IMG/VR virus record: IMGVR_UViG_3300037808_002146
Origin: a virus
Lineage: Duplodnaviria; Caudoviricetes
DNA: 64,000 nt
Reading direction: 5' to 3' (one strand)
In this document: piece by piece, positions 1 through 64,000 of the stretch
How positions within the stretch are numbered: the first letter of the stretch is position 1
How the letters are laid out: every line of letters starts with the position of its first letter
Notes under the pieces: generated by a model
What the model saw: only the letters and a program-made list of their open reading frames with translations
What the model was told of the DNA's origin: nothing
Databases searched by the model: none
Program-made: the position numbers and the translations under genes

Positions 1-265
1 GCTCTACCATAGCGGATTTATGATGATCTATAACGATGAGTGAAGATGCTTCTTCAATCATTTTCTTAGTAGTTGCATTGTCGAAAGAAAAATCTAAAAT
101 GACAACAATTTTATCAGTCACGTCTGGAGGAGTTTGTCCATGCTTACACGCATGGTATTCTGCTCGACTTCCCAGTTGTTTCCAAGCCGAATATGCAGCG
201 CCAAACCCATCGGTACAGTCTGCATGATAAATTACACAATTTACTTGACTAGGCTCTACTACCAT
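1..265 (-). CDS. DHH-family phosphoesterase, N-terminal part (runs off the left edge; absent from the ORF track)
   Basis: Manual translation from ATG at 265 gives MVVEPSQVNCVIYHADCTDGFGAAYSAW...VVILDFSF...LIVIDHHKSAMVE, containing DHH motifs I (HxDxxDG), II (LDF) and III (IDHH). No stop before position 1. Confidence 0.85.
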   Translation of the reverse strand, partial: MVVEPSQVNCVIYHADCTDGFGAAYSAWKQLGSRAEYHACKHGQTPPDVTDKIVVILDFSFDNATTKKMIEEASSLIVIDHHKSAMVE

Positions 266-303
266 TATTACACTCTCTAAAATTACTAAATAAAACCATT
301 TAG

Positions 304-332
304 ATTATAAAACTCTAATTATAAATATTCAC
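304..332 (-). promoter_or_regulatory. sigma70-like promoter GTGAAT-N17-TATAAT upstream of the DHH gene
   Basis: Exact TATAAT with a 17-nt spacer in the AT-rich intergenic gap, same pattern as five other sites in the window. Confidence 0.55.
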
Positions 333-334
333 TT

Positions 335-919
335 TTACTCGTTTATGAAATGAGCAAAACATTTAGGCTGATACATTTCCGATCCCCCTACCTCTATTCT
401 TTCATGACCTTCACCTGATATTTTTTCAGTAAAATAAGCATCTTCGCCACAACCGGAACAAACCGCGGGACATATTTGTATGTTAGTAGCCCATGGGAGC
501 ATTTTATTCATTTCTTTATAGGGCTCCCCATTAGAAGAAAGTTGAAGACTAGAAACTAAAACGGTTTTTCCAGATTTATAAATATCTATCAAAACATCGG
601 AAACCCCATCGATCATGAAAGCCTCGTCTAAAGCAACAACGTCTACTTCATGTTGCTTGTTATAGGCGTTAAAATATCGATATAAATCAAAGCTAGAGTT
701 TACCCTAATCATTTTATTAAAATTATCCTTACCGCACTTCCACTCTATGCCAGAATGCGTTACTACCGAATCTTCAGAATACCTTACGTCGACTCTTGGC
801 TTAAAAAGCAAGACATTCTTATTTTGATACTTGTATCTTTCCAAAGCGGAAAGCAACCTAGTAGTTTTTCCACCAAACATAGGACCAGTAAATATTTCAA
901 ATCTAGGGTTATTCTTCAT
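335..919 (-). CDS. tdk: thymidine kinase
   Basis: Walker A GPMFGGKTT, LFKPRVDVRY, Walker B VVALDEAF, zinc-binding CPAVCSGC, and IEVGGSEMYQPKC. Confidence 0.93.
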   Translation of the reverse strand: MKNNPRFEIFTGPMFGGKTTRLLSALERYKYQNKNVLLFKPRVDVRYSEDSVVTHSGIEWKCGKDNFNKMIRVNSSFDLYRYFNAYNKQHEVDVVALDEAFMIDGVSDVLIDIYKSGKTVLVSSLQLSSNGEPYKEMNKMLPWATNIQICPAVCSGCGEDAYFTEKISGEGHERIEVGGSEMYQPKCFAHFINE

Positions 920-1898
920 TAGTACTCCACCAAGCTATAGTTTTATCCAAACCCTCCCTTAAATCTACTTTACTAGTAAAACCTAAGATTTCTCTAGATT
1001 TAGAAATTTCAGCTCTCGTATGCCTAACATCCCCAACTCTCTCTGGGGCATTTATTATCTTTATTTCAAACCTCTCCCTAAGCAAATCAAGTATATCATT
1101 ATTACTATAACTTTTGCCAGTTCCTATATTAAAAATATCGCCTGAAAATTTTGCTTTGTTTAGCGAAGCGATAATATTAGAATCTACAATATCACCAACA
1201 TATACCATATCACGAGTTTGTTCACCGTCGCCGTCGCTTCTGAGTGGCTGTAACCTTTTAATTTTATCCATCCAAGCTGATATTGCTGTAGAATATGGGC
1301 TGTCGCCTAACTGCCCTGGTCCATAAGCATTAAAGTACCTTAAGCAAACGCTGTCTAAGTCGTAAAGCTTCGAGTAAAGAGAACAATAATCTTCGACTAT
1401 TCTTTTTTGAAGTGCATATGGAGATTCAGGGTTAGTCTCTCCGGATTCTATAGATGGAAAATTATCTAAAGAGTTACCATAAATCGCAGATGAGCTACTA
1501 AACACAAACCTTTTAACGTTATCGATGCAAGCTGTCATAAGCAAGACTGATTTTGTAACATTCTGTTCTGTTGTTACAACCGGATTTTTTACAGAATACT
1601 CAACCCTTGGTAATGCTGCTAAGTGGAAAATTATATCGTATTTTTTTTCCGCAATCCTCGATAAAATCTGAGGAGCTGCAAAATCTCCCGTGATTACCAA
1701 AGTTTTATTAGAGTCTTTAGAAGAATCATATCTAGCTAGTAGTCCTGGAGTTATAACCCTAATATCTATAGAAGAGATGTTATCTATGTCTCCATTGGAG
1801 AGATCATCTACAACGTCTACTCTCCACCCTAGATTCACCAGTTTTTTAGTTAGGTTAGAACCAATAAAACCACACCCGCCGGTAACTAAAGCTCTCAT
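909..1898 (-). CDS. NAD-dependent NDP-sugar epimerase/dehydratase (extended SDR, GalE/WbpP-like)
   Basis: VTGGCGFIGS Rossmann motif, HLAA, FSSSSAIYG, catalytic YALQK (YxxxK), LRYFNAYGP, GDGEQTRD. Confidence 0.92.
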   Translation of the reverse strand: MRALVTGGCGFIGSNLTKKLVNLGWRVDVVDDLSNGDIDNISSIDIRVITPGLLARYDSSKDSNKTLVITGDFAAPQILSRIAEKKYDIIFHLAALPRVEYSVKNPVVTTEQNVTKSVLLMTACIDNVKRFVFSSSSAIYGNSLDNFPSIESGETNPESPYALQKRIVEDYCSLYSKLYDLDSVCLRYFNAYGPGQLGDSPYSTAISAWMDKIKRLQPLRSDGDGEQTRDMVYVGDIVDSNIIASLNKAKFSGDIFNIGTGKSYSNNDILDLLRERFEIKIINAPERVGDVRHTRAEISKSREILGFTSKVDLREGLDKTIAWWSTNEE

Positions 1899-3052
1899 AG
1901 TTCTCCCGAAGTTGTCTTTATGTTATCTTGTCTATAATTGGAAAAACCAGAATCTTCTAACTCTCCATGGAGATATTTTATTACTTCGTATGTCATATCT
2001 CTCGCGGTGCAAGTTGGAACATTTTGAGCTACATCATTTAATCTCTTGGTTTGAAGATTAAAGTCAGATGGAAGTCCCATTAGGTGCATTATCTCTCTAT
2101 GACTCATCCCTCGGGGTTGGGTAGGGTGCATTATCATTTGCAAAGTTCTTCCAACTATTGCGTTAGTACATGAATTATAAAAAGCTGGAGAATGATCTAA
2201 AAAACTTTTCCCCATAGACAGCTTGTTTTTGATGTGTTCAAATTTTCTAACTTCTTTGTGTTCTGGGTTGTGTGTTGTAAGCCACTCTAAACATTCATCA
2301 ATCAATTCGTTTCGTACGATAAATTGGTGAATTGAGTGAGCTGGACCAGAACCAAACTCGCCGATAAAGTCTTTATGCGAAAACCCATATTTTTCAAGCA
2401 AAAAAGTGTAAGAAGGGAATTTTTCAAAAATATTGTTTATATTGTATAAGTCTTGTTGTTTTGAACTGCCAGGAATTTTTCCTAAATAATCAATCAAATT
2501 ATCGTGCTCCCTATCATACCAATTCATAATCGGAGCATTTTTCGAATCCCAAAAAAAATAAAATGTTCGCAGCCTCTTTTGAGGAATCCCATGCTTGAAT
2601 GTCGAAGTTCTATATATTGAAAAAGAGTATCCATTATCTTCAGCGATTTGCTTAAGCTGCTCTCTAACGCTATTTCCTGATTTTGTATAAAGGGCTGGAG
2701 CATTTTCTCCCCAGTAAACCTTTGGCCTAAGTTGCTCTAAAACTAGTTTCGATGTTTTCATCATCCAAACATTTTGGCTATCTCTAGTTGACCGATCTTG
2801 ACTGGTATTCAGTTGACTCAATCCCGCACAAGGGCAAACTGAGTTGACAAAATCTAAATTATCTTCTGGCAAAATAGATTCGTCTAAGTCGATTCTCCTA
2901 ACATTAGGCCAGTAGTTAACTAAGTGGTTTTCGTTTTGCTCAAAAGCCTTAAAGCTCAAATGAAACTTGGGTAAGTTTCCAGTTGCTTGGCTACATCCTA
3001 TCGCAGATCCGCCTATTAACGGGATCATAGTAGCCCAAGATATATCACTCAT
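1895..3052 (-). CDS. C5-cytosine DNA methyltransferase-fold protein with atypical motif I
   Basis: Catalytic PC motif IV (VCPCAGLS), motif VI (WGENAP), motif VIII (HGIPQKRLRTFY), motif IX/X (MGLP...AQNVP). Motif I reads IPLIGG instead of FxGxGG. Confidence 0.75.
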   Translation of the reverse strand: MSDISWATMIPLIGGSAIGCSQATGNLPKFHLSFKAFEQNENHLVNYWPNVRRIDLDESILPEDNLDFVNSVCPCAGLSQLNTSQDRSTRDSQNVWMMKTSKLVLEQLRPKVYWGENAPALYTKSGNSVREQLKQIAEDNGYSFSIYRTSTFKHGIPQKRLRTFYFFWDSKNAPIMNWYDREHDNLIDYLGKIPGSSKQQDLYNINNIFEKFPSYTFLLEKYGFSHKDFIGEFGSGPAHSIHQFIVRNELIDECLEWLTTHNPEHKEVRKFEHIKNKLSMGKSFLDHSPAFYNSCTNAIVGRTLQMIMHPTQPRGMSHREIMHLMGLPSDFNLQTKRLNDVAQNVPTCTARDMTYEVIKYLHGELEDSGFSNYRQDNIKTTSGEL

Positions 3053-4446
3053 TTTTTTCTCCTAACCCTCTTTTGCTTGTAACAAGCAAACTCTCTACGA
3101 GCTTTCTTCTCGAAGAAACATAACGATTGATTTGTAACTTGTTTAATACCAACAGCTGGGATTTTTCCTTGTTCGATTATCTTGAGGTAGTCTTCAAAAA
3201 CTCTTTCGCTTTGAAAGAGGTGGGTGAGCATCTCTTTGTCATTTGTGAATTTGTTGTTGTCTTTTCCAGCCTTTAGAATATAGTCAAACATTTCTGGCAA
3301 AACGTTGTCAGCGTTAAACTCTCTATCGATAAAATCAAAACTAGAATCCCTGTATTTTTGTTGCTCTAACGGGTTGTTAGCAATTGATATTAGTTTATCC
3401 GCTGTTTCTCCCAAGTCGTCTCGAGAAGACCAAACAGCTAGATAGTCGTTATCGATGTACTTACTCCCGTTGGAATCAGTGTTATGTTCTCCATAGTGTT
3501 TATCAAAAACAGGAATAGTTCCACATCCTATAATTTCGATTTGTGTATACTCCATCCTATCGCCATAGTTGTGTGGTTCTTTTGGTAGCCGGTAAAAAGA
3601 GCAGCCAAATAAAGAGGTGGAGATTAGATCCATACCGTCAGCATAATCATACGGGCCAAAAGTGGGAACTCCATCAAGATCCCAGTCATAATTTTCAAAC
3701 TTCAAATTATAGATAGAATTTGGGTGATCTATAATATCGAACTTAGCCCCAATAGAGCGTTCAATACCGTGAAGAGCTAAACGAAAAGATGGATCTTTTT
3801 CTTTCATTATAGGATATAAATCTAAAACGCGGCGAGGATCCTTCATAGAAGTCCAGCGACCTACGTAAGTTAGTTTTCGTTCCTTTTCATTTAAGCTAAA
3901 TTTATCCCTATAATTTTTCTTTAATTCAGATAAATCTACCCACATTTTGAATCTCTTTGTTCTTTCCCCTAAGACTTTGCTGGGCAAATATGAGGAAAAC
4001 TCTTTTGAAAAGAAAGTTTTTTCCGAGAAATTATAAACAATATCACAGTAATTTAGAATAGGGATAATCATCGGAATAGCATCGATATTAGCTTTTTTAA
4101 TTTCGTGCATCATTCCAACCAAGACTGGTTTTTTAATCTTTTTAACTAAACCCTCATAAAAAGACATCACTGCTTGAGGAGAATGCTTAGAGGAGGGATA
4201 AGAGTTGAGAATAACTGTATCATATTCGCGGTTTAGCTTCTCAACCAGAGAGGGGATCTCTGTATGCTTAAACTCAATTGGCTCAATTGGCATAGAGTGC
4301 CCTTTAGCTCTAGCAAAGCTTCGTCCTTTCATAAAAAATATATCAAATTTGACATCATTCCTTTGCGCCCAAGTAGCAATCTCAACTGCTCCTCTTTGAA
4401 CGCCACAGCCATCAAGCCCTTTGCCAAAAATCATAGCAATTTTCAT
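3049..4446 (-). CDS. agt: DNA alpha-glycosyltransferase, T4 Agt-like (GT-B fold)
   Basis: Collinear matches to T4 alpha-glucosyltransferase as recalled: GKGLDGCGV (ARGLEGCGV), LNSYPS (INSVPA), MHE (QHD), YVGRWTSMK (WIGRTTTWK), HGIERS (EGLERS), MEYTQIEIIGCGTIPVFDK (LEYTHLELGACGTIPVFWK). Confidence 0.85.
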   Translation of the reverse strand: MKIAMIFGKGLDGCGVQRGAVEIATWAQRNDVKFDIFFMKGRSFARAKGHSMPIEPIEFKHTEIPSLVEKLNREYDTVILNSYPSSKHSPQAVMSFYEGLVKKIKKPVLVGMMHEIKKANIDAIPMIIPILNYCDIVYNFSEKTFFSKEFSSYLPSKVLGERTKRFKMWVDLSELKKNYRDKFSLNEKERKLTYVGRWTSMKDPRRVLDLYPIMKEKDPSFRLALHGIERSIGAKFDIIDHPNSIYNLKFENYDWDLDGVPTFGPYDYADGMDLISTSLFGCSFYRLPKEPHNYGDRMEYTQIEIIGCGTIPVFDKHYGEHNTDSNGSKYIDNDYLAVWSSRDDLGETADKLISIANNPLEQQKYRDSSFDFIDREFNADNVLPEMFDYILKAGKDNNKFTNDKEMLTHLFQSERVFEDYLKIIEQGKIPAVGIKQVTNQSLCFFEKKARREFACYKQKRVRRKK

Positions 4447-4898
4447 TTATTTTTTCTCCCCGTTTTTAAGACTCTTTCCCTCAACTGCGTAGTAGAGAAA
4501 GAATGCCTCCTATTATTATAATGGATAGGACATAAGTCAACGCCTGTATGGTTTGTGCCTTTGTACTCTTCTCCAACTACCCTAATGTCTGGGTTTATTG
4601 TCAAGATTACATCAACTAAATCTTTTTCAGAACCAAATGGAATTATTTCATCTACATATTTGCATGCAGCTAACTGCAAATATCTTTCCATAATACTTTG
4701 AATTGGCTTATTCTTTATTTCTGGACGATCGTTTGTAGGATCTGTCAAGAGTCCTACGATCAAGTAATCACAAAGCGATTTACTTTCCTGCAGCATCACA
4801 ACATGTCCAGCATGGAATAAGTCGAAAGTAGAACACGTAAAACCAACAATCGGATCTCTTCCCAAGCTTTCTGCTAGTTTCTTTTTATCTAAAAACAA
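4443..4898 (-). CDS. cytidylyltransferase-family nucleotidyltransferase (TagD/RfaE-II-like)
   Basis: FTCSTFDLFHAGH (HxGH), LIVGL, CKYVDEI, C-terminal FSTTQLR. Small single-domain size. Confidence 0.88.
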   Translation of the reverse strand: MFLDKKKLAESLGRDPIVGFTCSTFDLFHAGHVVMLQESKSLCDYLIVGLLTDPTNDRPEIKNKPIQSIMERYLQLAACKYVDEIIPFGSEKDLVDVILTINPDIRVVGEEYKGTNHTGVDLCPIHYNNRRHSFSTTQLRERVLKTGRKNK

Positions 4899-5973
4899 TT
4901 TTTACTTCCTTGAAAATATCTTGAATTCTTTTTCTTACAAGGCTTTTTTGGTTTTCGGGCTTATACTTTAGCATTCTGATATAATGAATCATCTCGCACA
5001 ATAAGAAATACCTAGAAAAATTAGGTTTAAATAACCCAAGTAGATGACTAAAAAGATCCTCTTTATCAACTTTAGCTTCAAAACCAGAAAAACTTTCTTC
5101 GTAAGAAGAGTGTAAAGATTGATATATCTTTCCAACGTCCATAACCCAAGAACTATATACATTTCCTGGACAATTAGGGTCTATGAGGTATACTTTTTCA
5201 CCTCTAACGATGCAATTTTCAAAAGTAAGATCTCCATGAGAAAAGCTAGCTTCGATATTCATAAAATCAGCAACTTGATCGCTTTCTAAGAGTTTAATAA
5301 TATCACTTTCGTTTCTTACAGCGTTTAAAGACATATGATCTTTAACACGATCAACCATAGTTTGCCAATTGCTGTTAGTAACTTTTATATCACTAAACCT
5401 TGTTAGCAAATCTACCAAATAATCTATGTGCTCTTTGGTGCATACATCATTTAAGCTAACTCCGTCCAAGAACTCCATGTCCAAAGTATCTCCATAATAA
5501 GTATTAACTTTTGGAACATGACATAAACTACCAGCTGAATTATACCAGTGTGCTTGGTCTTTAGCGTTGCTAGCTTTTTTGATGATTCTATCACCAACTT
5601 TCTCTACAGAGCCTCCCGATCCACCTTTTAAGACTTCATAGTCTAAATCCATAAATTCCTCTGGGCGGATTGCTTTATCGTCGATGTAGTATACCCCGAT
5701 TGGTTTTCCAAACATCAAACTGTGATACTTCACGCTGTGTTTCTCCATCCAAGACTCTAAAACTGGTCGACGAAGCTGGTTTATTAAGTCTAAGTCTCCG
5801 CTACATGAAACCTGTCCTCGAGCGGTAAAATATATAATTTTCCAACCCGATTCATACATCTTGTTAAGTTTGTTGATAATTTTAGTATGAGGAACTGCAT
5901 TTTCATAATCACGATTCCGATGTGTAGATATCGTGTCATCAACATCGACGACTAGAGTTCGTGTTTCTACCAT
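4885..5973 (-). CDS. fusion of a short HAD phosphatase and an APH/choline-kinase-like phosphotransferase (start revised to ATG 5973, 362 aa)
   Basis: HAD motifs VVDVDDT, YFTARG, FGKP and YYIDDKA, then kinase motifs HGDLTFEN and LIDPN. The ATG overlaps the dut stop codon (TAATG). Confidence 0.8.
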   Translation of the reverse strand: MVETRTLVVDVDDTISTHRNRDYENAVPHTKIINKLNKMYESGWKIIYFTARGQVSCSGDLDLINQLRRPVLESWMEKHSVKYHSLMFGKPIGVYYIDDKAIRPEEFMDLDYEVLKGGSGGSVEKVGDRIIKKASNAKDQAHWYNSAGSLCHVPKVNTYYGDTLDMEFLDGVSLNDVCTKEHIDYLVDLLTRFSDIKVTNSNWQTMVDRVKDHMSLNAVRNESDIIKLLESDQVADFMNIEASFSHGDLTFENCIVRGEKVYLIDPNCPGNVYSSWVMDVGKIYQSLHSSYEESFSGFEAKVDKEDLFSHLLGLFKPNFSRYFLLCEMIHYIRMLKYKPENQKSLVRKRIQDIFKEVKIVFR

Positions 5974-6410
5974 TAAATTACTCCTGTACTCCCAAAACCA
6001 CCTTCGCCTCTTTGGGAATTTACACAAAATAAATCCTCAATGCAAACTTCCTCGATAGAATCGTAAAAAACTGGAACTAAAATCATTTGTACTAGTTTTT
6101 CACCAGCACAAATAGTTTCTGCTTTGTTTCCAAAATTGTAAACATGGAGATGGATTTCACCTTGATAGTCTTCATCTACGATACATGCGCCAACGGATAA
6201 ACTTCTCTTTAAAGCAACCCCGCTTTTATTAAAAACTATTAAAGCAAACCCATTAGGTACGTTCGCTTTTACGCCACTAGGAATGCAAGCTGAGTTTCCT
6301 GGTTCAACGACAAAATTTTCAAAATCGTTAGGGACAAAGAAATCTATACCGGCAGATTTTTCAGTTCCCCTAATTGGGGTTTTTACATCTTTAATTTTAG
6401 AAATCTTCAC
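5973..6410 (-). CDS. dut: trimeric dUTPase (start revised to GTG 6410)
   Basis: Motifs SAGIDF, NKSG, IVDEDYQGEI, EKLVQMI, RGEGGFGSTG. The GTG has an upstream GAGG and overlaps the previous stop (GTGA). Confidence 0.93.
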   Translation of the reverse strand: MKISKIKDVKTPIRGTEKSAGIDFFVPNDFENFVVEPGNSACIPSGVKANVPNGFALIVFNKSGVALKRSLSVGACIVDEDYQGEIHLHVYNFGNKAETICAGEKLVQMILVPVFYDSIEEVCIEDLFCVNSQRGEGGFGSTGVI

Positions 6411-6685
6411 AGTTTTTCCTCTTTTATAAAATTGTGCCAAGCGCCTAAATAGGCAACAGCATCTAACAAATTGTCATCTTTGAAATTATAAGATTGGCGG
6501 CTTAGTTTGAGGGCAACAAGTGATATATACATATCATGAGCTGTAATATCCTTTCCGGACATGCCTCTAGCGATACTAGCAGCTCTTTGCATCCCTTCAC
6601 CAAAAGGTCCATACTCTCTTTCTTTTTCTTCAGATCTTTCGTTGACGATTTGATTTGCTTGCTTTAAGATATTGTCTTTATTCAT
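6407..6685 (-). CDS. small all-alpha protein, DUF6378-like, possible nucleotide pyrophosphohydrolase (start revised to ATG 6685, 92 aa)
   Basis: ILKQANQIVNERSEEKEREYGPF, LVALKLSR and DNLLDAVAY resemble phage DUF6378-type helical proteins. It lies between the TS homologue and dut. Confidence 0.5.
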   Translation of the reverse strand: MNKDNILKQANQIVNERSEEKEREYGPFGEGMQRAASIARGMSGKDITAHDMYISLVALKLSRQSYNFKDDNLLDAVAYLGAWHNFIKEEKL

Positions 6686-7508
6686 CACTAAAAATTTCTC
6701 CACTGCAGTTTTTAACATAATCGTATATTTCAGCTTTTTCAACCTCTGCGATAGGAAAAGAAAAATTTTCATTAATCAACTTCCAGTTAACGTTACTGTT
6801 CAATCTACAAGTATCTAATCCTTTGTCAACATTAAAGTCACTACTATTTATACTTTCAATCATTTTGTAATGCTTTTCATAAACATGCAAGCTACCAGCG
6901 TAGTGAAAGTAACTCCCTAGTTCTAAGCTCATGCCAGTTTCGTTTAGTTCATTCAACATAAGCTGCTGAAATAGCGAAAAGGTGAAAACATCGTTACACA
7001 AACCGAAAATTAAATCGTTAGATCTCATATTAACGCCTAGGTGGAGTTTATTATCCCTAACGAAAAACTGAATATAGTGCGTGCAAGGATAGTCTTTTGA
7101 ATTCTTGAACTTATGATAAGGTTGATTTATCACAAAAGTTGCACGGCGAGTATCTCGATCAATTATAATCTCGTTTTTCACCCAGTTCCATTGCGGTTTT
7201 AGATAGACTCCATAATTGGATTCAACTTCGCAAAATTGATCTGAAATCATTTTCCATATTTTAGCTAATTTCCCGATATTTAAGGAAGAAGAATTAGCAG
7301 ACAAGTACCACATCCACTCTGCTATGGCATAATTTTTGTTAAATTTTCTCTCTGGTAGCGTAACGTTAATACGCGTAGGATCTGAAATTTCAAAGCTTTG
7401 GAATATCACTTCCTTTTGTTTGGAGTTTCTTGCATTCACTTCAGGAGAATCTAGTAAAACAGAGCTATAGTGTTTTAGTAGATGGTTTATAGAGTTAAAT
7501 TTATTCAT
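6678..7508 (-). CDS. thymidylate-synthase-family enzyme, dCMP hydroxymethylase-like (T4 gp42 type)
   Basis: Catalytic Glu (IAEWMWY) and Cys (YPCTHYIQF), then MRSNDLIFGLCND and GSLHVY. Asp occupies the position where dUMP enzymes have Asn (E. coli ThyA N177), as in T4 gp42 (RSNDVVFGFRND). Confidence 0.8.
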   Translation of the reverse strand: MNKFNSINHLLKHYSSVLLDSPEVNARNSKQKEVIFQSFEISDPTRINVTLPERKFNKNYAIAEWMWYLSANSSSLNIGKLAKIWKMISDQFCEVESNYGVYLKPQWNWVKNEIIIDRDTRRATFVINQPYHKFKNSKDYPCTHYIQFFVRDNKLHLGVNMRSNDLIFGLCNDVFTFSLFQQLMLNELNETGMSLELGSYFHYAGSLHVYEKHYKMIESINSSDFNVDKGLDTCRLNSNVNWKLINENFSFPIAEVEKAEIYDYVKNCSGEIFSDE

Positions 7509-7513
7509 GTAAT

Positions 7514-7542
7514 ATTATACTTCAAAAATCTTAATTTTTCTA
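7514..7542 (-). promoter_or_regulatory. sigma70-like promoter TAGAAA-N17-TATAAT, 5 nt before the ATG of the modification operon (likely leaderless mRNA)
   Basis: Embedded in the dnaE 3' end. No Shine-Dalgarno sequence fits between TATAAT and the ATG at 7508. Confidence 0.55.
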
Positions 7543-10500
7543 AATTGAGTTGAAAAGCCAAAATCAGACTTATCAAGTTCGGCAACACAAAGTGAGTAAG
7601 GATTCAAAATAGAATCTTCTTTCGTACCCCAACAGAATACCCTATTTTTTTCCCCATTAGATCCTATAGCATCTAAAAGAAAGTAAGGCTTATTGTTTTT
7701 AGTTTTCTTTTTATTAACCTTAGTAGCTACTAGCCAATAAAGATTTTTTTGATTCCACTCTTCTATAGGGAGGATAGATAACTCTTCAAACCTGCTAGAT
7801 AACTTTTCAGGAATTAAATTACCAACATTTATAGTTCCAAGTAAAGATTCTTCAAACTCCATATTTTCTTTAATGCTCCAGTCTTCACTCGGGTAATTTA
7901 GAGAAACTTCGTTCAAATTGTCTCTTCCTTGAAAAGGATTCTTTTTAGTGCTCTTTCTTAATGCTGGCCAATTTTCGCTAACACATTCGTAGAATTGCTT
8001 GTAAGATTCAAAATAACCTTGCCAATCTAGGGAATCCAGTGCTCTAATCTTCAGGAGAGATTCGAGAGTCTTTTTATTTAATTTTGAGTGTTTCCACTTG
8101 CCATCTTCATTCCAGAGCAGATCATCAATATTTTCATAAGGTCGGTTGTTAAGTATCTCTTCAATAGCTGCCTCGCCTATGCCTTTACAGGAAAAGAAAG
8201 ATGGCATCAAAACCTTATCGTCGACTGGTGTCCAATTTTTTCCAGCTTTATTAAGGTCAATATTTGTTGTCGTGTATCCCAACTTTTTAACTTCACTCAA
8301 TGCTTTGGAAAGCTTGTTTGGATTAGACGAAACTGCTTCGAGGTAAGCGGTTATCCATTCAGCCTCGTAGTAAGTCATTAGCCAAGCGCAATAGTACGAA
8401 TTTATAGCATAAGAAACAGCATGTGACTTATTGAAACCGTAGCCAGCAAAATACAAAATCTTCTCGTAGAGATCTTCGGCGACGTGCTTTTGAACTCCAT
8501 TAGAAATAGATCCGGCAAGGAACTTATCTTTAAGATCTCGAGCTTTTTCGATATTTTCATTTCCAGAACCAACAGGCTTCATCATCTTACGCATTGCGTT
8601 ACATTCGTCTTTCGGGATACCCGCGACGACATGACATAAGTTCATGACTTGCTCTTGAAAGATTATACAACCATAAGTTTCTTTCAAACATTCTTCAATA
8701 AGCGGATGGCCATAAACTACACTTTCTGGATTCTTTTTTGCTCCAATATAAAGTTTATCTACCTTAGCACTCAGCGGGCCAGGACGGTATATAGACGTCA
8801 GAGTTGCGATATCTATTATTGATTCTGGTTTAGCACGCTTAAAGAGGGCTTGAGCGCCCCTCTGCGTGCACTGGAATATAGCAGCCCACTTTCCAGAATG
8901 ATAGACATTTTTATAAACTTTTTGATCGTTAAAATCAATTTCTTTAGTTGACATATTGACATCGAACCATTTTTTCACTTGTTGAAAATCTGGATTTTCA
9001 ATACCCTCTTTCTTAAGAACCAGTCTAATAGTTTGCTCAATTATTCTCAAAGTTTCTAATCCAAGCAAATCAAACTTAATCCACCCAAACTCTTCTAAAT
9101 GCTTATAGTTCATACCTTCAACCCACGGAGTTTGAACTTCTCCACGAGCTAAAATTACAGGCATCCTCTCGGCAATTCTTTCTGAAATTATAACACCACC
9201 AGCGTGGCGACCGAGAGCTTTGTTTTGCTTGAATAAAACCTTTAGAGGATCAAGTATTTCTGGATACTTTTCTAAATAGTTCTTCAAAGATTCTGAGTAC
9301 TTTAAAGCTTCATCAATATGAATATCGAAAGAATCTTCTGATTCTGCATCGTTCTTCCGTCCTCTCTTTACATCTACTTCCAATGGAGCTAAAGCTTTGT
9401 TTGCTTCTTCGAATGGGACTCTATAAAACCTCGAAACGTCCTTAATCAATGACTTCAACTTAAAGGTGTTATAATTCGAAATTGGTACAACATTTGATTC
9501 TCCAAAGTTATCCCTTAATAAAGATATTAACTCGTCACGGTCTCCTACATCAGAATCGATGTCTGGCATTTCGTTTCTCTCTGGAGATAAAAATCTTTCA
9601 AAAAGCAAACCGTTAGAAACTGGATCAACATCCGTGATTCCTAAAGCGTAATTCACCAAACTACCCGCGCCAGAGCCTCTGCCCGGGCCGATGAGCATTT
9701 TTTCTCGCGCAATATCGAGGATAGCTTTCATCGTTAGAAAATATTCGGAAAAATTCTTGCTTTTTATAACCACGAACTCTTCTCTCAATCTCTCAATATA
9801 GATAGGGTTTTCATGTAGACCTCGATCTATCAAGCCTTTCTTACAAAAATCTAAAAGAGCTTGAGTTGCTGTTTTTCCTTTAGGGATTACATAAGATGGT
9901 AATTTCATGCTTCGATCTGGGTTGATGTCTCCAATCTCGTCGTGGACTATGTTGTATGGACGTTCAATAGCTTCGCAAATTATTTGATCGTCGTAAAAAT
10001 CCATGTCAGAAGTTGTACTTAAGTAAGAATCCCACACTTGCTCTGCGTTTTTTGGATAAAGTTCGCAAGAAAGATCGCTTTGAGATTTAGGTAAAGAGTC
10101 TGGATCAAAGTCTCTGAAGTTAAGCCAGCCAAGCTTTTTGTATATTTCTCTTTCCCTCCAGTGTTCCGGGCGAGCGTAATGTGAATCTGTCGTAACTACC
10201 AACTTGTCTGTTAAACCTTGAGATTTTGCAAATTCAATTATAGATCTATTGACCAAGTGCTGAGCCGGAAGCTTGTTAAACTGTAACTCTAACATTACGT
10301 CGTCTATTCCGACGGAATCTACCAAGCCTTGATATGCATTTCCTACGCCATTCATAACTTTGCTTCGAAAAGAGTTATCATCTAAGAGTGTATGACTAAG
10401 ATCGTTAAACTCTACTTGTTGGGCATGCCTAAAAACTTCATAAGCGATTGGGCCGCCTATACATGCAGTAGAAACCATCAAATGACCTCCTTCGGCGGCT

Positions 10501-11096
10501 TCTTTTAACATCTTATAGTCAATCCTAGGAAATCTATAGAAACCTTCTAGGTAACCTTTAGAGACTAAGTTAAAAAGCCTAGACAAGCCTTCTGATGTTT
10601 TTGGAAGGACAACCAAGTGGTGACGCCTCTTGACAGGATCATAAAACTTTGCTGATTTTGATTCTTCCTCGTTTTCAATAGTCAAACTTCCTTCGTCCGT
10701 AGAGAGTTCTACCGTTTCATCGTCTCCATCTACTTTGGCGAACAGTGGAGTTCTAATTCTCTCTCTTTGTTCTCTAAGCTTTAGAATAGACTCTTTGTCG
10801 CCTTTCTTTGCAGCTTTAGCTAATTCATAATCCAGATTCCAAATATCTAGATTTGGGTGAACATACATTTCACATCCGGGGACAAACTTAAAATTACCTC
10901 CACGCTTTTTAATTTTCTCTGCATGCAAGAAAGCGTGAGCAAAACTGTTCATGTGACCATGATTAGTGAGACACCAGCTATCCATCCCGTTTTCTAAAAC
11001 AAAATCTATGTGTTCTTGTGGATATCCCAAGCCATCGAAGGTTGAAAAACCATCATGTGCATGGAGGGAGGTAAACTTTTTTGGAACAATTTTCAT
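7515..11096 (-). CDS. dnaE: DNA polymerase III alpha subunit (family C, DnaE-like)
   Basis: PHP domain (LHAH, TNHG, GCEMY, HHL, STAC, TDSHY), GPGRGSGAGS, catalytic PDIDSD and KFDLLGL, YGFNKSHA, HhH and OB fold. The protein ends after the OB fold. Confidence 0.96.
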   Translation of the reverse strand: MKIVPKKFTSLHAHDGFSTFDGLGYPQEHIDFVLENGMDSWCLTNHGHMNSFAHAFLHAEKIKKRGGNFKFVPGCEMYVHPNLDIWNLDYELAKAAKKGDKESILKLREQRERIRTPLFAKVDGDDETVELSTDEGSLTIENEEESKSAKFYDPVKRRHHLVVLPKTSEGLSRLFNLVSKGYLEGFYRFPRIDYKMLKEAAEGGHLMVSTACIGGPIAYEVFRHAQQVEFNDLSHTLLDDNSFRSKVMNGVGNAYQGLVDSVGIDDVMLELQFNKLPAQHLVNRSIIEFAKSQGLTDKLVVTTDSHYARPEHWREREIYKKLGWLNFRDFDPDSLPKSQSDLSCELYPKNAEQVWDSYLSTTSDMDFYDDQIICEAIERPYNIVHDEIGDINPDRSMKLPSYVIPKGKTATQALLDFCKKGLIDRGLHENPIYIERLREEFVVIKSKNFSEYFLTMKAILDIAREKMLIGPGRGSGAGSLVNYALGITDVDPVSNGLLFERFLSPERNEMPDIDSDVGDRDELISLLRDNFGESNVVPISNYNTFKLKSLIKDVSRFYRVPFEEANKALAPLEVDVKRGRKNDAESEDSFDIHIDEALKYSESLKNYLEKYPEILDPLKVLFKQNKALGRHAGGVIISERIAERMPVILARGEVQTPWVEGMNYKHLEEFGWIKFDLLGLETLRIIEQTIRLVLKKEGIENPDFQQVKKWFDVNMSTKEIDFNDQKVYKNVYHSGKWAAIFQCTQRGAQALFKRAKPESIIDIATLTSIYRPGPLSAKVDKLYIGAKKNPESVVYGHPLIEECLKETYGCIIFQEQVMNLCHVVAGIPKDECNAMRKMMKPVGSGNENIEKARDLKDKFLAGSISNGVQKHVAEDLYEKILYFAGYGFNKSHAVSYAINSYYCAWLMTYYEAEWITAYLEAVSSNPNKLSKALSEVKKLGYTTTNIDLNKAGKNWTPVDDKVLMPSFFSCKGIGEAAIEEILNNRPYENIDDLLWNEDGKWKHSKLNKKTLESLLKIRALDSLDWQGYFESYKQFYECVSENWPALRKSTKKNPFQGRDNLNEVSLNYPSEDWSIKENMEFEESLLGTINVGNLIPEKLSSRFEELSILPIEEWNQKNLYWLVATKVNKKKTKNNKPYFLLDAIGSNGEKNRVFCWGTKEDSILNPYSLCVAELDKSDFGFSTQFRKIKIFEV

Positions 11097-11145
11097 CTAA
11101 TTTTCCTATCGAAGAATGAGTTTTAAGAACGATTTATTCTAATTG

Positions 11146-11174
11146 ATTATAATAGGAATTAGGGATTTATTCAG
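11146..11174 (-). promoter_or_regulatory. sigma70-like promoter CTGAAT-N17-TATAAT upstream of dnaE
   Basis: Exact -10 with a 17-nt spacer, 50 nt before the dnaE start. Confidence 0.55.
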
Positions 11175-11859
11175 CTTTTATTTTTACTAAAATATCGCCT
11201 AAAACTTCATGAGATTCTAAACTTATCCCGTAATGGGGAAGCACAGATAAGAGAATTTTTTTTCTTAGCGGAAGGTCGTCGTAAGCTTCACACCAAATCC
11301 ATGGCAAAGATTCAGTAACTTTTTTCAAATCGCCTTTAATAGATTCTTGTCTCTTTAAGTTATATCCAAGTTCTACTTTCGGATCTATATCGTTTTCTAT
11401 AGAGAGGATTTGACAAATTTCTAAAAGAAGATCGTAATTTTCCTCAGTAATCGCTGAGTTGGCTTGAGAGTATAACTCTTGCATTTCCTGCGCGTTTTCT
11501 TGATCTTTAAGTTTGTCAGGATGAGTTTTTAGAGCAATTTTTCGAAAAGCTTTCTTAACCCAGCTAGGAGCTGTGTTTTTTACTTCGAGCTCCTCTCTAT
11601 CCTCTCTAGACTGGTTGGTGCTTTGTTGCTCGAAATTTTCGGTATTAACAAAATTAGTGTTATCTTTTTTATCTTCCGTTTTTCTTTCGCTGGAAAGCTC
11701 TTTTAGAATAAAGTTAATATCTTCGCTCCATTCTATCGAATATTCTCGTAATGCTTCTTCGCACTCGAACAAGTAAGAAGATAGCATTGACAACTCGGCT
11801 TTAGCTTTCCTAAGCTCTCTTGAATTTTTTATTTTGTTTAATTTTTTGTTTTGTTTCAC
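11167..11859 (-). CDS. DnaJ-domain protein with N-terminal coiled coil
   Basis: VKKAFRKIALKTHPDK (helix II plus HPD), followed by helix III ELYSQANSA. GTG start. Confidence 0.85.
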   Translation of the reverse strand: MKQNKKLNKIKNSRELRKAKAELSMLSSYLFECEEALREYSIEWSEDINFILKELSSERKTEDKKDNTNFVNTENFEQQSTNQSREDREELEVKNTAPSWVKKAFRKIALKTHPDKLKDQENAQEMQELYSQANSAITEENYDLLLEICQILSIENDIDPKVELGYNLKRQESIKGDLKKVTESLPWIWCEAYDDLPLRKKILLSVLPHYGISLESHEVLGDILVKIKAE

Positions 11860-11880
11860 AAAATTAACTATGACAAAAAG

Positions 11881-12120
11881 TTATTCTTGAACTTCTTCAG
11901 AGCTTCTTATTTCATCAACTTGGCTTAAGAGTTTTTCTATATTAGAGTCTAGGTTATTTTGAAAATTTTCATGAACCTCTAGAACTCCATCCTGAGCTTC
12001 TGATAATCTTATCATTCTTAAATTGTCGACAATATCCGTCCCTGTTATAATCGCGATTTGTAAAACTTTAGCAATGTTCGCAATAACTTCATCATTAAAT
12101 CTTAATTCTTTTTTCTTCAT
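11881..12120 (-). CDS. hypothetical protein (79 aa)
   Basis: Fills the gap between flanking genes on the coding strand, with upstream GGTG. Confidence 0.75.
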   Translation of the reverse strand: MKKKELRFNDEVIANIAKVLQIAIITGTDIVDNLRMIRLSEAQDGVLEVHENFQNNLDSNIEKLLSQVDEIRSSEEVQE

Positions 12121-12123
12121 AAA

Positions 12124-12930
12124 TCACCTTTGAATTTCTGGTACCCAGTGTGTTGTTCTCCCATCGGGAGTTTTATCTTTAATAACTTCATTCCCGTCTG
12201 GATCTTGCTTTTGGTTATACACTAAAAATCTAGAACTGAAATTTCCTACTTCTCCATAAAAATCTTTGTAAGATTTTATTGTAGCTCCGCCTGTTTTGAA
12301 AGATTCTCTCATTACCGACTTTATAGTCTTGTTAAGAATCTGTAAATTTGTATCTGAAATGTCTCTTACTTTTCGAAAGGGGCTAATCCTAGCTAGATAA
12401 AGAGATTCTGATTTAATATAGTTTCCAACGCCAGCAATTACCGATTGATCCATTAAAGCTTTAGTAATGTTTTGTTCTTCTTTTTTTCTTAATGATAGAA
12501 CAAAATCATCGTTGCTAACATCTTCCGATAGCATGTCTGGCCCGAAAGAAGATAGCTTAGCGGATAATTGCTTTGGATCCTGAGAGAGTTTAATAGTTCC
12601 AAAATTTCTCATATCGTTAAAATAGACGCGTTTCCCAGTATCGAAAGTGAAAGACAGCCTTGTATGTTTAGATTCTTTACTCTGCCAAGCCCCCGACATA
12701 CCTAAAGTTGACCACATGCTACTTTTATCTTCAAAAATTACATATATAAATTTTCCATGAACGCCTACGCCTTTTACTTTAGAAGGCAATTTTTCCTTAA
12801 AACTATTTAGATTAGGTAGTTCTTTTTTCAAATACCTTCCTGAAACTACTTCAACCGCAGTTAAAGTTTCCCCACCAATATAGTCTCCTAAAAAAAGGGC
12901 GTACCTCCTGCATTCGGGTCCTTCAGGCAT
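12124..12930 (-). CDS. Fpg/Nei-family DNA glycosylase/AP lyase with zincless finger
   Basis: N-terminal PEGPE, HGK, H2TH motif LMDQSVIAGVGNYIKSESLY. The C-terminus has no Cys4 finger but keeps the conserved Arg (GRTTHWVPEIQ). Confidence 0.92.
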   Translation of the reverse strand: MPEGPECRRYALFLGDYIGGETLTAVEVVSGRYLKKELPNLNSFKEKLPSKVKGVGVHGKFIYVIFEDKSSMWSTLGMSGAWQSKESKHTRLSFTFDTGKRVYFNDMRNFGTIKLSQDPKQLSAKLSSFGPDMLSEDVSNDDFVLSLRKKEEQNITKALMDQSVIAGVGNYIKSESLYLARISPFRKVRDISDTNLQILNKTIKSVMRESFKTGGATIKSYKDFYGEVGNFSSRFLVYNQKQDPDGNEVIKDKTPDGRTTHWVPEIQR

Positions 12931-12970
12931 TATTAATCCTCTCCATAATCATCTACGTAATTATGAATAA

Positions 12971-12998
12971 ATTATAATAATTTTTTGGAAATTTTCAA
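12971..12998 (-). promoter_or_regulatory. sigma70-like promoter TTGAAA-N16-TATAAT upstream of the Nei gene
   Basis: Near-consensus -35 and -10, followed by a strong RBS (GGAGAGG). Confidence 0.65.
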
Positions 12999-13002
12999 AT
13001 TT

Positions 13003-13323
13003 TTATGTGATAAATTTTATTGCCCAAGCGAAAAGTGCCATAGCAACCTGAGCAACAGCAAAAACTGTCACTGCTTTTGTTTTAAAAACCTTGAGGGTCT
13101 CTACTTCACCAACTAAAGTTTGGAGTTGCGTGGGGGAAACAACTTCATCAACTTTTTCTTTCCATTGGCGTAGTTCTGTTACTCTATCTTCCCTGTCCCT
13201 TAAGAGCGCAATCTCTTGCTTTAAATTTTGCATTTCGTCTCTTAATGACTCAATCCCGGTAGATAAAGTTTCCAGTTCTTTTAGTACTAGTCTTGAATAT
13301 TCTGCCCATCCATTTTCAGCCAT
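13003..13323 (-). CDS. coiled-coil protein with one C-terminal transmembrane helix (holin-like architecture)
   Basis: Heptad-rich N-terminal part, hydrophobic C-terminus AVTVFAVAQVAMALFAWAIKFIT. Confidence 0.6.
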   Translation of the reverse strand: MAENGWAEYSRLVLKELETLSTGIESLRDEMQNLKQEIALLRDREDRVTELRQWKEKVDEVVSPTQLQTLVGEVETLKVFKTKAVTVFAVAQVAMALFAWAIKFIT

Positions 13324-13540
13324 TGATTTCAGCCTCGCCGCTTATAGTCTCTTTTATAGAAGCTTGTATTTTTCTTAGTTCTTGGATAATGTCATCATTC
13401 TCTTTGCAACTAGATTTATACTTGCTTAAGCACTCATCGAAACGTAACCACAAGGAAACCAAGGTAGAGCTTACTTTTTTACCTCTAGCTCGAGAAGCTA
13501 ATTTTAGCCGAAGTTCTTCAAGATGTTCGTATTTCCTCAT
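13316..13540 (-). CDS. hypothetical protein (74 aa)
   Basis: Coupled to the downstream gene; ATAGTTA motif 5 nt before the ATG. Confidence 0.65.
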   Translation of the reverse strand: MRKYEHLEELRLKLASRARGKKVSSTLVSLWLRFDECLSKYKSSCKENDDIIQELRKIQASIKETISGEAEING

Positions 13541-13548
13541 GGAATTAA

Positions 13549-14286
13549 CTATGGAGAAATTTGAGATACGACACTTATAATTTGCTGGAGTATCGAAGAA
13601 TTTGATCCTAGATTTTCAACTTCTACTTTATCTTCAAAGAGGGATAGGTTTTTTAATTTAGATAGTTTCTTTTTTTCGCTAACTTTTAATTTTTTTAAAA
13701 GCTTTATAGAAAATTTTAATAAATTAGAGCTTCTTTTAGTAATAGGAACTATCGAGCAATGGGCCGAAATGAAAAAATTTAAACAAAAAAACCTTGTGAA
13801 CTCGATGTCTGATATTAAATCTAAAAAGCTATCGCTCTCAATACCTAACAAAATCGTGTTCGAATCTTTTATTTCGAATTTTCGTATAGATATTCCCAAA
13901 CTTAAGAGTTGATCGCACAAAGACTTTATTGAAGAATTTAGTCTAGCGTTAATATTAACTGCGCCTATATTTTCGTATTCAGTTAACTTACTTTCTTCTT
14001 TCAAAATATATCTTAAGGGAATAGTTCCGCTGGCTTCGCTCGTAGTAGAGGCTAAATTTTCGCTTAAGGATTTAACTGACTTTGAATTTGGAGAACAGTA
14101 ACAAACGAGGCCATTAACAGGATCGTTATAAACTTTGAAAGGAAAAGATTCATGATTTTCTTCAAAACTTGGATTTTCTATAATATAAGTGAATTCTCCA
14201 TTCTCTTCTTTTCGTTCTAACCTTTGAGTATAAGTCCTATAGACTGCAGAATCATTTAATAGATTTTCAAAGTAAGTAACCCACAT
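13549..14286 (-). CDS. hypothetical protein (245 aa)
   Basis: Long ORF on the coding strand, TAATG-coupled to clpP. No motif recognised. Confidence 0.75.
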   Translation of the reverse strand: MWVTYFENLLNDSAVYRTYTQRLERKEENGEFTYIIENPSFEENHESFPFKVYNDPVNGLVCYCSPNSKSVKSLSENLASTTSEASGTIPLRYILKEESKLTEYENIGAVNINARLNSSIKSLCDQLLSLGISIRKFEIKDSNTILLGIESDSFLDLISDIEFTRFFCLNFFISAHCSIVPITKRSSNLLKFSIKLLKKLKVSEKKKLSKLKNLSLFEDKVEVENLGSNSSILQQIISVVSQISP

Positions 14287-14888
14287 TATTCAAGCTCTAT
14301 CTCGATATTTACGTCTACTGTAATCTTCGGTACTCTTAACTGATTAGCTAATCCGTGCTTCTTAGCTTCATCTGCATCTAGAAACCAATCTGCATGCTTT
14401 TTCTTATCGACTAACTTCATGAAGTAGTCATCCTTTTTGCCGCAATTTCTCGCCATCATTGTGTAGATAGTCGTATTGAGTCGATCAGCTTCTTTTGCAC
14501 CAGCTTTGAGTTCCTCAACCTTACCGAAGTCCATGCTAGCAACATCATGAATCATAACCGTTGCATTTGGGTCCATAAATCTTAAACCCTCTTCCCCAAA
14601 AGAGAATAGAATTGCCCCACAAGACATTGCTTTCCCTTCGACAATTGTCGCAATCGGCAACTCTGAATGCTTTATCGCAGATATCATCGCCATTAAGCTA
14701 TAAACTTGACCCCCATATGAGTCGATCACAACTGGTATTACTTTTTGACCAGTGTTATGAGCTCTTGCAATTTCTTGATCAAATTTCTTAGCAGCTTCTT
14801 CGTCGAATTTGTTAACTCTTACGATAACAGGATTGTGACGCATCTCTACTTCTTTTATCAGGGGCGATATTTTTGTTGTCCACTTCAA
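14286..14888 (-). CDS. clpP: ClpP-like serine protease, peptidase S14 (start revised to TTG 14888)
   Basis: IDSYGGQVY, catalytic Ser in KAMSCGA, His in VMIHD, Asp in ADWFLDADEA. AAGGAGA RBS before the TTG. Confidence 0.85.
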   Translation of the reverse strand: MKWTTKISPLIKEVEMRHNPVIVRVNKFDEEAAKKFDQEIARAHNTGQKVIPVVIDSYGGQVYSLMAMISAIKHSELPIATIVEGKAMSCGAILFSFGEEGLRFMDPNATVMIHDVASMDFGKVEELKAGAKEADRLNTTIYTMMARNCGKKDDYFMKLVDKKKHADWFLDADEAKKHGLANQLRVPKITVDVNIEIELE

Positions 14889-14901
14889 TTTTCTTTTCTC
14901 C

Positions 14902-17370
14902 TTAAGAACACTTTGAATAGCCGCAAGAAGTACATGCAACGCAACCCTCTTGGTACTTTAATGAATTTTCAGCTCCGCACTCGGGACAAACTTTACTCCC
15001 GCCAGGAACTGTTCCATCATCAATATATTTTTTAAGAACTCTAGAGATAACCTTCGCAAAAGAAAATAAGTGAGCATCTCTATCTTTCTGAAGTTGTTCT
15101 ACTATATACTGAATTGGAGCTCCATGACGTAACGCTAAAGATATAACTCGGGTGAAGCCAGCGTAATCTGGGTTATCGAATACCTTAACAATATCCTTAA
15201 CTACAACTTCACTGCCATTTTCCCCAAAATGCAAATCATACTTCGAAGCCATAGTTTTTCTAGAACGTTTCGTAATTTTCCCATACGAATAAGTTGGTGG
15301 GATTTCAATATATTCAGATTTTCCACCTAAAACCTCATAAGGTCGGCCGGACATTAGACCAACCAAAATAGTCCAAGCTTCGCCTTTTACCTGAGTCCTA
15401 TGTATTTCACACTCCAGAGTTTCTGGTCGTTTTGGAGCATTAACAACTTCTACAGAATTGTTGTTTTCTCTCGACTCAGCACTCACTAAAACTCCAGAAC
15501 GACATCCATCCCTATAGACTGTCAAACCTTTTAGTCCTTGCTTCCAACCCCTCCAATAGACATTTTTAACATCGTCTATTGAGACTTCTCTTGGCAAGTT
15601 TATCGTTTTGCTAATCGCATGGCAAACCCATTTTTGAGCCGCAGCTTGTACGTCAACAGCGGATTCCCAGTTAATCTCGTTTGCAGTGGACAAGTTGTAG
15701 GGACTATCCTCTATTTTAGACAACCCTGATATATTCATCCAGTCTTTGAAGCCATGATGATAAACATCGAACTCTCGCCACTCATCTCCTAGATCATCAA
15801 CAAAGTCTACTTGAGCTTCGAGATCATTCGGATTAACCTTTTTCCTCCTCGTATACTTTAGCATAAAGGCTGGTTCAATCCCGGATGTTGTTTGAGTGAG
15901 CATCGATACACTTCCGCAAGGTGCTGTGGTTGTCAATGCTATGTTTCTTCTACCATGAAGAGAGTGCAAATCTCTAACTTCTGAGCTTTGTTCAAAAATT
16001 CTTTTGATAAATGGGTGATTTAATTCTTTTTCGAAATCGTATACAGGGAAAGCTCCACGCTCTTTAGCTAACAAGCAAGAAGAAGTATACGAAGAGATGC
16101 AAAGGTTTTTATATATCTTTTCTGTCTCATTTATGCTCTCTTCACTGCCATACGTTAACCCGAGCATTGCTAAAGTATCCCCTAGACCTGTAACTCCTAA
16201 ACCTGTCCTTCTCCCATTAATTGCAGCTTTTTTTACTTTGTTCCAAAGATCGAGCTCTGTAGATTTAACGGAATCTGACTCTGGATCTGCTTTAATTTTT
16301 AAAATGATTTTATCAACGCATTCCATTTCAAGATCAATCAAATCATCCATCAGTCTTTGAGCTTTTTTGGTGTTTTTATCAAAAAGCTCGTAATTAAACC
16401 TGCTTTGTTTTGTGAATGGCTTTTCAACAAATGACGTTAGATTCAAAAGTAAAAGTCGGCAACTATCATATGCTGAGAGCGTTATTTCGCTGCATGGGTT
16501 TGTACTAACAGTGTCGAAACCAACATCGCTGTAAGCTTGCGCGGGAGTGTATTTTAAGACATTGTCCCAAAACAAAAGACCAGGTTCAGCGGAAGTATGA
16601 GCTGACTCAATTATTTGATCCCAAAGCTTTGACGCATCAGTTGTTCTAGACACTAGCTTATTTTCTTCACCGGAAACCGGATACCTTAGTTCAAATTCCT
16701 TTTTTTCCTCAACGGCTTCCATAAATTCGTCGGAAAGCCTTATTGATATATTGGCTCCAGTTACTTTCGTCAAGTCTCGCTTGATATTAACAAAAGTTTC
16801 AATATCGGGGTGGTGAACTGAGATTGTTAGCATTAGAGCACCGCGGCGTCCTCCTTGAGCAACTTCTCTGCAACTATTTGAAAACCTTTCCATAAAGATG
16901 CCAATTCCGTCTGTTGTTTTTGCTGCGTTGGAAGTAGATAGACCTTGAGGTCTAATTGAGGATATATCAAACCCTACGCCTCCGCGGCGTTTCATAATCT
17001 GGACTTGCTCTTGATCAGTTTTTAAAATTCCACCGTAGGAATCTTGAGGTGCTTCTACAACAAAACAGTTAGAAAGAGACTGAATTTGGTTTGTGTTGCC
17101 AATGCCAGACATTGGAGATCCCTGGGGAACTACGTACTTAAAGCCCTCTAGCAGCGAGTATATTTCGCTTTCAGACATAGGGTTAGGATAATTCGATTCA
17201 ATCCTAGCAAACTCAGAAGCAATTCTTTTATGCATATCATTTGGATTTTTTTCCAAAAAAGATCCGTCTTTTGAGACTAAAGCGTATTTAGTAGCAAAAA
17301 CATTGGCTGCTAATTCGTCTCCACCAAAATATTTCTTGCTTGATTCCACGACTTCTTCAAAAGTATACAT
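14902..17370 (-). CDS. nrdJ: class II (adenosylcobalamin-dependent) ribonucleotide reductase with C-terminal TSCPD-like domain and Zn ribbon
   Basis: SLSNCFV, GGVGFD, QGGRRGALM, thiyl-radical loop TNPCSEI, TTAPCGS, TSGIEP, LKGLTVYRDGCR, terminal CPECG...CTSCGYSKC. No adjacent nrdB. Confidence 0.9.
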   Translation of the reverse strand: MYTFEEVVESSKKYFGGDELAANVFATKYALVSKDGSFLEKNPNDMHKRIASEFARIESNYPNPMSESEIYSLLEGFKYVVPQGSPMSGIGNTNQIQSLSNCFVVEAPQDSYGGILKTDQEQVQIMKRRGGVGFDISSIRPQGLSTSNAAKTTDGIGIFMERFSNSCREVAQGGRRGALMLTISVHHPDIETFVNIKRDLTKVTGANISIRLSDEFMEAVEEKKEFELRYPVSGEENKLVSRTTDASKLWDQIIESAHTSAEPGLLFWDNVLKYTPAQAYSDVGFDTVSTNPCSEITLSAYDSCRLLLLNLTSFVEKPFTKQSRFNYELFDKNTKKAQRLMDDLIDLEMECVDKIILKIKADPESDSVKSTELDLWNKVKKAAINGRRTGLGVTGLGDTLAMLGLTYGSEESINETEKIYKNLCISSYTSSCLLAKERGAFPVYDFEKELNHPFIKRIFEQSSEVRDLHSLHGRRNIALTTTAPCGSVSMLTQTTSGIEPAFMLKYTRRKKVNPNDLEAQVDFVDDLGDEWREFDVYHHGFKDWMNISGLSKIEDSPYNLSTANEINWESAVDVQAAAQKWVCHAISKTINLPREVSIDDVKNVYWRGWKQGLKGLTVYRDGCRSGVLVSAESRENNNSVEVVNAPKRPETLECEIHRTQVKGEAWTILVGLMSGRPYEVLGGKSEYIEIPPTYSYGKITKRSRKTMASKYDLHFGENGSEVVVKDIVKVFDNPDYAGFTRVISLALRHGAPIQYIVEQLQKDRDAHLFSFAKVISRVLKKYIDDGTVPGGSKVCPECGAENSLKYQEGCVACTSCGYSKCS

Positions 17371-17373
17371 TTT

Positions 17374-18804
17374 TTATCCCTTCAATTCATCCCACTTTTT
17401 CTTTAGGTTTTCTTTCATTACTTTTTCATCACTCTGAACTGCTTCTGCTAAAGTTTGAACTTCTTCGTTTAGAAGTTCAAATCTTGACATGCTGGTGTCA
17501 ATATGGACTGGGAAGAGTATACCGTCTTTACCAGCCCTATTTTTAGCGACAAACAACCTGCCATGACCCGTAGCTTTTTCCATTGGTTTTCTAGATAAAG
17601 TTACAACAAAATCTGCGACCATCGCTTTGCCATATGCTTCTGCCATATTTTCTAAACCAACAATTTCAGAGTTAGATGAGTCTCTGTTCGCTTGAGAAGC
17701 TGTCCAAACCGGTATGCTCATTTCCATTGCCAAATTTCTTAATTCTTCGTAAATCAATTTTAACTCGTGCCTTAAGGAATCATAAGCCCTCGTTGATCTC
17801 ATAATATCTGCGTAATCAATTATTATTACGCTTGGCTTAAAACCTCTCAACATCAACTTATCAATGTGATTTCTAAGAGTAACAACAGACGCTGAATTGG
17901 TCGGATACTCTTTTATTATCAATCTTCCTAAGTCTTCGTTGCTTTCATAAAAATTAATCACTTTTTCCTTTTGGTTAATGACATCAGAGGAATTAATTCC
18001 ACAAAGGTTAGAATCGTACCTAAGACCAACGGATTGCTCCGTTAACTCAAACGTATAATGAAGAACGTTTTTTCCAGCTTTCATTGCGTTTGCTCCCATA
18101 GCAACGAGCCAATGAGATTTGCCAACGCCAGTATTAGCTGTTATGATGCCTATTTCTCCCCTTCCTAAGCCACCATTGAGAATATCTGCTGCATCGAGTT
18201 TACTTAGGCCGGTTGGACATACCTGCCTATTAATTTTAATAAATCGAGCTTCAATATCTTCAAAAAAATCATGACCTGCAGAGTTGGGTAAACCAATAGA
18301 AATAGCGTTTTTCATCAAAGTTAAAACATGATCAAACTTATCTTCAGAGATTAGCTCAACTGATTTCTCTAGTGCTTCTTTAAAAGCTTGCCTTTTACAA
18401 AAATCAAGAATTTTTTCTTTCACGTAAGCAACATCACCTGGATGTGGGTTCTTTTTCATACGGTGCAAAAAATCTATGACTTGTGTTTTTAGAAGATCAT
18501 CATTTTCTTCCTGAAATGATTCTTTGACAATTGAAACTAATAATTGAGTCGTTGGGAAACAACGATATCTGAAGAAATAATTGAAATATTTTTCGCACAA
18601 AAAACGTAAGTAAACTAACTCAAAAAAATCAAATCGCATTACTTCAACCATCTGTGCAGCCCAAGCGTGGTCGGTTAAAAGCCCTTGAAGTATTTTTTCT
18701 TGAAACTGCTTATTATATTTAGAAAACTGTCCAGCTGGGACGTGATCAAGGACGGTGATTGGTGCGTTATCAAGGATGATAACTTCGTTTTCGTTATTTT
18801 CCAT
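17374..18804 (-). CDS. dnaB: replicative DNA helicase (DnaB/T4 gp41-like)
   Basis: Walker A ANTGVGKS, HYTFEL, IKEYPT, IIIDYADIM, WTASQANR, KNRAG. Confidence 0.92.
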   Translation of the reverse strand: MENNENEVIILDNAPITVLDHVPAGQFSKYNKQFQEKILQGLLTDHAWAAQMVEVMRFDFFELVYLRFLCEKYFNYFFRYRCFPTTQLLVSIVKESFQEENDDLLKTQVIDFLHRMKKNPHPGDVAYVKEKILDFCKRQAFKEALEKSVELISEDKFDHVLTLMKNAISIGLPNSAGHDFFEDIEARFIKINRQVCPTGLSKLDAADILNGGLGRGEIGIITANTGVGKSHWLVAMGANAMKAGKNVLHYTFELTEQSVGLRYDSNLCGINSSDVINQKEKVINFYESNEDLGRLIIKEYPTNSASVVTLRNHIDKLMLRGFKPSVIIIDYADIMRSTRAYDSLRHELKLIYEELRNLAMEMSIPVWTASQANRDSSNSEIVGLENMAEAYGKAMVADFVVTLSRKPMEKATGHGRLFVAKNRAGKDGILFPVHIDTSMSRFELLNEEVQTLAEAVQSDEKVMKENLKKKWDELKG

Positions 18805-18806
18805 TA

Positions 18807-19766
18807 TTATTTCAAATTCCTAACTGCTAAAAAAAATCTTTCTACATCAAAATTCTTAACGCCGATCGCATTTTGTTCACGAATAAAACTCAGTTTATCT
18901 CTTTTTTTATCTTCACTATCTCGGATGTAACTTTCTATTTTCTGTATTTGAAAAGCTGACAGGTTTCTCACACCTAAATTCATGAGTTTCCAATTTTTCA
19001 TTGGTACCTCTGGGTTGTTAGCAATTTCAGCGTATAGTTTTAATTTGCTATTTTCGCTTTTTAGCTTCGCTAACTCAACTAGATCATCTATGAGTAAATT
19101 TTTTTCATTAATTTCTGGAAATCTTTTAACCATACTCTTAAAGCCTGCGCCCTTTATGCCTCGCAAGTTGTCGGAAGGATCTCCTACAAAAGATCTAACT
19201 AAACAAAAATCCTCAGGATAGATAGAAAATTTTTGTTTCACTGCTTCTTTATCGATTATCTTCTTTTGTCCTGGTGACCATTGCAAGGTGTTTTCATCAA
19301 TTAGCTGGTATAAATCTTTATCTGAAGATATTATTATTTTATCTTGAGATGGAAAAGTAAGCTTGCACATATACCCTATGATGTCGTCAGCTTCGCAATC
19401 TGCAACATACAGCTGTTTTATACCTGATTTATTTAAGAGTTTAATCAACTTTGATATTTGCCAGTTCCTATTTTCGTAAGTGTCGGGCATCTCTTCTTCT
19501 GCATAAAATCTATTTAGCTTTTGTGGCCTTTTTGTATGTTTATAAGAAGATTGAATGAACCTCCTGCGCGGGGATCCACCACCTTCCCAGATAACATAGA
19601 TGCTCGAAGGAGTAAATCGTTCAGATAATAATTGTATCGCTTTCAAAAACCCGACTACACCCCCTACATGCTCGCCATTTTGAGATATAGTCGGATTAGC
19701 GATAAAATGTCTAGTGAATAAATTTAAAGAATCGATTATGAGAATCGGTCTTTTAAGCTGTTTCAC
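18807..19766 (-). CDS. 5'-3' exonuclease / T4 RNase H-like flap endonuclease
   Basis: IIDSLN, WEGG, YK..R, CEADDIIG, SSDKDLYQL, H3TH motif VGDPSDNLRGIKGAG. Confidence 0.92.
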   Translation of the reverse strand: MKQLKRPILIIDSLNLFTRHFIANPTISQNGEHVGGVVGFLKAIQLLSERFTPSSIYVIWEGGGSPRRRFIQSSYKHTKRPQKLNRFYAEEEMPDTYENRNWQISKLIKLLNKSGIKQLYVADCEADDIIGYMCKLTFPSQDKIIISSDKDLYQLIDENTLQWSPGQKKIIDKEAVKQKFSIYPEDFCLVRSFVGDPSDNLRGIKGAGFKSMVKRFPEINEKNLLIDDLVELAKLKSENSKLKLYAEIANNPEVPMKNWKLMNLGVRNLSAFQIQKIESYIRDSEDKKRDKLSFIREQNAIGVKNFDVERFFLAVRNLK

Positions 19767-20956
19767 GTATCTAATTCCAAAAAGTCTTGCTCTGATTCTA
19801 AAGAGATAGATCTTATTTCTTCGTAAGATTCTAAATCAATGTCTAATGAGTTTGGATCAGACATTTTTCTTACCATCGTAGCTTCTAGAAGATCATCTAT
19901 GTAATTAGAAAACTCGGGATCTCTCCAAACTTCATTAAAGTCTGCTTTGTAGAACTTCTTTTCTACTAAAACTTCGCCTGTCTTCTTGTTGTTTACAATA
20001 AGCGTTTTCCAAGCGCCAGTTCCAGCTAGCTCTATTTTGTTATCGCCAACTATGGCTGGTCCGGACTTTCTTAACTCGTCAAAAACTTGCTCATGCTCTA
20101 AAATACCTTTTCCAAAGTGTATCTCGAAGTTAACTGTTCTAAATGGCGGAGCTACTTTATTTTTAATAGTTTTGGCAGAAACATTTATACCTATGACTTC
20201 CTTCTTTTTGTTTTCAATCTTCTGGCCAGCCCCGAGCTTAATTCTTACAGAAGAATGAAATGGTATAGCTTTACCGCCTGGAGTTGTAGTTGGATCGCCA
20301 TACATAACTCCAATATTTGTTCGAATTTGGTTTAAACAAATTAAAAGAGTGTTAGTTTGACCAATTACGCCTGTTATTTTTCTCATACCTTTAGAGATTG
20401 CTCGAGCTTGAAGGCCGATAGAATTTTGATCGTAATCACCAACCAATTCCGCTTTGGGTGACGAAGCAGCAACAGAGTCCCAAATTATAGTAATCGGAAC
20501 ATCCTTGTCCATTGCTTTCGCTTTTATGATTGTGCCTTCTGCAATTGCTAACACCTCTTCAGTACAGTGAGTGTCAACATAGACAAACCTTTTTGTAATA
20601 TCGACCCCTAAGAGACCTAAGTTTTCAACGCTAGTTGCATTTTCTGTATCGATATAAACAACTATACCTCCCATTTGCTGGGTCGACCTTGCTATTTGAA
20701 TTGCAATGTGAGACTTACCAATAGAAGGTGGACCGAAAATCTCTACGATCCGACCTTCAGGTAAGCCACCATCTCTTTTGTTTGAAATGATATAATCAAG
20801 CTGCTTCGATCCGGTACTGACCCACCTCTTCACATGCGTTGGAGATGAGTCAGTATGCAAATTATAAGCAACTTTGGATCCGTGTTCTTTATTTAGCGAA
20901 GAAATAAGATCGGAAGTAAAATCGTCTGATTGATTTTTAGACTTTTTTTTTGACAT
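19763..20956 (-). CDS. recA: RecA/UvsX recombinase
   Basis: STGSKQLD, GGLPEGRIVEIFGPPSIGKS, WDSVAA, LNQIR, TTPGGKAIPFHSSVRI, KNKVAPPF. Confidence 0.95.
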   Translation of the reverse strand: MSKKKSKNQSDDFTSDLISSLNKEHGSKVAYNLHTDSSPTHVKRWVSTGSKQLDYIISNKRDGGLPEGRIVEIFGPPSIGKSHIAIQIARSTQQMGGIVVYIDTENATSVENLGLLGVDITKRFVYVDTHCTEEVLAIAEGTIIKAKAMDKDVPITIIWDSVAASSPKAELVGDYDQNSIGLQARAISKGMRKITGVIGQTNTLLICLNQIRTNIGVMYGDPTTTPGGKAIPFHSSVRIKLGAGQKIENKKKEVIGINVSAKTIKNKVAPPFRTVNFEIHFGKGILEHEQVFDELRKSGPAIVGDNKIELAGTGAWKTLIVNNKKTGEVLVEKKFYKADFNEVWRDPEFSNYIDDLLEATMVRKMSDPNSLDIDLESYEEIRSISLESEQDFLELDT

Positions 20957-20967
20957 TAATATTTACC

Positions 20968-21759
20968 TTAAAAATCACTTTCAAGATCGGCAAAAGCGTC
21001 ATCTAAGCTACTGAACTTCTTTTTAGTTTCAGTATTACTCTCTTGGACCTTTGCGTTTCTTGTCGTTCCTGTATTTTCAACCCCGGAGTCTGAATCATCT
21101 AGATCTCCGTTGAGCCAATCGTTAATAATTTTCTCAAGCTCTTCGCTAGATTTAAGTGCGTACATATCATCAAGGTTTGGAATACTCGAAGTCCAACTCT
21201 TGATTTGATCATGATTTTCAGACAGCCGGCTTTGCTTACCACGTGGTCTGACTTCGGTAGTCGCCCACATTCTCCCGGGAGCTTTGGTACAGATTACTTT
21301 TACGTCCCTACCCTCAGCTAGATCAGTAATATCTCCATAGTCTTCATCTAACATAATGTTTAGCAGAGATTGATATACTGTCTTGCCAAAAGACCAAACT
21401 CTCACCCCTCTATCTTCCTCTCCGCGGACAATGACTGGGGCGTAGTACCTCGGCTTAGGATATAGCTTCTTAGCTAATTCATAAGACTCTTTAGTTCCTT
21501 CATCTCTCAATTTATTAATAAGATCCTGAATTGGATCAGGCTTGCTAAATTGGTAAGGAGCTAGAAGCCCGGGATTATTTCCAATGTTATAATAAAACCA
21601 GCGCTCTACAAAAGGTAGTCCATCCTCATTGTCCGGAAATGAGAGAATACGTACAGTAACCTCTTCTCCTTCTTGGGGACGCCACATAGCATTCCTCTTA
21701 TTACCTTGACCACTAAGCTGGTTTAGCTTTCTTCTAATTGCTTCAAAATCAACTGCCAT
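20968..21759 (-). CDS. single-stranded DNA-binding protein (T4 gp32-like)
   Basis: Aromatic OB-fold core (VRILSFP, WFYY, YYAPVIVRG, WSFGKTVY, DITD...GRD), acidic tail LDDAFADLESDF. Adjacent to recA. Confidence 0.85.
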   Translation of the reverse strand: MAVDFEAIRRKLNQLSGQGNKRNAMWRPQEGEEVTVRILSFPDNEDGLPFVERWFYYNIGNNPGLLAPYQFSKPDPIQDLINKLRDEGTKESYELAKKLYPKPRYYAPVIVRGEEDRGVRVWSFGKTVYQSLLNIMLDEDYGDITDLAEGRDVKVICTKAPGRMWATTEVRPRGKQSRLSENHDQIKSWTSSIPNLDDMYALKSSEELEKIINDWLNGDLDDSDSGVENTGTTRNAKVQESNTETKKKFSSLDDAFADLESDF

Positions 21760-21802
21760 AATTAGTTCCTCCTAGTTTGACAAATTTTCAACTTGTATTA
21801 TG

Positions 21803-21831
21803 ATTATAAGCTTAGGAAGGTGGGTTTTCAG
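21803..21831 (-). promoter_or_regulatory. sigma70-like promoter CTGAAA-N17-TATAAT upstream of the SSB gene
   Basis: Exact -10, 17-nt spacer, strong AGGAGG RBS downstream. Confidence 0.6.
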
Positions 21832-21846
21832 TAATATTTAAAGATT

Positions 21847-22083
21847 TTATTTTTTCTTTTTCTTAGTACGTTTAATAACCTTTTTGGGATAAGATGGCCC
21901 CGTTCCTAAGGGTGTAGAAACTCCAGGCATACCAGCTGCGACTGACATTTCGTCTGATTTTTCGTGATCTCTATCTTCTTTTTCACGAGTGTCTTGATTG
22001 GTGAGATCAGGCTCTCCTAACACATCATTCTTTCTTTCGAGAAAAAGTAAACGTATATAAGTTCTTAGTAATTGTTTGTTCAT
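21847..22083 (-). CDS. small charged hypothetical protein, possibly head-associated
   Basis: N-terminal LLRTYIRLLFLE helix resembling motifs in head-region proteins. ATAATTA 5 nt before the ATG. Confidence 0.65.
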   Translation of the reverse strand: MNKQLLRTYIRLLFLERKNDVLGEPDLTNQDTREKEDRDHEKSDEMSVAAGMPGVSTPLGTGPSYPKKVIKRTKKKKK

Positions 22084-22091
22084 ATTCTTAA

Positions 22092-22913
22092 TTATTTAGA
22101 AAACCTGTATTTTGGATCAATTTCGAAAATTTGTGGCTCCACTCCTTGTAAATTTTCTAGCAACCAAGCCTCTTCGACTTGACCTTGCTCTCTATTCTCT
22201 ATAGACAGCCACCAACTTCCAATATCCGGATTCCACCTATACCTTCGTTCTTTTAGGAGGTTGTTAGAACCCCTCGGCGAATTTGCTGCGAAAATTTGTA
22301 AATCTGGTGTATGAGCTCGCGTAATCATGCTTGAAGTCTTTCGATTGATATCCAAAACGTGAGTAAGAGCTTCCAGAGCGGCAGCAGAGTCCTTGAAATC
22401 GTAAAAGAAACCGGTAAATACTGAAAGCACGCTTAAACTTCTAGAAGGGAACCCGGTGGTATTCCAATCAATGTGTTCCATCGAACAACCCCACAAAGTG
22501 CTAGTTGTCCCTATATGCTTTTCAATCCACGGTTTGACGAAAGATGAATTATGAGAAACGACTAAGTCAGCTCCTTCAAAAAGTCTAGAAATAAGATCCC
22601 AGTCTATTTTTGAACCAGATTTTTCAACTAAGGAAAAATCTAAAAATCTTTGTTCGTCTTCAGATAATTTTCTACACGGATCTTGGAAAAAAGAAACAGT
22701 TTTTCTAGACTTTGAAAAATCTCCGCTCTTGTTTATATAGCAAAGCTTCAAATTTACCCTCAACAAATCTCCATTGCTGCTGTTAAGAGATGTTGTCGCT
22801 ATACTACAGAATATTACTTTCAAATCATCATCACATAGTTTTGACATTTTCAAAGTCGGAATTTTGCTTATATTTTTAATTTCAATAAAATCTTTTTCGT
22901 TATCAATAATCAT
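22092..22913 (-). CDS. DnaQ/epsilon-like DEDDh exonuclease homologue, predicted catalytically inactive
   Basis: Family landmarks retained (FQDP, ADLVVSHN, WGCS..IDW...GF, GFFY, LK.R.YRW, SWW), but ExoI DxE reads SIA, ExoII HNxxFD reads HNSSFV, and the ExoIII His and Asp are replaced. Confidence 0.75.
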   Translation of the reverse strand: MIIDNEKDFIEIKNISKIPTLKMSKLCDDDLKVIFCSIATTSLNSSNGDLLRVNLKLCYINKSGDFSKSRKTVSFFQDPCRKLSEDEQRFLDFSLVEKSGSKIDWDLISRLFEGADLVVSHNSSFVKPWIEKHIGTTSTLWGCSMEHIDWNTTGFPSRSLSVLSVFTGFFYDFKDSAAALEALTHVLDINRKTSSMITRAHTPDLQIFAANSPRGSNNLLKERRYRWNPDIGSWWLSIENREQGQVEEAWLLENLQGVEPQIFEIDPKYRFSK

Positions 22914-23413
22914 TAATCATCCCAAGTCTTTTTGTTTCCTTGATATATTATAATCGCTCCTGAATTGTTTTCAACTTGAATCAAGGAACTAACTTTTAAC
23001 AAGCCAGCATTTTGCGACCCAATTAATGTATGGTAGATATATTTGACACCATCACGAGAGCTAATTTCTGAAGTTTTTACTTTTAATCCCGACTTAGCGC
23101 CTCTAGTAACTTGGGAAAGACCAGTATAAACTTTTTTCATAGTCTCCGTGCCAACAAAAGCTTGACGTAATATATTTTTTATTTTTTCCATATCGTCAAC
23201 TCCAGTAGCTGATGATATCTTTAAGTTCTTCATAAGCTGCTTTGGATCCTCCGCGGCTAGTGCGCCGGCTTCTTTTACACCAGTGGAGAAACGACCGCTG
23301 CCAGTAGAGGCCTCTATTCCAGCTTTACTCTTTTTTTCCGGCTTCGCAACTGTCTTCTCTTCTTTTTCTTCAGTAAGAATATCTCGAATAATATCTTTTG
23401 TTGAAACTTTCAT
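22913..23413 (-). CDS. hypothetical protein (166 aa)
   Basis: N-terminal KDIIRDILTEE motif, Lys/Gly-rich. Coupled to both neighbours. Confidence 0.7.
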   Translation of the reverse strand: MKVSTKDIIRDILTEEKEEKTVAKPEKKSKAGIEASTGSGRFSTGVKEAGALAAEDPKQLMKNLKISSATGVDDMEKIKNILRQAFVGTETMKKVYTGLSQVTRGAKSGLKVKTSEISSRDGVKYIYHTLIGSQNAGLLKVSSLIQVENNSGAIIIYQGNKKTWDD

Positions 23414-24567
23414 ATAATATCACACTCCAAATAAAAATGTCCAATGTCAGGAATATCTACGCCTTCTTTAACTATTTTACAAACTTCTTCTAAATCAAAA
23501 TTATTAACGTCTGCGACCAAAGCATCGTGGACTACCGCTAAGGGTTTGAAAGAGCTTGGCATTTTTTTAGATATTTTAGAAAACCCAAAAAGAGAAACAT
23601 CAACCCCCGTACTTTGAATAAAGTTATTTACTGCTATGTTAGCTGTATTCCTTTTTAAAGTAATTGGTCTTCCAAAATAGTTCTTTATTTTACCCGACTT
23701 AAAATCTCCTGTTTTTTTCAAAATAGATTTCAAATCGAAATATTCATCAATAGCTTTCTTTATTATAATAGCTTCTTTTCCGACAATCTCAGTTAGCTTA
23801 GATATCCCGGCACCAAAAAGCGTTGAAAGAACCGCTGCTTTTACTTTTTTTCGGCTATAAGTAAGCTTATATTCTTCTATTATGTCGTTGTATATGTCTT
23901 CTTTAGCAGAGTTTGAAGTCATCAGCTTTGCTAATCTAGGCTCTAAAGAGACAAAATCAATCCACAAAATCTTTCCATTCTCGTATCTGCTTTTAAATAT
24001 GTTTTTCATTTCACGTGGTAATAGCAAAACCTGCGGACCTGATTTCACAACTAGCCTCCCGGTGACTGTTTTAAATCTATTGTACTCTATACGAGAAGTT
24101 AATCCATCTTTTTGTGGTCGAAACGATTGGATTGTTTTGCTAACAGTAGCATTCTCTATAGATTTTTTTAATAAATTTTCATTTGGGCAAAATCGGTTTA
24201 AGTTCTGGAGAATTTCATTTCCTTCAGAAAAAATATTAGAGTACCTATTTGTAGTTACTCCTTTCATATTTTTCAAAAAAGCGTGTAAGTCATCTATTTT
24301 TTTAGAGTATATCCTGGTAGGTAAAACGTGCTTCCAAGGAGGATTAGAAGATCCTACGGAAAGCATCATCCTGCGGTGCTTTTCCTCGATGAATTCTAGA
24401 GGCTCAAAATCGTATAAAGATAAGTAATCATTTAAGGTATTATGCTTATTGATATCTAAGAACAAATCAAAGTTTGAATCAAGATCATCATGCCAAGAGT
24501 ATTCTTCGTTGTTTAGAACTAGGTATTGGCCATTACTAAAGATATTTTTGTCTATCATAATTTTCAT
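23410..24567 (-). CDS. short family-A DNA polymerase-like protein (palm and fingers, little thumb)
   Basis: TVTGRL, motif A IDFVSLEPRL, motif B RKKVKAAVLSTLFG, motif 6 AVNNFIQSTGVD, motif C VVHDALV. Confidence 0.78.
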   Translation of the reverse strand: MKIMIDKNIFSNGQYLVLNNEEYSWHDDLDSNFDLFLDINKHNTLNDYLSLYDFEPLEFIEEKHRRMMLSVGSSNPPWKHVLPTRIYSKKIDDLHAFLKNMKGVTTNRYSNIFSEGNEILQNLNRFCPNENLLKKSIENATVSKTIQSFRPQKDGLTSRIEYNRFKTVTGRLVVKSGPQVLLLPREMKNIFKSRYENGKILWIDFVSLEPRLAKLMTSNSAKEDIYNDIIEEYKLTYSRKKVKAAVLSTLFGAGISKLTEIVGKEAIIIKKAIDEYFDLKSILKKTGDFKSGKIKNYFGRPITLKRNTANIAVNNFIQSTGVDVSLFGFSKISKKMPSSFKPLAVVHDALVADVNNFDLEEVCKIVKEGVDIPDIGHFYLECDII

Positions 24568-24572
24568 GATAT

Positions 24573-24601
24573 ATTTTAAAAGAGTATACGAATTTTTTCA
24601 T
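24573..24601 (-). promoter_or_regulatory. sigma70-like promoter ATGAAA-N17-TAAAAT, 5 nt before the polA-like ATG
   Basis: Marks the boundary between the tail block and the replication block. No RBS. Confidence 0.5.
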
Positions 24602-24607
24602 ATCATA

Positions 24608-27550
24608 TTAAGTAGATTCAATTTCCTTAATAGCTCGGCTGATAGAGCTTCCTACGTTAGTATATGCTCCATAGGCATTCAACGGCTGGAATGTCCAGTT
24701 AGTTTCGAATTTGTCCGCTGAGATTTCGTGAGAAACTTTAGAACAGCAATAGATGTTATCAGCGCTAGTGCCGGTACCGAAATCAACAAAAAATGTTTGG
24801 CCTATAGTTGCTATAGGAAAACCAAAAGATGTCATTGAAAGAGACGTAGGCGCAATCTGGAGAGGTAGTCCGGCTTCTCTCAAACCTAACGCGCTGATTC
24901 CGTTACCTAATCCTGACCTTCTCATATTGATGTTAGTCAAAGCTGGGTTATTCATTGAGGCCAAGTTAGCAGAAGTAATATTCGTATTACTAGTTCCGTA
25001 CATTAAACTTGGCATAGATTGGGCTATGAAGTTTTTAACTTTTTGAAAATCAGTTTTTACCCTAAAAGTAATACCACCAGAATCCGTAAAATCTGATTCA
25101 CTGACTGAGGTCGTTTCAGGGTCAGCTACAATAATCCCGGCTGTCAAGGCCTGATTTATATGATTAATCATTGTTGCTTTATTGCCGCTCTTATCTTCTC
25201 CTTTTTTCATTGCGGTTTTAGAGACGCCAGCCGAAAACGAAGACAGAGAATCTGACTGGGCTGCTTGCAACATTTGTGATAAAGACGAATAAGAAGTTGC
25301 ATTTTGATCGAAAATGTGAATCCTGTATATTGACTGACTCTCCAACTTACCTGCTAAACACTCACACTGCATTTGTATTCTAGGGACTTTAAAACCAAAA
25401 TCTTCATCTTTGTCTGATATCCCATAAGCATCCATGAGTCTAAGATCTTTTTCACTACGTAATAAATCTTTTCCGGTTTTTTCATCTTCGAACTTTTTAT
25501 GCAGCTTCTTTTTTCCTGGATTTTCTTTATCATTTACATAAAGGTTGGATAGCCCGTAGGCTTCTGCAGTTTGACTTGAAATAAAATTTTTAGTCAAAAA
25601 TTTTATAAATGCGCCAATAGGCATGTTAGTGGAGGTTTTACAAGCTTCTTTAAATTTTTCAGTAAAAGTTGAAAACTTTATTGGAAAACTTGCTATTGAC
25701 GCGTTTTTCATATAAGAAGCTTTATCATTAAAAGAATAAAAAACAAATTGTACTTCGTCAAATTGACCAGTGCCACATAGCGGAGCTCCAGCGAACGCTA
25801 ATACCAAGCTACCAAAAGTGGTATAAGCAGCATCATCTGATTTAATGTTAATGTATTCAGAAATTTTTCCTTTAAAATCTTGTGCAAAAGGATCTTTTTG
25901 TGGATGCTTATCTTCCTTGGCTGTAAATTTTCTCTTAATTTTGTGGCCTCTAAGCTTAGCATCCACTATAGCAGCCATACTTTTTTGAGCTTTTGGAATT
26001 GCTTTTTGAAGTTTTTTCAAAAGAGGCAGTACTTTCTTTAAATCCCCGGGAGAACCAGCTTTCCTAACAGCTTTAATATACTCGTTTATTTCTTTCTTAA
26101 TATCTCCATCAAATCCCATAGCGGAACGTGTATCGGACATACTTGATAAAATTTTACTGCTGCTTACGCTTTTAGAACCTTTTTTGCCTCCGCGTTTTTT
26201 GCTTCTAGCTATTTTGACAGCTTCAGTCAAATCTTTAACGTCTTTTAATGCAGTAGCTACTGCGGTTCCTTCTGTTATCCTAGATAGTTCTATTTGAGAC
26301 GATCCCTTAAGAGAAAGTTTTAAACTAATTTGAACTTGGCCGACTTGATCGAAGGTAAAACTTGAATTTACAATTCCGTATTGTTCAGTACACTTTAAAC
26401 TATCTAAAAACTTTCCGTATACATTACTATTCAATAGCCCATCAGGATGAGACCACCCATACGTAACTAACATACTGGTTTTCCCATAGAGATCTGGTTT
26501 AACGAACTCTGCAATTTCTGAAAGTCTAGAGCGGTCATGCAAAACTAAATTCATTTGAGCTGATTTAAAAGAGAGTAAACCGGCGGATGGAACTAAGTCT
26601 ACTTTAAAACTAGATAGACTCATAAGCGGCCTAAACTTATCAATAATTGCAGCGCCTCTGTGACTTGGAACACTTCCGTCGCCATAAGATTCATCTGCGT
26701 TAACAAGCGTTTGCGGAGAAGTAAAGATCTCCATACCAGCAGAAGTCATTGCTGGATCTTCTCTTTTTTCACTTTCGTCAGTATGCTTTGGAGGCGGGGT
26801 ATTTAAAATATTCTTTTTAACCCTCAAATCTACAGCGTTAGCTATTGTTTTGTCCGCATCATCGGGTTCGAAATTACCTCTTAGAAATTGGAGCATCGAT
26901 ATAGATTGAACTTTTTTTGTATCTGAAATTGCTGGTGTTGGGGGAACTAAAACAACATCTAAAAAAGGAACACATCTAGACATTTCTAGCGTAGGGATAG
27001 CACTTAAAAATATTTGCGCAGACGGAGTTCCTCTTTTCGTAGGGTTTAGTGCGTGCGGCCCTACAACAAACGCAGAAAGCGCGGGCTTTGCTTTGGAAGG
27101 TTGCTGCGGATTCTGGTTAACGGGAATTAGTGATTTGTCTTTTGGACCAGCACTAAAAGGTTCAGTGAAATCCCTCAAACTAGTTTGACGGCCTAACTTA
27201 TCGCCGCCTTTGGTAATTGCTGCTTCTGAATCTTCATATACCACTAGCAAAGTATCTTGTAACATCTTTATGTGATCGTTGTTTGTTCCAGTATTGAACT
27301 TATTAATTTTTTCTATTATCTCATAAGCAAAGTACGCATGCCCTTGCGATTGTAACAAACTAATTACGCTTGCTATCCCAGATTCAGGGGGTGCTTTTCC
27401 ATCAATCATATCAAAATATATTTTCTTGATATCTTTAGATTCAGAAGCTCCCGTTAATATGTTAAAAACATCGTCTTTTGATAGTACTCCGAAGTAAGCT
27501 TTTAAGTCTTCGACAGCTTGATCTAACCTAGTTTTTGAACTTCTTGACAT
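24608..27550 (-). CDS. large baseplate hub-like protein (gp27/GpD-like segments)
   Basis: Follows LysM and tube-initiator genes. Contains a SMLVTYGWS segment and C-terminal G.P...GQTFFVDFG..DNIYCCSKVSHEI..KFET pattern typical of hub proteins. Confidence 0.5.
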   Translation of the reverse strand: MSRSSKTRLDQAVEDLKAYFGVLSKDDVFNILTGASESKDIKKIYFDMIDGKAPPESGIASVISLLQSQGHAYFAYEIIEKINKFNTGTNNDHIKMLQDTLLVVYEDSEAAITKGGDKLGRQTSLRDFTEPFSAGPKDKSLIPVNQNPQQPSKAKPALSAFVVGPHALNPTKRGTPSAQIFLSAIPTLEMSRCVPFLDVVLVPPTPAISDTKKVQSISMLQFLRGNFEPDDADKTIANAVDLRVKKNILNTPPPKHTDESEKREDPAMTSAGMEIFTSPQTLVNADESYGDGSVPSHRGAAIIDKFRPLMSLSSFKVDLVPSAGLLSFKSAQMNLVLHDRSRLSEIAEFVKPDLYGKTSMLVTYGWSHPDGLLNSNVYGKFLDSLKCTEQYGIVNSSFTFDQVGQVQISLKLSLKGSSQIELSRITEGTAVATALKDVKDLTEAVKIARSKKRGGKKGSKSVSSSKILSSMSDTRSAMGFDGDIKKEINEYIKAVRKAGSPGDLKKVLPLLKKLQKAIPKAQKSMAAIVDAKLRGHKIKRKFTAKEDKHPQKDPFAQDFKGKISEYINIKSDDAAYTTFGSLVLAFAGAPLCGTGQFDEVQFVFYSFNDKASYMKNASIASFPIKFSTFTEKFKEACKTSTNMPIGAFIKFLTKNFISSQTAEAYGLSNLYVNDKENPGKKKLHKKFEDEKTGKDLLRSEKDLRLMDAYGISDKDEDFGFKVPRIQMQCECLAGKLESQSIYRIHIFDQNATSYSSLSQMLQAAQSDSLSSFSAGVSKTAMKKGEDKSGNKATMINHINQALTAGIIVADPETTSVSESDFTDSGGITFRVKTDFQKVKNFIAQSMPSLMYGTSNTNITSANLASMNNPALTNINMRRSGLGNGISALGLREAGLPLQIAPTSLSMTSFGFPIATIGQTFFVDFGTGTSADNIYCCSKVSHEISADKFETNWTFQPLNAYGAYTNVGSSISRAIKEIEST

Positions 27551-27564
27551 ATTTGAGCAAACCT

Positions 27565-27852
27565 CTATACAAGCGCAGCAACTTGCATTAGATTAGTAGG
27601 GATAAGTAAATGAGTTCCTGGTGGGACTTGCAAATTCCAACCGATACCACTAGTACCGGCAATTACCCACCATAACCTAGAATCTCCATATTCTTCTCCT
27701 GCAAGCGTATCTAGCCTCTCTCCTTCTCTTAGGAAATCTTCCCTAACAGAAATTATACCGCTTGTAGCTGCATCTCTTAGAATTTTACCTGGTATGTAAG
27801 TTCCGTAAAAGGTTCCTCCTCCTAGAACAGGCGCTGGTAGATATCTTTTCAA
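27565..27852 (-). CDS. LysM-domain baseplate protein (gp53/GpX-like)
   Basis: EGERLDTLAGEEYGDSRLWWVIA and IP at the end of the LysM. Located in the tail module. Confidence 0.8.
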   Translation of the reverse strand: MKRYLPAPVLGGGTFYGTYIPGKILRDAATSGIISVREDFLREGERLDTLAGEEYGDSRLWWVIAGTSGIGWNLQVPPGTHLLIPTNLMQVAALV

Positions 27853-27864
27853 TTTATTATCCCC

Positions 27865-30800
27865 TTAGTCATCTTGTCTCTTTCCTAAAGAAGATTGGAC
27901 TTTGTCAAAAGATTCCTGTGTTTTTGAAGATTCGACTCCATAATCAAGAGTATTCGCTAACTCATCTCCGGAGAGATGGGCTGATATATCCCCAACAGGG
28001 TATAATGGTGCGCGCATTCCACCTTGAGAATCCATCCCGGGAGCAATATCATGAATAGGAGCAAATGATATACTAACTTTAATCATCTTGGGAGCTCTTT
28101 TCGTCAACTTGCCAGTTTCGAAGGTAGAGTCTGCATAATCAAAATCTAAAGATGTTATAAAGCCGGCTAGCCCTCGACCTTGAGTTGATTCATAAGCCTT
28201 CATTATAGAGTTCTTCTTTGGATCAAAAAATTCTCCTGCGGCAGCAGCTTCTGATAAATCATTCAACTTATTCTTAGTTGGAGCTGCCTCAGTCGTAATA
28301 AGCTTGAGATCCGAAGCTAACACTATCATTTCAAATTTGTCATCTTTATAAGGGTTAGCGGGATCTTTGCTATTAGCGAATTTTACTCTATATTGATAAG
28401 GTTTTTTAATTACGTACTCTTCCCCCAAACTATCATCTACTTTTGGACCGCCAGGTCTATCTTCTGCTTTTTCTATAGTAACTACAGCATCCGATCTAGT
28501 CCAGGTATAGATAGGGAGTTTTGGAGGGCCCATGAAACCAGTGGATCCATTTTTCATAGTAACATATGGGTGAGCGGTAGATCTTTTTAAAATAACGGTA
28601 GAGCCAGCTTTAAAAGTATCTTGCTCACTTATTATGTCTATTGCACCAACTAAGTTATTCCTATGCTTATCAACTTCTTCGTTGGCCGGGTCGGCATCAT
28701 CATATTTTGGTTTGCCATAAGTAAATTTAGAATCTGGTTCTTTGCTAGCGTCTTGCGCGCCAAACAACTTCATTAAGTTAAACTTAGAACCATTAGATCT
28801 AATAAAATCACCAACCCTCAACCTAATCATAGGGCTAGCGGTTGGTATTTGCGAAAACGGCATAATAAAGCTATTTTTTTCAGATGCTAGTTGACGGCCT
28901 TGAGACCATTGCGGGTAAACCATATTCGTTAACTTATTAACACTAAGCCACATGGAGTCAAAGTCATCTTCTGAAGTTGAGATCAGCCAAAAGCTTAGGT
29001 TTATCGATCTTGAAGTTTTTGTATATATTTTGACTGTATCGACTCGGCCATAAGCGTCAGTATCTGCATATGAAACGGAGAAAGAGTCTTTCATATCGGT
29101 GATAAAAGCATGAAAGCTGATTATTTCGTTTGTTCTAAGATCATGAAAGTAAAATGGCATATACTCTGATTCTAACTCATCTTCAAATTTTTTAACTTCT
29201 TCACTTTCTATTCTTCCGTTAGAGACAAAGTCTATCCTGCGGCGATGACTCTCTGTTCCTTCGAAGTCTCCAACTTTAGCCGCTACAGCAGTCATAATAT
29301 CCGGACCGTTGTTAACGATATCTTTAGCGTTCAACAGCCCAAGTGGCAAAATCATTCTTGCTGGTGCGCTGCGATGTCTCCAAGCTAAAGCATTGGAAGT
29401 TTTTTGCACCCTGCTTTTTGTAACTCGAGTTGCGCCATTGTCTTGCATTTGTTCGATTCTCTGTCCACTTAAACCAGAGAAATCCATTATTTCCCCCATT
29501 TTTACGCGTTCACCAACTACTGCACAAGCCATAAAGAATTTAAATGAAGCTAGCCCTGAAAATAAAGAGAGCAACTTCGTCAACACAGCCTTGACAGAAC
29601 CTCCCAATAAGGCAGCTTCGCCAACAGCACCTAAGACTAAGAGTGGATCTGCGAATATCTCTAAAATTGTATCATTATCTCTCATAATGTTACGAATAAT
29701 ATTTACATAAAAACCTTTCGACTCATTGATACGATCAATAAAATCAAAAATATTTATTACTTCGCCGGCGAACCATATACCGAGGGTCAAAAAATTGCCT
29801 AAGTCTCCATCTGGACGTCTTTCCTTTTTCATTCGAAAAAATGCTGCTAGTCCATATCCAATGCATGTAAACACAGGATATCTGAGGTTGGGTACGCCAA
29901 TATTGACTAATCCCGCTGACGGAGCATCTGTTGATTGACCCATGGGCAATGAACTTGGATCTTTACCTTGCGCTCTTTCATCGGTGAATTCCTTAAAAAG
30001 CAGCTCTAAAAATATTCCGATTACGAAGCTGAGTCCAAAGAGAGTTACTAAACCTTGCAATATGAAAGTCGTAGCTGCTAGTGGATTACCGGTAAACGTT
30101 TCTAAGTAAGAGTTTGTAGCACCATAAGATTTTCCATCGTTTATAGAGTAAAAATTTTCATCGCCATCAAAAGGGTTTTGGCCTTCTGACCAGCTGTCTT
30201 CAGCATCATCAGCTAGTCCTATGTCCACTTTAGGTCGGCCACGCCTGTTAGAACCTTTATGAGCATTCATTGCATAGGTATCACTCACAGATACTCTTGT
30301 GTCTATAAAAGATCCAGGTATAACAGTGAAAAAATTCTCGTCAGATGGGTCTCCCTCTTTTCCTGAATGTCCTGTTTGCTTTAGCATCAAAGAAGCAGCA
30401 ATTTTCTTAAGATCTGAAATTGCTAAATCACCTAGTGGGGTATTTCTAGTATAAACGCCAAGTTCTGGTTGAATGGAACCGTAGGCAGCTTTGGGATTAG
30501 TAAAAGCACTATCTCTTATATAAGGAGACTTTTCCGAAGGAGAAAAACGATTATTTTGTAAAATCGAGGAAATCCTTTTTTGAACTATAGGAGCTTGATC
30601 GGGCACTACATACGCGAGTTTATTTCTCCCTGTTGGATCTGTAAGAGCTGAAGTTTGCGGATTAGTCCCTTTAATCTCCCTTAAGAGATTATGCCCAGAG
30701 CCTCTTTCGTTTTTATCAAAAAAAGTTTTGAGAGTAGCGGTCTTATCTTCGATGTCTGTAAAGGCTCCCGAGTCCGATGCCGTTCTTAACCCACGGGCTT

Positions 30801-31125
30801 CTTGTGTATCTGCCGCTAATGAAACAAATTGGTTTTCGTTGGTATCTGTCCTTATCTCCGCTACTTTGCCCGTTGAGTTTGAGTGGATGTCAATCTCTTC
30901 GTCTAAGCTTGTCTTTTCTTTAGTTTTCGGATCGGTTAGCTGGTTGTGAGATATCGGGAAAGCATTACCTCTGTCTTTTGTTAACCCACTTAGATAGTCT
31001 TTTAGGGTAGCTTTAGTAGCTTTAGGTAAATCATCTTTCCCTAACTCTACTCGACCAGGACGACCAGTATCAGGCGCACCAAACTCTCCAGAACCTTCGG
31101 GATATATTTTTTTATCATCAGACAC
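27865..31125 (-). CDS. baseplate/tail-tube-initiator-like protein with hydrophobic central region
   Basis: Tube-fold-like block PFYFHDLR..ISFHAFITDMKDSFS..YGRVD.VKIY..T.RSINLSF and GFITSLDFDY..P..IKVSISF. Several transmembrane-like stretches. GTG start. Confidence 0.55.
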   Translation of the reverse strand: MSDDKKIYPEGSGEFGAPDTGRPGRVELGKDDLPKATKATLKDYLSGLTKDRGNAFPISHNQLTDPKTKEKTSLDEEIDIHSNSTGKVAEIRTDTNENQFVSLAADTQEARGLRTASDSGAFTDIEDKTATLKTFFDKNERGSGHNLLREIKGTNPQTSALTDPTGRNKLAYVVPDQAPIVQKRISSILQNNRFSPSEKSPYIRDSAFTNPKAAYGSIQPELGVYTRNTPLGDLAISDLKKIAASLMLKQTGHSGKEGDPSDENFFTVIPGSFIDTRVSVSDTYAMNAHKGSNRRGRPKVDIGLADDAEDSWSEGQNPFDGDENFYSINDGKSYGATNSYLETFTGNPLAATTFILQGLVTLFGLSFVIGIFLELLFKEFTDERAQGKDPSSLPMGQSTDAPSAGLVNIGVPNLRYPVFTCIGYGLAAFFRMKKERRPDGDLGNFLTLGIWFAGEVINIFDFIDRINESKGFYVNIIRNIMRDNDTILEIFADPLLVLGAVGEAALLGGSVKAVLTKLLSLFSGLASFKFFMACAVVGERVKMGEIMDFSGLSGQRIEQMQDNGATRVTKSRVQKTSNALAWRHRSAPARMILPLGLLNAKDIVNNGPDIMTAVAAKVGDFEGTESHRRRIDFVSNGRIESEEVKKFEDELESEYMPFYFHDLRTNEIISFHAFITDMKDSFSVSYADTDAYGRVDTVKIYTKTSRSINLSFWLISTSEDDFDSMWLSVNKLTNMVYPQWSQGRQLASEKNSFIMPFSQIPTASPMIRLRVGDFIRSNGSKFNLMKLFGAQDASKEPDSKFTYGKPKYDDADPANEEVDKHRNNLVGAIDIISEQDTFKAGSTVILKRSTAHPYVTMKNGSTGFMGPPKLPIYTWTRSDAVVTIEKAEDRPGGPKVDDSLGEEYVIKKPYQYRVKFANSKDPANPYKDDKFEMIVLASDLKLITTEAAPTKNKLNDLSEAAAAGEFFDPKKNSIMKAYESTQGRGLAGFITSLDFDYADSTFETGKLTKRAPKMIKVSISFAPIHDIAPGMDSQGGMRAPLYPVGDISAHLSGDELANTLDYGVESSKTQESFDKVQSSLGKRQDD

Positions 31126-31297
31126 TGTTTTTATCTACCAATTCTTCTTTGATGTATTTTAACAAACCTTTTCTAGCACTTGGGTGATCAAGAAGCTTCC
31201 TTATGTTAAGTATGATATCATCGTATTTATCAAAAGGAAAATTTTCTAAAATTTTCTCATAAGTTTTTTCTAGTTTCTCTTTTTCTTCTTTAGTCAT
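31118..31297 (-). CDS. hypothetical protein (59 aa, below the ORF-track cut-off)
   Basis: MTKEEKEKLEKTYEKILENFPFDKYDDIILNIRKLLDHPSARKGLLKYIKEELVDKNSV. GAGGT RBS, and its stop overlaps the next GTG start. Fills the 31126-31301 gap. Confidence 0.7.
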   Translation of the reverse strand: MTKEEKEKLEKTYEKILENFPFDKYDDIILNIRKLLDHPSARKGLLKYIKEELVDKNSV

Positions 31298-31301
31298 TCT
31301 G

Positions 31302-34300
31302 TTACCTCGCCGCTAACTTAACTGTTCGTTCGCCCATCTTTTTCTTATCAGATATAGTATCTACCATCTTTTCAGCGTCTAGTTCTACTTTTATGTTAAC
31401 TGTGAAATTTAATTGGTCACTCTTAATCGTAAATTTATCGCTTGTTACGCCAAGGGCTTCTGCAAATTTATCAAGTTTGAGGGATAAATCAATTGGCGCT
31501 CCGCCATTTAAATTTTGGAAAGCTTCGTAAGTACTGTTGTATGCTTCAACCATGTCTCCAGCTGCAGTTGCCATTATACCATCGGGGCCGAAATACTTAG
31601 CTTGATATCCTTTAAAGATACTACTAACTCTCATCAAGGCTTTTCCAAAAGATTTAAGGGGACCCATTTTAATTTTAACTCCGCCAATATCATTGAGAGA
31701 GTTGAGGGTTCCCACACTTGTCTTTAAACCTCCAACTAGGCCTTCTATTTTTCCGGCCAAGGAGCCGATGCTGGTGGCCATTGGCAGATCAGCTACAACA
31801 GATCCAAACTTAGAAACTTTTCCTATAGTTTTTATAGCAGAGTCAACTTTTGTCAATAGCGATTCATCTGGTTTAAAGGTTTTGAGATAATCAAAAATAT
31901 CCGATATATCCCATCCGCCAGCTGTAGGGCCGATGGCTTTGACAAAACCTTCAACAACAGCCGCAACGGTTGCAATGAAGACTGCAGCACCCATTTTACC
32001 AGACATAGATCCTTTCCATTTTTGTATTACATCACCAAACATCGTTAATGCAGACATAGTTTTTTCTACGATCACTACTTTTTTAGTGATTGCGTTCAAG
32101 TCTCCATCAATTTTAATTCCTGTGATAGCTTTGACAACAACTTCGAGATTTTCAGTTATGACTCCTATGACTCCCTTAATGCCGCACATCATCTGTGCAA
32201 CTCTCTCCTTCATATCTTTGTCTTTTTTATACCAAGCTGTTTCTCCAGTGGGGATCATCTTCATTGCTGCCCCTAGGCCAGTTGCAAACTTAGCGACAGA
32301 TTCTACCGCTAAGCTAACAATTTTCATTTTTGGTTCTGCTGTCTTTGGGTCTCCAACATGCTTTTCTAGATCTAAAACCGATTTCACTATTACCGGTAGA
32401 TCTGTTTTGATAGCTAATAATATTTTTGTCACGCCGCCGATTACGGCATCCATAGTTTTTTGTGGTCCAGGACCAAACATGCCACCGCCTAATTCGCTAA
32501 CTACTTTCAATGGAGAAAACAAAGCAGAAGCCAGTTGAGCAACCGCGGCGATGATTTGAGCCACAATTCTAGCCTTTGCGTTATTATCTTTTCCACCGGG
32601 CATTGCTTTGGCCATTTTAGATATTTCTTTTATTACGATAGTTAGCGATACCCCGACTGCTAGTACAAACTTGCTCATGGCATTGATCATAGTATCCATT
32701 TTTCCGCCAGTCAACATTTTAGATACACGAGCTAGTTTTCCAACCTTTATACCCATTTCTCCAAGTTGTTGCATTGCAGCAACTGCGGCGCCTACTATTT
32801 CTATTTGCAGTTTGACATGACTGGCATTTTTAATTTTCATTTCAGATATTGCTTTTATCATCTTTATTATCGAAGGAGTAGTATCAATAAAGAATTCAGC
32901 AGCAGTCTTAACACCTTTCGTGAATGAACTGCCAAAAATAGCAGACATGATCCCAAAGCTTTTTGCAACTCTTTTCAACTTTATGATAGAATCGATTATT
33001 TTGTCTAGTGCAAAAAGGCCAAAGCTAACAACTTCTTTATTCTTATGCATAAGTTTGAATGCTGGCATCGCACTTTCAATGGCACTGGCAAATATTAATA
33101 TTGCACCTTCAAAAAACGCAGCGCCGGCTTTTAAACCAATAGCAGCAACGATAAAACCTAAACCGCCTAGAGCCATAAGCCCACCCGAAACAAATAGTGC
33201 ACCTGTAGCTAAAACCGCGATTCCTACGCCAGCAAGAGTTGATGCGAATTTTTTCCAGTTAATATCTTCGGCTTTGGTTTGAACTATGTCGATCGCTTTA
33301 GCATACTCTAAAATGCCAACTCTAAAGAGAGCGGCTGCTCCAACCAAGCCAGCTGCAGCCGCGACCATTCCAAAACCGGCTAACGCAAACACCACACCAG
33401 CACCCAAGAGTGCAACGGTGGCTGCGATTGCTATTCCGACGCCAGCAAGAGTTGATGCGAATTTAATCCACTTTATCTTTTCTGTCCACTCGCTGATTTT
33501 ATCAATTGCAATAGAATAAGCCATAACTCCGACAGTAAAGAGAACAGCAGCTGCGACGAGTCCGATTCCAGCTGGGATCATGAGGGGAAGCAACTCTGAT
33601 AAAGTGAATCCGATTGCGACGAGCTTAACTGTTGAAAGTATTGCTGCTCCAACCACTAGGAATGTTTTAGCTATTCCTCCCCATGTTACTTTTTCGAGCA
33701 TTGTAGCAGCTAACGCGACTGCTGCTGAGAATGCTACGACCGCAAAAGCGAATAATGTTACTAACGCGAGGAGAACGACAGTAGCTTTACCAATGGCCGG
33801 CCAGGGTATTGCGGCAAAGGATGCAATGAATGCAGCGAATCCACCGGCGGCTGGTGCTGCACCGCCGGCTGCAGCGCCGGCTTTAGCGGTGGCAGCGGAA
33901 GCTAGAACCCACTTCGTCATCCCAGCAGCTAGTATCTTTAAAAGTCCACCGCCTGCAGCGAAAGCTAAACCTTTAATCATTGCTAGTACGAACATCGGCG
34001 CTATAACCCATTTTGCAATAAACATAGCGATTGGCTTCCAGTTTTTGCTTAGATAGCCTTTGACTGCATCGAATGCCGAGATGAGAACAGGCTGGACCTT
34101 CTTCCAGAGCCACTTGCCTACAACCTTGAGAGTAACAAGCAGGAACTCTCCAAGGCGCATGAAAGCACTACCAATCTGACCCATCGCTTTTCCTTTTCCT
34201 CCAACGAAGCCAGATATCTTATCAACAAACTCTTGGAGTATGTCTTCGGGATTTCCCGTACCTGTTATTAAAAAGTCAGCGAATTTTTTTACTGTTTCTT

Positions 34301-35930
34301 CAATATCCTTGAAGAAAGCCTTGAATTTTTTAGGGTTAAACAAATCCTGCAACCCTTCAAACATCTTGGTAGATTTCATGAGTTTCATGAAAACTTTTCC
34401 AATGTCTTGACCGAATTGAAAAACAGTTTTTAAGAACGATCTTATAGTTTCCATTAGTGCGCGCATGTCTTTGTCTTTAGACATCGCTCTCATAAAGCCT
34501 TTACCGAATGCATCGCCAATACCCGAGAAACTCTGGCCAGCTTCTGCGATTTTCTCTATAGCTTTAGCCAGTTTCAGCATGACTTCTTCTTGGGAAAGTT
34601 GATTCTCTTCTGCGTCTCCAGCTGCATCGGCAAAATCTTCGTATGCGACTCCTTGATTTTCAGCTGCAAAAGCATTCTGTAATGCTGACTCTGAAAGTCC
34701 TGTTTGAGCCATCATGAGTTTCTTTTCTTGGCGGGTCATTGTCTCTATAGACTTGCCGGCAGCATGAAAAGCATTTCGCATCATATCAATTCGTTCGGCT
34801 GGATTTTCTGCATTCATCATCTTCATGGTATCAAGTTGAATGCCAAATGCTTGATTCAACTGAGAGACGCTATCGGCTGCACCTTCGAAGTCATCAAATT
34901 TATCAACAACGCCCTTGAGATCTTTCATGTCCATGCCAAGTTTTCTGGCGTATGCAGAAGCAGCTCCCATTTGAGTAGTACTCATATTACCAAAAGAAAC
35001 GAAGTCGCCCTTCATGTCAGCAATATCTTTGCCGATATCTTTAGAACTTAAGTCAAACTTTTTTGCCATCTGGAGAGACATGCTGCCAACTTCAGTCATC
35101 ATGTCGGTTTGCGACTTTCCGGAAAGGGCAGCATCTTTCATTAGCTTGCCCATTTGCTCGCCAGACAAACCAAGACCTTTGGAGAACATAACTGCTTTTT
35201 CTGCGCTCTTACCAAATTCGTCGCCAAGAAGATTTATTGCTGGGCCTAGCCCTTTTGCAATATCGGATACAGCACCCATCATCTTCGCCATGCCATCTGG
35301 GCCATATCCGAAGACTCTAGATGCGGATAAACCAGTGCCAGCTAAATTGCCAGCAGAAGAGCTCATATCTTTAAAGCCAGCAATTACATTTTTCGCAGGG
35401 CCTTCAGCAAAAGAGCCGAATTCTTTACGCACGTCTTCATAGGCTTGTCTAAGTGCTGTTCCAGCTTGGGCAGCATTATTAGCCATACCGACAAGACCAC
35501 TGAATAATTTAAATGGAATTGCGATTATTGCAGAGCCAATGCTGAATAGACCGCCAACAAAACTTTTGAGTAGTCCGCCAACGCCCTTAAGGGAAATTCC
35601 CATATCTTTAAAGCCAGAAACTAGCCCTAAAACCCCACCCGCTCCAGCTGCGGTTCCTGTAGACATTTTTGAAAAGAAACCGTCTGCAGATTTTGATTGT
35701 TTATCTTGAGATTTTCTTGCTTTATCCTGTTCGGCTGCTAATTTTCCTTGGCCGAGGATTGCTTTTTCTTGCTTTTTAGCATTTTCGTCGGCAGCGTCAT
35801 TCATTTCGCCGGCGCATCGAGATTGTTCTCCACACGCACCGCTTAGTTTGCTTTGAAGCCTTACTTGCTCTTGAAGCAACTTGTTTAGTTGAGCTTGTAA
35901 CTCAACTTGTTTCCCTAGATCTTGCGACAC
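31302..35930 (-). CDS. tail tape measure protein
   Basis: 1542 aa, Ala/Gly/Met-rich helical sequence with hydrophobic segments, downstream of tube and chaperone genes. GTG start with GGAGG. Confidence 0.85.
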   Translation of the reverse strand: MSQDLGKQVELQAQLNKLLQEQVRLQSKLSGACGEQSRCAGEMNDAADENAKKQEKAILGQGKLAAEQDKARKSQDKQSKSADGFFSKMSTGTAAGAGGVLGLVSGFKDMGISLKGVGGLLKSFVGGLFSIGSAIIAIPFKLFSGLVGMANNAAQAGTALRQAYEDVRKEFGSFAEGPAKNVIAGFKDMSSSAGNLAGTGLSASRVFGYGPDGMAKMMGAVSDIAKGLGPAINLLGDEFGKSAEKAVMFSKGLGLSGEQMGKLMKDAALSGKSQTDMMTEVGSMSLQMAKKFDLSSKDIGKDIADMKGDFVSFGNMSTTQMGAASAYARKLGMDMKDLKGVVDKFDDFEGAADSVSQLNQAFGIQLDTMKMMNAENPAERIDMMRNAFHAAGKSIETMTRQEKKLMMAQTGLSESALQNAFAAENQGVAYEDFADAAGDAEENQLSQEEVMLKLAKAIEKIAEAGQSFSGIGDAFGKGFMRAMSKDKDMRALMETIRSFLKTVFQFGQDIGKVFMKLMKSTKMFEGLQDLFNPKKFKAFFKDIEETVKKFADFLITGTGNPEDILQEFVDKISGFVGGKGKAMGQIGSAFMRLGEFLLVTLKVVGKWLWKKVQPVLISAFDAVKGYLSKNWKPIAMFIAKWVIAPMFVLAMIKGLAFAAGGGLLKILAAGMTKWVLASAATAKAGAAAGGAAPAAGGFAAFIASFAAIPWPAIGKATVVLLALVTLFAFAVVAFSAAVALAATMLEKVTWGGIAKTFLVVGAAILSTVKLVAIGFTLSELLPLMIPAGIGLVAAAVLFTVGVMAYSIAIDKISEWTEKIKWIKFASTLAGVGIAIAATVALLGAGVVFALAGFGMVAAAAGLVGAAALFRVGILEYAKAIDIVQTKAEDINWKKFASTLAGVGIAVLATGALFVSGGLMALGGLGFIVAAIGLKAGAAFFEGAILIFASAIESAMPAFKLMHKNKEVVSFGLFALDKIIDSIIKLKRVAKSFGIMSAIFGSSFTKGVKTAAEFFIDTTPSIIKMIKAISEMKIKNASHVKLQIEIVGAAVAAMQQLGEMGIKVGKLARVSKMLTGGKMDTMINAMSKFVLAVGVSLTIVIKEISKMAKAMPGGKDNNAKARIVAQIIAAVAQLASALFSPLKVVSELGGGMFGPGPQKTMDAVIGGVTKILLAIKTDLPVIVKSVLDLEKHVGDPKTAEPKMKIVSLAVESVAKFATGLGAAMKMIPTGETAWYKKDKDMKERVAQMMCGIKGVIGVITENLEVVVKAITGIKIDGDLNAITKKVVIVEKTMSALTMFGDVIQKWKGSMSGKMGAAVFIATVAAVVEGFVKAIGPTAGGWDISDIFDYLKTFKPDESLLTKVDSAIKTIGKVSKFGSVVADLPMATSIGSLAGKIEGLVGGLKTSVGTLNSLNDIGGVKIKMGPLKSFGKALMRVSSIFKGYQAKYFGPDGIMATAAGDMVEAYNSTYEAFQNLNGGAPIDLSLKLDKFAEALGVTSDKFTIKSDQLNFTVNIKVELDAEKMVDTISDKKKMGERTVKLAAR
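33226..33464. repeat. exact 26-bp direct repeat inside the tape measure gene (33226-33251 and 33439-33464)
   Basis: acgccagcaagagttgatgcgaattt occurs twice, 213 nt (71 codons) apart, and encodes KFASTLAGV. Confidence 0.85.
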
Positions 35931-35945
35931 GCCGCCTCCGAAAAA

Positions 35946-35966
35946 AATTAACTGTTACAGTTAATT
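35946..35966. other. AT-rich inverted repeat AATTAACTG-N3-CAGTTAATT in the tape-measure leader
   Basis: Perfect 9-bp arms; followed by a T run on the minus strand. Confidence 0.5.
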
Positions 35967-35999
35967 ATTAAGTACAGGAAAATGCTATAAATATATAGA

Positions 36000-36257
36000 T
36001 TAAAAAGGCCAGGCCAATCCGGTTGTATCAAGAAATTTTTTAGAAGCTAATTTTTTTTCAATCAAAATACTCTTCACTTCGTCTAAGCTGATAGACTCTG
36101 AGCATAGTGCTTCATATAATTTTTTTGAACTAGAAAGGGCACTAGCAGTGGCGTTTGCAACTTCTCTATCGCCGTTAATCTTAAATTCTAAACCTTCTCC
36201 TATGACGTACTTAGCGCAGTCCGAAAAAAAGTATTTCCATTGTATTTCTTTTAGCAT
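36000..36257 (-). CDS. hypothetical protein (85 aa)
   Basis: Between the chaperone pair and the tape measure gene. ATAGTTA 5 nt before the ATG. Confidence 0.7.
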   Translation of the reverse strand: MLKEIQWKYFFSDCAKYVIGEGLEFKINGDREVANATASALSSSKKLYEALCSESISLDEVKSILIEKKLASKKFLDTTGLAWPF

Positions 36258-36265
36258 ATTATTAA

Positions 36266-36538
36266 CTATGTAAATCTTCTCAATTTTGCAGGAACTTGTG
36301 CACGATTTCTGCCTAATAGTGCCCTTGTTTGTGGATCGTTTTGATGAGCTGCCCTTGTTTGGGCTCCTTCACCGCCATTCCTCTTGTTTGTTTCGACTAT
36401 TTCTTTATTTATTCTCTCTAAAAACCAAAGTCGTTGCCAAACAGGTAGTAAGTAGGCTTCCCTATAGGAAAACCCCATATAGTATATTAAAAGAAATATT
36501 TGGTTTAAAAAGACCTCTTTATAATCAGGCGTCAGGCC
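36266..36538 (-). CDS. frameshift extension ('T' part) of the tail assembly chaperone
   Basis: The frame is open from the T7 run: (FF)GLTPDYKEVFLNQIFLLIYYMGFSYREAYLLPVWQRLWFLERI.... The track's ATG at 36478 is internal and lacks an RBS. Confidence 0.7.
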   Translation of the reverse strand, partial: GLTPDYKEVFLNQIFLLIYYMGFSYREAYLLPVWQRLWFLERINKEIVETNKRNGGEGAQTRAAHQNDPQTRALLGRNRAQVPAKLRRFT

Positions 36539-37376
36539 AAAAAAACGAAGCTCCCAGAGGGAGCTTTACCTCCGAGGTTTCGGTGCAATGAATACACTCT
36601 AACCAACCAGATAAATCAATACCGGGCTCATTTTTATCTAAATGCCTTCTTAGAGCTAAAGAATCTCTAGCTGGCATATTCCTAACAAACATATTAATCT
36701 TAGAACGATCAGATATTCCATTAACAGAAACAATAGAATACTCAAGTCTTTGAGTTACCATGTTATCCCCGGAAATACCTCTCTTTTTTCTACGTTCGGA
36801 AATTGTCATAATTTCCTTTTCATCTTCGCCAGTTAGAAATTTAAATTTAATAGGAAGACCTGTTGACGGTAATTTGAATTCAAAAACGTTAGCTCCAATT
36901 GAGATAGGATTAAGATCTAAGGTGCTAATAGGCATTTCGGTTAAATCAAATGCTTGCTTAGATCTTTCGCCGCATGCAGGACAATCTACTTCGACGTTAT
37001 ATTCCGGTCCATAACCTGTTACTCTTAACGCTGTCATAATTGCATTTCGATCTCCGGATAAAAGTTTATCTGGATCTATAGATTTGTCTACTAAGCAAGA
37101 CCTTAAAAGAGAAGTAATAACTGTACCTTTTTTAATCAACGCTCGAGATGTTAAGATATCTTCGTCTTTAGCTGTCATGGCTGTAATTTCGACTGTTTCT
37201 ACTCCGTATACAGAGCTATCTACGTCATAGATTACGCCTTTGGATGGAAGTGGAACAGCTTCGATTGGAACATCAAAGCCAAAGTCCTCCCTCATTACGC
37301 TTTTCGTAGGTATTCCAGCGGTACTAGCATCGCCGAATAATTCTCTTCTCGCTTCTTTATTATCACTATTACTCAT
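36525..37376 (-). CDS. T4 gp26-like baseplate-hub assembly / tail assembly chaperone
   Basis: VPLPSKG, MTAKDEDIL, DRNAIM.ALR.TGYG..Y, two CxxC pairs (CPAC, CIHC), ends FFWPDA. Directly after the tube gene. Confidence 0.8.
   Translation of the reverse strand: MSNSDNKEARRELFGDASTAGIPTKSVMREDFGFDVPIEAVPLPSKGVIYDVDSSVYGVETVEITAMTAKDEDILTSRALIKKGTVITSLLRSCLVDKSIDPDKLLSGDRNAIMTALRVTGYGPEYNVEVDCPACGERSKQAFDLTEMPISTLDLNPISIGANVFEFKLPSTGLPIKFKFLTGEDEKEIMTISERRKKRGISGDNMVTQRLEYSIVSVNGISDRSKINMFVRNMPARDSLALRRHLDKNEPGIDLSGWLECIHCTETSEVKLPLGASFFWPDA
36539..36545 (-). promoter_or_regulatory. putative slippery site (T7 run) for a +1/-2 programmed frameshift
   Basis: TCG TTT TTT TGG in frame 0 versus CGT TTT TTT GGC in the shifted frame, four codons before the upstream stop. 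Confidence 0.65.
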
Positions 37377-37450
37377 TTAAAAAACTTCTCCCCTGTTCTA
37401 GATTTAGAAAATTTATAAATTTTATAGTTTATAAACGCGGGAGTAAAATA

Positions 37451-37484
37451 AAAAAAGCCAAAAGAAAATCCCTCCTGGCTTTTT
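37451..37484 (-). terminator. probable intrinsic terminator after the tail tube gene
   Basis: AGCCAGGAGG...TTCTTTTGGCT stem (with G-U pairs) followed by a T run. Confidence 0.6.
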
Positions 37485-37520
37485 TAAATAGAATTAAAAG
37501 AAAATTTCTAAAATTCTAGT

Positions 37521-38009
37521 TTAGTACTGGAGTACGCAGTTATCAAAACGGATAGTCATTGATATTTCAGCTGGATCTTCCGAGCCATAATCTAAATCAC
37601 CAAAACCGGCAGATGTTAAGAAACAACCCTTCATATCCCAAAGCTCTACAACAGTACCTACAGCATCTAAAAGCTTTAATTGGCAATCTCGTTTGTAGAA
37701 ATCAGCATATCCGCCGCGGCCAGATACTGATTCGAAATGAGTACGTACCCATTCCATAACTTGCTGCGCTCCAGACGGAGCGATTGGGTCGTGTAAAGTG
37801 ACACTCAAAGCATCAAATTTAGTTTTTCCAGCAATATACCGGGTTGAATTCATGAATGGGATTTCAACTTCTGCAGTGTTAATAGTTGGTCTTGCTGCTG
37901 TTTTAATAAGATATGCATCGATACCCTCAATCGCAAAGACCCATCTAAACTTTCGTTTTGGTTCAAATTTGTTTGGTAACATGCTTGAGACGTTTAATGT
38001 TTCGGCCAT
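37521..38009 (-). CDS. tail tube protein (gp19-like)
   Basis: 162 aa directly after the sheath genes. EPKRKFRW, YIAGKTKF, QQVMEWVR, GDLDY, IRFD. Confidence 0.88.
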   Translation of the reverse strand: MAETLNVSSMLPNKFEPKRKFRWVFAIEGIDAYLIKTAARPTINTAEVEIPFMNSTRYIAGKTKFDALSVTLHDPIAPSGAQQVMEWVRTHFESVSGRGGYADFYKRDCQLKLLDAVGTVVELWDMKGCFLTSAGFGDLDYGSEDPAEISMTIRFDNCVLQY

Positions 38010-38030
38010 GGTTTTCTCCTAATCTCCTTT

Positions 38031-38037
38031 TAAATAT
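38031..38037 (-). promoter_or_regulatory. putative late-promoter motif ATATTTA upstream of the tube gene
   Basis: The ATANTTA motif recurs upstream of many structural genes (see findings). Confidence 0.45.
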
Positions 38038-38045
38038 ACTCTATA

Positions 38046-41000
38046 TTAGATTTCTGCACCAGCATTTGTGATAACAAAGTCAAGTGAAATAAATTCAACA
38101 GAACGGGTAGGTTGCAAGAATATCTTACCACGCAATGTGTTGTTCTCTACGTCCGTCTGTGTAGTTGTTGTTGCGTCAATCTTCACTAAGAATCTATCGA
38201 CACCCTGCTGTTGCTGAATCTGTCTTAAAATTGGATTCACCTGAGCAGAAAACCTCGCGAGGGTAGATTCCCTGTTTGGTTCAAAAATGAAGCTGTTTGC
38301 TACTTTTCTAACTCTTCTACGTAACTCAATAAGTAATCTACGAACATTAACTCTGTCCAGAGAACTTTGAGTTCTAAGTAATGTTTTTTGACCAAAAACT
38401 ACTACCCCTTCTGTATGTGGGAATGAAGTAAGCGGGTTAATATCAACATCATATAGAGAATCCAAATTATCTCTGTTTAACTTAACTTGTGTTTCAGTTA
38501 CATTGACCATTGCGCCTCTTGTAAAACCAGCTGGAGCAAACCAAGGATGTGCCAGTTGATCGTTAAGAGCGAAAGCCCCCAACACAGGAACCGAAGGCGG
38601 CACTTGGATGTTTTGCCCTGTTGATGGATCATTTAAGATAACATCTGGAAAATATGTAGCTGCGAAGCTTGTATCTAGAACTCGGTTGTTAAAACGAGTA
38701 ACTGTATTTGATACGCTAACTTTCTGTGCTGAACCTGTTACTACTGTATTTTCTGAATCATATACAATTGCATCCATGATATACATCGCATCAAATCTAG
38801 ATTCTACAGCGTCTATAGCTTTATCAGTTATTAGAGTTTGTCTAATTCCAGGAATTGCGAGTAATTGGATATCAACATCAGATCTCTCAGTTAAGACATC
38901 AATTGCTTTCATGTAAGTTGCTGCTGTAGCTCCGGCTTTACCACCTTGATTAGCTACATCAACAACTTCTCTCATAACCGCAACATCTGACAAAGCTGCC
39001 TTTTCTTTATCGAAAACTTCAGTACCATCAAAACCGCCAGCAACAAAAACATTGAACTTGAGATACCTTCTAACTGAACCTAAATCTAAGTCGGTAGTGG
39101 TGTTTAAGAACCTCGTCTTACTAGAAGCGGTGTTTCCATCAGCATCTAATATACTACTGTCTAGAACGCCTGTTCTCCTATACTCAGCTGCGGCCCATTG
39201 TGCGGAGTCTGGAACATCTGCTGCGGTTGTTACAACTTGAATATTTTCAAGGGTAAATTTATTATTATTGTAAGTATCTGCCGCAGAAGATCCTGTCCGG
39301 TGAGATATCAAAGACAAACTAGCTTGATCAAAATCCGGGAAGTACTTAGTCCAAGTGTTAGCGGAAGCTAAAGGTTGGCTATTTTTATTTGGTTCGTGAT
39401 AAAGATCATCAACTTCAAATTGGATACCCCAGTTTAACGAAGAAGCTACCCTCTTCTTTGGAACTTCTCCTACCGCTAAGTTTCTTCTAAGCGGTAATGG
39501 AGGTGCAACTATTTTTTCGTGTGCTAGTCCTGCTGCGTCTACAATCGTTGAGTCAACTGCAGCGAAAGTTACCGAGTTGTCTATATTAAGTTTTTGTGGT
39601 CCGCGGAACCCAAATGGAAGTGCGGAAGCATCCATTTTGCCATTTTCTACAGAATCGGCCATTTCCACTCTAATATATTTAGAGTTGTTTTCAAATCTGC
39701 CCGAAAGCGAAAGTTTTTGGCTACCAGCTCGTTTATCAAAATCATAAAATAATCTTTGATCACCTATGATTCGAGCAATATACCTCTCCGAGTTAGGGTT
39801 CAAGCTTAGCGAAGGAAACTTCTCTAAAACAACCTGTTCTCTATCGTTATCACTAAATCGTCTCACCATCAAATCGAAAGAACCATATCTGTTCTTATCC
39901 GATTGCGATCTTTTCAAGTTTTCAATAGAAACCTTATAGACCTCATTTCCTTGTGCGCCGTCGTCTAAAGAGTGAACCCTAAATAGCGGTTCATTATTTC
40001 CACCAAACTTTTGTGAAATCAAAGTTGGTGAAACAGCAGCTCTAAATCTATCGGAAAAGTTTTCCGTATTCGGCTTTGTAGCTGTACCTGCATTTCTGTT
40101 ACCGCTCGATGGTAGCAACATTGCAATATCATTTCCACTTTTGCCAGTAGAAGTTAGATATGGGTTCGTTGTGTTCATCGGAGATGCATATGTGCTAAAT
40201 ACGTCGTAATGAGCATATAAATAGTGACCTGATTCCTGAATGGCTGTTGGGTCTGTATTAAAAATATTTGCTATGTAATTTGAAGCTTGCGGATCAAAAG
40301 AAGCGGTGACTGCGTTAGGATGCGAAGTTGTGCTCTTGTGACCGTTAAGAATCATTACAAATTCTTGCTTGCCGTTTGTTAAGTCAACTTTACCAAGAGG
40401 TGATCCACCGTTCTCGATTCCAGAGATTGTTGGGTTATCTTCGAAAGGTGCAGTTGATCCAGCCAATTGTATAACAGTATTTGCGCCACCCTCAAAGTGA
40501 GAATCAACTGTAGCTTCTGCGGCCGTCATGGTTGTTTGTATTTCGGTATCGCCGGCAGATCCGCCTACAACTTGAGATAAGGTAACCATAGAACCAGAGG
40601 CGTGTGCAAATATTTTGCCAGCATGGCCGGTGGCTGCGTTAACAGCTCTTGCGAAATCAGTCGCCGCAACTGAGGCCCCGCCAACATCGCCTCTCTTAAA
40701 GTCCAAGCCATCTTCGTTGCCATTATTAACAGCGACGTAAGTTCGAGGAGTAGCTCCATCTGTTATTATAATATTATGTGCAGCAGTAACTGCTCCCAAG
40801 AAATTAATCTTTGCTTTAGCATTTGGTTTAGTTCCAATTTGTCCAACTGGAACGTTATTGCTAATTGCCGCCCGAGAAGCAACAAGCGATGGAACAACTC
40901 CAGAAGGATACATCATTACACCGCGTAAGACGTTTGCGTATCTTATGCCAGTTGCTGAATCCGCTAAACCCGATCCTGCTTCAGTAAAGATGTTTTCACC

Positions 41001-42314
41001 TTTACCGCTAGTAAAAGTTGCAGGGACTGTTGAATTTGCAATGGTAGCTGTTATTGCTCTATTGCCAGAACGCCCAGGTTGATCCTGAGTGATGGTGAAA
41101 TCTCCAACAGCGTCGTTATTATCGGTATGTGCTACCGAAAGTTTGCCATTGTGACCTGAGGCTCCTTCAATAGCAGTTTTTAGTGCTGCATATGTAGCAT
41201 CAGCGTCATCACCTGATATTGTCACCGAAACATTTCCTGCTGTGATGGTGGTGTCGGTGTCAAACTCGTATGTCTTGGAAGTGCCATCAGTAGAAACCAA
41301 AGTGATAGTGTCAGCATCAGATGGTTGACCAGTATAACTGATCTTTGCCGTTGCTGAAGACGTTGCGACTTCTTTCATTAGAACACTAAGGAAGTGCGTT
41401 CGACCCTCTCCGCCATGGCCGTCTTCGCCATTTCGAAATGCGTTAACTGTAGCTGCTGTGGTTATCACGCCACCATTAACTGTTACTGCAGGTGGCAAAG
41501 CTGCTCCAGCCGCGCCATTAACAATTTGGGTATTTCCAGCTCGACCACCGTCACGTTGCGTTAAAGTCATCGCTTGAGCAGAATTAGCAGCTGCTCCAGG
41601 CAGTCCTGAAATTACGATCGAGCCGTTGTGACCATTTTCGGATTCAATAGCTGCCTTGAGTTGTACTAGAAAAGAGTGGGCAGTAACTGCGGTAGGATCG
41701 GTGGACATACCTACTTTTATTAATCCGCCATCGAGGTCGCCAGTATTACCTACAGCTGCTGCGACTACTTTATACGTCTTAGATACGCCCAGGCCGTCTG
41801 TAATGGTTATTGTATCATTTGCCGTGATAGTGTGGTTAGTCGCATCGCCAACAGCAACACCTATTGCGGCAGTAGCTTGAATCGCTCCACGTTCTGCGCC
41901 AGTATATATATTGGATCCAACGGTTCCCGTATTCGGGTTAACCTGTTCTTCACCAACGATAAATCCGGCATTCTTGACAGAACCAGCTGGAATCGTCTTA
42001 CCTTTTGAGTTAGTACCTGCTGCTTGAAGGCGAGCTTTGCCGTCTCCGACTCCAAGAACCTTAAGATAGAGACCCGCTCTTGCGTTTGATAGCCACTCCC
42101 TTAAAGCCATAGGGCCAAATTTATCTGGGCCGACTCCTCCAAATTCAGCTACAAACTCTGAAAGGTTTGCAAAAACTAGGGGAACAAAGGCACGACCCTT
42201 AATGGATGTACCAATAACGCCAGCTGGCGTTCCAACCGGGCCGACTCTGGATCGACCCGATAGGTCTATTTCCCGAGTGCTTACTCCTGGACTTTTAAAT
42301 GTCAGTTCTGCCAT
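38046..42314 (-). CDS. tail sheath protein, paralogue 2 (1422 aa) with inserted repeated domains
   Basis: N-terminal FKSPGVSTREIDL and GVIGTSIKGRAFVP; C-terminal WFAPAGFTRG, VVFGQKTL, RVNVRRLL, FEPN, EFISLDF. Confidence 0.92.
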   Translation of the reverse strand: MAELTFKSPGVSTREIDLSGRSRVGPVGTPAGVIGTSIKGRAFVPLVFANLSEFVAEFGGVGPDKFGPMALREWLSNARAGLYLKVLGVGDGKARLQAAGTNSKGKTIPAGSVKNAGFIVGEEQVNPNTGTVGSNIYTGAERGAIQATAAIGVAVGDATNHTITANDTITITDGLGVSKTYKVVAAAVGNTGDLDGGLIKVGMSTDPTAVTAHSFLVQLKAAIESENGHNGSIVISGLPGAAANSAQAMTLTQRDGGRAGNTQIVNGAAGAALPPAVTVNGGVITTAATVNAFRNGEDGHGGEGRTHFLSVLMKEVATSSATAKISYTGQPSDADTITLVSTDGTSKTYEFDTDTTITAGNVSVTISGDDADATYAALKTAIEGASGHNGKLSVAHTDNNDAVGDFTITQDQPGRSGNRAITATIANSTVPATFTSGKGENIFTEAGSGLADSATGIRYANVLRGVMMYPSGVVPSLVASRAAISNNVPVGQIGTKPNAKAKINFLGAVTAAHNIIITDGATPRTYVAVNNGNEDGLDFKRGDVGGASVAATDFARAVNAATGHAGKIFAHASGSMVTLSQVVGGSAGDTEIQTTMTAAEATVDSHFEGGANTVIQLAGSTAPFEDNPTISGIENGGSPLGKVDLTNGKQEFVMILNGHKSTTSHPNAVTASFDPQASNYIANIFNTDPTAIQESGHYLYAHYDVFSTYASPMNTTNPYLTSTGKSGNDIAMLLPSSGNRNAGTATKPNTENFSDRFRAAVSPTLISQKFGGNNEPLFRVHSLDDGAQGNEVYKVSIENLKRSQSDKNRYGSFDLMVRRFSDNDREQVVLEKFPSLSLNPNSERYIARIIGDQRLFYDFDKRAGSQKLSLSGRFENNSKYIRVEMADSVENGKMDASALPFGFRGPQKLNIDNSVTFAAVDSTIVDAAGLAHEKIVAPPLPLRRNLAVGEVPKKRVASSLNWGIQFEVDDLYHEPNKNSQPLASANTWTKYFPDFDQASLSLISHRTGSSAADTYNNNKFTLENIQVVTTAADVPDSAQWAAAEYRRTGVLDSSILDADGNTASSKTRFLNTTTDLDLGSVRRYLKFNVFVAGGFDGTEVFDKEKAALSDVAVMREVVDVANQGGKAGATAATYMKAIDVLTERSDVDIQLLAIPGIRQTLITDKAIDAVESRFDAMYIMDAIVYDSENTVVTGSAQKVSVSNTVTRFNNRVLDTSFAATYFPDVILNDPSTGQNIQVPPSVPVLGAFALNDQLAHPWFAPAGFTRGAMVNVTETQVKLNRDNLDSLYDVDINPLTSFPHTEGVVVFGQKTLLRTQSSLDRVNVRRLLIELRRRVRKVANSFIFEPNRESTLARFSAQVNPILRQIQQQQGVDRFLVKIDATTTTQTDVENNTLRGKIFLQPTRSVEFISLDFVITNAGAEI

Positions 42315-42338
42315 TTGTTAACTTCTCCTGTTATATTC

Positions 42339-45300
42339 TTATTCAAAAGAAACTCCACTATTCGTTATCACAAAATCAACTGCGATAAACTCGATCGCGC
42401 GTGTCGGAACAACGACTATGCGACCGTTTAATTTATTACCCTCGACATCCTCGGGGCTATTATTTGTATCATCCATAATGACTCGAAAACTATCAATACC
42501 TGCTTGTGCCTGAACAGTCGCTAATAACGGGGTTACTAAATTGATAAATCGAGCTCGAGTTTCTGCATTGTTTGGCTCAAATAATAATCGTTGAGCTATT
42601 CCTGTAATTAATCTCTTAATTTCTAAGAGCAATCTTCTTACATTAACTCTATCTAAGGCTGATTGAGCCATTTGAAGAGTTTTTTGACCGAAGATGACGA
42701 ATCCACCATTCGGAAAATTAGCGATCGGATTAATTCTAGCATCATAAAGTTCGTCGCGATCGCCAGCTGTTAGTCTGATATCGACGCTGCTTACATTGTC
42801 TAAGGCGCCACGATTAAAACCAGCTGGAGCAAACCACGGAAAAGATACCGAGTCGCTGAAGGCTAGTGCTTTAATTGCTGCGGTTGATGCCGGCAATTTA
42901 ACTTGCGTTGAGTTAACACTATCAGCTAAAACAATATCTGGAAAATAAGTTGCTGTATAATTGTTATCAATCACTCTAGATGAAAGTTGCTCTGAAGTTT
43001 CTCTAACATCTGGAACTGATTTTTCTAGTTTGGAAAATTCCGTTCTATCTTCAGTACCAAACAGTCTAGTTCCGTCTTGCGAATATCCTGGGATATCCAT
43101 AAGATAAAGTGCGAGAGAATATTCTCTAACTTTTTCGCTAGCAAAATCTGTAACGAAAGAATCCCTAATGCCTGGAATCGATAGAATGTTGTGTCTTACA
43201 GACATTGGATCAGTCATGATAGAAACAGCTTGTCGATAAGAAACTACTGTGCTATTTTTTTGACCAACCCCTGGTTTACCAGAGTTTAATCCCGTTTGAG
43301 AAGTAAAAGCCGAATTAAATTCGCTAGAAGCTTTTCCAAAAAAGTTGGTTGGAGCATCAGTGCTTGTACTTCGGTCGTTCATCAATGAAATATCTTTGTC
43401 TAGTGAATTCAAACCATCAAACCCACCAAAGAGTGGAAGGGTGAATTTGTTATAAACTGTAAATCTATTAAATTTGACCGAAGAGCTTGCAAGAAGCGTA
43501 GCCATTGTAACTCGGCTGCCATAAGCACCATCAGCTATTGAATAGTTTGTATTATCTAACTCTTGATTTCTCATATAGACTGCTTCAAGCATATGTTCTT
43601 TAGCAGAACCAGTAACATATTCTGCAATGTTCGTTTGAACGTTTGAACCAATTTTGTTTAAAGCAACTCTTGCAAGAGTGAATTTATTAGAGTTAAAAGA
43701 ATCGACTGCTGAACCTGTTAAGAGAGCCCCAGTTTTTGCTAAGCCTTGAAATTTAGTATAACCAGTAATTAACTCATTAAACATTTCACCGGCATTAGGA
43801 TTTCTAGCTGCATCATTTATAGATCCAGTCCTAGGGAGTCTTTCAGATTTCATTCCCCAATATAATTTTGAATCGACTTTTTCGGTTAATGCCGGATTGC
43901 CAGATGGATCACTTGCCGCCACGGCCGATGCGATAGGCATAGCGCCACGCGTAACTTTATACCTCATAGGTAAAGGAGGAAAGATTGGAGAATTTAAGCT
44001 AGGACTCTCGCGGTCATCAAAATCTATAAGAGTCATCGTATGAATTCTATTCGCATCCGTCAACGATGCGTCAGTCGCAGCATGCTTTAAAGATCCTACA
44101 GTCGCAGCATCACCAACAGGTATAATTCGCCCTAAGGGGGCGCCGCCTGCGGTGAGGGTCTCTAGCGTTGAATCTGTTAAGGAATCAGTTGTCTTAAGTA
44201 CCGGAATTCCTCTAAACCCGAATGGCAAAGAAGAAGATGGGCATTCTCCCCGTCCGTGCTTGTCGCTCATGACTACTCTTATGTGTAAAGAGCGATTAGG
44301 ATATTTTCCGGAAATTATTAATCTTCTCTCTTCTTCCAAATCGGCATCGAAGTTAAAAACAGCTTTATAGTCGCCAATAACTCTTGCAACAAAATTTTCT
44401 GAATTTGGATCTAAAGAGCAGCCAGGATACGACTCTACAATTTCTGGATCTGTATCTAGATCCCTAAGTTTTCTTACTTGGACTTCAAAAGTTCCATAAG
44501 GTTGTTTTGGATCAAGGCTAGCTTTAATATTAGCAATACTAACCTTTACGTCCATATTTCCACTCGAGCCATCGCTTAGCGACTCAAAATGCATTAGATC
44601 AAATTCTTGTGAACCAAAAGGCTGGCTAATGATAGCAGGGGTTTTTGCTGTTCTATATCTAGAATCTAGTCGACCCAAAACAGACCACGCTTTTCTATCA
44701 GCTGCGGATGATAAGGCAGAATCTGTAATTTCTTTCTTAGACGGGGTTGATACGAAAACTTTAGTAGCCGATGCTAACTCGTCTTCTACAGGCAAATCTA
44801 AGTAAAGTAAATGTTTTTCTTTTTCAAATTTATGAGGATCAGTATTTAAAACTTTGCTTATATAAGAAGGGTGTTCTGGATCTAAGCTTGCTTTAGTGTT
44901 CTTAAGGACTGTTCCTGAGGCATCTACAATTTGTAACCTAAATTCTGAAGTTGTTATTGCTGCCTGAGCGTCTGTTTTAATCACTCCAGCCGCAACCGTG
45001 TACGTCGCAGTTGTAGCCATAGCTACTAAACGGTGTCCGCTGCTAGTATAAACAACACCTCTCAAGAGTTGGGTAGTTGCTGCACCAGTAATGCTATCGT
45101 TATCGACAAAAATTGGGTATGATTCTCGACACTCTTGAGATTTTGTAGCTTCATTAATATCATGAGTAGCAGTGATTAAGTTAACGCCACCAGAGAGTAG
45201 CATCGCAGCTGTTGCGCCAGATGTGTCTGTCCCGTTAGCAGCTGTAATGTTAGCTCTGTTTGCTGAAGCCTCGACTCCCTGAATGCGAAAGCCTGCGCCT

Positions 45301-45620
45301 TTAACTGTTTCAGTTGTTCTCGTAGTATCGCGATCTGCTCCGGTTTCGTTAGCTCCAGCTCCAAGAACCCTCATAAATGTTAGCGCTCTTTTGCTTTTCA
45401 AAAATTCGAATACAGAATATACAGCTGGAAAGTCTGGATCTAGACCACCAAATCTGTTTACGAAATCAGTGAAATCACCGACAGTTACTGGAACGAATGC
45501 GGGACCCTTAGCGGACGTACCGACTACACCTGCAGGTACTCCTGAAACTGTTTGACGCCGTGCCGCAAGGTCAATTTCCCTCTCAAAAAACCCGGGGGAT
45601 CTGAATGTTTGCTCTGCCAT
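42339..45620 (-). CDS. tail sheath protein, paralogue 1 (1093 aa)
   Basis: N-terminal FRSPGFFEREIDL and GPAFVP; C-terminal WFAPAGFNRG, VIFGQKTL, RVNVRRLL, FEPNN, EFIAVDF. Confidence 0.92.
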   Translation of the reverse strand: MAEQTFRSPGFFEREIDLAARRQTVSGVPAGVVGTSAKGPAFVPVTVGDFTDFVNRFGGLDPDFPAVYSVFEFLKSKRALTFMRVLGAGANETGADRDTTRTTETVKGAGFRIQGVEASANRANITAANGTDTSGATAAMLLSGGVNLITATHDINEATKSQECRESYPIFVDNDSITGAATTQLLRGVVYTSSGHRLVAMATTATYTVAAGVIKTDAQAAITTSEFRLQIVDASGTVLKNTKASLDPEHPSYISKVLNTDPHKFEKEKHLLYLDLPVEDELASATKVFVSTPSKKEITDSALSSAADRKAWSVLGRLDSRYRTAKTPAIISQPFGSQEFDLMHFESLSDGSSGNMDVKVSIANIKASLDPKQPYGTFEVQVRKLRDLDTDPEIVESYPGCSLDPNSENFVARVIGDYKAVFNFDADLEEERRLIISGKYPNRSLHIRVVMSDKHGRGECPSSSLPFGFRGIPVLKTTDSLTDSTLETLTAGGAPLGRIIPVGDAATVGSLKHAATDASLTDANRIHTMTLIDFDDRESPSLNSPIFPPLPMRYKVTRGAMPIASAVAASDPSGNPALTEKVDSKLYWGMKSERLPRTGSINDAARNPNAGEMFNELITGYTKFQGLAKTGALLTGSAVDSFNSNKFTLARVALNKIGSNVQTNIAEYVTGSAKEHMLEAVYMRNQELDNTNYSIADGAYGSRVTMATLLASSSVKFNRFTVYNKFTLPLFGGFDGLNSLDKDISLMNDRSTSTDAPTNFFGKASSEFNSAFTSQTGLNSGKPGVGQKNSTVVSYRQAVSIMTDPMSVRHNILSIPGIRDSFVTDFASEKVREYSLALYLMDIPGYSQDGTRLFGTEDRTEFSKLEKSVPDVRETSEQLSSRVIDNNYTATYFPDIVLADSVNSTQVKLPASTAAIKALAFSDSVSFPWFAPAGFNRGALDNVSSVDIRLTAGDRDELYDARINPIANFPNGGFVIFGQKTLQMAQSALDRVNVRRLLLEIKRLITGIAQRLLFEPNNAETRARFINLVTPLLATVQAQAGIDSFRVIMDDTNNSPEDVEGNKLNGRIVVVPTRAIEFIAVDFVITNSGVSFE

Positions 45621-45703
45621 GTTATGGATTCTCCTGTGATTTACTATGTAACCACCATATAACTATTTTATAAAAACTCTAGTTTCTCGTGGTTTGTCAT
45701 ATT

Positions 45704-46984
45704 TTATTTCTTAATTAAGTAGTCGAGTGTTGTAACGAACCCTTTTGCCCTAAAAACTGTTTCACCTGCTTTTACATTTTGTTCCGTTATTCTCACTTCT
45801 ACCACTGTTCTTTCCCCTGTTACGGGATCTACTCTTACAATTTGTTCTACGGTTCCCATTGAGCCTATATTATTATTTAATGTCGTAGTACCCAAAGAAT
45901 CCAAATTATCGCTAATTTCTTCGCTGGAATTAACTTTATTATCCTGACCTGCTATGCTCTGTCTTACTGGCATTCCAAGCTCATGGGACATATCAGCAAG
46001 AATATGATCATCTAAGCCAGCAGAATCTACAGTCTCGGTAGAATTTGCTTTAGGTACTCCGTTTTTCATCGAATGCATAGTAAAACTAATATGCGGCGAT
46101 GAAACGTACCTCCTAATCGGAGATGGTTGCCCTATACTCCTGGGAGCTACCAAGAAAGCTTGAACTTTCATATTAATGCTACATTTTACCAATCTTTCTT
46201 CTTCTGTAAAGTCATCGAAGTTTACGTCAGGGTTTAATGCGTTTTCTACAAAACCGGTAAAAAAATATCCTTTATTTGTATCTAATCTAAAAGAGGGTAC
46301 GTTATTATTAGTATAACCACCCATTAAGATCGTTAACATGTTATTCATTTGTTGGGTATATTGACACCAAAAAGTTATTTCGTAGTTAGCCATGTAGTGC
46401 TTAACTGGAGGGATTTCAAAAACTTCATAAATATTGTAGTTTACGTCGTTAACAATTTGAGGATTTGAAATCGATGGACTAGAAGCAGATTGCTTGGATA
46501 GTTTAATACCAGCTTCTGATTTCCCATCTTCTGTCTCTATATCCTGAGGGCGCGCTAGTTCATCGCTGTTTAACAGACCTTGCTTATTTACAAAACTTTG
46601 AAAAGCAGCATCTTCAGGAGCAAGTTTCTTTTTTATAACAAGGGGAATATTTTCACCAATGCCCGCATTTTGTTCTACGCCAGTTCTCATAATAGATATT
46701 AAAGGAAGTATCAAAGCAGACGAAGAATCACGCAATGGTTTTTTTCTTGATAAAAGTGCGAACCTTTCCCCAGTCGCGAATATGACTGGAACTTTTATAG
46801 GTTTTTTGTTGCTTTTAACAGTAAAGTTCAAACTTTTTTCAAATAAGTTAAAAACTGATCGATCCACATCTTCTATCGTACATGAGGGTATGTCAGCACC
46901 AGATACTTGCTCGCCGTCTTGATAACCTAAATCGGCTTTTCCGCCGGCACCTTTTTTAGCTGTATATCTAGTTGTCATAGTCAT
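45704..46984 (-). CDS. tail terminator / sheath stabiliser (gp15-like)
   Basis: VPVIFATGERF, LPLISIMRTG, YEITFW..Y..QMN.  Sits between neck and sheath genes. Confidence 0.65.
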   Translation of the reverse strand: MTMTTRYTAKKGAGGKADLGYQDGEQVSGADIPSCTIEDVDRSVFNLFEKSLNFTVKSNKKPIKVPVIFATGERFALLSRKKPLRDSSSALILPLISIMRTGVEQNAGIGENIPLVIKKKLAPEDAAFQSFVNKQGLLNSDELARPQDIETEDGKSEAGIKLSKQSASSPSISNPQIVNDVNYNIYEVFEIPPVKHYMANYEITFWCQYTQQMNNMLTILMGGYTNNNVPSFRLDTNKGYFFTGFVENALNPDVNFDDFTEEERLVKCSINMKVQAFLVAPRSIGQPSPIRRYVSSPHISFTMHSMKNGVPKANSTETVDSAGLDDHILADMSHELGMPVRQSIAGQDNKVNSSEEISDNLDSLGTTTLNNNIGSMGTVEQIVRVDPVTGERTVVEVRITEQNVKAGETVFRAKGFVTTLDYLIKK

Positions 46985-47642
46985 CTCCGTAGAAAGAAGA
47001 GCCTATTTTAGAATCATCGCCTTTTTCTGAAACTTCCACAACATTTTTTTCTACTTTCTCTACTTTGCCTTGTTTTTCTAAAGCACGAAGATCTCCAGTT
47101 TCACCTGCATTATTGACTGTGTTACCTCTTTGTTGAACAAACGTTTTTTGAATTGCGCCTGATTCCAGGTTTCCTTCGTCGGTTGGACCGTGTGGTTTAA
47201 AATCTATTTGTCCTTGACGGGCTTGCTTACATGCTAATTTGAGTCCTGTTTTGTACTCGACTTGGCCAAAAATCAAAGAAGTAAATATAGAGCTAGTTAT
47301 TTCAAAAAAAGTATCGCCATAGCTAATGTAATCTCCCTCTCTTGCTTCTAAATTTCTGTCTAATAAATCCCTATAATGGATATAGACTTGGATTGTTTTA
47401 AAAGTTTCAGAACCAAATTTATTAGTTCTCACCGCAGAAGGATCCCAGTCAACCCTGGCTTCAATCTCTACAGGGGGATCGAAAACTTTAGTCACAGCCT
47501 CTTCATAGACTTCATGAACATCAGTTAAATCCGATCTAATTCTATAATAAAAAATCTTTTGGCCGATGATATCTTTATTGATTTCTTTCGTTAAGTCAGA
47601 AATAAAATCAATTTCCCTCGGAGTTATAAAAAGCCTTGCCAC
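46968..47642 (-). CDS. neck / head-completion protein (gp14-like)
   Basis: IGQKIFYY, VYEEA..K.F.PPVEI, EGDYISYGDTFFEI. Follows the gp13-like gene. Confidence 0.65.
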   Translation of the reverse strand: MARLFITPREIDFISDLTKEINKDIIGQKIFYYRIRSDLTDVHEVYEEAVTKVFDPPVEIEARVDWDPSAVRTNKFGSETFKTIQVYIHYRDLLDRNLEAREGDYISYGDTFFEITSSIFTSLIFGQVEYKTGLKLACKQARQGQIDFKPHGPTDEGNLESGAIQKTFVQQRGNTVNNAGETGDLRALEKQGKVEKVEKNVVEVSEKGDDSKIGSSFYGDDYDN

Positions 47643-47646
47643 TACA

Positions 47647-48819
47647 CTATCCCATCACAATTGCTTTGCCCATCGGGACTGGAACTGACTTTAAAACTGT
47701 CTTTATTGCTTCTGCGGATTCTGCCTCCGCTTTTAGTAAATTACCATACGATAGAGTATCTAAAAGCTCAATCATTTTGTCTCGTAGGTTTGTTTGATCT
47801 TCTCGGCCTTGAGATATTAAATCGCTGCCATTGAGTTGCAAATCTCCATCAGGTATTGGAACACTGGAAAATTTTGATCTCACTAAACCTAGAAGTTCTT
47901 TGGAAAGGCCTAGGCCGTATTGTCTTACCCATTGTTTTCCAATTTCATTAATTTTAGAATACCTCAAATTACCAAAGGGTATATTAGATAGATTAGAAAC
48001 TCCGTATATCGTTCCGTCCTCTAAATGCGGATTTAAGGGATCAGGATTAAACATAACTTTAATGTAGAGTTTTTTGCTATTAGAAACATCAGTTGGTATT
48101 GGAAATATTCTTAGTTTACCACCGACGAGTTGATATGATGTGTTAGAGCGCCTAACACGATTACTAATATCCATTTGGCCAGCACGTAAGATATCTTCGA
48201 ATACTGGCAAAACATAGAAAACTGTCTCTGGAGTAAATGACTCAAAGCTAAACTCGTTGTTTAGATAGTTGATTGCTGATGTTGTATCGAAGAATCTATA
48301 AGCAGCTTGAGGAGAAAAGTGCATTACTTCCATAATCTTCATTCGTGTTCTTGGAGAATTTAAACTACTACTGACTATTAGATTACCAGCTGTATCTTTT
48401 AACTCTTCATAAATATCATAGTCTTGGCGGCCTTGTTTTAAATCTATAGAGCCGGAAATCATTTGGTATGATCCACCAACGCCAGCTTCACCGGCGTAGG
48501 GTTCAGCTGCACGCAAAGCAAACTCTAGGTTTTGTCTTGGATGTAGCTCTTCTGCCCCAGAAAGTGAACCGGTAGGGATGCCTAATAAATTGGTCAATTG
48601 AGACTTTCCGTGTGCCTCTAGAACAATTCTGCCATACTCTAAGAATGACTCTTCAAAGCATGCCCATATTTGTTTTTTTGTTAGTTCGACGCTAAGGATA
48701 TCGTCACCCAACTTTCTTTTAACAAAAGTCACCATTGAATCCGCTTCGCGAATAAAATCTTGATCTTCGTCAAAGAATCCGAAGGGCGTTGGTCTGAATG
48801 TATTAGAAAATGAAGACAT
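47647..48819 (-). CDS. neck protein (gp13-like adaptor)
   Basis: RKLG...VEL, G.QDYD, WVRQYGLGLSKELLGLVRSKF, LNG.DL.SQG. Position after the capsid block. Confidence 0.72.
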   Translation of the reverse strand: MSSFSNTFRPTPFGFFDEDQDFIREADSMVTFVKRKLGDDILSVELTKKQIWACFEESFLEYGRIVLEAHGKSQLTNLLGIPTGSLSGAEELHPRQNLEFALRAAEPYAGEAGVGGSYQMISGSIDLKQGRQDYDIYEELKDTAGNLIVSSSLNSPRTRMKIMEVMHFSPQAAYRFFDTTSAINYLNNEFSFESFTPETVFYVLPVFEDILRAGQMDISNRVRRSNTSYQLVGGKLRIFPIPTDVSNSKKLYIKVMFNPDPLNPHLEDGTIYGVSNLSNIPFGNLRYSKINEIGKQWVRQYGLGLSKELLGLVRSKFSSVPIPDGDLQLNGSDLISQGREDQTNLRDKMIELLDTLSYGNLLKAEAESAEAIKTVLKSVPVPMGKAIVMG

Positions 48820-48916
48820 ATCTCACTCCTAATCTAAATATGGAGAGGGAGTGAGAATATCTCGAAGATGTGAAGAAACTAGAAATGAAATCTAGAATCT
48901 TACCTTTGATTAGCTA

Positions 48917-49465
48917 TTAAACAGCGATTGGAGCACGGCCAACATAAGTAACTGTCACTAAGACTTCAGGTGATCCTGTCATAGTAGATAGATCAGATTG
49001 AGAGGCAATAGAAATGAAAGTCTCTTCGGTGTCCGCTGGCTGATATGGACCTGATCCAACAATTGTGTCATGTAATCCGACACCAGCTGCTGAAAGGTCT
49101 AAGTCTCTATCAGTTCCAAGCACGTTAGTAGCTGTTGCAACACCTGCACCAGCAATTTCGGTACCTTGGACGGATAAGTCAAAAGCACGTGATGCACTGT
49201 GTACATGTACAGCGACCAACCCAGCTCCATCGCCGAGGTTTGTTGCTATTGCTGTAGTTGTACAAGCAAGGGAGAGGATAACAGATCCTGCAGGCAATTT
49301 ATATGCAGCAAGACCGGCAACATCTCCAGCGTCCCCAGTTGAAACACTAATTTTTTCTTGATGAACTCGGTAAGCTGTTACATCAGCATCTAAGTCTGAA
49401 ACTGCAAATCCGCGGCCAGTTGATTGTACTAGCCCTTTATCTCTTGACGATATAATTTTTGGCAT
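48917..49465 (-). CDS. beta-rich Ala/Gly/Thr-rich virion protein (possible capsid decoration)
   Basis: Composition and location between capsid and neck genes, strong RBS, own ATAATTA motif. Confidence 0.5.
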   Translation of the reverse strand: MPKIISSRDKGLVQSTGRGFAVSDLDADVTAYRVHQEKISVSTGDAGDVAGLAAYKLPAGSVILSLACTTTAIATNLGDGAGLVAVHVHSASRAFDLSVQGTEIAGAGVATATNVLGTDRDLDLSAAGVGLHDTIVGSGPYQPADTEETFISIASQSDLSTMTGSPEVLVTVTYVGRAPIAV

Positions 49466-49494
49466 GATCTTTCTCCTTTTTTGTCTGCAAGATT

Positions 49495-49534
49495 CCGCAT
49501 CGCTGGCAGGGTCAGCTGATCAAATATGATGCGG
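49495..49534 (-). other. GC-rich structured 5' leader (stem plus nested hairpin)
   Basis: CCGCATC/GATGCGG outer stem enclosing an 11-nt bulge and a GCTG-N7-CAGC hairpin, in otherwise AT-rich intergenic DNA. Confidence 0.5.
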
Positions 49535-49565
49535 GCCTACTAATAATTATATAGAAAGAATGGAT

Positions 49566-49886
49566 TTACAAAAATAATTTGTTATTTATTGAAGTATCAA
49601 GATACAAAGCAAGCTTTTTGTTTTTCATATATGCTGCGTATGCGCTTAGCCTCTTCATAACTTCATCTTCGCCGGTGGAGGGAGATAACTTTAATGTTGC
49701 AATTTCAGATTTAAGATTTGCAATTTCTTCTCTCAAAGCTACAACTGAATTTGCAATTTGCTTTAAATCATCTTGGGTTACTTGCGCTGGTTTATTTGCT
49801 TCAGTTGCCTTGTTTACTTCAGTTGTCTTAATAGGTTTAGAAGCTTTAGTAGCAGTTAGAGTATTTGTCTTTCGAGTATTGGCCAT
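49566..49886 (-). CDS. hypothetical protein with Lys/Thr/Ala-rich N-terminus and coiled coil
   Basis: AGGAGG RBS; heptad pattern IANSVVALREEIANLKSEIATL. Confidence 0.7.
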   Translation of the reverse strand: MANTRKTNTLTATKASKPIKTTEVNKATEANKPAQVTQDDLKQIANSVVALREEIANLKSEIATLKLSPSTGEDEVMKRLSAYAAYMKNKKLALYLDTSINNKLFL

Positions 49887-49928
49887 ATTGGACCTCCTTT
49901 TAAGGATAACATAATAACTGGAACTTAA

Positions 49929-51494
49929 CTAGTCGTTTAATAAACCAGCCAATTTGTTCCATCTTGCTAAAAGTAGATTGTCGCTAGTTTTCTTAGAACG
50001 AGCAGATTCTCCTTTTATCGTCTTTTTCTCTGTCGGGTTGGTTCCGCCGCCGAATAAATCTTTTGCCCAAGGTACTTGTCCATGCTTTGATGCACCACGA
50101 ATCTTTGGTGGTTTGATGTTTTGAAGATAATCGGATAACTTATCTTTTGTCACACCAGTAAAGCCCATCTTTTCAAGAGCAGAAATAACTTTGCCTTTTT
50201 CTTCATCGGATAAATCGGAAGGTAAACCTCCACCAACTTTCTCTACAGCATCAGAGTCTAATTTCGCTTGCTTAGCAGCATATTTTTCCATGCCTTTAAG
50301 AGATCTAGCTCCTGTTTGCGGACCGGAGGCTTCATCACCACAGCCTTCTATGTCAAGATGACCAGTACCTGAACCTAATGGCTCACATATCGCGTTGCCA
50401 ATTGGTCGCCCATTTATTTTTACGCCAGCTGGATCGAATGGTTCTGGGGGATAGTATAAATGTATTTGATCAAAGCCCGCATTTTCCATTGCTTCTAACG
50501 CGGCACCCTTTTTTGTAATTTTGCCCGATTTATCAAGCTCTGGACCAGCGGCGAAAATACGATCAACTTCCGATTGCGCTACTCGCCGGCCGCCGGTAGA
50601 TGCTCTATGCAGATTTGCAACACGAGTTCTCTCAGCTGGCTGATGAATGTATACACCAATAATTTTAAGACCTGCGAAATCCTCATCACCTTTAAGATTA
50701 CCCAACGCTGCGATGCGACCAGTGTCTGCCGTGGATTCGCCGGCTTGATCAGCTAGATAAACAGTCGCATATGGTGTTCCGGGTATTTCTTCGGTACCGC
50801 CCATTAAGGACTTAAGCTCTTTTTTAACGTCTTTCATATATCTGCCTGCAGCAGCAGCTCGAATGCCAAGCGTTGGTGATCCGTCATTTGGTCCCATCAT
50901 CGAATTGGTCTTACTGTCCAAACTATCGATAGCTTTTGAAAAACCTCTTGCTTGAGTAAAGTACGCAGAGGTATTTGGGAAATTTGCGAACTCTTTAGCT
51001 CCTCCACTATTTTTAATTTTTTCAAAAGCTGATTTGCTGAGAATTGAGCTTAATTCAAATTTCTTACCCTTTTCATTTACATGAAAGTAATCCTTGATAA
51101 TAGAATCAAAATCCTCTCCACCCTCTACACGCGAAAGAATTTCTTCAAAAATTGCTGGGGCTAATTCCTTACCAGTGATTGCTACCATTGCGGCATCTTC
51201 TTCTTGGAATTGTTTTTGGCCATCGTCACCAAGTTGATCTAAATAATCTTCAAAATTTTGTTCTGAATTTGCACCAATAAAGTCTCCAATAGCTTTCTTT
51301 GCAGCACCTTTGCCGGCAGCGGGAGGACCATAAAGAACCACAAGCGTAATAGGTTTCGCTCCTGCGTCTTGAACCTGCTGAATCAAGGCCGCTTCAGCTT
51401 CTTTTAAGATACTTCTTAATTTTTCTTTTCGTGGCGTTTTTGATTTCTTATCTTTATCTATACTGATATTGTAGAGTTCTCTCAACGTTTTCAT
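49929..51494 (-). CDS. P-loop kinase (zeta-toxin/NMP-kinase-like), probably virion-packaged (start likely ATG 51494)
   Basis: Walker A VVLYGPPAAGKG; lid-like GVYIHQPAERTRVANLHRASTGGRRV; C-terminal RWNKLAGL shared with the scaffold. Confidence 0.6.
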   Translation of the reverse strand: MKTLRELYNISIDKDKKSKTPRKEKLRSILKEAEAALIQQVQDAGAKPITLVVLYGPPAAGKGAAKKAIGDFIGANSEQNFEDYLDQLGDDGQKQFQEEDAAMVAITGKELAPAIFEEILSRVEGGEDFDSIIKDYFHVNEKGKKFELSSILSKSAFEKIKNSGGAKEFANFPNTSAYFTQARGFSKAIDSLDSKTNSMMGPNDGSPTLGIRAAAAGRYMKDVKKELKSLMGGTEEIPGTPYATVYLADQAGESTADTGRIAALGNLKGDEDFAGLKIIGVYIHQPAERTRVANLHRASTGGRRVAQSEVDRIFAAGPELDKSGKITKKGAALEAMENAGFDQIHLYYPPEPFDPAGVKINGRPIGNAICEPLGSGTGHLDIEGCGDEASGPQTGARSLKGMEKYAAKQAKLDSDAVEKVGGGLPSDLSDEEKGKVISALEKMGFTGVTKDKLSDYLQNIKPPKIRGASKHGQVPWAKDLFGGGTNPTEKKTIKGESARSKKTSDNLLLARWNKLAGLLND

Positions 51495-51554
51495 AGGGTA
51501 GTTCTCCTGCTTTGGAAACATTCAATAATAAATATCACTATCGTGAGTAAAAGT

Positions 51555-51585
51555 AAAAAAAAAAGGGTGGCCAAAAGGCCACCCT
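51555..51585 (-). terminator. intrinsic terminator after the major capsid gene
   Basis: Perfect 9-bp stem AGGGTGGCC-TTTT-GGCCACCCT followed by a long T run. Confidence 0.92.
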
Positions 51586-51610
51586 CTTATTATAGAGTCA
51601 TTCTACTCTA

Positions 51611-53497
51611 CTAGATAATGTTCATGTCCAAGCATGTAACAGTACCATAAAAGTCGGAACGAACCATCTTCTTACCATAGCGAGTCATAACACCCTTACG
51701 TGGGGTGAAATCCTCTGGTGCGAAGATTGTTGGTGTAACAATCAAAGGTACATATGGGGCATAAACATAACCAGTCTCTAAGTAGCTACTACCCTTGAAA
51801 CCAACAAGGATCTTGTGGCGTGGGAAGTACGGGTCTTTGTAAACCGTGAAACGGCTTGAAAGAGTACCAACCTTTTCGGCTCCAAGAACCATTGGGCTAG
51901 CAACTTGACCATCGCTATCGAGTGAGAGAGCTGGCTTGTAAAGAACGCTTGCTTCCATAACGGTAGCAACTTCAGGGCTAACAACAATAAAGTTACCAGC
52001 ACCACGGAGTGTCTTTCTGTGAATCTCATTTGAAACATCAATGATAGTCTCGACGAGAGTCTCATACCACTCGCGAACAGTACCAGTAAAAGCTGGTCCC
52101 GGGCGAAGTGAAGATGCTCTTGAAATTGCTGCGCCTGTACGCTTGTTAACAAAGTTACCTGGTGAACGTGACCAGAAAAAGTTAGCAGCGCCAGCCTGAT
52201 TAAGAAGATCGCCAAGAATTTCACGATCAATCTCGAGTGCAACCTGCTCAGAAAGAATCTGAGTAAGTTCAACTTCAGCATCAAGGCTGTGATATGCATT
52301 CAAATCCTGTGCAAGTTCTGGTGACCACTTAGCGCGGAGCTTACGTGTCTGAGCCACAACCGATACTGACTCAATCTTGATGTCAATCTCTGGAATATCA
52401 CTATCGGAGCCAACTGGAAAGCCTGACTCAAAAGCTGGTGAAACAATAGTTGATAAATCGTCTTCGTTAGTACCAGCAGCCTGGACGTATTCAACAGCAA
52501 GGTGCTGATCAGCTAAATCGCCTAAGTCGGCCGCGACAATAGTACCCGAGCCCTGTGCAACTATCATAAGGATGTGGGAGTAATCGGAAGCACTCGCAAA
52601 ATCAGGAGTAAGCTCAGTAGCATCCCATGATTTAACAAGTCTGTTCAAACGACGAACGTTGAGGCAACCTTCACCAGCCTGAACAGCTGTCCCTGGATCG
52701 ACTAAAGGTGTGTTTTGAAGGGCTGTAGCTTCAAAAACAGTGACTTCACGAAGTAAGCTGACGTCAATGTCTGGAAAACACTCCTTTGGAATAGCCATGA
52801 GTGTAAAACCAGTACCACCTTCAATCAAAGACTCAATCTGTGGATCATGGCTGTAAAATGCCGCGTGAGCAGTCGTCAACTTCAAGTTTGCAGCTGTTTC
52901 GCCGTCAGTTGCTGCAAGACCAGGCTTGAAGACATTACCGATAGCAAGAGTATTCAAAGTTGCGTTAGAGGCTGTGCCAACATTCTTTTTACGAGCTCGT
53001 GAATAACCAGAACCAGCAAGGTCATACTGACCACCAACTGCTGAGGCTGCGCCATTCTTGCCAGGGTTAACTGGCTGGCCGTAAATTGAATTTTGGTCAC
53101 CATCATAAGCATTTTGCACCTTTGAGCCATTACCACCAAGGGTTGTACCATAAGTATAATCGAGGTAGAAGAGCAGTCCTGATGGAAGACTCATTGGCTG
53201 AATTGAAACTAGCTCATTAGCAATTAATGAACCGAATACGCGACGAACGATTGGAAATGCAATGTTCGTAAAACCACGAATGTCAGAGCTAGCTGGTGTA
53301 CCACCACCAAGGCTTGACGACTCGCGAAGGGCTTGACCTGCTTGGTTCTCCAAGAGGGTAGCCATGTTTTCGCGGTGGACACCTTCCATGCCGCGAAGGA
53401 GGCCAGTACGACCCCACTTTTCTAACAGTCGACGATTACCCTGGCCAACATTACGTGCCTTGATACCTTCCGTCAACGTATCTAATGAAAAACTCAT
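51611..53497 (-). CDS. major capsid protein (T4 gp23-like)
   Basis: LLEKW, LLENQ, FPIVRRVF...LVSIQPM..PSGLLFYL, TRKLRAKWSPELAQDLNAYHSLDAEVEL, EIDREI, YAPYVPL, P.KGVMTRY. Confidence 0.96.
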   Translation of the reverse strand: MSFSLDTLTEGIKARNVGQGNRRLLEKWGRTGLLRGMEGVHRENMATLLENQAGQALRESSSLGGGTPASSDIRGFTNIAFPIVRRVFGSLIANELVSIQPMSLPSGLLFYLDYTYGTTLGGNGSKVQNAYDGDQNSIYGQPVNPGKNGAASAVGGQYDLAGSGYSRARKKNVGTASNATLNTLAIGNVFKPGLAATDGETAANLKLTTAHAAFYSHDPQIESLIEGGTGFTLMAIPKECFPDIDVSLLREVTVFEATALQNTPLVDPGTAVQAGEGCLNVRRLNRLVKSWDATELTPDFASASDYSHILMIVAQGSGTIVAADLGDLADQHLAVEYVQAAGTNEDDLSTIVSPAFESGFPVGSDSDIPEIDIKIESVSVVAQTRKLRAKWSPELAQDLNAYHSLDAEVELTQILSEQVALEIDREILGDLLNQAGAANFFWSRSPGNFVNKRTGAAISRASSLRPGPAFTGTVREWYETLVETIIDVSNEIHRKTLRGAGNFIVVSPEVATVMEASVLYKPALSLDSDGQVASPMVLGAEKVGTLSSRFTVYKDPYFPRHKILVGFKGSSYLETGYVYAPYVPLIVTPTIFAPEDFTPRKGVMTRYGKKMVRSDFYGTVTCLDMNII

Positions 53498-53527
53498 TTT
53501 ATTTTTCTCCTTTTATTAAATAAATTG

Positions 53528-55099
53528 TTATCTCTTGATGCCAGCTAACGTTGCCCATCTTGATGCTACTGCGTCCTCATTTGGTGCGGCTGAGCCGCGA
53601 CGAGTTGGCTTACTAGCAGATGACAACAATCTTCGACGATCGGTTGACTCGTTAATAGTATTTTTCTTAACGAGAGATTTAGCAAGTCCCTGATATAGGA
53701 ACTTAGCTTCACGAATGGTCTTGGCATTATCAAGAGCCTCGACAATAGCACGCTGCTGCTTCTGCGTCACATTACGATTCTGCATCAGTTTATTCACATA
53801 TAAAAGCTTGGCGTTAAATAAGTTCATTTCTGTAAGTTGCTTTTGCAACTTCTTGTTTTCTGTTTGTAATTTTGCAACCTGTCGCTGTGAGCGACGAGCT
53901 GAAAAACGTCGTCGGCGTGACTCAACGGTTGGAGCAGACGCTGGGACTGTTCCAAGTTCGTCGGCAAGAGCGTTAATAAGATCATCTTCGTCTACGTCGA
54001 CAAACATATCACCCTCTTCTTCGCCACCACCAAACTGATCAGCCATATCAGATGCTTCGCCTTCGCGCAATTTTCTAAGACGCTTGATTTCACGGCGAAG
54101 AATATTTTCGTCAATTTCGTAAACTTCGTCTACGTCACCTTCGTCAGCATCTTCATCGTCACCTTCATGCATCTCATCATATTCGCCAAGATCGATTTCA
54201 TCTTCTTCAGCTTCTTCGTCTCCGCCTTCTCCACCACCGACTTCAACGTCGAGGCCGAGGGCCGATCCTAAGTCTTCAAGAGCAGAAGATGCTGCATCGA
54301 CATCGACATCAGCGGCGTCAGCTTCAGCTTCAACCTCATCGTCTTCTTCGCGCATTTCTTCCATTTCTTCCATTTCTTCCATTTCGTCCATTCCTTCATC
54401 GCTCATCTCATCAATTTCGAAAAGTCGGCGAAAGATGGCACTGCTTCTTCTAGTCATTTTCTTAATCTCCTTTATCATGTCTTTATAAGAAGTAGTTAAT
54501 TCGTTGTTGTTTGCTCCCTCTTTGAGGAGCAGCCTCTTAATCAACAAAGCCTCAGAAAGCAATTCCTGATATGCTTTTTTTATCAGTGTCCGTTGCGTTT
54601 CCACTAGCTTATTGAACTGGAGGCCTTGAAGCATTGCATCCATCCTTTTCGCCCGGCGTCTTAAGGAATTACAGTTTTCCGAAAGATTTACTTTGCCTGA
54701 CAGTGTGGTTGAACGAGTGTTTTTGCTTAAAATGCGGTTCCGACCGCGACCTTCAGCAACGGAAATATTAACGTCTCCCTGTGCATTTACCACCACAGAC
54801 GTATTTTCGTATTCCGTCTCGTTTTCGGGTGCAGGGGGTTCCAATAGTTCTTCGGGGAGGGGAGATTCTAAATCAACAGAAATTTCCTCTTCCTCAGGTG
54901 AGTCATCCATCATGGCGATATCGACGCCAGTTAACTCATCGTCAACTAGATCATCTTGTTCTCCTATGATTTGCGCTTCTATCAAAGCCTTGATTCTTGG
55001 CGTAACCGCGTCAATAATTCGGTTCTTAGCATTTTGCTCTGCCATTTCTCTAAGTTGCTTTGCTTCCGCGATTGCTTGTTCGTATAGATTACTTGTCAT
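53528..55099 (-). CDS. prohead core scaffolding protein (gp22-like)
   Basis: Highly acidic, coiled-coil, directly upstream of the capsid gene. C-terminal LTEMNLFNAKLLYVNKL, ALDNAKT.REAK. Confidence 0.8.
   Translation of the reverse strand: MTSNLYEQAIAEAKQLREMAEQNAKNRIIDAVTPRIKALIEAQIIGEQDDLVDDELTGVDIAMMDDSPEEEEISVDLESPLPEELLEPPAPENETEYENTSVVVNAQGDVNISVAEGRGRNRILSKNTRSTTLSGKVNLSENCNSLRRRAKRMDAMLQGLQFNKLVETQRTLIKKAYQELLSEALLIKRLLLKEGANNNELTTSYKDMIKEIKKMTRRSSAIFRRLFEIDEMSDEGMDEMEEMEEMEEMREEDDEVEAEADAADVDVDAASSALEDLGSALGLDVEVGGGEGGDEEAEEDEIDLGEYDEMHEGDDEDADEGDVDEVYEIDENILRREIKRLRKLREGEASDMADQFGGGEEEGDMFVDVDEDDLINALADELGTVPASAPTVESRRRRFSARRSQRQVAKLQTENKKLQKQLTEMNLFNAKLLYVNKLMQNRNVTQKQQRAIVEALDNAKTIREAKFLYQGLAKSLVKKNTINESTDRRRLLSSASKPTRRGSAAPNEDAVASRWATLAGIKR
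54353..54397. repeat. 9-bp tandem repeat (catttcttc x3 plus two degenerate copies) encoding the Glu/Met-rich (EEM)n stretch in the scaffold
   Basis: Read directly from the sequence. Confidence 0.85.
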
Positions 55100-55188
55100 A
55101 ACACCACCTAATGATCTACTAAACGGTAAATATCGATTAGAAAGTTAAATTTACCATTTCTCAATTATTTTACTTAAAAAAAATGAAA

Positions 55189-55734
55189 TTATTCATCTTC
55201 TAACATTTTTCTAATTACCATCCTAACACGCTTTAAAGGTAGTTCCTCATCTTCCAATTCTATATCAGAAAAGTGAATATCTCTATCAGCTCCTAAGGAA
55301 ACGTGCGGATGGCTATATCCTATCGTACTACCGGTCTGCTGTAAACTGCCAGGTGAAATCGCTTTAGGAGAGCCAACTCCACCACCTACTTGAATTCTTT
55401 TTTTATATATTCCAGGCATAGGAGAAATGCTAGTACCGACAGCTTCTCCTAACTTCGTATTCCCAGCAGCATAATAAAAGGGATCAGTCCCCTTCATAGC
55501 TAAATAATCACTGGCTAAATATCCGCCAATGACTTTCCTTAACTTATCTTGCATTTCTATCGGGATATCAGCTATATCTTCGTCTTTGTACTCATCATCT
55601 TCCTTATACGGAAAAGAATTAACAGCTTGACGATCTTTATGAAATCTAGGTTTTAGTTGGCCATAACCGAGTCCCGCCCGATCATCCGGGCGGGAACCAT
55701 GGGCTAAATTGCCAAGGGAGGCAGGTTGGGTCAT
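55189..55734 (-). CDS. hypothetical head-region protein (181 aa)
   Basis: In the protease-scaffold block; C-terminal RVRMVIRKMLEDE. Confidence 0.7.
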   Translation of the reverse strand: MTQPASLGNLAHGSRPDDRAGLGYGQLKPRFHKDRQAVNSFPYKEDDEYKDEDIADIPIEMQDKLRKVIGGYLASDYLAMKGTDPFYYAAGNTKLGEAVGTSISPMPGIYKKRIQVGGGVGSPKAISPGSLQQTGSTIGYSHPHVSLGADRDIHFSDIELEDEELPLKRVRMVIRKMLEDE

Positions 55735-55737
55735 CGA

Positions 55738-56214
55738 TTAGTTGCCGATGCCTATACCAAACTTATAATCTCCAAGGGTATGTCGGGCAGATCTTTCGGA
55801 AGTACCTTTTGGATTCTCTAAAGCACCAACACCAACGCCTGGCGTCGATGATGGAGTTTGACCAAAACCGGCTGGCGGGTCTGCTTGATCGCTTGGATCC
55901 ATAGAGCCCTCTCCCGGGGAAACTGGGTTTGGAACATACGGACTGGCTGGCAATCCACCACCTCCAGTTTTTACTTCTTCCATGTTTGGCGCATCTGAAT
56001 AATCTCTATTCAATGTACCGAATGTGTGTCCTTCATCGTTAACGACTCCGTCTAAAGCTAGTTCTTGGTACATAGCTCTAACACCAGCGTCGGTTAGTTC
56101 GAAAGTTGGGGTTCCTGGAAATGTTGTTCGAAGAGATTGATCATCTCTTGCGCCAAGCGAGCGGGAACTAGGGGCCCCCTTGATTTCAACAACACTTTGA
56201 GTGTGAGTAGGCAT
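55738..56214 (-). CDS. hypothetical Pro/Gly-rich head-region protein (158 aa)
   Basis: AGGAGA RBS, coupled to its neighbours. Confidence 0.7.
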   Translation of the reverse strand: MPTHTQSVVEIKGAPSSRSLGARDDQSLRTTFPGTPTFELTDAGVRAMYQELALDGVVNDEGHTFGTLNRDYSDAPNMEEVKTGGGGLPASPYVPNPVSPGEGSMDPSDQADPPAGFGQTPSSTPGVGVGALENPKGTSERSARHTLGDYKFGIGIGN

Positions 56215-56223
56215 ATTTTCTCC

Positions 56224-56502
56224 TTATTTAGAAAGTTTTTTCAACAGAACTTTTTTACTCTCTATAATTCTCTTTAACTTTCTTCGTACTTTAGTTTCCT
56301 GAATCTTTAAGACCTTGAGGTGATCTAAATCTTTCTCAAGAGCAGAAGCTAAATCCTTAGCTTCAACCTCTTCAGCATCGACTTTTTCGGCATCGACCTT
56401 ACCTTGCTCTAAAGTTTCGGAAATAGAATTTCTTTCTTCTCGAATCATTCTTCGAAGAACTCTAGGAGTTAACTTAATTGACTTTTTCATAACTTGCTCC
56501 AA
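56224..56502 (-). CDS. hypothetical head-region protein (about 90 aa; true start may be ATG 56490)
   Basis: LTPRVLRRMIREE motif, charged helical sequence. Confidence 0.7.
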   Translation of the reverse strand: MEQVMKKSIKLTPRVLRRMIREERNSISETLEQGKVDAEKVDAEEVEAKDLASALEKDLDHLKVLKIQETKVRRKLKRIIESKKVLLKKLSK

Positions 56503-56518
56503 AAAACAGTTTATATTA

Positions 56519-56929
56519 TTATTTATGTTGCCCGGGGAGTTTCTTTTCAGAAAATGCTAAAGTTGCCCAATTGTTTGCCGCTTCTCCGAAAAGTTCTGTC
56601 GGTTCTGATCGGTCAACATTTCTCGAGACACTATCACTAGCAACCACCCGGGGGTTTCTCTCGGCTGAGGTTTGTTCTTGCAAAGTAGTTTTAGCAGTGT
56701 CAGCGAATATTGATTGCATCAAAGGATCATCCGTCATATTTTTTATAGTTTCCGGAATAACGTCTTCTTTGATGATCCTTTTTTTGTTTGCTCTAGGAAC
56801 TGCTTTTCTAGGCTTTGCTTTTTTAGATTCTTCAATTTGGTTACTAGCACCAACTAAACCTTCGCTTAAAATTTCTACCAAGCATTCTTTAACTAAGCTT
56901 TTTAATATAGTTCTACTTACTTTAGCCAT
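56519..56929 (-). CDS. hypothetical head-region protein (136 aa)
   Basis: LKSLVKECLVEILSEG motif; DPLMQSIFADTA; WATLAF. Confidence 0.72.
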   Translation of the reverse strand: MAKVSRTILKSLVKECLVEILSEGLVGASNQIEESKKAKPRKAVPRANKKRIIKEDVIPETIKNMTDDPLMQSIFADTAKTTLQEQTSAERNPRVVASDSVSRNVDRSEPTELFGEAANNWATLAFSEKKLPGQHK

Positions 56930-57300
56930 TACGCACCTACTATCCCAGCTAAACCAGTAATATCTGGAAAATCTGCAGCACTTATGTTAGTGAGGCCAGC
57001 TAAAATATTGACTTCTTTACCACCGGCATGGGTAACCCAAATAGACTTCACCTTCAGCTCTAACCGGGGTGATATTGTTGCAGGCGGTATTTTAATGTAT
57101 TGGCTATTACCATTTCCGGTAGCAGAGAACGCAATTTGTACCACAGTGTCAGACGGGTTAGAGATAACAATGTAACGAGTAACATAGGGAAAGTCTACTT
57201 TGGTGTTACTAGCAGCTACTAACTCTTGCAACCAAGGAATAGAACTAGACTGATACTCGGCAACATGACCGTGATGTGGTTTTGCAGTATCTAAAGGCAT
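56929..57300 (-). CDS. beta-rich virion protein (start revised to ATG 57300)
   Basis: TAATG coupling to the protease gene; FPYVTRYIVISN, RLELKVKSIW. Confidence 0.6.
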   Translation of the reverse strand: MPLDTAKPHHGHVAEYQSSSIPWLQELVAASNTKVDFPYVTRYIVISNPSDTVVQIAFSATGNGNSQYIKIPPATISPRLELKVKSIWVTHAGGKEVNILAGLTNISAADFPDITGLAGIVGA

Positions 57301-57908
57301 TATTCTTCCTCCCATGATAAAATATCGTTAAAAACTCTATCTACCCTATCAGACTTGTTAAAAAAAGTATTCAATTCAGCCTCGCTTATTTCCTTACCTT
57401 CATTCATCATAAAAGCACCAGGGGTGGATGGTTCTGAGACAAAATCCCAACATATTAATTGAAAGTCATCTTGAACTACCTGGTGATCACCTGTTCTCTT
57501 TGTGGAGCCAACCCCACGAGAGGAAATACCTAAAGTTACGTTAGATTCAACTAAGCTTTGAAGTATTTTGCCTGCTGGGGTATCGAGCAACTCGACACTG
57601 CCATAACAAACATCTCCATCCATATAAGCTTCGCGGACAATATGAGATACATTTTTTAACTCAACAACGCTACTATCTGGATGATCGCATTCTCCTAAAG
57701 CTCTATTTTCTTGAATGAATTTTTGATAATTTCTGACTTCTCTTTCTAAGATTGGTTTAGGATACACTCGACCATTTTGGTTTAAAGTTCCAGACTTTTG
57801 TAATACACCTTTTAGAATAACTTTACCGTTATTCTCTAATCTTGATTCGTTTACCATCTCAGGCGAATACTCAAACTGTGACCAATTCGTAAGTAGTTTT
57901 TTGCTCAT
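57300..57908 (-). CDS. prohead core protease (T4 gp21-like)
   Basis: NQNGRVYP, catalytic His in LGECDHP, catalytic Ser in LGISSRGVGS, WDFVSEPSTPGA. Confidence 0.93.
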   Translation of the reverse strand: MSKKLLTNWSQFEYSPEMVNESRLENNGKVILKGVLQKSGTLNQNGRVYPKPILEREVRNYQKFIQENRALGECDHPDSSVVELKNVSHIVREAYMDGDVCYGSVELLDTPAGKILQSLVESNVTLGISSRGVGSTKRTGDHQVVQDDFQLICWDFVSEPSTPGAFMMNEGKEISEAELNTFFNKSDRVDRVFNDILSWEEE

Positions 57909-57909
57909 T

Positions 57910-58743
57910 TTATCCCCTTAACTCGCTACTAAGTTTCATAATTGTTAAATACCTTGAAACAACTCCGTCATCAATATTTTTTGTTGGTAAATTTTCAATT
58001 TTTTCGGTAACTAAAGAAATTTTAGATTTAACTATATCGCTATCGCATGTTAGGGCGTATTCTTTTAGTTCCTGTAAGCATGCGCTTTTCCTATTTTGAA
58101 AAACACTAGAGATGTTTCCCTCTTTTCCAATTGAAAATACATAGTCTTGTAAAAGGCTAGCTTGCTCAGGCAAAAGCTCATTAGTAAAAGACTCATTGAA
58201 TTTCTTAGTCATAATGCTAACTGTTAAATTATCTACATCCTGAGTTTTTAACTCTTTTAAATTTTGAAATTTCTTCTCTTGTAAGAGCCAACCATGGAGT
58301 TTAGACTCGTATACCGCTTGGGTATCTATATCTGGCTCGTCGTTTCTCCAACTCTCTAACAAGCGCTGTATAGTGGCCAAAGACTTATAGCTTAAGACCC
58401 TTTGGGAGTAAAACTTAGGATCATTAAAGGCGTAGTTTATTTCGTGTATTAGAGATGATTTCTCTTTGTACAGTTTTTCTGAATTAAACTTTTTTGCCTC
58501 CGTTTTTGCTTCTCCAATTATTCTTGTTGCCAAACTTTCAGAAGGTATCGTAGTGCTATATAGAGCATTAAACAAGCGGTACTCCCTATATAATTCTGTT
58601 CCTGGCTTGAAGTATTTGTTGGTTATTTTTAAAACTTTAGTTGCTTTATTTTGATCATTCTCTACTAGCGCAGTAGAGGCGTATTTTACTAATTGTTCAA
58701 AAATTATACCAACATTTCTTTTTTTGTTGTGAGTCTTTGGCAT
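57910..58743 (-). CDS. conserved head-region hypothetical protein (start likely ATG 58743)
   Basis: HNKKRNVGIIFEQL; helical; between portal and protease; GAAGGAG RBS. Confidence 0.7.
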   Translation of the reverse strand: MPKTHNKKRNVGIIFEQLVKYASTALVENDQNKATKVLKITNKYFKPGTELYREYRLFNALYSTTIPSESLATRIIGEAKTEAKKFNSEKLYKEKSSLIHEINYAFNDPKFYSQRVLSYKSLATIQRLLESWRNDEPDIDTQAVYESKLHGWLLQEKKFQNLKELKTQDVDNLTVSIMTKKFNESFTNELLPEQASLLQDYVFSIGKEGNISSVFQNRKSACLQELKEYALTCDSDIVKSKISLVTEKIENLPTKNIDDGVVSRYLTIMKLSSELRG

Positions 58744-58762
58744 TATATCTCCTTCGTCAAAT

Positions 58763-60709
58763 TTAACTCGAACCCTCATCTAAGTCGGGTTCAGTTGAGT
58801 CGCTTAACTCATTTAAAACTATTTTTTTATTACTAAGTAGTCCAGATTTATCGATATTTCTTAAAATGTTTAAGATATCGGATGACATCACTGGGCCAGT
58901 CGTGGTTTTTGTATCTAATTCTCTTTCAAAAGCTTCGAAAGAATTTAGCTGTTTCCTATTGTAGGGTTGCCGCATAGAATCTTGAGGTCGCTTATTCATC
59001 GTCATATCACCAAAATTTGGCATATGAGCCGAAGCTGCTGTTTTTTTATTTTTAGCTGGTTTCATCTCTTGACCCCAGACATTTTTCATCTTTGCTTGAG
59101 CTTTTAACGGAGCGTCTTCGTCATCCATCGATAGAATTAAATCGTCGTCTTCGTCGTCGTCAGCTTCTTTAAATGTAGAAACGCCTGAATCAGATAATTG
59201 AATTGGAGTGTCAGTCATTAGATTATCAGGATTATTTAGATCTACATCAAAAAGACCACCCCCTTCATCATCATCACCGCCACTATCATCAGAGTCACCT
59301 CCACCAGCTTCGCCACCTGAAGACTCTAATTCCGCGTCGTCATCTTTATCTTTCTTTAGACCCTCGAGTACGCCTTCAATTTGATCGTCAGTTAAACCTA
59401 ATACGTTTTTTCTAACCCACGTTTTATCAAGCATACCTTCTGGAACTTTACCAGCAATATCAAAACGAGTACTAATTAATTCCAACTTTTGGAGTTGTGC
59501 AACTGAAGATGGGTTGGAAAGCCTTAGTTCAAAATCTAAAAGCTCTTCTCCATCATATCCATGAGAGTATAAATGAACCATAGCTAGTTTGTTCAACTCA
59601 GAAATAACGGTTTTTTGTATTCTTTGAACCGATCTAGAAAACCGAATATCCTCTTGAGCCAATGTTGCCTTAGAACCAATGTCTTCGTCGTAGCCCAAAT
59701 ATGCTTTTGGTATTTTCAATGCTGCAAATAGTTTCTTTTGAATATACTCTACGTCTTCTATCGCTGTTGCATTTTGACCGCCCGCAAGTGTATCAATCCT
59801 TGTGCCACTATCACCACCTCTAACTGGTATATAATAGTCTTCGTCAACAGCCATCGGATTATATCTTAGATCTGATTGGCCTGATTGGCTGCTTGTTACT
59901 ACGCTCTTCTTCAGGGCGCTTTTTGCTTGTTCGACGTAATTTGATACATCTTCCGGGGGAACATTACCAACATCAATATAGAAAACTCTTCTTTCAGGCG
60001 CTCGAATAATTCTATAAACTAACATAGCATCTTCTATTAAAATTAGCTGGCGCCATATTCTTCTAGCTGACTCTAAAACAGACGTTCCATAAGGTAAAAA
60101 TGCATCATTCGCTAGTAGTCTGAAGTGTGAAACCTGCCAATTTTCCAATATAGCATTGCCTTGAGTTATCCAACGAAACCTAACAGCTGCTGGATTGTCG
60201 GGATCAAACCCTTCTTCTCGTTCAATCTCAGTTATCGGTATTGGATATGCATTAATGACGCCATATTCTGGATGCACATCGTTGAATAGAAAGAAGTCGC
60301 CATACTTGACTAAATTTCTAACCCACATCACAAGATTAAATTCAACGTTTATCGTATCATGAAATAGCGTACTAAGCAATTCTTGTTTTTGAGAATCGTC
60401 AGAATAGATGTGCAAACAGCGGCCATGTTCGTCGGACGATACAGTCTCTTCGGAATAGATATCTAGCGCTGAAGCTAACTCGGGCGTTGCTTCCATTTCG
60501 CTAAAATCGCTGTATCGAGCCATTCTATCAAAAGAACCATAAGCGCTTAAAGTACTATTATATATATCGCTGTGAGCCCTCTTAAAAAGATCAGCTGCAG
60601 TTGATTTAGAGCCGCCTGTTTTAGCGGTTTTAATCTTCCTCTTGACTACCGGACCGGTCCTAAATAGTCTAGTTAACTTTTGAAATAAATTTTTTTCTTT
60701 TTCTGCCAT
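58763..60709 (-). CDS. portal protein (T4 gp20-like)
   Basis: MEATPELASALDIY.EE, LVKYGDFF, LESARRIWRQL.LIEDAMLVYRI.RAPERRVFYIDVGNVPP, EDYYIPVRG, IDTLAGG, ALKIPK.YL. Confidence 0.95.
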   Translation of the reverse strand: MAEKEKNLFQKLTRLFRTGPVVKRKIKTAKTGGSKSTAADLFKRAHSDIYNSTLSAYGSFDRMARYSDFSEMEATPELASALDIYSEETVSSDEHGRCLHIYSDDSQKQELLSTLFHDTINVEFNLVMWVRNLVKYGDFFLFNDVHPEYGVINAYPIPITEIEREEGFDPDNPAAVRFRWITQGNAILENWQVSHFRLLANDAFLPYGTSVLESARRIWRQLILIEDAMLVYRIIRAPERRVFYIDVGNVPPEDVSNYVEQAKSALKKSVVTSSQSGQSDLRYNPMAVDEDYYIPVRGGDSGTRIDTLAGGQNATAIEDVEYIQKKLFAALKIPKAYLGYDEDIGSKATLAQEDIRFSRSVQRIQKTVISELNKLAMVHLYSHGYDGEELLDFELRLSNPSSVAQLQKLELISTRFDIAGKVPEGMLDKTWVRKNVLGLTDDQIEGVLEGLKKDKDDDAELESSGGEAGGGDSDDSGGDDDEGGGLFDVDLNNPDNLMTDTPIQLSDSGVSTFKEADDDEDDDLILSMDDEDAPLKAQAKMKNVWGQEMKPAKNKKTAASAHMPNFGDMTMNKRPQDSMRQPYNRKQLNSFEAFERELDTKTTTGPVMSSDILNILRNIDKSGLLSNKKIVLNELSDSTEPDLDEGSS

Positions 60710-60756
60710 ATTTTTGCTCTATGCTATAATATTAGAATCATAGCTTTCTTTAAAAT

Positions 60757-62358
60757 TTAAATTAGCCACTTAAATTCAGTATCGAAACTTCCCGATAGAA
60801 ATCTAGATACTGAATCATATGGTATAGCGCGTCGGGTGTTCAAGACATTTTTTAAATATTCATTGCCGAAAGAAGAACCTACTGATCCTGCAAAAGAATT
60901 AGATTTCGAACCAAAACCCGATAGCATTGCTTTATTGATGTTAGCTGAGCTTTTTGAATGAAAGTTAGAAGTATCGTATAGCCAAATTCCAATAGCTAAA
61001 GATATTACTAAGTCGTCATGCTTGCTCCTCATAGCCTGAGGTTTGTTGCCTTTCCAAACAAAAGTTTTAGTTTCTTCATAGAATCTAGACGAATATATTC
61101 TTATTTGCTTGTTTCTTAAAACTTCTTCTAATTTTGTTAAGATTTTAGATCTAGAAGGTCCTTGAGTAGAGAAACCTGCTTTAGATATTGGACCGTCTCC
61201 ATAAAGAGCTGATATCCTATCTTTCTCTTTTTCAAAATATATTTCTTGGCACTTTAATTCTTTTAGCTTCATTAAAACAGCATATCCGTATGTATTGCTT
61301 TCCGGACAAATAGTTGCTTTATTATATCTTTTACTAGCTTCCATTAAAACAATAGCGAATTGGTCAGGGGGAGTTTTACCTCTAAATTCACAAACCACTT
61401 CAGATTCATTCGTATCTATTACATGAAATGTAGAAAAATCTGCACCATCTCCACGAGCAACATCAGCACTTATTACGTAACGATTTCCTGGCGTAACGTA
61501 CTTCCAAACCCAGACGTTGTTACTTGGTCCCCATCTTTCGACGGGACTTTTGATAGACATCATCAAAGACTCGATGTCTTGTCGGGTTATAAAAGTTTCG
61601 CCGGAAGACTGGAAATCACATAATAACTCTTGCGCAATTTGACGCTTAGTCATATTTTTTGTCTCTTTGTCGAACCAAGCGTCGTCGCGTTCAGGATGTA
61701 CTTCCCAGGGAAGCTTTATTGCATTAAAGTCATTATCGCCAGTTTCTGCTTGGGTATAAATATCATAGTACTGTCCACCCACACCATTCGGAGTTGATAA
61801 TACTATAGCTCTACCACCAGTAGAGAGGGTAGGATATAAGCCCATCCACAGTTCATCAAAATTCCTAACAAAGGCAGCCTCGTCAACTATTAACAATGAT
61901 AATGCCTCTGATCGACCTGCATCATCTGATGTTGGAATAGCTTTCACAATAGATCCGTTAGAAAATTCTAACGACTGCTTATTATTAGACACAATCTCAG
62001 GCATTAGCAACCACGGGGGTAATGAACGAATCGCAAACTTTACTTTTCTAATAAAGTTTTGAGCAACTGCCAATTTTGTAGCAATTACTAGAACATTTTT
62101 ATCTTTATAGAAAATCGTTAGCCAAACAGCATAAGCAGCCACTAGCGTTGATAGGCCGAGCTGCCGGCTTTTTACAATTACGTTAAACCTATGCTCGTTA
62201 AAGTCATCAACACAATCATCTTGAAAATCATATGTATTAAAAGGTAAAGTTCCCCTAGTTGCATGCTGTATTTTTACGTACTTATTGAAAAAATAAACCG
62301 GATCTTTTCCGCATTTAATAATTTCTTTTACTTGTCGCTGTTTGGTTGATGGAGGCAT
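60757..62358 (-). CDS. terminase large subunit (T4 gp17-like)
   Basis: KSRQLGLST (Walker A), LLIVDEAAF (Walker B), STPNG, QEL.CDF, nuclease ISADVARG.G.DFS, HDDLV. Confidence 0.96.
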   Translation of the reverse strand: MPPSTKQRQVKEIIKCGKDPVYFFNKYVKIQHATRGTLPFNTYDFQDDCVDDFNEHRFNVIVKSRQLGLSTLVAAYAVWLTIFYKDKNVLVIATKLAVAQNFIRKVKFAIRSLPPWLLMPEIVSNNKQSLEFSNGSIVKAIPTSDDAGRSEALSLLIVDEAAFVRNFDELWMGLYPTLSTGGRAIVLSTPNGVGGQYYDIYTQAETGDNDFNAIKLPWEVHPERDDAWFDKETKNMTKRQIAQELLCDFQSSGETFITRQDIESLMMSIKSPVERWGPSNNVWVWKYVTPGNRYVISADVARGDGADFSTFHVIDTNESEVVCEFRGKTPPDQFAIVLMEASKRYNKATICPESNTYGYAVLMKLKELKCQEIYFEKEKDRISALYGDGPISKAGFSTQGPSRSKILTKLEEVLRNKQIRIYSSRFYEETKTFVWKGNKPQAMRSKHDDLVISLAIGIWLYDTSNFHSKSSANINKAMLSGFGSKSNSFAGSVGSSFGNEYLKNVLNTRRAIPYDSVSRFLSGSFDTEFKWLI

Positions 62359-62364
62359 CTACTT

Positions 62365-62733
62365 CTATTCAACCTTTAATTGGACGTTTACTCTGTAGTA
62401 TGCGAGCTTCCTAGGTGCATAAGGCGAGGTGCTTATTAGCTCAACCGAATCATCTCGAGATTCTTCTTTCACATTAATAGACCTTTCCGCTTTTTCCCTA
62501 AATTCTTCTTTCATCTTTTTAAGCGCATCAGCTATCACTTTAACTGATTCTTTCTCGTATTCAGCTTTTTGTTTTTCCATAGATTCTTCACTAGCAAACT
62601 GGATAATTGCCAAATATTTCAAAGTTAAACTATCACCATGAAGACTAGACGTTACTTTCATCGTATCGCTAGAATAGCCAAAAGTATGATTAAATACTTG
62701 GCCTAAAACACTCACTTCTTTTGAACTCAACAT
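62365..62733 (-). CDS. hypothetical protein (122 aa)
   Basis: AGGAGG RBS; upstream of terminase; no recognised motif. Confidence 0.72.
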   Translation of the reverse strand: MLSSKEVSVLGQVFNHTFGYSSDTMKVTSSLHGDSLTLKYLAIIQFASEESMEKQKAEYEKESVKVIADALKKMKEEFREKAERSINVKEESRDDSVELISTSPYAPRKLAYYRVNVQLKVE

Positions 62734-62745
62734 TTCTTCTTCCTC

Positions 62746-63006
62746 CTAAAAGAACTTGTACATTGGCTTAAACTCTATTTTATTGTTTAGAAGCCATTTT
62801 TCTATCTCTTTTTTGCTTGGGTTCCATTTTTTGCCTTTTATGTTCCTGTTTGGCTCTAAAAATAAAACAAAGCAATTTCCACATCCACCATCATGGTAAG
62901 CGTGCAACGTATCTTCCAAAGTTTGTAAAGTTGCACCGCATATTTCACAAAAAGATGGAGTGCACTTATCTCTTTCGTCTATATAAATATCAATTAAATT
63001 ATTCAT
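62746..63006 (-). CDS. small protein with two CxxC pairs (possible Zn finger; start likely ATG 63006)
   Basis: CEIC and CGNC; overlaps the gp46 stop. Confidence 0.65.
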   Translation of the reverse strand: MNNLIDIYIDERDKCTPSFCEICGATLQTLEDTLHAYHDGGCGNCFVLFLEPNRNIKGKKWNPSKKEIEKWLLNNKIEFKPMYKFF

Positions 63007-64000
63007 GAACAACTAAAGAATTTTTTCCTTTGCTTCTAATATCTAAAACGTTATCGACAACGTCTTTGATAGCATCTATATGCGATATTACAAATATGTG
63101 TCTAAACCACCTCTTGAGTGAAACTAGCAACCTATTGCAAGTTTCAATGTTACCCTCGTCTAAAGTACCAAAACCTTCATCGATTATAAGCAAATCAGAC
63201 TTTGGTAAATTAGAAACATTGATTAAAGCAACGCGGATAGCTAGAGATGATAACATTTTCTCCATCCCCGAAGCACATTCGATCACTCTCTTAGAATCTC
63301 CATAGTTGATAAAAACGTCTAATGCGTTTGTCGAGTCATCCGCTTCTATTTCTATTGTAAATTCAACAACGCCATGCAAAATCTTTTCTATTTCAGAGTT
63401 TATCAGTGGAAGCTGGACACTCATTATTCTTAAAGGTATCCCTTTCTTATCTACTGATTGCAAAAAAGCGTTGTAAGCATTCCATTGCTTTTTTAAATTT
63501 GCAAATTTTTCTTTTTCTTCTTCAGAATCTGAAAGTTGTTGTTGAAATAGACCGATTTTTTCGCTTAGTCGCAATTTTTCAGCATCTAGAAAATTAGATC
63601 TTTCGCTCAAGGTTTTTAGTGTCTTCTTTAACCTAGATACTTCTTTAGCCTCCGAAGCAGCAGTTGCATTTAATTTCATTTTAGAGAGTTTATTTTTCTC
63701 TTCTAGCAGGTTTTGTGATATGTTAGAATCTTCTACTTCTAACTCTGTGAGTGATACTAATATATTACCTCTTTCAAGCTTTAAATCAGAGCCACTTTTT
63801 AAAATGTCTTCGTATTTTTTAATCTTATCATTGAGAGACTCACCCAATATTTTCTTTAGGTTACGTTTTACTGCTGAACAATTTTCGGAAATCTCTTTGA
63901 CTTTCTCTTCTTGAGATGGAATCTTTTTCTTCGAAAGATGAGAGTCTTTTATAAACTTGCATGTCGGAAAAGAGTCTCCGCATGGAACTACTTTTAAAGT
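62999..64000 (-). CDS. SbcC/Rad50/T4 gp46-like recombination ATPase, C-terminal half (runs off the right edge)
   Basis: Signature ASGMEK, Walker B LLIIDEGFGTLD, H-loop VISH, long coiled coil. The frame stays open to 64000 and includes VPCGDSFPTCKF. Confidence 0.92.
   Translation of the reverse strand, partial: TLKVVPCGDSFPTCKFIKDSHLSKKKIPSQEEKVKEISENCSAVKRNLKKILGESLNDKIKKYEDILKSGSDLKLERGNILVSLTELEVEDSNISQNLLEEKNKLSKMKLNATAASEAKEVSRLKKTLKTLSERSNFLDAEKLRLSEKIGLFQQQLSDSEEEKEKFANLKKQWNAYNAFLQSVDKKGIPLRIMSVQLPLINSEIEKILHGVVEFTIEIEADDSTNALDVFINYGDSKRVIECASGMEKMLSSLAIRVALINVSNLPKSDLLIIDEGFGTLDEGNIETCNRLLVSLKRWFRHIFVISHIDAIKDVVDNVLDIRSKGKNSLVVHE

What the first reader, a model, noticed from the sequence alone, without database searches (positions are those of the whole stretch)
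335..7542. Nine-gene cytosine hypermodification operon that appears to build its own, possibly non-glucose, donor
Seen in the sequence: nine consecutive genes, each overlapping the next by 1-14 nt, start from one sigma70-like promoter (7514-7542) and end before the next promoter (304-332). They encode a gp42-type TS homologue, a DUF6378-like protein, dUTPase, a HAD/APH fusion, a cytidylyltransferase, an Agt homologue, a C5-MTase-fold protein, an NDP-sugar epimerase and TK. Established: T4 uses gp42 to make hmdCMP and Agt to transfer glucose from host UDP-glucose, with no donor-synthesis genes, whereas RB69-type phages that arabinosylate carry extra donor-synthesis genes. Inference: here kinase/phosphatase, nucleotidyltransferase and epimerase make a dedicated NDP-sugar or CDP-polyol that the Agt homologue attaches to 5-hydroxymethyl (or 5-hydroxy) cytosine, and the MTase-fold enzyme may add a further step. 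I do not recognise this combination from T4 or RB69, so it may produce an undescribed base and give resistance to restriction and CRISPR nucleases.
Basis: partly seen in the sequence, partly recalled or inferred. Interest (0 to 1): 0.92.

Follow-up and report, generated by a model that had tools for sequence, protein, structure and literature searches.

The report
Phage sugar-hydroxymethylcytosine DNA modification operon
An uncultured marine giant phage carries nine tightly coupled genes that most likely replace cytosine with 5-hydroxymethylcytosine and attach a phage-made, probably non-glucose sugar to it; this kind of cluster is already known from virome mining, and a similar three-enzyme core has been shown to make heptosyl-hydroxymethylcytosine.

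Summary
Nine minus-strand genes (335-7508) overlap by 1-14 nt, and all nine family assignments were confirmed. The same order is kept in five IMG/VR contigs under strong purifying selection. The promoter claim is weak.

- The TS homologue has the T4 gp42 signature (ThyA L143D, C146, D169, N177D). It should make 5-hydroxymethyl-dCMP, not the 5-hydroxy-dCMP of RB69.
- The HAD half of the fusion is an AfhF-family phosphatase and the other half has an APH/choline-kinase fold.
- The Agt homologue keeps T4's UDP-binding residues but has lost two of three glucose-contact histidines. That loss is seen only in Agt homologues that sit beside kinase, phosphatase and nucleotidyltransferase genes.

The combination is not unprecedented. 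Pyle et al. (bioRxiv 2023.12.21.572611) showed that a HAD/APH fusion, a cytidylyltransferase and a GT-B transferase together make mono- and di-heptosyl-5hmC.

Two things may be new. This is a ThyS-type cluster using a GT72 transferase plus an epimerase. A motif-complete C5-methyltransferase clade also sits beside sugar genes or transferases in most of the 86 loci examined, with a gp42-type TS homologue close by in 40, and with no known role there.

Verdict: new variant of a known kind. The sugar is unproven.

The parts
6678..7508 (-). gp42-type dCMP hydroxymethylase (TS homologue, 276 aa)
   Evidence: PF00303 3.8e-15. Best PDB match is T4 dCMP hydroxymethylase 1b5e, 1.9e-20. Alignment A1 and one search give D139 (ThyA L143), C142 (C146), D165 (D169) and D173 (N177).
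6407..6685 (-). DUF6378 protein (92 aa from the ATG at 6685); possible all-alpha NTP pyrophosphohydrolase, unproven
   Evidence: PF19905 5.7e-10. Start choice. Invariant RSEEKER.YGP motif (A6). Four-helix model, pLDDT 77. Foldseek found nothing. The best VIA match, 2p06 at Z 7.3, plus MazG-related 2yxh and pyrophosphatase 4qgp at Z 5.6-5.7, are all below the tool's bar for helical bundles.
5973..6410 (-). dUTPase-fold enzyme (145 aa from the GTG at 6410)
   Evidence: PF00692 1.8e-21 and TIGR00576 3.1e-29. It follows TS-DUF6378 in the window-, L018- and L019-type clusters.
4885..5973 (-). Bifunctional HAD phosphatase (AfhF/EcbF-BcbF family) fused to an APH-fold kinase (362 aa)
   Evidence: TIGR01689 2e-23. 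PDB 1xpj 1.8e-19 and 9iqw 6.5e-15. The HAD half is 39% identical to the Bas46 phosphatase of the arabinose cluster. Model pLDDT 92. The kinase half matches fructosamine-3-kinase, choline/ethanolamine kinases, APH and methylthioribose kinase. Catalytic residues are invariant in 45 homologues (A5).
4443..4898 (-). PF01467 nucleotidyltransferase (HldE domain II / TagD / ECT type, 151 aa)
   Evidence: PF01467 9e-16. TIGR02199 6e-20 and TIGR01518 1.1e-17, both below their cut-offs. phrog_7878 1.5e-32. PDB 3elb 3e-21 and 1coz 1.5e-17. 66% identical to the L013 orthologue.
3049..4446 (-). DNA glycosyltransferase of the T4 alpha-GT family (GT-B, 465 aa, about 70-aa basic C-terminal extension)
   Evidence: PF11440 38 bits against a cut-off of 25. 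phrog_2888 3.8e-98. Full-length alignment to 1xv5, 4.4e-19. G15, R204, K209, E306 and E311 are kept. H116 is Ile and H140 is Phe. 45.5% identical to phage G gp306.
1895..3052 (-). C5-cytosine DNA methyltransferase of a phage-specific clade (385 aa)
   Evidence: PF00145 2e-16. Motifs I-X are conserved over 120 homologues. At least 859 protein clusters and at least 587 IMG/VR hits. It lies next to sugar genes or GTs in most of the loci mapped.
909..1898 (-). GalE-type NDP-sugar epimerase (SDR, 329 aa)
   Evidence: PF01370 2e-47. The nearest PDB entries are 6wjb/6wj9, 4zrm, 6dnt, WbgU and WbpP at 129-168 bits; GalE scores about 90 bits and the heptose epimerase HldD 86 bits. No NCBIfam cut-off is reached.
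335..919 (-). Thymidine kinase (194 aa)
   Evidence: PF00265 6.9e-35 and NF003296 1.5e-35. MTase-epimerase-TK is kept in the sister lineage, which has a different middle cassette.
7514..7542 (-). Promoter-like match overlapping the end of the DNA polymerase gene
   Evidence: TAGAAA-17-TATAAT, 10 of 12 matches. It is conserved in relatives but confounded by coding sequence and a stop codon. There is no statistical excess of such sites.
7515..11096 (-). DNA polymerase (1193 aa) directly upstream; possibly in the same transcription unit
   Evidence: phrog_405 3.2e-222. The homologous gene in L019 carries PHP and DNA_pol3_alpha domains. Only 6 nt separate it from the TS start.

Best explanation
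This is a pre-replicative (thymidylate-synthase-type) cytosine hypermodification cluster of an uncultured marine jumbo myovirus.

Step 1 (inferred from active-site residues). The gp42-type enzyme converts dCMP to 5-hydroxymethyl-dCMP, which is built into phage DNA. The dUTPase-fold enzyme and TK manage the pyrimidine pools, and DUF6378 probably does too, although its function is unproven.

Step 2 (inferred from homology and a published analogue). The APH-fold kinase phosphorylates the anomeric position of a host sugar phosphate. The fused AfhF-type HAD phosphatase removes the distal phosphate. The PF01467 nucleotidyltransferase then turns the sugar-1-phosphate into an NDP-sugar. This is the same chemical logic as ADP-heptose and UDP-arabinose synthesis. 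A heptose is the leading candidate. The GalE-type epimerase sets the final stereochemistry of that donor or supplies another one.

Step 3 (inferred). The Agt-family GT-B enzyme, whose glucose pocket is altered, transfers the sugar to 5hmC in DNA.

Step 4 (open). The C5-methyltransferase is a real SAM enzyme that most likely methylates cytosines that escaped replacement.

The expected result is DNA resistant to restriction and CRISPR nucleases.
For: - TS signature: D-C-D-D at ThyA positions 143/146/169/177. T4-type and Xp15 enzymes give the same pattern, the Bas46 and Acj9 5hoC synthases have N at 169, and a canonical ThyA gives L-C-D-N. The criteria come from PMC13326640.
- Fusion protein: HAD DxD/K/DD residues and kinase GGSG/K/HGD..N/D residues are invariant. 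AfhF-family homology is shown, and the APH fold.
- Published precedent: a HAD/APH fusion, a CTP-transferase and a GT-B enzyme are all required to make mono- and di-heptosyl-5hmC in E. coli (Pyle et al.).
- Orthologous HADkin-CTase-AGT-MTase modules occur in distant phages: L013 (37/66/48/38% identity) and L079/L080.
- Agt pocket: the HDH..H residues are kept in five of six Agt homologues from clusters without donor genes (a sixth, beside an epimerase, has V at 114). H-E-I/L..F (N-E-I..F in L013) is found in all nine Agt homologues that sit beside kinase/HAD/NT genes of three different architectures.
- In the published subclass II clusters, GT activity depends on the partner epimerase.
- All nine genes are under purifying selection.
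Against: - No product chemistry exists for this phage.
- The published heptose triad uses a GT4-like transferase and MT+TET-derived 5hmC, not a GT72 enzyme and ThyS. I could not compare its sequences with those here.
- No GmhA/SIS isomerase was found in relatives' records, and the host is unknown, so heptose-7-phosphate supply is unproven.
- The epimerase is closer to UDP-Glc/GlcNAc 4-epimerases than to HldD. It also stays in the sister lineage, whose middle cassette is different, so it may not act on the cassette's donor.
- No dNMP kinase or proven dCTPase was identified.
- A methyltransferase has no substrate if replacement by 5hmC is complete.
Confidence: 0.68

Rival explanations
1. The sugar is a pentose, as in the RB69/HY126 Afh pathway. 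The kinase and AfhF-like phosphatase would make a pentose-1-phosphate (arabinose, or ribose later epimerised), which is activated and transferred to the base.
For: The HAD half is 39% identical to the Bas46 arabinose-cluster phosphatase and matches 1xpj and 9iqw. Related clusters (L018, L052, L059) use an AfhE-like NTP-transferase/kinase protein beside the same MTase clade.
Against: There is no arabinose-5-phosphate isomerase in the cluster or in relatives' records. The nucleotidyltransferase belongs to a different fold class from the AfhE N-terminal domain. The TS lacks the D169N signature of 5hoC synthases that accompanies arabinosylation. The closest published triad gives heptose.
Confidence: 0.12
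2. The donor is a CDP-activated alcohol or polyol phosphate (glycerol, ribitol, ethanolamine or choline type). The GT-B enzyme would then act like TagF and add a phospho-alcohol to 5hmC.
For: The nucleotidyltransferase's best solved relatives are ethanolamine-phosphate and glycerol-3-phosphate cytidylyltransferases. The kinase half resembles choline and ethanolamine kinases.
Against: The transferase aligns over its full length with T4 alpha-GT and keeps its UDP-phosphate and ribose contacts. A fused phosphatase has no role in a kinase-then-cytidylyltransferase route. rfaE domain II scores slightly better than the TagD model. The published triad makes a glycoside.
Confidence: 0.08
3. The DNA carries ordinary glucosyl- or galactosyl-5hmC made from host UDP-hexose, with the epimerase giving UDP-Gal. 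The HAD/APH and nucleotidyltransferase genes would only boost or salvage the host sugar-nucleotide pool.
For: The epimerase belongs to the UDP-Glc/GlcNAc 4-epimerase group. Published epimerase-plus-GT pairs make Hex, HexNAc or HexA adducts from the E. coli pool. Minimal TS-AGT-MTase clusters exist without donor genes.
Against: Those minimal clusters keep the glucose-contact histidines, while this Agt clade has lost two of the three. The donor genes are translationally coupled to the transferase and co-inherited with it across distant phages.
Confidence: 0.1

Closest known systems
Metavirome 'contig 53' cluster of Pyle, Lund, O'Toole and Saleh (bioRxiv 10.1101/2023.12.21.572611): HAD/APH bifunctional enzyme + cytidylyltransferase + GT-B DNA glycosyltransferase, making mono- and di-heptosyl-5hmC
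   Same: It has the same three-part donor-plus-transfer architecture: a HAD fused to an APH-fold kinase, a CTP_transf-like enzyme and a GT-B transferase acting on 5hmC in DNA. A C5-MTase is part of that cluster class too.
   Different: There, 5hmC is made after replication by C5-MT plus a TET-like dioxygenase, and the GT is GT4-like (best match BshA). Here a gp42-type TS makes the base before replication, the GT belongs to the T4 alpha-GT family (GT72), an epimerase is present and no dioxygenase was found. Sequence relatedness to contig 53 could not be tested because I had no sequences for it.
T4 glucosyl-hydroxymethylcytosine pathway (gp42, gp56, gp1, alpha-GT, beta-GT)
   Same: The TS homologue carries the gp42 active-site signature. 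The transferase aligns end to end with T4 alpha-GT and keeps its UDP contacts.
   Different: T4 takes host UDP-glucose and has no donor genes, no epimerase and no C5-MTase. Here two of three glucose-contact histidines are replaced. The dCTPase and dNMP kinase equivalents are not identified.
RB69 / DLP3 / HY126 arabosyl-5-hydroxycytosine (Afh) cluster (Lee et al., NAR 2026, PMC13326640)
   Same: It uses kinase-then-HAD-phosphatase-then-nucleotidyltransferase logic. The HAD domain is a true homologue of the Afh phosphatase, and the cluster sits beside the DNA polymerase gene.
   Different: The Afh TS homologue has D169N and makes 5-hydroxy-dCMP. The Afh pathway needs an arabinose-5-phosphate isomerase and a GT-A-fold nucleotidyltransferase fused to the kinase. 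Its transferases are not of the alpha-GT family. It has no C5-MTase or epimerase.
Bacillus phage G gp301-gp319 region
   Same: It holds the closest cultured relative of the transferase (gp306, 45.5% identity; gp313, 42%), with the same H-E-I/L..F pocket. Kinase (gp311), HAD (gp310) and nucleotidyltransferase (gp309) genes lie between the two GTs, and a C5-MTase (gp301) and a TS (gp319) are nearby.
   Different: The kinase, HAD and nucleotidyltransferase are separate genes, and the nucleotidyltransferase is of the glucose-1-phosphate thymidylyltransferase type. There are two GTs. The MTase is only 25% identical. Phage G's sugar and base are also uncharacterised (PMC6024577).
Bacterial ADP-L-glycero-D-manno-heptose pathway (GmhA, HldE, GmhB, HldD)
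   Same: The reaction order is the same (1-kinase, distal phosphatase, PF01467 nucleotidyltransferase, SDR epimerase), and the nucleotidyltransferase resembles HldE domain II.
   Different: The kinase has an APH fold, not a pfkB fold. The HAD is of the EcbF/BcbF subfamily, not GmhB. No GmhA is present. The epimerase and nucleotidyltransferase both score far below the HldD and HldE family cut-offs.

Membership tests
T4 gp42-type dCMP hydroxymethylase | Catalytic Cys (ThyA C146) and Asp in place of ThyA N177 (dCMP specificity) | tested here: met
   C142 and D173 in A1, in the alignment to 1b5e and.
T4 gp42-type dCMP hydroxymethylase | Acidic residue at ThyA L143 (water access) and Asp kept at ThyA D169 (hydroxymethyl, not hydroxy, product) | tested here: met
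   D139 and D165. The Bas46 and Acj9 5hoC synthases show N at 169 in the same alignment. Criteria from PMC13326640.
T4 gp42-type dCMP hydroxymethylase | Formation of 5-hm-dCMP from dCMP and methylene-THF | not testable with these tools
   Needs an enzyme assay or in vivo LC-MS.
T4 DNA alpha-glucosyltransferase family (PF11440, GT72) | Family profile match above the cut-off and a full-length GT-B alignment | tested here: met
   PF11440 38.0 bits against a cut-off of 25. Residues 1-392 align to 2-401 of 1xv5 at 4.4e-19.
T4 DNA alpha-glucosyltransferase family (PF11440, GT72) | UDP contacts G15, R204, K209, E306 and E311 | tested here: met
   All five are conserved.
T4 DNA alpha-glucosyltransferase family (PF11440, GT72) | Glucose-contact residues H114, H116 and H140 (as listed in PMC6024577) | tested here: not met
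   H114 is kept, H116 is Ile and H140 is Phe. The protein is a family member but is not predicted to be a glucosyltransferase.
Afh arabinosyl-5hoC pathway (RB69/HY126) | 5hoC synthase with D169N | tested here: not met
   Asp is retained.
Afh arabinosyl-5hoC pathway (RB69/HY126) | Arabinose-5-phosphate isomerase (SIS domain) | tested here: not met
   None among the nine genes. PF01380 is absent from four relatives' records, and the control genomes were positive. Those records are incomplete.
Afh arabinosyl-5hoC pathway (RB69/HY126) | AfhF-type HAD phosphatase | tested here: met
   39% identity to the Bas46 phosphatase, E 2e-15. PDB 1xpj and 9iqw.
Afh arabinosyl-5hoC pathway (RB69/HY126) | AfhE: a GT-A-fold nucleotidyltransferase fused to the kinase | tested here: not met
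   Here the kinase is fused to the HAD, and the nucleotidyltransferase is a separate PF01467 protein.
HAD/APH + CTP-transferase + GT-B heptosyl-5hmC cluster (Pyle et al. contig 53) | HAD/APH bifunctional enzyme, cytidylyltransferase and GT-B DNA GT encoded together | tested here: met
   for the proteins, and for adjacency. The description of contig 53 is.
HAD/APH + CTP-transferase + GT-B heptosyl-5hmC cluster (Pyle et al. contig 53) | 5hmC supplied by C5-MT plus a 5-methylpyrimidine dioxygenase | tested here: not met
   A C5-MT is present, but there is no dioxygenase among the nine genes. PF12851 was not found in four related records, though that search had no positive control. A ThyS is present instead.
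HAD/APH + CTP-transferase + GT-B heptosyl-5hmC cluster (Pyle et al. contig 53) | Heptose product; sequence orthology to the contig 53 proteins | not testable with these tools
   No contig 53 sequences were available. GT53 is reported as GT4-like, unlike the GT72 enzyme here.
ADP-heptose pathway enzymes HldE domain II and HldD | Equivalog-level match to TIGR02199 and TIGR02197 | tested here: not met
   71.5 bits against a cut-off of 181.5, and 138.6 bits against 274.6.
C5-cytosine DNA methyltransferase (PF00145) | Motifs I-X, including the PC catalytic Cys, ENV, QxRxR and the motif X Asn | tested here: met
   PLIGGSA.GC, NE, LD, CPCAGLS, GENAP, Q.R.RTFYFFW, RE..H.MG.P.DF and AQNVP are invariant or nearly so in 120 homologues. 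PF00145 60.8 bits against a cut-off of 22.
C5-cytosine DNA methyltransferase (PF00145) | SAM-dependent methylation of DNA cytosine, and its target motif | not testable with these tools
   The Pfam match starts only at residue 50 and motif I is atypical, so activity and specificity need an experiment.

The most novel reading that the evidence does not exclude
A phage-specific C5-methyltransferase clade is a fixed partner of pre-replicative 5hmC-glycosylation clusters. In most of the 86 loci mapped it sits next to a transferase or a sugar gene, whatever sugar pathway is used. A gp42-type TS homologue lies within 10 kb in 40 of them, and farther off on the same record in another cluster type. Its role there would be undescribed. 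One option is methylating the cytosines that escape replacement, so that no C stays unmodified. A less likely option is using Cys-C6 covalent catalysis on 5hmC itself. Alongside this, the H-E-I..F subclass of alpha-GT homologues would be natural heptosyl (or other non-hexose) transferases that fully decorate a giant marine phage genome.
Probability: 0.25. Interest if true: 0.72.

Novelty: new variant of a known kind. Interest (0 to 1): 0.55.

Why it matters
Sugar-decorated cytosines let phages escape restriction enzymes and CRISPR nucleases. They are also a source of enzymes for DNA labelling and epigenetic sequencing.

This cluster gives a natural, abundant marine example in which the hydroxymethyl base is made before replication and the sugar donor is made by the phage itself. 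The same sequence is held by seawater metagenomes from at least 16 studies.

Two practical predictors come out of the analysis. The residue at ThyA-169 separates 5hm from 5ho chemistry. The H116/H140 pair in Agt homologues separates users of host UDP-glucose from users of a phage-made donor.

The recurring pairing of a C5-methyltransferase with hydroxymethylase-type clusters is unexplained. It is directly testable by expressing the enzyme and mapping its methylation.

Tried and rejected
- Megablast of the region against 50,697 phage records found nothing.
- No whole genome is held for the window.
- The 5-hydroxycytosine reading was rejected on the D169 signature.
- The idea that the MTase is a degenerate, SAM-less fold was rejected, because all motifs are conserved.
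- DUF6378 as a MazG-like dCTPase is not established. Foldseek found nothing at E <= 0.001, a profile search of PDB sequences found nothing, and the protein atlas returned only DUF6378 clusters. VIA gave only weak all-alpha pyrophosphatase-type hits with Z below 8.
- BLAST finds no similarity between the kinase half and the AfhE C-terminal domain. Only the fold is shared.
- SIS isomerase was not found in relatives. Tet_JBP was not found either, but that search had no positive control.
- The 336-aa neighbour of the MTase in L020-type clusters was suspected to be a TET. It looks like a GT8-type GT-A transferase instead, and the 249-aa protein looks like a sliding clamp.
- Promoter-driven operon boundaries have no statistical support.
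- No RNA run and no raw-read or long-read run holding the sequence was listed, so neither transcription nor a base-modification signal could be examined.
- The literature on S-TIM5-like cyanophages, the only cultured carriers of the MTase clade besides a Pseudoalteromonas phage, gave nothing on their DNA chemistry.

Full report
**The observation**

The window carries nine consecutive minus-strand ORFs between 335 and 7508. I chose start codons by ribosome-binding sites and by the gene calls of the public protein collection.

Every family call was reproduced:
- thymidylate-synthase homologue
- DUF6378
- dUTPase
- a protein with a HAD domain (TIGR01689) followed by a kinase-like half
- a PF01467 cytidylyltransferase-like protein
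- a PF11440 alpha-glucosyltransferase homologue
- a PF00145 C5-methyltransferase
- an SDR epimerase
- thymidine kinase

The window belongs to a large myovirus. It encodes two long sheath paralogues, a major capsid protein, a portal, ribonucleotide reductase, DnaB and a large DNA polymerase. No cultured phage is close at the DNA level. Near-identical sequence occurs in seawater metagenomes from at least 16 studies. A sister phage record of 293 kb with terminal repeats is complete, so this is a marine jumbo phage.

The cluster is real and conserved. Four IMG/VR contigs carry all nine genes in the same order, and a fifth, truncated contig carries the first seven. Amino-acid identity is 55-89%. 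Synonymous sites are saturated while dN is 0.08-0.38.

- The TAGAAA-17-TATAAT match at 7542-7514 exists, but promoter-like sites are fewer than in shuffled sequence (27 against 36.6).
- The TATAAT contains the stop codon of the polymerase gene, which ends 6 nt before the TS start. Its conservation in relatives is therefore not independent evidence.
- The scan found no promoter at 304-332 and no terminator after TK.

**The base**

The NAR 2026 paper on RB69 and DLP3 (PMC13326640) gives residue criteria in E. coli ThyA numbering:
- N177D means dCMP is the substrate.
- L143D/E means the product is not a methyl group.
- D169N marks 5-hydroxy-dCMP synthases.

In alignment A1, and in a wider alignment, the window enzyme has D139, C142, D165 and D173. 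That is the T4 gp42 pattern. The Bas46 and Acj9 enzymes from arabinosylating phages show Asn at position 169 in the same alignment, and a canonical ThyA shows Leu-Cys-Asp-Asn.

The best solved relative is T4 dCMP hydroxymethylase. Another relative, in Xanthomonas phage Xp15, sits two genes from a carbamoyltransferase gene. The MetaGPA paper characterised a 5hmC carbamoyltransferase that makes 5-carbamoyloxymethylcytosine, so that neighbour also points to a hydroxymethylase. The predicted precursor is therefore 5-hydroxymethyl-dCMP, not 5-hydroxy-dCMP.

**The donor pathway**

The HAD half of the fusion matches PDB 1xpj and 9iqw. It is 39% identical to the phosphatase of the Bas46 arabinose cluster, which places it in the AfhF family.

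A model built on 45 homologues (pLDDT 92) shows that the second half has the fold shared by APH, choline kinase, fructosamine-3-kinase and methylthioribose kinase. The catalytic residues of both halves are invariant.

The nucleotidyltransferase has the HldE-domain-II / TagD / ECT fold and does not reach any equivalog cut-off. The epimerase is closest to UDP-Glc/GlcNAc 4-epimerases and more distant from HldD.

The fusion implies consecutive steps. A kinase makes a sugar 1,n-bisphosphate, the phosphatase removes the distal phosphate, and the nucleotidyltransferase activates the sugar-1-phosphate. This is the logic of both ADP-heptose and UDP-arabinose synthesis.

The decisive literature point is Pyle et al. 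(bioRxiv 10.1101/2023.12.21.572611). A metavirome cluster encoding a HAD/APH bifunctional enzyme, a cytidylyltransferase and a GT-B DNA glycosyltransferase needed all three to make mono- and di-heptosyl-5hmC in E. coli. In other clusters of that study, GT activity depended on a partner epimerase. Their survey of about 25,000 contigs already lists APH, epimerase and methyltransferase genes as neighbours of ThyS-associated GT-B enzymes. The combination is therefore not unknown, and heptose is the best-supported guess for the sugar. The phage's own product remains untested.

**The transferase**

It aligns over its full length with T4 alpha-GT and is 45.5% identical to phage G gp306. I mapped the T4 residues named in PMC6024577 onto 16 homologues.
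- The UDP contacts G15, R204, K209, E306 and E311 are kept in all of them.
- The glucose contacts split the family in two.
- Five homologues in minimal TS-AGT-MTase clusters, which have no donor genes, keep H114-D115-H116 and H140. A sixth homologue without donor genes, L078, sits beside an epimerase and has V-D-H..H.
- All nine homologues that sit beside kinase, HAD and nucleotidyltransferase genes have I or L at 116 and F at 140 (H-E-I/L..F, or N-E-I..F in L013). They are the window and its relatives, L013, L079, L052 and both phage G proteins.
- Those nine are paired with three different donor-gene architectures: a HAD-kinase fusion plus PF01467; a HAD plus an AfhE-like fusion; and three separate genes.

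This is clade-level evidence that the subclass uses a phage-made, non-glucose donor.

**The methyltransferase**

It keeps every C5-MTase motif across 120 homologues, so an inactive or re-purposed fold is unlikely. The clade is large, with at least 859 protein clusters and at least 587 IMG/VR hits.

I mapped gene order in 86 loci (with Pfam and atlas checks). In most of these loci the gene lies immediately after, or one gene away from, a glycosyltransferase or a sugar-nucleotide enzyme. The neighbours include Agt homologues, other GT-B, GT4-like and GT25 transferases, UDP-galactopyranose mutase, UDP-glucose dehydrogenase and epimerases.

A TS homologue lies within 10 kb in 40 of the 86 loci. 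In the one common cluster type that lacks a TS nearby, a TS with the same signature lies about 55 kb away in the two longest records. Every TS examined from these clusters has the D-C-D-D hydroxymethylase signature.

Published work links phage C5-MT clades to TET-like dioxygenases that make 5hmC after replication at GpC sites (PMC8256090). Here the partner is a pre-replicative hydroxymethylase, and I found no dioxygenase, although that search lacked a positive control.

What a C5-methyltransferase does in a genome whose cytosines should already be 5hmC is unexplained. The simplest idea is that replacement is incomplete and the enzyme covers the remaining cytosines.

**The other genes**

TS-DUF6378-dUTPase at one end and MTase-epimerase-TK at the other form a frame. 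The sister lineage keeps this frame while replacing the HAD-kinase, nucleotidyltransferase and Agt cassette with a different one.

dUTPase and TK are best read as pool and salvage enzymes. DUF6378 stays unassigned. It has an invariant acidic motif and a four-helix model, but Foldseek and sequence-profile searches gave no match, and structural hits to all-alpha pyrophosphatase-type proteins were weak. No dNMP kinase was identified.

**Verdict**

The kind of system is already in the literature, and a functional precedent exists for its core triad.

Three things differ from that precedent:
- the pre-replicative source of 5hmC
- an alpha-GT-family transferase with a remodelled sugar pocket
- the retained epimerase and methyltransferase

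I rate it a new variant of a known kind. The sugar identity and the methyltransferase's role are the open questions worth testing.

Noticed in passing
L019:603-9704; also L025-L028 and L034 (IMG/VR and JGI contigs; sister lineage of the window phage, one record 293 kb with terminal repeats): The frame is the same as in the window (DNA pol - TS - DUF6378 - dUTPase ... MTase - epimerase - TK). The HAD-kinase/nucleotidyltransferase/Agt cassette is replaced by a 356-aa unknown, a myo-inositol-1-phosphate synthase, a Methyltransf_21 protein, a 138-aa unknown and a 484-aa protein with the helical domain of 5-hmdU DNA kinase. This is a candidate for a different, undescribed cytosine modification, possibly phosphorylation of 5hmC followed by substitution.
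   Followed up: partly
L012:3369-10285 (contig of a 2.6-Mb MAG, NCBI GCA_045606085.1): A phage-like region carries the HAD-kinase fusion, a PF01467 nucleotidyltransferase and a TET-associated glycosyltransferase (PF20691). A 544-aa C5-MTase lies upstream and a ParB plus radical-SAM pair lies downstream. There is no TS homologue on the contig. The genome's only TS is a canonical ThyA on another contig.
   Followed up: partly
window:3049-3270 (-), C-terminal residues about 393-465 of the Agt homologue: A roughly 70-residue extension absent from T4 alpha-GT ends in a strongly basic tail. It could bind DNA or the sliding clamp. T4 alpha-GT is reported to co-purify with gp45 (PMC13216743).
   Followed up: no
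window:7506-7520 (-): The TS start codon has no purine-rich ribosome-binding site in the window, and a TATAAT ends 5 nt before it. Translation could be leaderless or coupled to the polymerase gene. Relatives have GAGG 12 nt upstream.
   Followed up: partly
window:12124-12930 (-): A complete Fpg/Nei-type DNA glycosylase (three Pfam domains) is encoded by the phage, close to the replication and modification genes.
   Followed up: no
window:23410-24567 (-) and 7515-11096 (-): The phage has a 385-aa family-A DNA polymerase domain protein as well as the large 1193-aa DNA polymerase directly upstream of the cluster (whose L019 homologue is Pol III alpha-like). It also encodes RecA, a gp32-like SSB, a 5'-3' exonuclease, a ClpP-like protease and a DnaJ-domain protein.
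   Followed up: no
window:38046-42314 (-) and 42339-45620 (-): Two adjacent, very long tail-sheath paralogues (1422 and 1093 aa) have the sheath domain only at the C-terminus.
   Followed up: no
L052:9968-12384 and L054 (IMG/VR 3300042691): Two tandem copies of the MTase-clade gene follow the HAD - AfhE-like - Agt genes.
   Followed up: no
L104 (Cyanophage S-TIM54; also S-TIM5, S-TIM61, S-TIM66) and Pseudoalteromonas phage vB_Psh_XG4: These are the only cultured phages in the collection with a member of this MTase clade (29-33% identity). In S-TIM54 it lies next to a ThyA gene and a 560-aa unknown. They would be tractable systems for testing the methyltransferase's role.
   Followed up: partly

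Follow-up and report, generated by a model that had tools for sequence, protein, structure and literature searches.

Until now, a thymidylate-synthase (TS) homologue, enzymes of pool control, a kinase and transferases had been taken to suffice for pre-replicative pathways to 5-hydroxymethylcytosine (hmC). Deprived of SAM in vitro, DNA cytosine-C5 methyltransferases (C5-MTases) add aldehydes, remove the hydroxymethyl group from hmC and couple thiols to hmC. These side reactions are a precedent for the fold acting on hmC via a C6 adduct; to our knowledge, they have been seen only in vitro with ordinary methyltransferases, and we know of no natural enzyme dedicated to them. In the MT/TET(5mYOX)/GT clusters of Burke et al. 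(2021; PMC8256090), the C5-methyltransferase (MT) of marine metaviromes is encoded beside glycosyltransferase (GT), epimerase and CTP-transferase genes, and accounts for one step to glycosylated hmC. CmoX of Synechococcus phage S-B43 (PDB 8yf3) has the C5-MTase fold and is a DNA cytosine C5-carboxymethyltransferase; substitutions at the motif X position gave it another donor specificity, and it provides a handle for hypermodification (PMC12783734). Among TS homologues, an Asp at one position sets cytosine specificity, and 5-hydroxy-dCMP synthases have an Asn at a second position (PMC13326640).

We analysed a window of 64,000 nucleotides, part of a 209-kb contig, from a marine phage of the Caudoviricetes (IMG/VR record IMGVR_UViG_3300037808_002146), for which no near-identical DNA was found in the phage collection searched. 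A protein of 385 aa with the C5-methyltransferase fold (P0001, hereafter MT-like; 1895..3052) is encoded there in a co-directional block, all genes of which lie on the minus strand. From upstream to downstream, this block encodes a gp42-type TS homologue and predicted dCMP hydroxymethylase (P0126; 6678..7508), a DUF6378 protein (6407..6772), for which a role in the nucleotide pool is a guess and which matched no solved structure, a trimeric-type dUTPase (5973..6440), and a fusion of a HAD phosphatase-like N-terminal part with a kinase-like C-terminal part (4885..6027), the latter recognised by an HGD...N...D motif in the sequence only. These are followed by a cytidylyltransferase-like nucleotidyltransferase (4443..4898), a DNA glycosyltransferase of the T4 alpha-glucosyltransferase family (AGT-like; 3049..4446; PF11440, E 1.3e-9; phrog_2888, E 3.8e-98), the MT-like protein, an NAD-dependent sugar-nucleotide epimerase/dehydratase (909..1898) and, as the last gene of the block, a thymidine kinase (335..919). 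At both of its ends, the MT-like gene is joined to its neighbour by an ATGA overlap, its start codon with the stop of the AGT-like gene and its stop codon with the start of the epimerase gene.

The best PDB match of P0126 was T4 dCMP hydroxymethylase (1b49, E 2e-20). P0126 carries an Asp at the cytosine-specificity position and another Asp at the position occupied by Asn in 5-hydroxy-dCMP synthases; it was ruled out as a 5-hydroxy-dCMP synthase, as the Asp at the E. coli D169 position is kept. A preliminary description made from the sequence had placed the MT-like protein in an hmC-glycosylation operon, and this gene context is real, with the gp42-like TS, the AGT-like glycosyltransferase and the NAD-epimerase among its genes. 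By gene content, it differs from the MT/TET/GT clusters, where hmC is formed after replication by TET: the operon has a gp42-type TS, and no match to Tet_JBP was found among the window ORFs scanned, a search of limited sensitivity for diverged phage TETs.

P0001 matched Pfam PF00145 with an E-value of 2e-16 and 60.8 bits (cut-off 22), the alignment starting only at residue 50; the N-terminal 50-60 residues were never aligned to this profile by HMMER. The AlphaFold2 model (mean pLDDT 96.2, pTM 0.93) exhibited a class I methyltransferase fold with a small recognition domain, and its best Foldseek matches were MET1, DNMT1, M.HaeIII, M.HhaI and CmoX (E ~1e-13 to 1e-14, probability 1.0). Both results bear out the C5-MTase fold proposed initially. 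The catalytic motifs that had been read from the sequence were all present, namely motif IV CPCAGLS with the catalytic Cys75 (2816..2836, minus strand, as for all motifs), motif VI ENA with Glu116, in place of ENV (2699..2707), and motif VIII QKRLR with Arg160 and Arg162 (2567..2581). Moreover, motif IX was found as R..S.RE..HLMGLP.DF (2060..2113), and motif X as AQNVP for GN(A/S)VP (2015..2029), in which the canonical Asn is replaced by Gln343 when the motif is anchored on the VP pair. Cys75, Glu116, Arg160 and Arg162 were invariant among 149 diverse members of the family. Judged from sequence and model, P0001 is catalytically competent, the residues of covalent catalysis being intact.

The donor site is rebuilt. 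Five positions carry other and themselves conserved residues across the family; in M.HhaI or CmoX, the equivalent positions line the cofactor and the group to be transferred. Residues were mapped to canonical enzymes by profile alignment together with the secondary structure of the model, and the alignment is of low confidence in the N-terminal 60 residues. Motif I reads IPLIGG (residues 10-15; 3008..3025) instead of FxGxGG, as the preliminary description had it and as a letter-for-letter check in window coordinates confirmed. In a profile alignment with a canonical phage methyltransferase, the Phe of this motif corresponds to Ile10 and its first Gly to Leu12. Across the family, the Phe position was occupied by Ile, Val or Gln, whereas P11 (98%), L12 (98%), G14 (100%) and G15 (99%) were nearly constant. 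Position 34, which in this low-confidence N-terminal part is aligned just past strand 2 at the site of the ribose-binding Glu, was Y, F or W in 92% of members; positions 35 and 38 were variable, and a conserved N40-D/E41 followed one helical turn past position 34. Position 76, where the canonical PCQ motif has its Gln, was A (78%), S (16%) or G (4%), and never Q, while in motif X Q343 and N344 were conserved in 97% and 95% of members, respectively. The rewiring is wider than first listed, as it also includes the change of PCQ to PCA, the replacement of the motif X Asn by Gln and a motif II position apparently devoid of an acid. In M.HhaI, where Gln82 and Asn304 lie next to the transferable group, the Q82A substitution lowers methylation ~16-fold (PMC3526304). 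The GG of motif I, Asp57 (kept in 69% of the family) and Asn344 are retained, and an atypical SAM pose is therefore possible.

With canonical C5-MTases (M.HhaI, M.HaeIII and the DNMT1 catalytic domain), P0001 shares the two-lobed fold, the catalytic Pro-Cys pair, the motif VI Glu, QxRxR, motif IX and an insert for target recognition, but only 12-16% sequence identity. It differs from them by xPLIGG, the apparently acid-less motif II, PCA for PCQ, ENA for ENV and AQNVP for GNxVP, by a mostly helical recognition region, and by belonging to a virus-only family that has no restriction partner. The closest structure in the viral library was gp301 of Bacillus phage G (TM 0.80, rmsd 3.8 A, 21% identity). 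Both proteins exhibit CPC(S/A)GLSQ(I/L)N, AQ.VP and a motif I without the first Gly; however, gp301 sits on a very long tree branch and its motif I reads FIFGGS. Genes for two alpha-glucosyltransferases, for sugar-nucleotide functions, for Fpg and for a divergent TS homologue of the Asp type are found in the vicinity of the gp301 gene.

Within the DNA cytosine-C5 methyltransferase fold, the MT-like family forms a large branch confined to viruses. At least 834 cluster representatives at 50% identity were matched, and the family appeared on phage-like DNA only. A pattern scan of 185,579 species genomes yielded 16 confirmed loci, all on MAG contigs, 13 of which showed the TS-to-MT synteny, and no member in an isolate cellular genome; the family did not show the setting of restriction-modification enzymes, that is, cellular genomes and a neighbouring restriction endonuclease. 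Isolate orthologues were found in Pseudoalteromonas phage XG4, the S-TIM5-group cyanophages and Bacillus phage G. Our search of the literature on this clade, on DNA modification in S-TIM5 and on SAM-independent phage methyltransferases returned nothing specific and no published function.

Linkage was counted in 111 informative loci, i.e. those with at least 5 kb upstream. A gp42-type, dCMP-specific TS homologue was present in 79 of them and opened the module, and one of three transferase families was encoded within 4 kb upstream of the MT-like gene in 83. The MT-like gene usually came directly after the DNA transferase gene and was usually the last of the cassette. Setting aside a truncated ORF and two canonical TS genes, both diagnostic Asp residues were found in all 47 listed TS homologues. 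For Bacillus phage G and the PolB-type group, the Asp-type TS was located elsewhere on the same record. Orthologues in phages lacking gp42/Agt genes had been proposed as a sign of an ordinary methylase, but the three isolate lineages, which provided no counter-example when checked, and ~175 metagenomic loci travel with gp42-type TS genes. The partner transferases were AGT-like, beta-GT-like or HMUDK_hel-like; profile comparison revealed no kinship among these three families, and PHROGs gives no function for them. Pool-control genes seen in the operons encode dUTPase, a PRA-PH/MazG-like protein and dCMP deaminase. Among the first ~90 loci, the TET part of the protein P0233 matched only itself, in a search that diverged phage TETs may escape.

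We consider that the MT-like enzyme would depend on the hmC pathway and perform non-canonical C5 chemistry on phage DNA, a reading based on sequence and models to which we assign a probability of about 0.5. After replication, the enzyme would flip a cytosine-type base of the phage DNA, Cys75 would add to C6 of the flipped base, the rebuilt donor pocket would not support the ordinary transfer from SAM to give 5mC, and the reaction would be tied to the hmC pathway. Any C5-MTase could fill gaps, whereas here a dedicated clade travels with the cassettes, which suggests a substrate or a donor that depends on the pathway. Full replacement of cytosine in the phage of the window is assumed. As to the mechanism, we tentatively propose that the enzyme acts on hmC or its conjugates, in which addition at C6 would labilise the 5-CH2-O bond, as with C5-MTases in vitro without SAM. 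Somewhat less likely within this reading is the transfer of a non-methyl group, such as a hydroxymethyl from a non-SAM donor, to cytosines escaping replacement. The most specific form, a natural SAM-independent enzyme of this fold whose Cys-C6 adduct exchanges or removes the substituent on hmC or its conjugates in DNA, is unlikely, and no such natural enzyme is known to us. Since transferases alone suffice to decorate hmC, the gain from a further step is unclear, which argues against non-canonical chemistry.

Several observations point instead to an ordinary SAM-dependent orphan C5-MTase that fills gaps, and we regard this main alternative as possible. By the TS route, hmC would take the place of most cytosines ahead of replication, and the enzyme would afterwards methylate cytosines that went in unmodified, giving a mixed 5mC/glycosyl-hmC genome. 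All catalytic motifs and a full target-recognition region are present; across the family, Asn344 and the GG of motif I vary little or not at all, and Asp57 is common. Tandem MT-like paralogues at two loci (L040 and L042) were 64% identical in the core but only 27% in the recognition region, the pattern that two sequence specificities would give; this resemblance to ordinary sequence-specific methylases counts against non-canonical chemistry. So do eukaryote-like relatives that carry a TET/JBP domain or a CXXC finger joined to the MT-like domain, since such fusions are most simply explained by a domain producing 5mC. Along the MT-like tree, the type of the neighbouring transferase was swapped many times while the MT-like gene stayed, which suggests a role independent of the attached group, a point in favour of the non-canonical reading that also fits gap-filling. 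Moreover, the phage C5-MTs of the TET clusters, which likewise adjoin genes for GT, epimerase and CTP-transferase, are active DNA methylases in E. coli (PMC8256090). However, throughout the family the Phe of motif I and its first Gly, the PCQ Gln, the motif X Asn and apparently the motif II acid are replaced, which argues against ordinary methylation, as does the cost of the Q82A change alone to M.HhaI. Gap-filling also leaves unexplained a separate clade linked to TS cassettes and absent from isolate cellular genomes, and the dUTPase, PRA-PH/MazG-like and dCMP deaminase genes favour thorough replacement.

A role outside DNA catalysis, as a base-flipping reader, as an accessory of the transferase or as a Dnmt2-like enzyme on RNA or nucleotides, seems quite unlikely. 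Dnmt2 has the same fold and acts on tRNA, the stop codon of the transferase gene overlaps the start of the MT-like gene right behind it, and on one contig an HMUDK_hel protein is fused to the MT-like protein. That fusion was seen on a single contig, though, and could stem from an indel; the variety of partner families argues against one co-evolved complex, and the four invariant catalytic residues argue for catalysis on the cytosine ring. A complex prediction for the AGT-like glycosyltransferase and the MT-like protein (SAM added, ligand unscored) scored 0.00 and gave no answer either way. Finally, a carboxymethyltransferase of the CmoX type, converting cytosine to 5-carboxymethylcytosine with carboxy-SAM, would be in line with the Foldseek match to CmoX and with the capacity of phage C5-MTase folds to change donor (PMC12783734), but it is highly improbable. 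CmoX keeps the Phe/Glu/Asp contacts to adenosine, has SPPC and Arg350 and needs CmoA, none of which holds for P0001. Membership was rejected because SPPC and Arg350 are missing, with CPCA and Gln343/Asn344 found instead, and neither CmoA nor an amide ligase turned up in the operon or among the related loci covered, nor any CmoA-like gene in the annotated window parts.

The hmC cassettes of marine and other viromes contain a further, very common gene that has had no assigned role. As the near-constant end of decorated-hmC cassettes, the MT-like gene probably does something other than plain methylation. If its product is a methylase after all, many phage genomes would combine two routes of cytosine masking, with consequences for their recognition by restriction systems and CRISPR and for their reading by sequencing chemistries. 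Other chemistry would make it the first enzyme to show in nature the aldehyde or hmC reactivity known from methyltransferases in vitro, and would offer a new DNA-labelling tool as well as a starting point for understanding the relatives fused to TET in plankton eukaryotes. Should SAM-independent chemistry on hmC be true, the eukaryote-like relatives fused to TET/JBP or CXXC would become candidates for the direct enzymatic reversal of oxidised 5mC.

Every long ORF in the first 31 kb of the window was found on the minus strand. Among these, the ORF at 1895-3052 (-) encodes a 385-aa protein with the fold of C5-methyltransferases (hereafter, MT-like protein). Its Pfam match, PF00145 (E 2e-16), began only at residue 50. 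In PDB searches by sequence and by family profile, motifs IV-VIII and IX-X could be aligned, and residues 1-60 never were. An AlphaFold2 model built with 149 homologues as input was very confident (pLDDT 96.2, pTM 0.93), and its structural matches were exclusively C5-methyltransferases: MET1, DNMT1, M.HaeIII, M.HhaI, and CmoX in the PDB, and generic enzymes with 12-18% identity among AlphaFold DB clusters. The catalytic motifs and the divergent motif I, IPLIGG, noted in the preliminary description were all confirmed in place when the window was checked.

A word-indexed search returned 859 homologues, almost all of marine metagenomic origin, and an exhaustive search of 50%-identity cluster representatives gave 834 matches, with 296 below 1e-30. 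Across 149 diverse members, C75, E116, R160, and R162 were invariant (100%), and A118 was conserved at 97%. In the IPLIGG segment, P11 and L12 stood at 98%, G14 at 100%, and G15 at 99%, position 10 being I, V or Q. Position 34 was Y, F or W in 92% of members, N40 was kept in 94%, and D/E41 in 95%. Position 76 was A, S or G in 98% and was Q in none, and Q343 and N344 stood at 97% and 95%. Equivalences were taken from a profile alignment with a canonical phage methylase (FCGAGG ... AVEKE ... GDI ... PPCQGFS ... IGNALPP). In its N-terminal part, which is of low confidence but agrees with where strands and helices begin and end in the model, Ile10 corresponds to the Phe and Leu12 to the first Gly of motif I; Gln343 corresponds to the Asn of motif X. 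In M.HhaI, the transferable group is flanked by Gln82 and Asn304, and a Q82A substitution cuts methylation about 16-fold and shifts the preference towards larger groups (PMC3526304). In CmoX, the Asn304 position is occupied by an Arg that selects carboxy-SAM (PMC12783734). Since the replacement residues are conserved across the family, the donor site, judged from sequence, appears to have been rebuilt rather than simply to have decayed.

The MT-like gene shares ATGA stop/start overlaps with both the AGT-like glycosyltransferase gene upstream and the epimerase gene downstream. The co-directional block comprises, in order of transcription, a thymidylate-synthase (TS) homologue, DUF6378, a dUTPase, a HAD+kinase fusion, a cytidylyltransferase-like protein, the AGT-like glycosyltransferase, the MT-like gene, an NAD-epimerase, and a thymidine kinase. 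The fusion (4885-6027, -) joins a HAD phosphatase-like part to an aminoglycoside/choline-kinase-like part in one ORF, and probably supplies a sugar-1-phosphate to the cytidylyltransferase-like enzyme. Directly upstream of the block are DnaE, Fpg, ClpP, RNR, DnaB, FEN, RecA, gp32-like, and PolA-like genes, with T4-like structural genes farther along the window. Alongside T4-like genes for the baseplate, tail tube, and prohead protease, the phage encodes a DnaE of bacterial type (Pol III alpha) and a short protein resembling PolA (7515-11096, 23410-24567, and 36525-58779). Fpg/Nei-type DNA glycosylase genes are unusual in phages; a full one is located a few kb from the cassette (12124-12930, -), as in Bacillus phage G (gp292; L096 383-1228), and three related loci also carry one.

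The best match of the TS homologue (6678..7508, -) was the T4 dCMP hydroxymethylase 1b49 (E 2e-20). The residue aligned with T4 D179, equivalent to E. coli N177 and setting cytosine specificity (PMC13326640), is likewise Asp. Asp is also retained at the site of E. coli D169, where 5-hydroxy-dCMP synthases have Asn (PMC13326640). dCMP methylases also occur among such Asp-type homologues (bioRxiv 2024.12.05.627091). Hydroxymethylation would be the likelier product, because the D-x-x-C-T active-site context is gp42-like and a glycosyltransferase needs a hydroxyl. In cyanophage S-TIM54, the 'ThyA' adjoining the MT-like gene (L001 5129-5971) combines the active site typical of true thymidylate synthases (PCH) with Asp at the N177 position, and may methylate dCMP rather than hydroxymethylate it.

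Isolate relatives of the MT-like protein were found in Pseudoalteromonas phage XG4, cyanophages of the S-TIM5 group, and Bacillus phage G, each of these genomes also encoding an Asp-type TS homologue. The two genes lie in one cluster in S-TIM54 and XG4; gp301 of phage G is near two alpha-glucosyltransferase genes, a thymidylyltransferase, and a HAD gene. One order recurred in two 80-locus sets from IMG/VR and in six contigs from metagenomes: TS, a few small genes, a transferase of 370-520 aa, often an epimerase, and the MT-like gene last. Where the sequence extended 5 kb or more upstream of the MT-like gene (111 loci), 79 loci carried a TS gene, 83 had one of three transferase families within 4 kb upstream, and 47 had an adjoining epimerase. 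Loci lacking TS belonged mostly to a single PolB-type lineage, in which an Asp-type TS was found further along the contig in two of the three larger records. A pattern scan of 185,579 species genomes confirmed just 16 MT-like loci, all on MAG contigs (13 with TS-to-MT synteny), and none in isolate cellular genomes.

The upstream partner was of three kinds: AGT-like, a type grouped by protein-language search with T4 beta-glucosyltransferase-like enzymes, and HMUDK_hel (5-hmdU-DNA-kinase helical domain) proteins resembling amino-acid:DNA transferases. In the nearest relatives of the window phage (L003 5150-10001; L005; L013; L197 5622-11670), the AGT, cytidylyltransferase, and HAD-kinase block is exchanged for inositol-1-phosphate synthase, Methyltransf_21, and HMUDK_hel proteins, with the TS, DUF6378, dUTPase, MT-like, epimerase, and TK genes retained; this suggests a different cytosine hypermodification. 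When 88 MT-like proteins were placed on a maximum-likelihood tree, its well-supported branches required at least 7, 10, and 4 switches of the three partner labels. The role of the MT-like protein is therefore independent of the kind of group attached.

Two contigs carried tandem MT-like paralogues (L040 9968-12384 and L042 9977-12413), whose identity is 64% over the catalytic core and 27% over the region for target recognition. On one contig only, HMUDK_hel and MT-like protein formed a single 889-aa ORF (P0277; L197 9001-11670), which may reflect an assembly or sequencing indel. Long MT-like forms (680-1462 aa; P0233, P0134, P0128, P0278-P0293; loci L007 and L008) were found on short contigs and had low-complexity tails. 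A CXXC finger is present in one; in another, the MT-like part is preceded by a C2H2 finger and followed by a TET/JBP-like domain with GCS.S.Y.G..CKF-type and H.H.D motifs. These forms look eukaryotic or giant-viral; the 1462-aa form was nested within a phage clade on the 88-protein tree.

Our literature search found no function assigned to this clade. The conservative explanation is a SAM-dependent orphan methylase acting on cytosines that the pre-replicative route has left unmodified; such an enzyme would suit the conserved catalytic residues, the tandem paralogues, the TET and CXXC fusions, and a role independent of transferase type. It leaves two points unexplained: why five donor-site positions were replaced and then conserved, and why a separate clade, absent from isolate cellular genomes, travels with gp42-type cassettes when any ordinary methylase could fill such gaps. 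We regard this explanation as the less likely one. Because it accounts for neither the donor-site replacements nor the cassette-bound clade, we favour, at a probability of roughly 0.5, an hmC-pathway-dependent reaction other than plain methyl transfer. The MT-like protein could act on 5-hmC or its conjugates via a C6 adduct or, alternatively, could place another group on residual cytosine.

Follow-up and report, generated by a model that had tools for sequence, protein, structure and literature searches.

What does a phage make with a polypeptide that joins a phosphatase to a kinase and is encoded immediately before a small nucleotidyltransferase and a DNA glycosyltransferase? The question is raised by a 64,000-nucleotide stretch of viral DNA (IMG/VR record IMGVR_UViG_3300037808_002146; hereafter the window), for which the initial annotation had proposed a donor-activation module paralleling the NDP-heptose and CDP-polyol pathways. 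The source is an uncultured T4-like giant phage; a megablast search of window positions 300–8000 against 50,697 phage records gave no match, which leaves the phage without a close sequenced relative among them. We computed the domain identities, the integrity of the motifs, the tightness of the gene coupling, the conservation of the synteny and the homology to characterized enzymes, and collected the features in Table 1.

Table 1. Features of the locus, in window coordinates
Feature	Position	Strand	Remarks
SDR nucleotide-sugar epimerase, GalE/WbgU-like	909..1898	-	PF01370 2e-47; possible donor tailoring
Divergent C5-cytosine-methylase-like protein, end of the cassette	1895..3052	-	PF00145 2e-16
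T4 AGT-like GT-B DNA glycosyltransferase, 465 aa, with C-terminal tail of ~70 aa	3049..4446	-	Predicted donor user; PF11440 1.3e-9, phrog_2888 3.8e-98
HxGH nucleotidyltransferase, 151 aa, HldC/TagD-like; TTG start	4443..4898	-	Predicted sugar-1-phosphate nucleotidyltransferase
Fusion residues 112-362 and stop codon: small-molecule kinase domain of the APH/choline-kinase fold	4885..5640	-	Predicted anomeric sugar-phosphate kinase
Fusion residues 1-111: HAD phosphatase domain	5641..5973	-	Capless, TIGR01689/AfhF-like; DxDDT, TARG, K90, DD
dUTPase-family protein, next gene upstream of the fusion	5973..6440	-	PF00692 1.8e-21; stop codon overlaps the fusion start by 1 nt
gp42-like dCMP hydroxymethylase	6678..7508	-	Best PDB match T4 dCMP hydroxymethylase, 1.9e-20; predicted supply of the 5hmC acceptor

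A phosphatase and a kinase in one chain

The fusion gene (4885–5973, minus strand) encodes 362 amino acids combining a capless HAD phosphatase with a kinase of the APH/choline-kinase fold, and its product is identical to a database protein (P0001) on a 209-kb contig. The start codon is the ATG at 5973, inside a longer open reading frame (4885–6027), with AGGAG 8 nt upstream. All four HAD motifs (DxD, T/S, K and DD) are present, as D10-x-D12-D13-T14, T50-A-R52-G53, K90 and D98-D99. The bilobal kinase domain carries G117-G118-S119, the ATP-binding lysine K132, the HxDxxxxN motif as H246-G247-D248...N253, the Mg-binding aspartate in D265-P266, and D279. These residues were invariant across 39 aligned fusion homologues, with identities down to 29%, which confirms the original observation that one polypeptide carries intact HAD and APH-type kinase motifs.

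A Pfam search of the fusion found no family at E ≤ 0.01, PF01636 included, although a few homologues do carry PF01636; the identity of the domains therefore had to be established from fold and profile evidence. In the AlphaFold2 model (mean pLDDT 91.4), Foldseek matched residues 1–111 to the capless HAD 1xpj (TM 0.74 on the target) and residues 112–362 to fructosamine-3-kinase (FN3K), ethanolamine and choline kinases, LicA, 5-methylthioribose kinase, APH(3') and maltokinase, all with probability 1.0. Profile matches of the HAD domain agreed (1xpj, 1.8e-19; 9iqw, 6.5e-15; phrog_1238, 1.6e-23). Against TIGR01689, the group of EcbF/BcbF, AfhF and 1xpj, the domain scored 82.9 bits, under the cut-off of 162, and it is a relative of that family and not a subfamily member by the NCBI threshold. 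Viral contigs with a gene for a fusion relative number at least 411, which puts the observation far beyond chance. Weak matches to phrog_415 and PF25109 also suggested a PNKP-like role in nucleic-acid end healing, which we rejected in view of the fold of the kinase, the conserved gene order and the published reconstitution described below.

Neighboring genes

The fusion and nucleotidyltransferase genes overlap by 14 nt and the nucleotidyltransferase and glycosyltransferase genes by 4 nt, with Shine–Dalgarno-like sequences present, so the earlier statement that the fusion is coupled to an HxGH nucleotidyltransferase and then directly to an Agt homologue holds. The nucleotidyltransferase belongs to CTP_transf_like (PF01467, 9e-16), with H29-A-G-H32 and a C-terminal SFSTT aligned to the ISTT motif of TagD. 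Its best PDB matches are ECT, TagD and HldC, those to ethanolamine-phosphate and glycerol-3-phosphate cytidylyltransferases being the best, and its top NCBIfam model is rfaE_dom_II, the heptose-1-P adenylyltransferase domain (71.5 bits against a cut-off of 181.5). The TagD model TIGR01518 scored 64.3 bits against a cut-off of 165.4, likewise below equivalog level. The two scores are nearly equal and both under their cut-offs, which counts against our main reading, that of a sugar-activating enzyme.

For the glycosyltransferase, the alignment with T4 DNA alpha-glucosyltransferase runs end to end (1xv5, 4.4e-19, residues 1–392). On the other side of the fusion, the hydroxymethylase segment NMRSNDLIFGLCND aligned to NMRSNDVVFGFRND of T4 dCMP hydroxymethylase; this thymidylate-synthase homologue has the hydroxymethylase signature, with the Asp kept in SND, and lacks the D169N of 5-hydroxy-dCMP synthases. 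A thymidine kinase gene is also found among these nucleotide-metabolism neighbors.

The best PDB matches of the epimerase are 6wjb, 4zrm and WbgU, with HldD reaching merely 3e-23. Its far greater closeness to UDP-hexose/HexNAc 4-epimerases than to the ADP-heptose 6-epimerase counts against the main reading.

Conservation across viral loci

Three or more genes follow the fusion in 70 viral loci; of these, 67 have a nucleotidyltransferase within four genes of it and at least 63 a DNA-type glycosyltransferase nearby. The latter count is a lower bound, since the gene calls were crude (longest ORFs, table 11) and fail in the TAG-recoded contigs L043–L046. The glycosyltransferases of the 78 fusion-carrying loci fell into five sequence clusters: AGT-like (15), T4-beta-GT/BshA-like GT-B (31), Glycos_transf_1 (10) and two TAGT (PF20691) clusters (11 together). 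Clustered at 50% identity, the fusions of these loci form 20 groups, and the modules are found with both pathways to 5hmC, the one based on a hydroxymethylase and the one based on a methylase and TET. A C5-cytosine-methylase-like gene comes after the glycosyltransferase in 30 loci, and in two (L014 and L021) an epimerase-type gene separates the nucleotidyltransferase from the glycosyltransferase.

Two loci illustrate the range. The unrelated Agathobaculum phage AB434P2 has in a row the fusion, the nucleotidyltransferase (51% identity), a 328-aa member of the glycosyltransferase cluster and a hydroxymethylase. The IMG/VR locus L053 has the order C5-methylase, Tet_JBP, fusion, nucleotidyltransferase and a 426-aa GT-B whose best structural matches are T4 beta-GT and BshA 3mbo. 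An hhalign comparison of the glycosyltransferase cluster with the AGT-like protein of the window gave a probability of 2.5%, and we treated the two as separate families with a common GT-B fold. The nucleotidyltransferases of L053 and the window are 68% identical and the fusions only 32%, and with transferases of different families the donor specificity may differ. Across loci, the nucleotidyltransferase is far better conserved than the fusion (median identity 62% vs. ~34%), which suggests that the product is conserved.

The same parts recur in other arrangements. The Synechococcus phage S-CBWM1 has the HAD, NTP-transferase and kinase as three genes, its kinase being a stand-alone homologue of the window domain (5e-25); P0088 and P0089 are PF01467+HAD fusions, and P0090 and P0091 are NTP_transferase+HAD+kinase fusions. 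Such domain shuffling ties the three activities together.

The synteny also bears on an auxiliary, moron-type function, in which the enzymes would make capsule or LPS precursors for remodeling the surface of the host and would have nothing to do with the DNA glycosyltransferase next to them. Databases call the HAD family "capsule biosynthesis phosphatase", and an LPS-core locus of Alcanivorax limicola places WavE, WaaY and HldE beside a HAD homologue and a 519-aa protein resembling AfhE. However, a DNA-type glycosyltransferase follows the pair in ~90% of the phage loci, inside hmC pathways, and translational coupling links the genes of the window to the AGT homologue. A scan of 185,579 species genomes with two narrow peptide patterns, which distant relatives could escape, found as its sole match the HAD-only homologue of A. 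limicola, which is weak evidence on the spread of the family among cells. We give the surface-remodeling function a very slim chance and retain the reading that the enzymes supply the DNA glycosyltransferase.

Comparison with characterized systems

A module of this kind has already been published. The contig 53 cluster "HAD+CTPtransf+GT" gave 5-HepmC and 5-di-HepmC in E. coli; its HAD-like/APH-like bifunctional enzyme, cytidylyltransferase and GT-B (GT53) were all essential, and the fusion was still required for glycosylation in a reconstitution in which 5hmC was formed in DNA (Pyle, Lund, O'Toole and Saleh, bioRxiv 10.1101/2023.12.21.572611). From the literature we thus take that heptosyl- and diheptosyl-5hmC need the whole three-part module of this architecture. 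The structural matches reported for GT53 are T4 beta-GT and BshA 3mbo, like those of the L053 GT-B (bioRxiv 10.1101/2023.12.21.572611). In the window, as in L053, a HAD–APH protein, a PF01467 nucleotidyltransferase and a DNA GT-B are adjacent. The window shares with contig 53 the three-part architecture and gene order, and the parts are named by the same HMM families (TIGR01689/APH and CTP_transf_like/TIGR02199); the equivalence is based on architecture, common HMM families and L053 rather than on the sequences of contig 53 itself. Contig 53 makes its 5hmC with a C5-methylase and TET and has a GT4/beta-GT-like transferase, whereas the window is a member with a gp42-like dCMP hydroxymethylase (pre-replicative), an AGT-family (GT72) transferase and, in addition, a GalE-like epimerase. 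Neither G001 and G002, which are close relatives, nor the ORFs scanned in the window yielded Tet_JBP, and the combination of a C5-methylase with 5mYOX/TET was not found there.

As an alternative, the initial annotation had raised a kinase whose substrate is the modified nucleotide itself. Such a role in the modified nucleotide pool, with or without the phosphatase and for example as the missing hm-dCMP kinase, is the least probable of the readings considered here and did not find support. The fusion lies among nucleotide-metabolism genes, and a search confined to Tmk-type kinases found none in the window and none in five related, incomplete records (0/5). The pair of fusion and nucleotidyltransferase is, however, also present in methylase+TET clusters, where 5hmC is made in DNA and there is no free hm-dCMP, and the published reconstitution needed the fusion under the same circumstances. 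The fold is moreover that of small-molecule and sugar kinases, not of P-loop NMP kinases, and RB69-type phages have AfhE plus two nucleotide kinases.

The second relevant system is the UDP-arabinofuranose pathway of the arabinosylating phages HY126, RB69 and DLP3 (He et al. Nat Chem Biol 2026, cited in PMC13326640). AfhF of HY126 is a Mg-dependent sugar-bisphosphate phosphatase and AfhE an Ara5P kinase and UDP-Ara pyrophosphorylase, the two acting on Ara5P and Ara-1,5-bisphosphate (PMC13326640). The HAD domain of the window is 38–43% identical to the HAD encoded by RB69-like phages between an arabinose-5-P isomerase and a thymidylate-synthase homologue, which is AfhF in HY126, and shares its 1xpj-like fold. 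When the fusion was compared directly by BLASTP with the AfhE-type protein of phage NHEP10, the match reached only E=0.14 over the catalytic loop, so the homology of the kinase to the C-terminal domain of AfhE was shown through the triple fusion P0090, which matches both the window kinase (1e-15) and the AfhE-type protein (3e-12). The window thus has an AfhF-type HAD with an AfhE-C-terminal-type kinase and the same logic of kinase, phosphatase, nucleotidyltransferase and DNA glycosyltransferase, but the fusion partners are swapped: the window joins the HAD to the kinase and keeps the nucleotidyltransferase as a separate protein.

This kinship makes it conceivable that the same chemistry serves a pentose, with host arabinose-5-phosphate (or ribose-5-phosphate) converted to an NDP-pentose and on to pentosyl-hmC, the more so as the Afh enzymes act on pentose phosphates. 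We regard a pentose as rather unlikely. The Afh phages encode their own isomerase, and a KdsD-type (SIS) isomerase was found in 0/27 related records and in none of the scanned window ORFs. The acceptor enzyme has the hydroxymethylase signature, for 5hmC and not 5-hydroxycytosine, and the nucleotidyltransferase is of the HxGH Rossmann type (PF01467) and not of the GlmU/MurU-type NTP_transferase fold (PF00483) of the AfhE N terminus; the Afh combination of a PF00483 fusion, a phage arabinose-5-P isomerase and a D169N 5-hydroxy-dCMP synthase was not found among the scanned window ORFs. The sole reconstituted module of the architecture at hand yielded heptose.

The bacterial ADP-heptose pathway (GmhA, HldA/HldE kinase, GmhB, HldC/HldE domain II and HldD) has the reaction series that we propose for the window: an anomeric kinase, a HAD phosphatase for the distal phosphate, an HxGH nucleotidyltransferase and an SDR epimerase. 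The top NCBIfam match of the window nucleotidyltransferase is to a domain of this pathway. In contrast, the window kinase has an APH and not a PfkB fold, the HAD is TIGR01689-like and not GmhB, the window has no GmhA, and the epimerase is nearer to GalE/WbgU than to HldD. Besides the rfaE domain II model, the equivalog cut-offs of HAD-IIIA (16.5 against 44.6 bits) and heptose_epim (138.6 against 274.6 bits) were missed.

In AmgK/MurU and LicA/LicC, too, an APH-fold small-molecule kinase and a nucleotidyltransferase yield an activated donor, but these systems do without a phosphatase step, use GlmU-type transferases and direct their products to cell-wall or surface polymers. A Kennedy- or teichoic-type variant would have the kinase act on an alcohol (choline, ethanolamine or glycerol) and the HxGH enzyme make a CDP-alcohol, for a phospho-alcohol on hmC. 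The ethanolamine/choline kinases and LicA among the fold matches, and the cytidylyltransferases heading those of the nucleotidyltransferase, point in this direction, yet the variant leaves no role for the fused and invariant HAD phosphatase. The partner transferases (AGT, beta-GT-like and TAGT) are sugar-transferring DNA glycosyltransferases, the clade kinases of known substrate are sugar-phosphate kinases, and the reconstituted product was a sugar. We consider an alcohol substrate highly improbable; of the two parallels originally drawn, that with CDP-polyol synthesis is still conceivable but less likely than that with NDP-heptose synthesis, which is supported by the synteny, the AfhF/AfhE homology and the published reconstitution.

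T4 itself offers a transferase homologous over the whole length and a 5hmC acceptor from a gp42-type enzyme. T4 takes host UDP-glucose and encodes no donor pathway, whereas the window has a dedicated donor cassette before a transferase with the extra C-terminal tail.

Proposed pathway and identity of the sugar

We think it probable that the fusion and the small nucleotidyltransferase constitute a self-contained sugar-activation cassette for DNA glycosylation; the substrate, the order of the steps, the nucleotide, the part played by the epimerase and the sugar that ends up on DNA we infer from the comparisons above. With ATP, the kinase domain would add a phosphate to the anomeric hydroxyl of a host sugar phosphate, most likely D-glycero-D-manno-heptose 7-phosphate, and the fused HAD would strip the distal phosphate of the bisphosphate to leave the sugar 1-phosphate, although the phosphatase could also act before the kinase. 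The HxGH enzyme would join the sugar 1-phosphate and an NTP into an NDP-sugar (ADP or CDP), which the GalE-like epimerase may change. The AGT-like GT-B would finally move the sugar onto 5-hydroxymethylcytosine that enters DNA via the gp42-like dCMP hydroxymethylase.

We favor heptose as the sugar by a little over an even chance. A GmhA-like isomerase was found in only 1/27 related phage records, many of them incomplete, and the substrate must therefore be host-derived. Full-length fusion homologues are present in phages of Gram-positive hosts, where heptose-7-phosphate may be missing, which counts against heptose. TET was likewise found in 1/27 related records, many incomplete. The searches of related records for GmhA-, KdsD-, TET- and Tmk-like genes gave no pointer to the substrate.

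More tentatively, the AGT-family transferase may have exchanged UDP-glucose for a non-UDP donor that the phage makes and the epimerase then alters, and the DNA may bear a sugar that has yet to be reported there, such as a C4-epimerised heptose or a different sugar from the metabolism of a marine host. We hold this to be possible but on balance unlikely.

Implications

DNA hypermodification governs the cutting of phage genomes by restriction enzymes, CRISPR nucleases and type IV systems. The module of the window opens no new class of system; with five glycosyltransferase clusters, both 5hmC routes and 78 loci, the phosphatase–kinase and nucleotidyltransferase cassette has the character of a portable donor-supply unit. 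For the phage of the window, the prediction is a non-glucose sugar on hmC that comes from a phage-built donor. If the donor switch is true, the phage would also be independent of the host UDP-glucose pool. The window provides a concrete, testable case both for a change of donor specificity in the AGT family and for the host sugar phosphate that the cassette taps.

Motifs and fold of the fusion protein and its neighbor

The initial annotation placed HAD and APH-type kinase motifs in one polypeptide with an HxGH gene adjoining, and we confirmed this by motif alignment, an AlphaFold2 model and Pfam. Starting from the ATG at 5973, the fusion protein is 362 aa long; the identical database protein, P0001, is encoded on a 209-kb contig. 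Among 39 aligned homologues, with identity as low as 29%, the invariant positions were precisely the catalytic residues: HAD motifs I–IV (D10, D12, T50/R52/G53, K90, D98-D99) and, in the kinase, the glycine-rich GGS, K132, H246-G-D248...N253, D265-P and D279. The model was confident (pLDDT 91.4), and structure searches with it found the N-terminal 111 residues to resemble the capless HAD 1xpj and the rest to resemble fructosamine-3-kinase, ethanolamine/choline kinases, LicA, 5-methylthioribose kinase, APH(3') and maltokinase. Sequence searches matched the HAD domain to 1xpj (1.8e-19) and 9iqw (6.5e-15). The small ORF next to it belongs to PF01467, carries HAGH and SFSTT motifs, and has its best matches in ethanolamine-phosphate cytidylyltransferase, TagD and HldC.

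Gene order in the window and across viral loci

Between 300 and 11100 every gene is on the minus strand and closely packed; from the fusion onwards, start codons are preceded by Shine-Dalgarno-like sequences. The nucleotidyltransferase had been described as coupled to the fusion and then directly to the Agt homologue; the overlaps are indeed 14 and 4 nt, followed by 4, 4 and 11 nt down to the thymidine kinase gene.

Genes between 300 and 11100, in transcription order, and other features of the window
Feature	Coordinates	Strand	Remark
DnaE-type polymerase	7515-11096	-	1st; bacterial-type Pol III alpha, 1193 aa
Thymidylate-synthase homologue	6678-7508	-	2nd; hydroxymethylase signature
DUF6378 protein	6407-6772	-	3rd; between hydroxymethylase and dUTPase-family genes
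dUTPase-family protein	5973-6440	-	4th
Fusion (HAD + kinase)	4885-5973	-	5th
HxGH nucleotidyltransferase	4443-4898	-	6th
AGT-like glycosyltransferase	3049-4446	-	7th
Divergent C5-methylase-like protein	1895-3052	-	8th
SDR epimerase	909-1898	-	9th
Thymidine kinase	335-919	-	10th, last
217-aa protease	14286-14939	-	matches head-maturation-protease and ATP-dependent-protease PHROG families
385-aa protein	23410-24567	-	matches DNA polymerase I-type PHROGs
gp21-type prohead core protease	57300-57908	-	Peptidase_S77

Elsewhere in the window, replication and virion genes of T4-like type are present (RNR, DnaB-like helicase, UvsX, baseplate, tail tube, gp21 protease), with two distinct protease genes. 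The phage combines T4-like structural genes with a DnaE polymerase. The DUF6378 protein, whose PHROG families carry the odd label "phosphofructokinase," is also conserved in L004, L005 and L007, all close relatives. A megablast search of positions 300-8000 against 50,697 phage records found no near-identical phage in GenBank.

Scanning IMG/VR for relatives of the fusion gave 411 contigs, from which we fetched 80 loci, called ORFs, searched them with the window proteins and clustered the neighboring genes. The loci cover 20 fusion clusters at 50% identity. Where at least three downstream genes were present (70 loci), a nucleotidyltransferase lay within four genes of the fusion in 67 cases, mostly as the next gene, and a glycosyltransferase was nearby in 63. 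The glycosyltransferases formed five sequence clusters: AGT-like, ~420-aa, Glycos_transf_1 and two of TET-associated glycosyltransferases (TAGT). As the ~420-aa cluster had weak Pfam support, we modeled its 426-aa member from locus L053 (pLDDT 88); the top structural matches were T4 beta-glucosyltransferase and BshA. Most neighboring thymidylate-synthase homologues, the window's own included, have the dCMP-specific Asp and the hydroxymethylase SND motif. The same run of fusion, nucleotidyltransferase, glycosyltransferase-cluster member and hydroxymethylase was found in the unrelated Agathobaculum phage AB434P2.

The C5-methylase-like gene (PF00145, 60.8 bits; motifs IPLIGG, PCAG, ENA and QKRLR by eye) comes after the glycosyltransferase in 30 viral loci; it accompanies gp42-like hydroxymethylases and not TET, so that plain cytosine methylation by its product seems pointless there. 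The canonical methylase of L053 (185 bits) resembles it only weakly.

In TAGT-type loci (L015, L030, L038, L041 and similar), the fusion and nucleotidyltransferase pair is joined by a ~430-aa radical-SAM protein and a recurring ~213-aa family without a Pfam match, which hints at extra tailoring of the sugar or base. In L043-L046, the fusion gene is interrupted by five in-frame TAG codons, with TAA as its terminator (e.g., L043:9995-11074), and table 11 gene calls break; these phages appear to decode TAG as an amino acid. The L043 locus has 30% GC, and one record of the group, bearing terminal repeats, represents a complete genome of 188 kb.

Relation to a published heptosylation cluster

A published cluster, contig 53, codes for three enzymes: a bifunctional one (HAD-like/APH-like), a cytidylyltransferase and a GT-B. 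In E. coli, where a methylase and a TET provided the 5hmC, each of the three was essential and the products were 5-heptosyl-mC (449) and a diheptosyl form (641) (Pyle et al., bioRxiv 10.1101/2023.12.21.572611). L053 (PolB, canonical C5-methylase, Tet_JBP, 365-aa protein, fusion, nucleotidyltransferase, 426-aa GT-B, RecA) has the same layout at the level of gene architecture, and the structural matches of its glycosyltransferase mirror those given for the contig 53 enzyme, GT53. Between the window and L053, the nucleotidyltransferases are 68% and the fusions 32% identical; the median identities to the window over 62 distant loci are 62 and 34%, respectively. The strong conservation of the nucleotidyltransferase sequence suggests that the NDP-sugar is conserved as well.

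These comparisons bear on an alternative raised in the initial annotation, in which the kinase acts on the modified nucleotide. A Tmk-type search of the window and its relatives, including the incomplete viral records G001-G003, found no dedicated hm-dCMP kinase, though the phage makes hm-dCMP. The alternative is nevertheless contradicted by the presence of the fusion module in post-replicative TET clusters and by the contig 53 reconstitution, from which free hm-dCMP was absent (Pyle et al., bioRxiv 10.1101/2023.12.21.572611).

Domain shuffling and a link to arabinosylation

HAD, nucleotidyltransferase and kinase domains are repeatedly fused in varied combinations and are therefore assigned to one pathway. 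Synechococcus phage S-CBWM1 has HAD, GlmU-type NTP-transferase and kinase as three adjacent genes, the database proteins P0088 and P0089 (~240 aa) fuse PF01467 with HAD, and P0090 (656 aa) joins NTP_transferase, HAD and kinase in a single chain, an architecture that P0091 (638 aa) seems to share. The HAD domain occurs alone in ~300 T4-like phages, with 38-43% identity to that of the window, positioned between an arabinose-5-phosphate isomerase, a 561-aa protein and the thymidylate-synthase homologue; this locus is the RB69/DLP3/HY126 arabinosylation cluster. Citing He et al. (Nat Chem Biol 2026), PMC13326640 describes AfhE as an Ara5P kinase and UDP-arabinose pyrophosphorylase with an N-terminal NTP-transferase and a C-terminal APH-like domain, and AfhF as a Mg-dependent HAD taking the 5-phosphate off the bisphosphate. 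Direct BLASTP gave no significant match between the window kinase and the AfhE-type protein; the triple fusion P0090 bridges them (1e-15 to the window fusion, 3e-12 to the AfhE-type protein).

In Alcanivorax limicola (L085:7944-9925), a 141-aa HAD homologue is followed by an AfhE-like 519-aa protein whose C-terminal half aligns with the AfhE-type kinase (4e-12). The pair sits in an LPS-core locus with Glyco_transf_8, WaaY-like, two WavE and HldE genes, which fits an LPS-sugar origin in cells; the pair is probably a cellular ancestor from which the phage module derives.

Proposed pathway and sugar

Synteny, homology to characterized enzymes and the published reconstitution support the original reading of the genes as a donor-activation module. 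The kinase would phosphorylate a sugar phosphate from the host at its anomeric carbon, and the HAD domain would strip the distal phosphate; nucleotidyl transfer, optional epimerization and movement of the sugar onto 5hmC would follow. Heptose is our slightly preferred candidate for the sugar because of the reconstitution result, the conservation of the nucleotidyltransferase and this enzyme's top NCBIfam model, rfaE domain II. Against it, the nucleotidyltransferase scores nearly equally with TagD, the epimerase is GalE/WbgU-like and not HldD-like, and among 27 related records a GmhA-like gene was found in one and a KdsD-like gene in none.

The window differs from the published cassette in its pre-replicative hmC pathway, AGT-family transferase and added epimerase. 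The module type is already published, and the window is a further occurrence of it in a different hmC setting.
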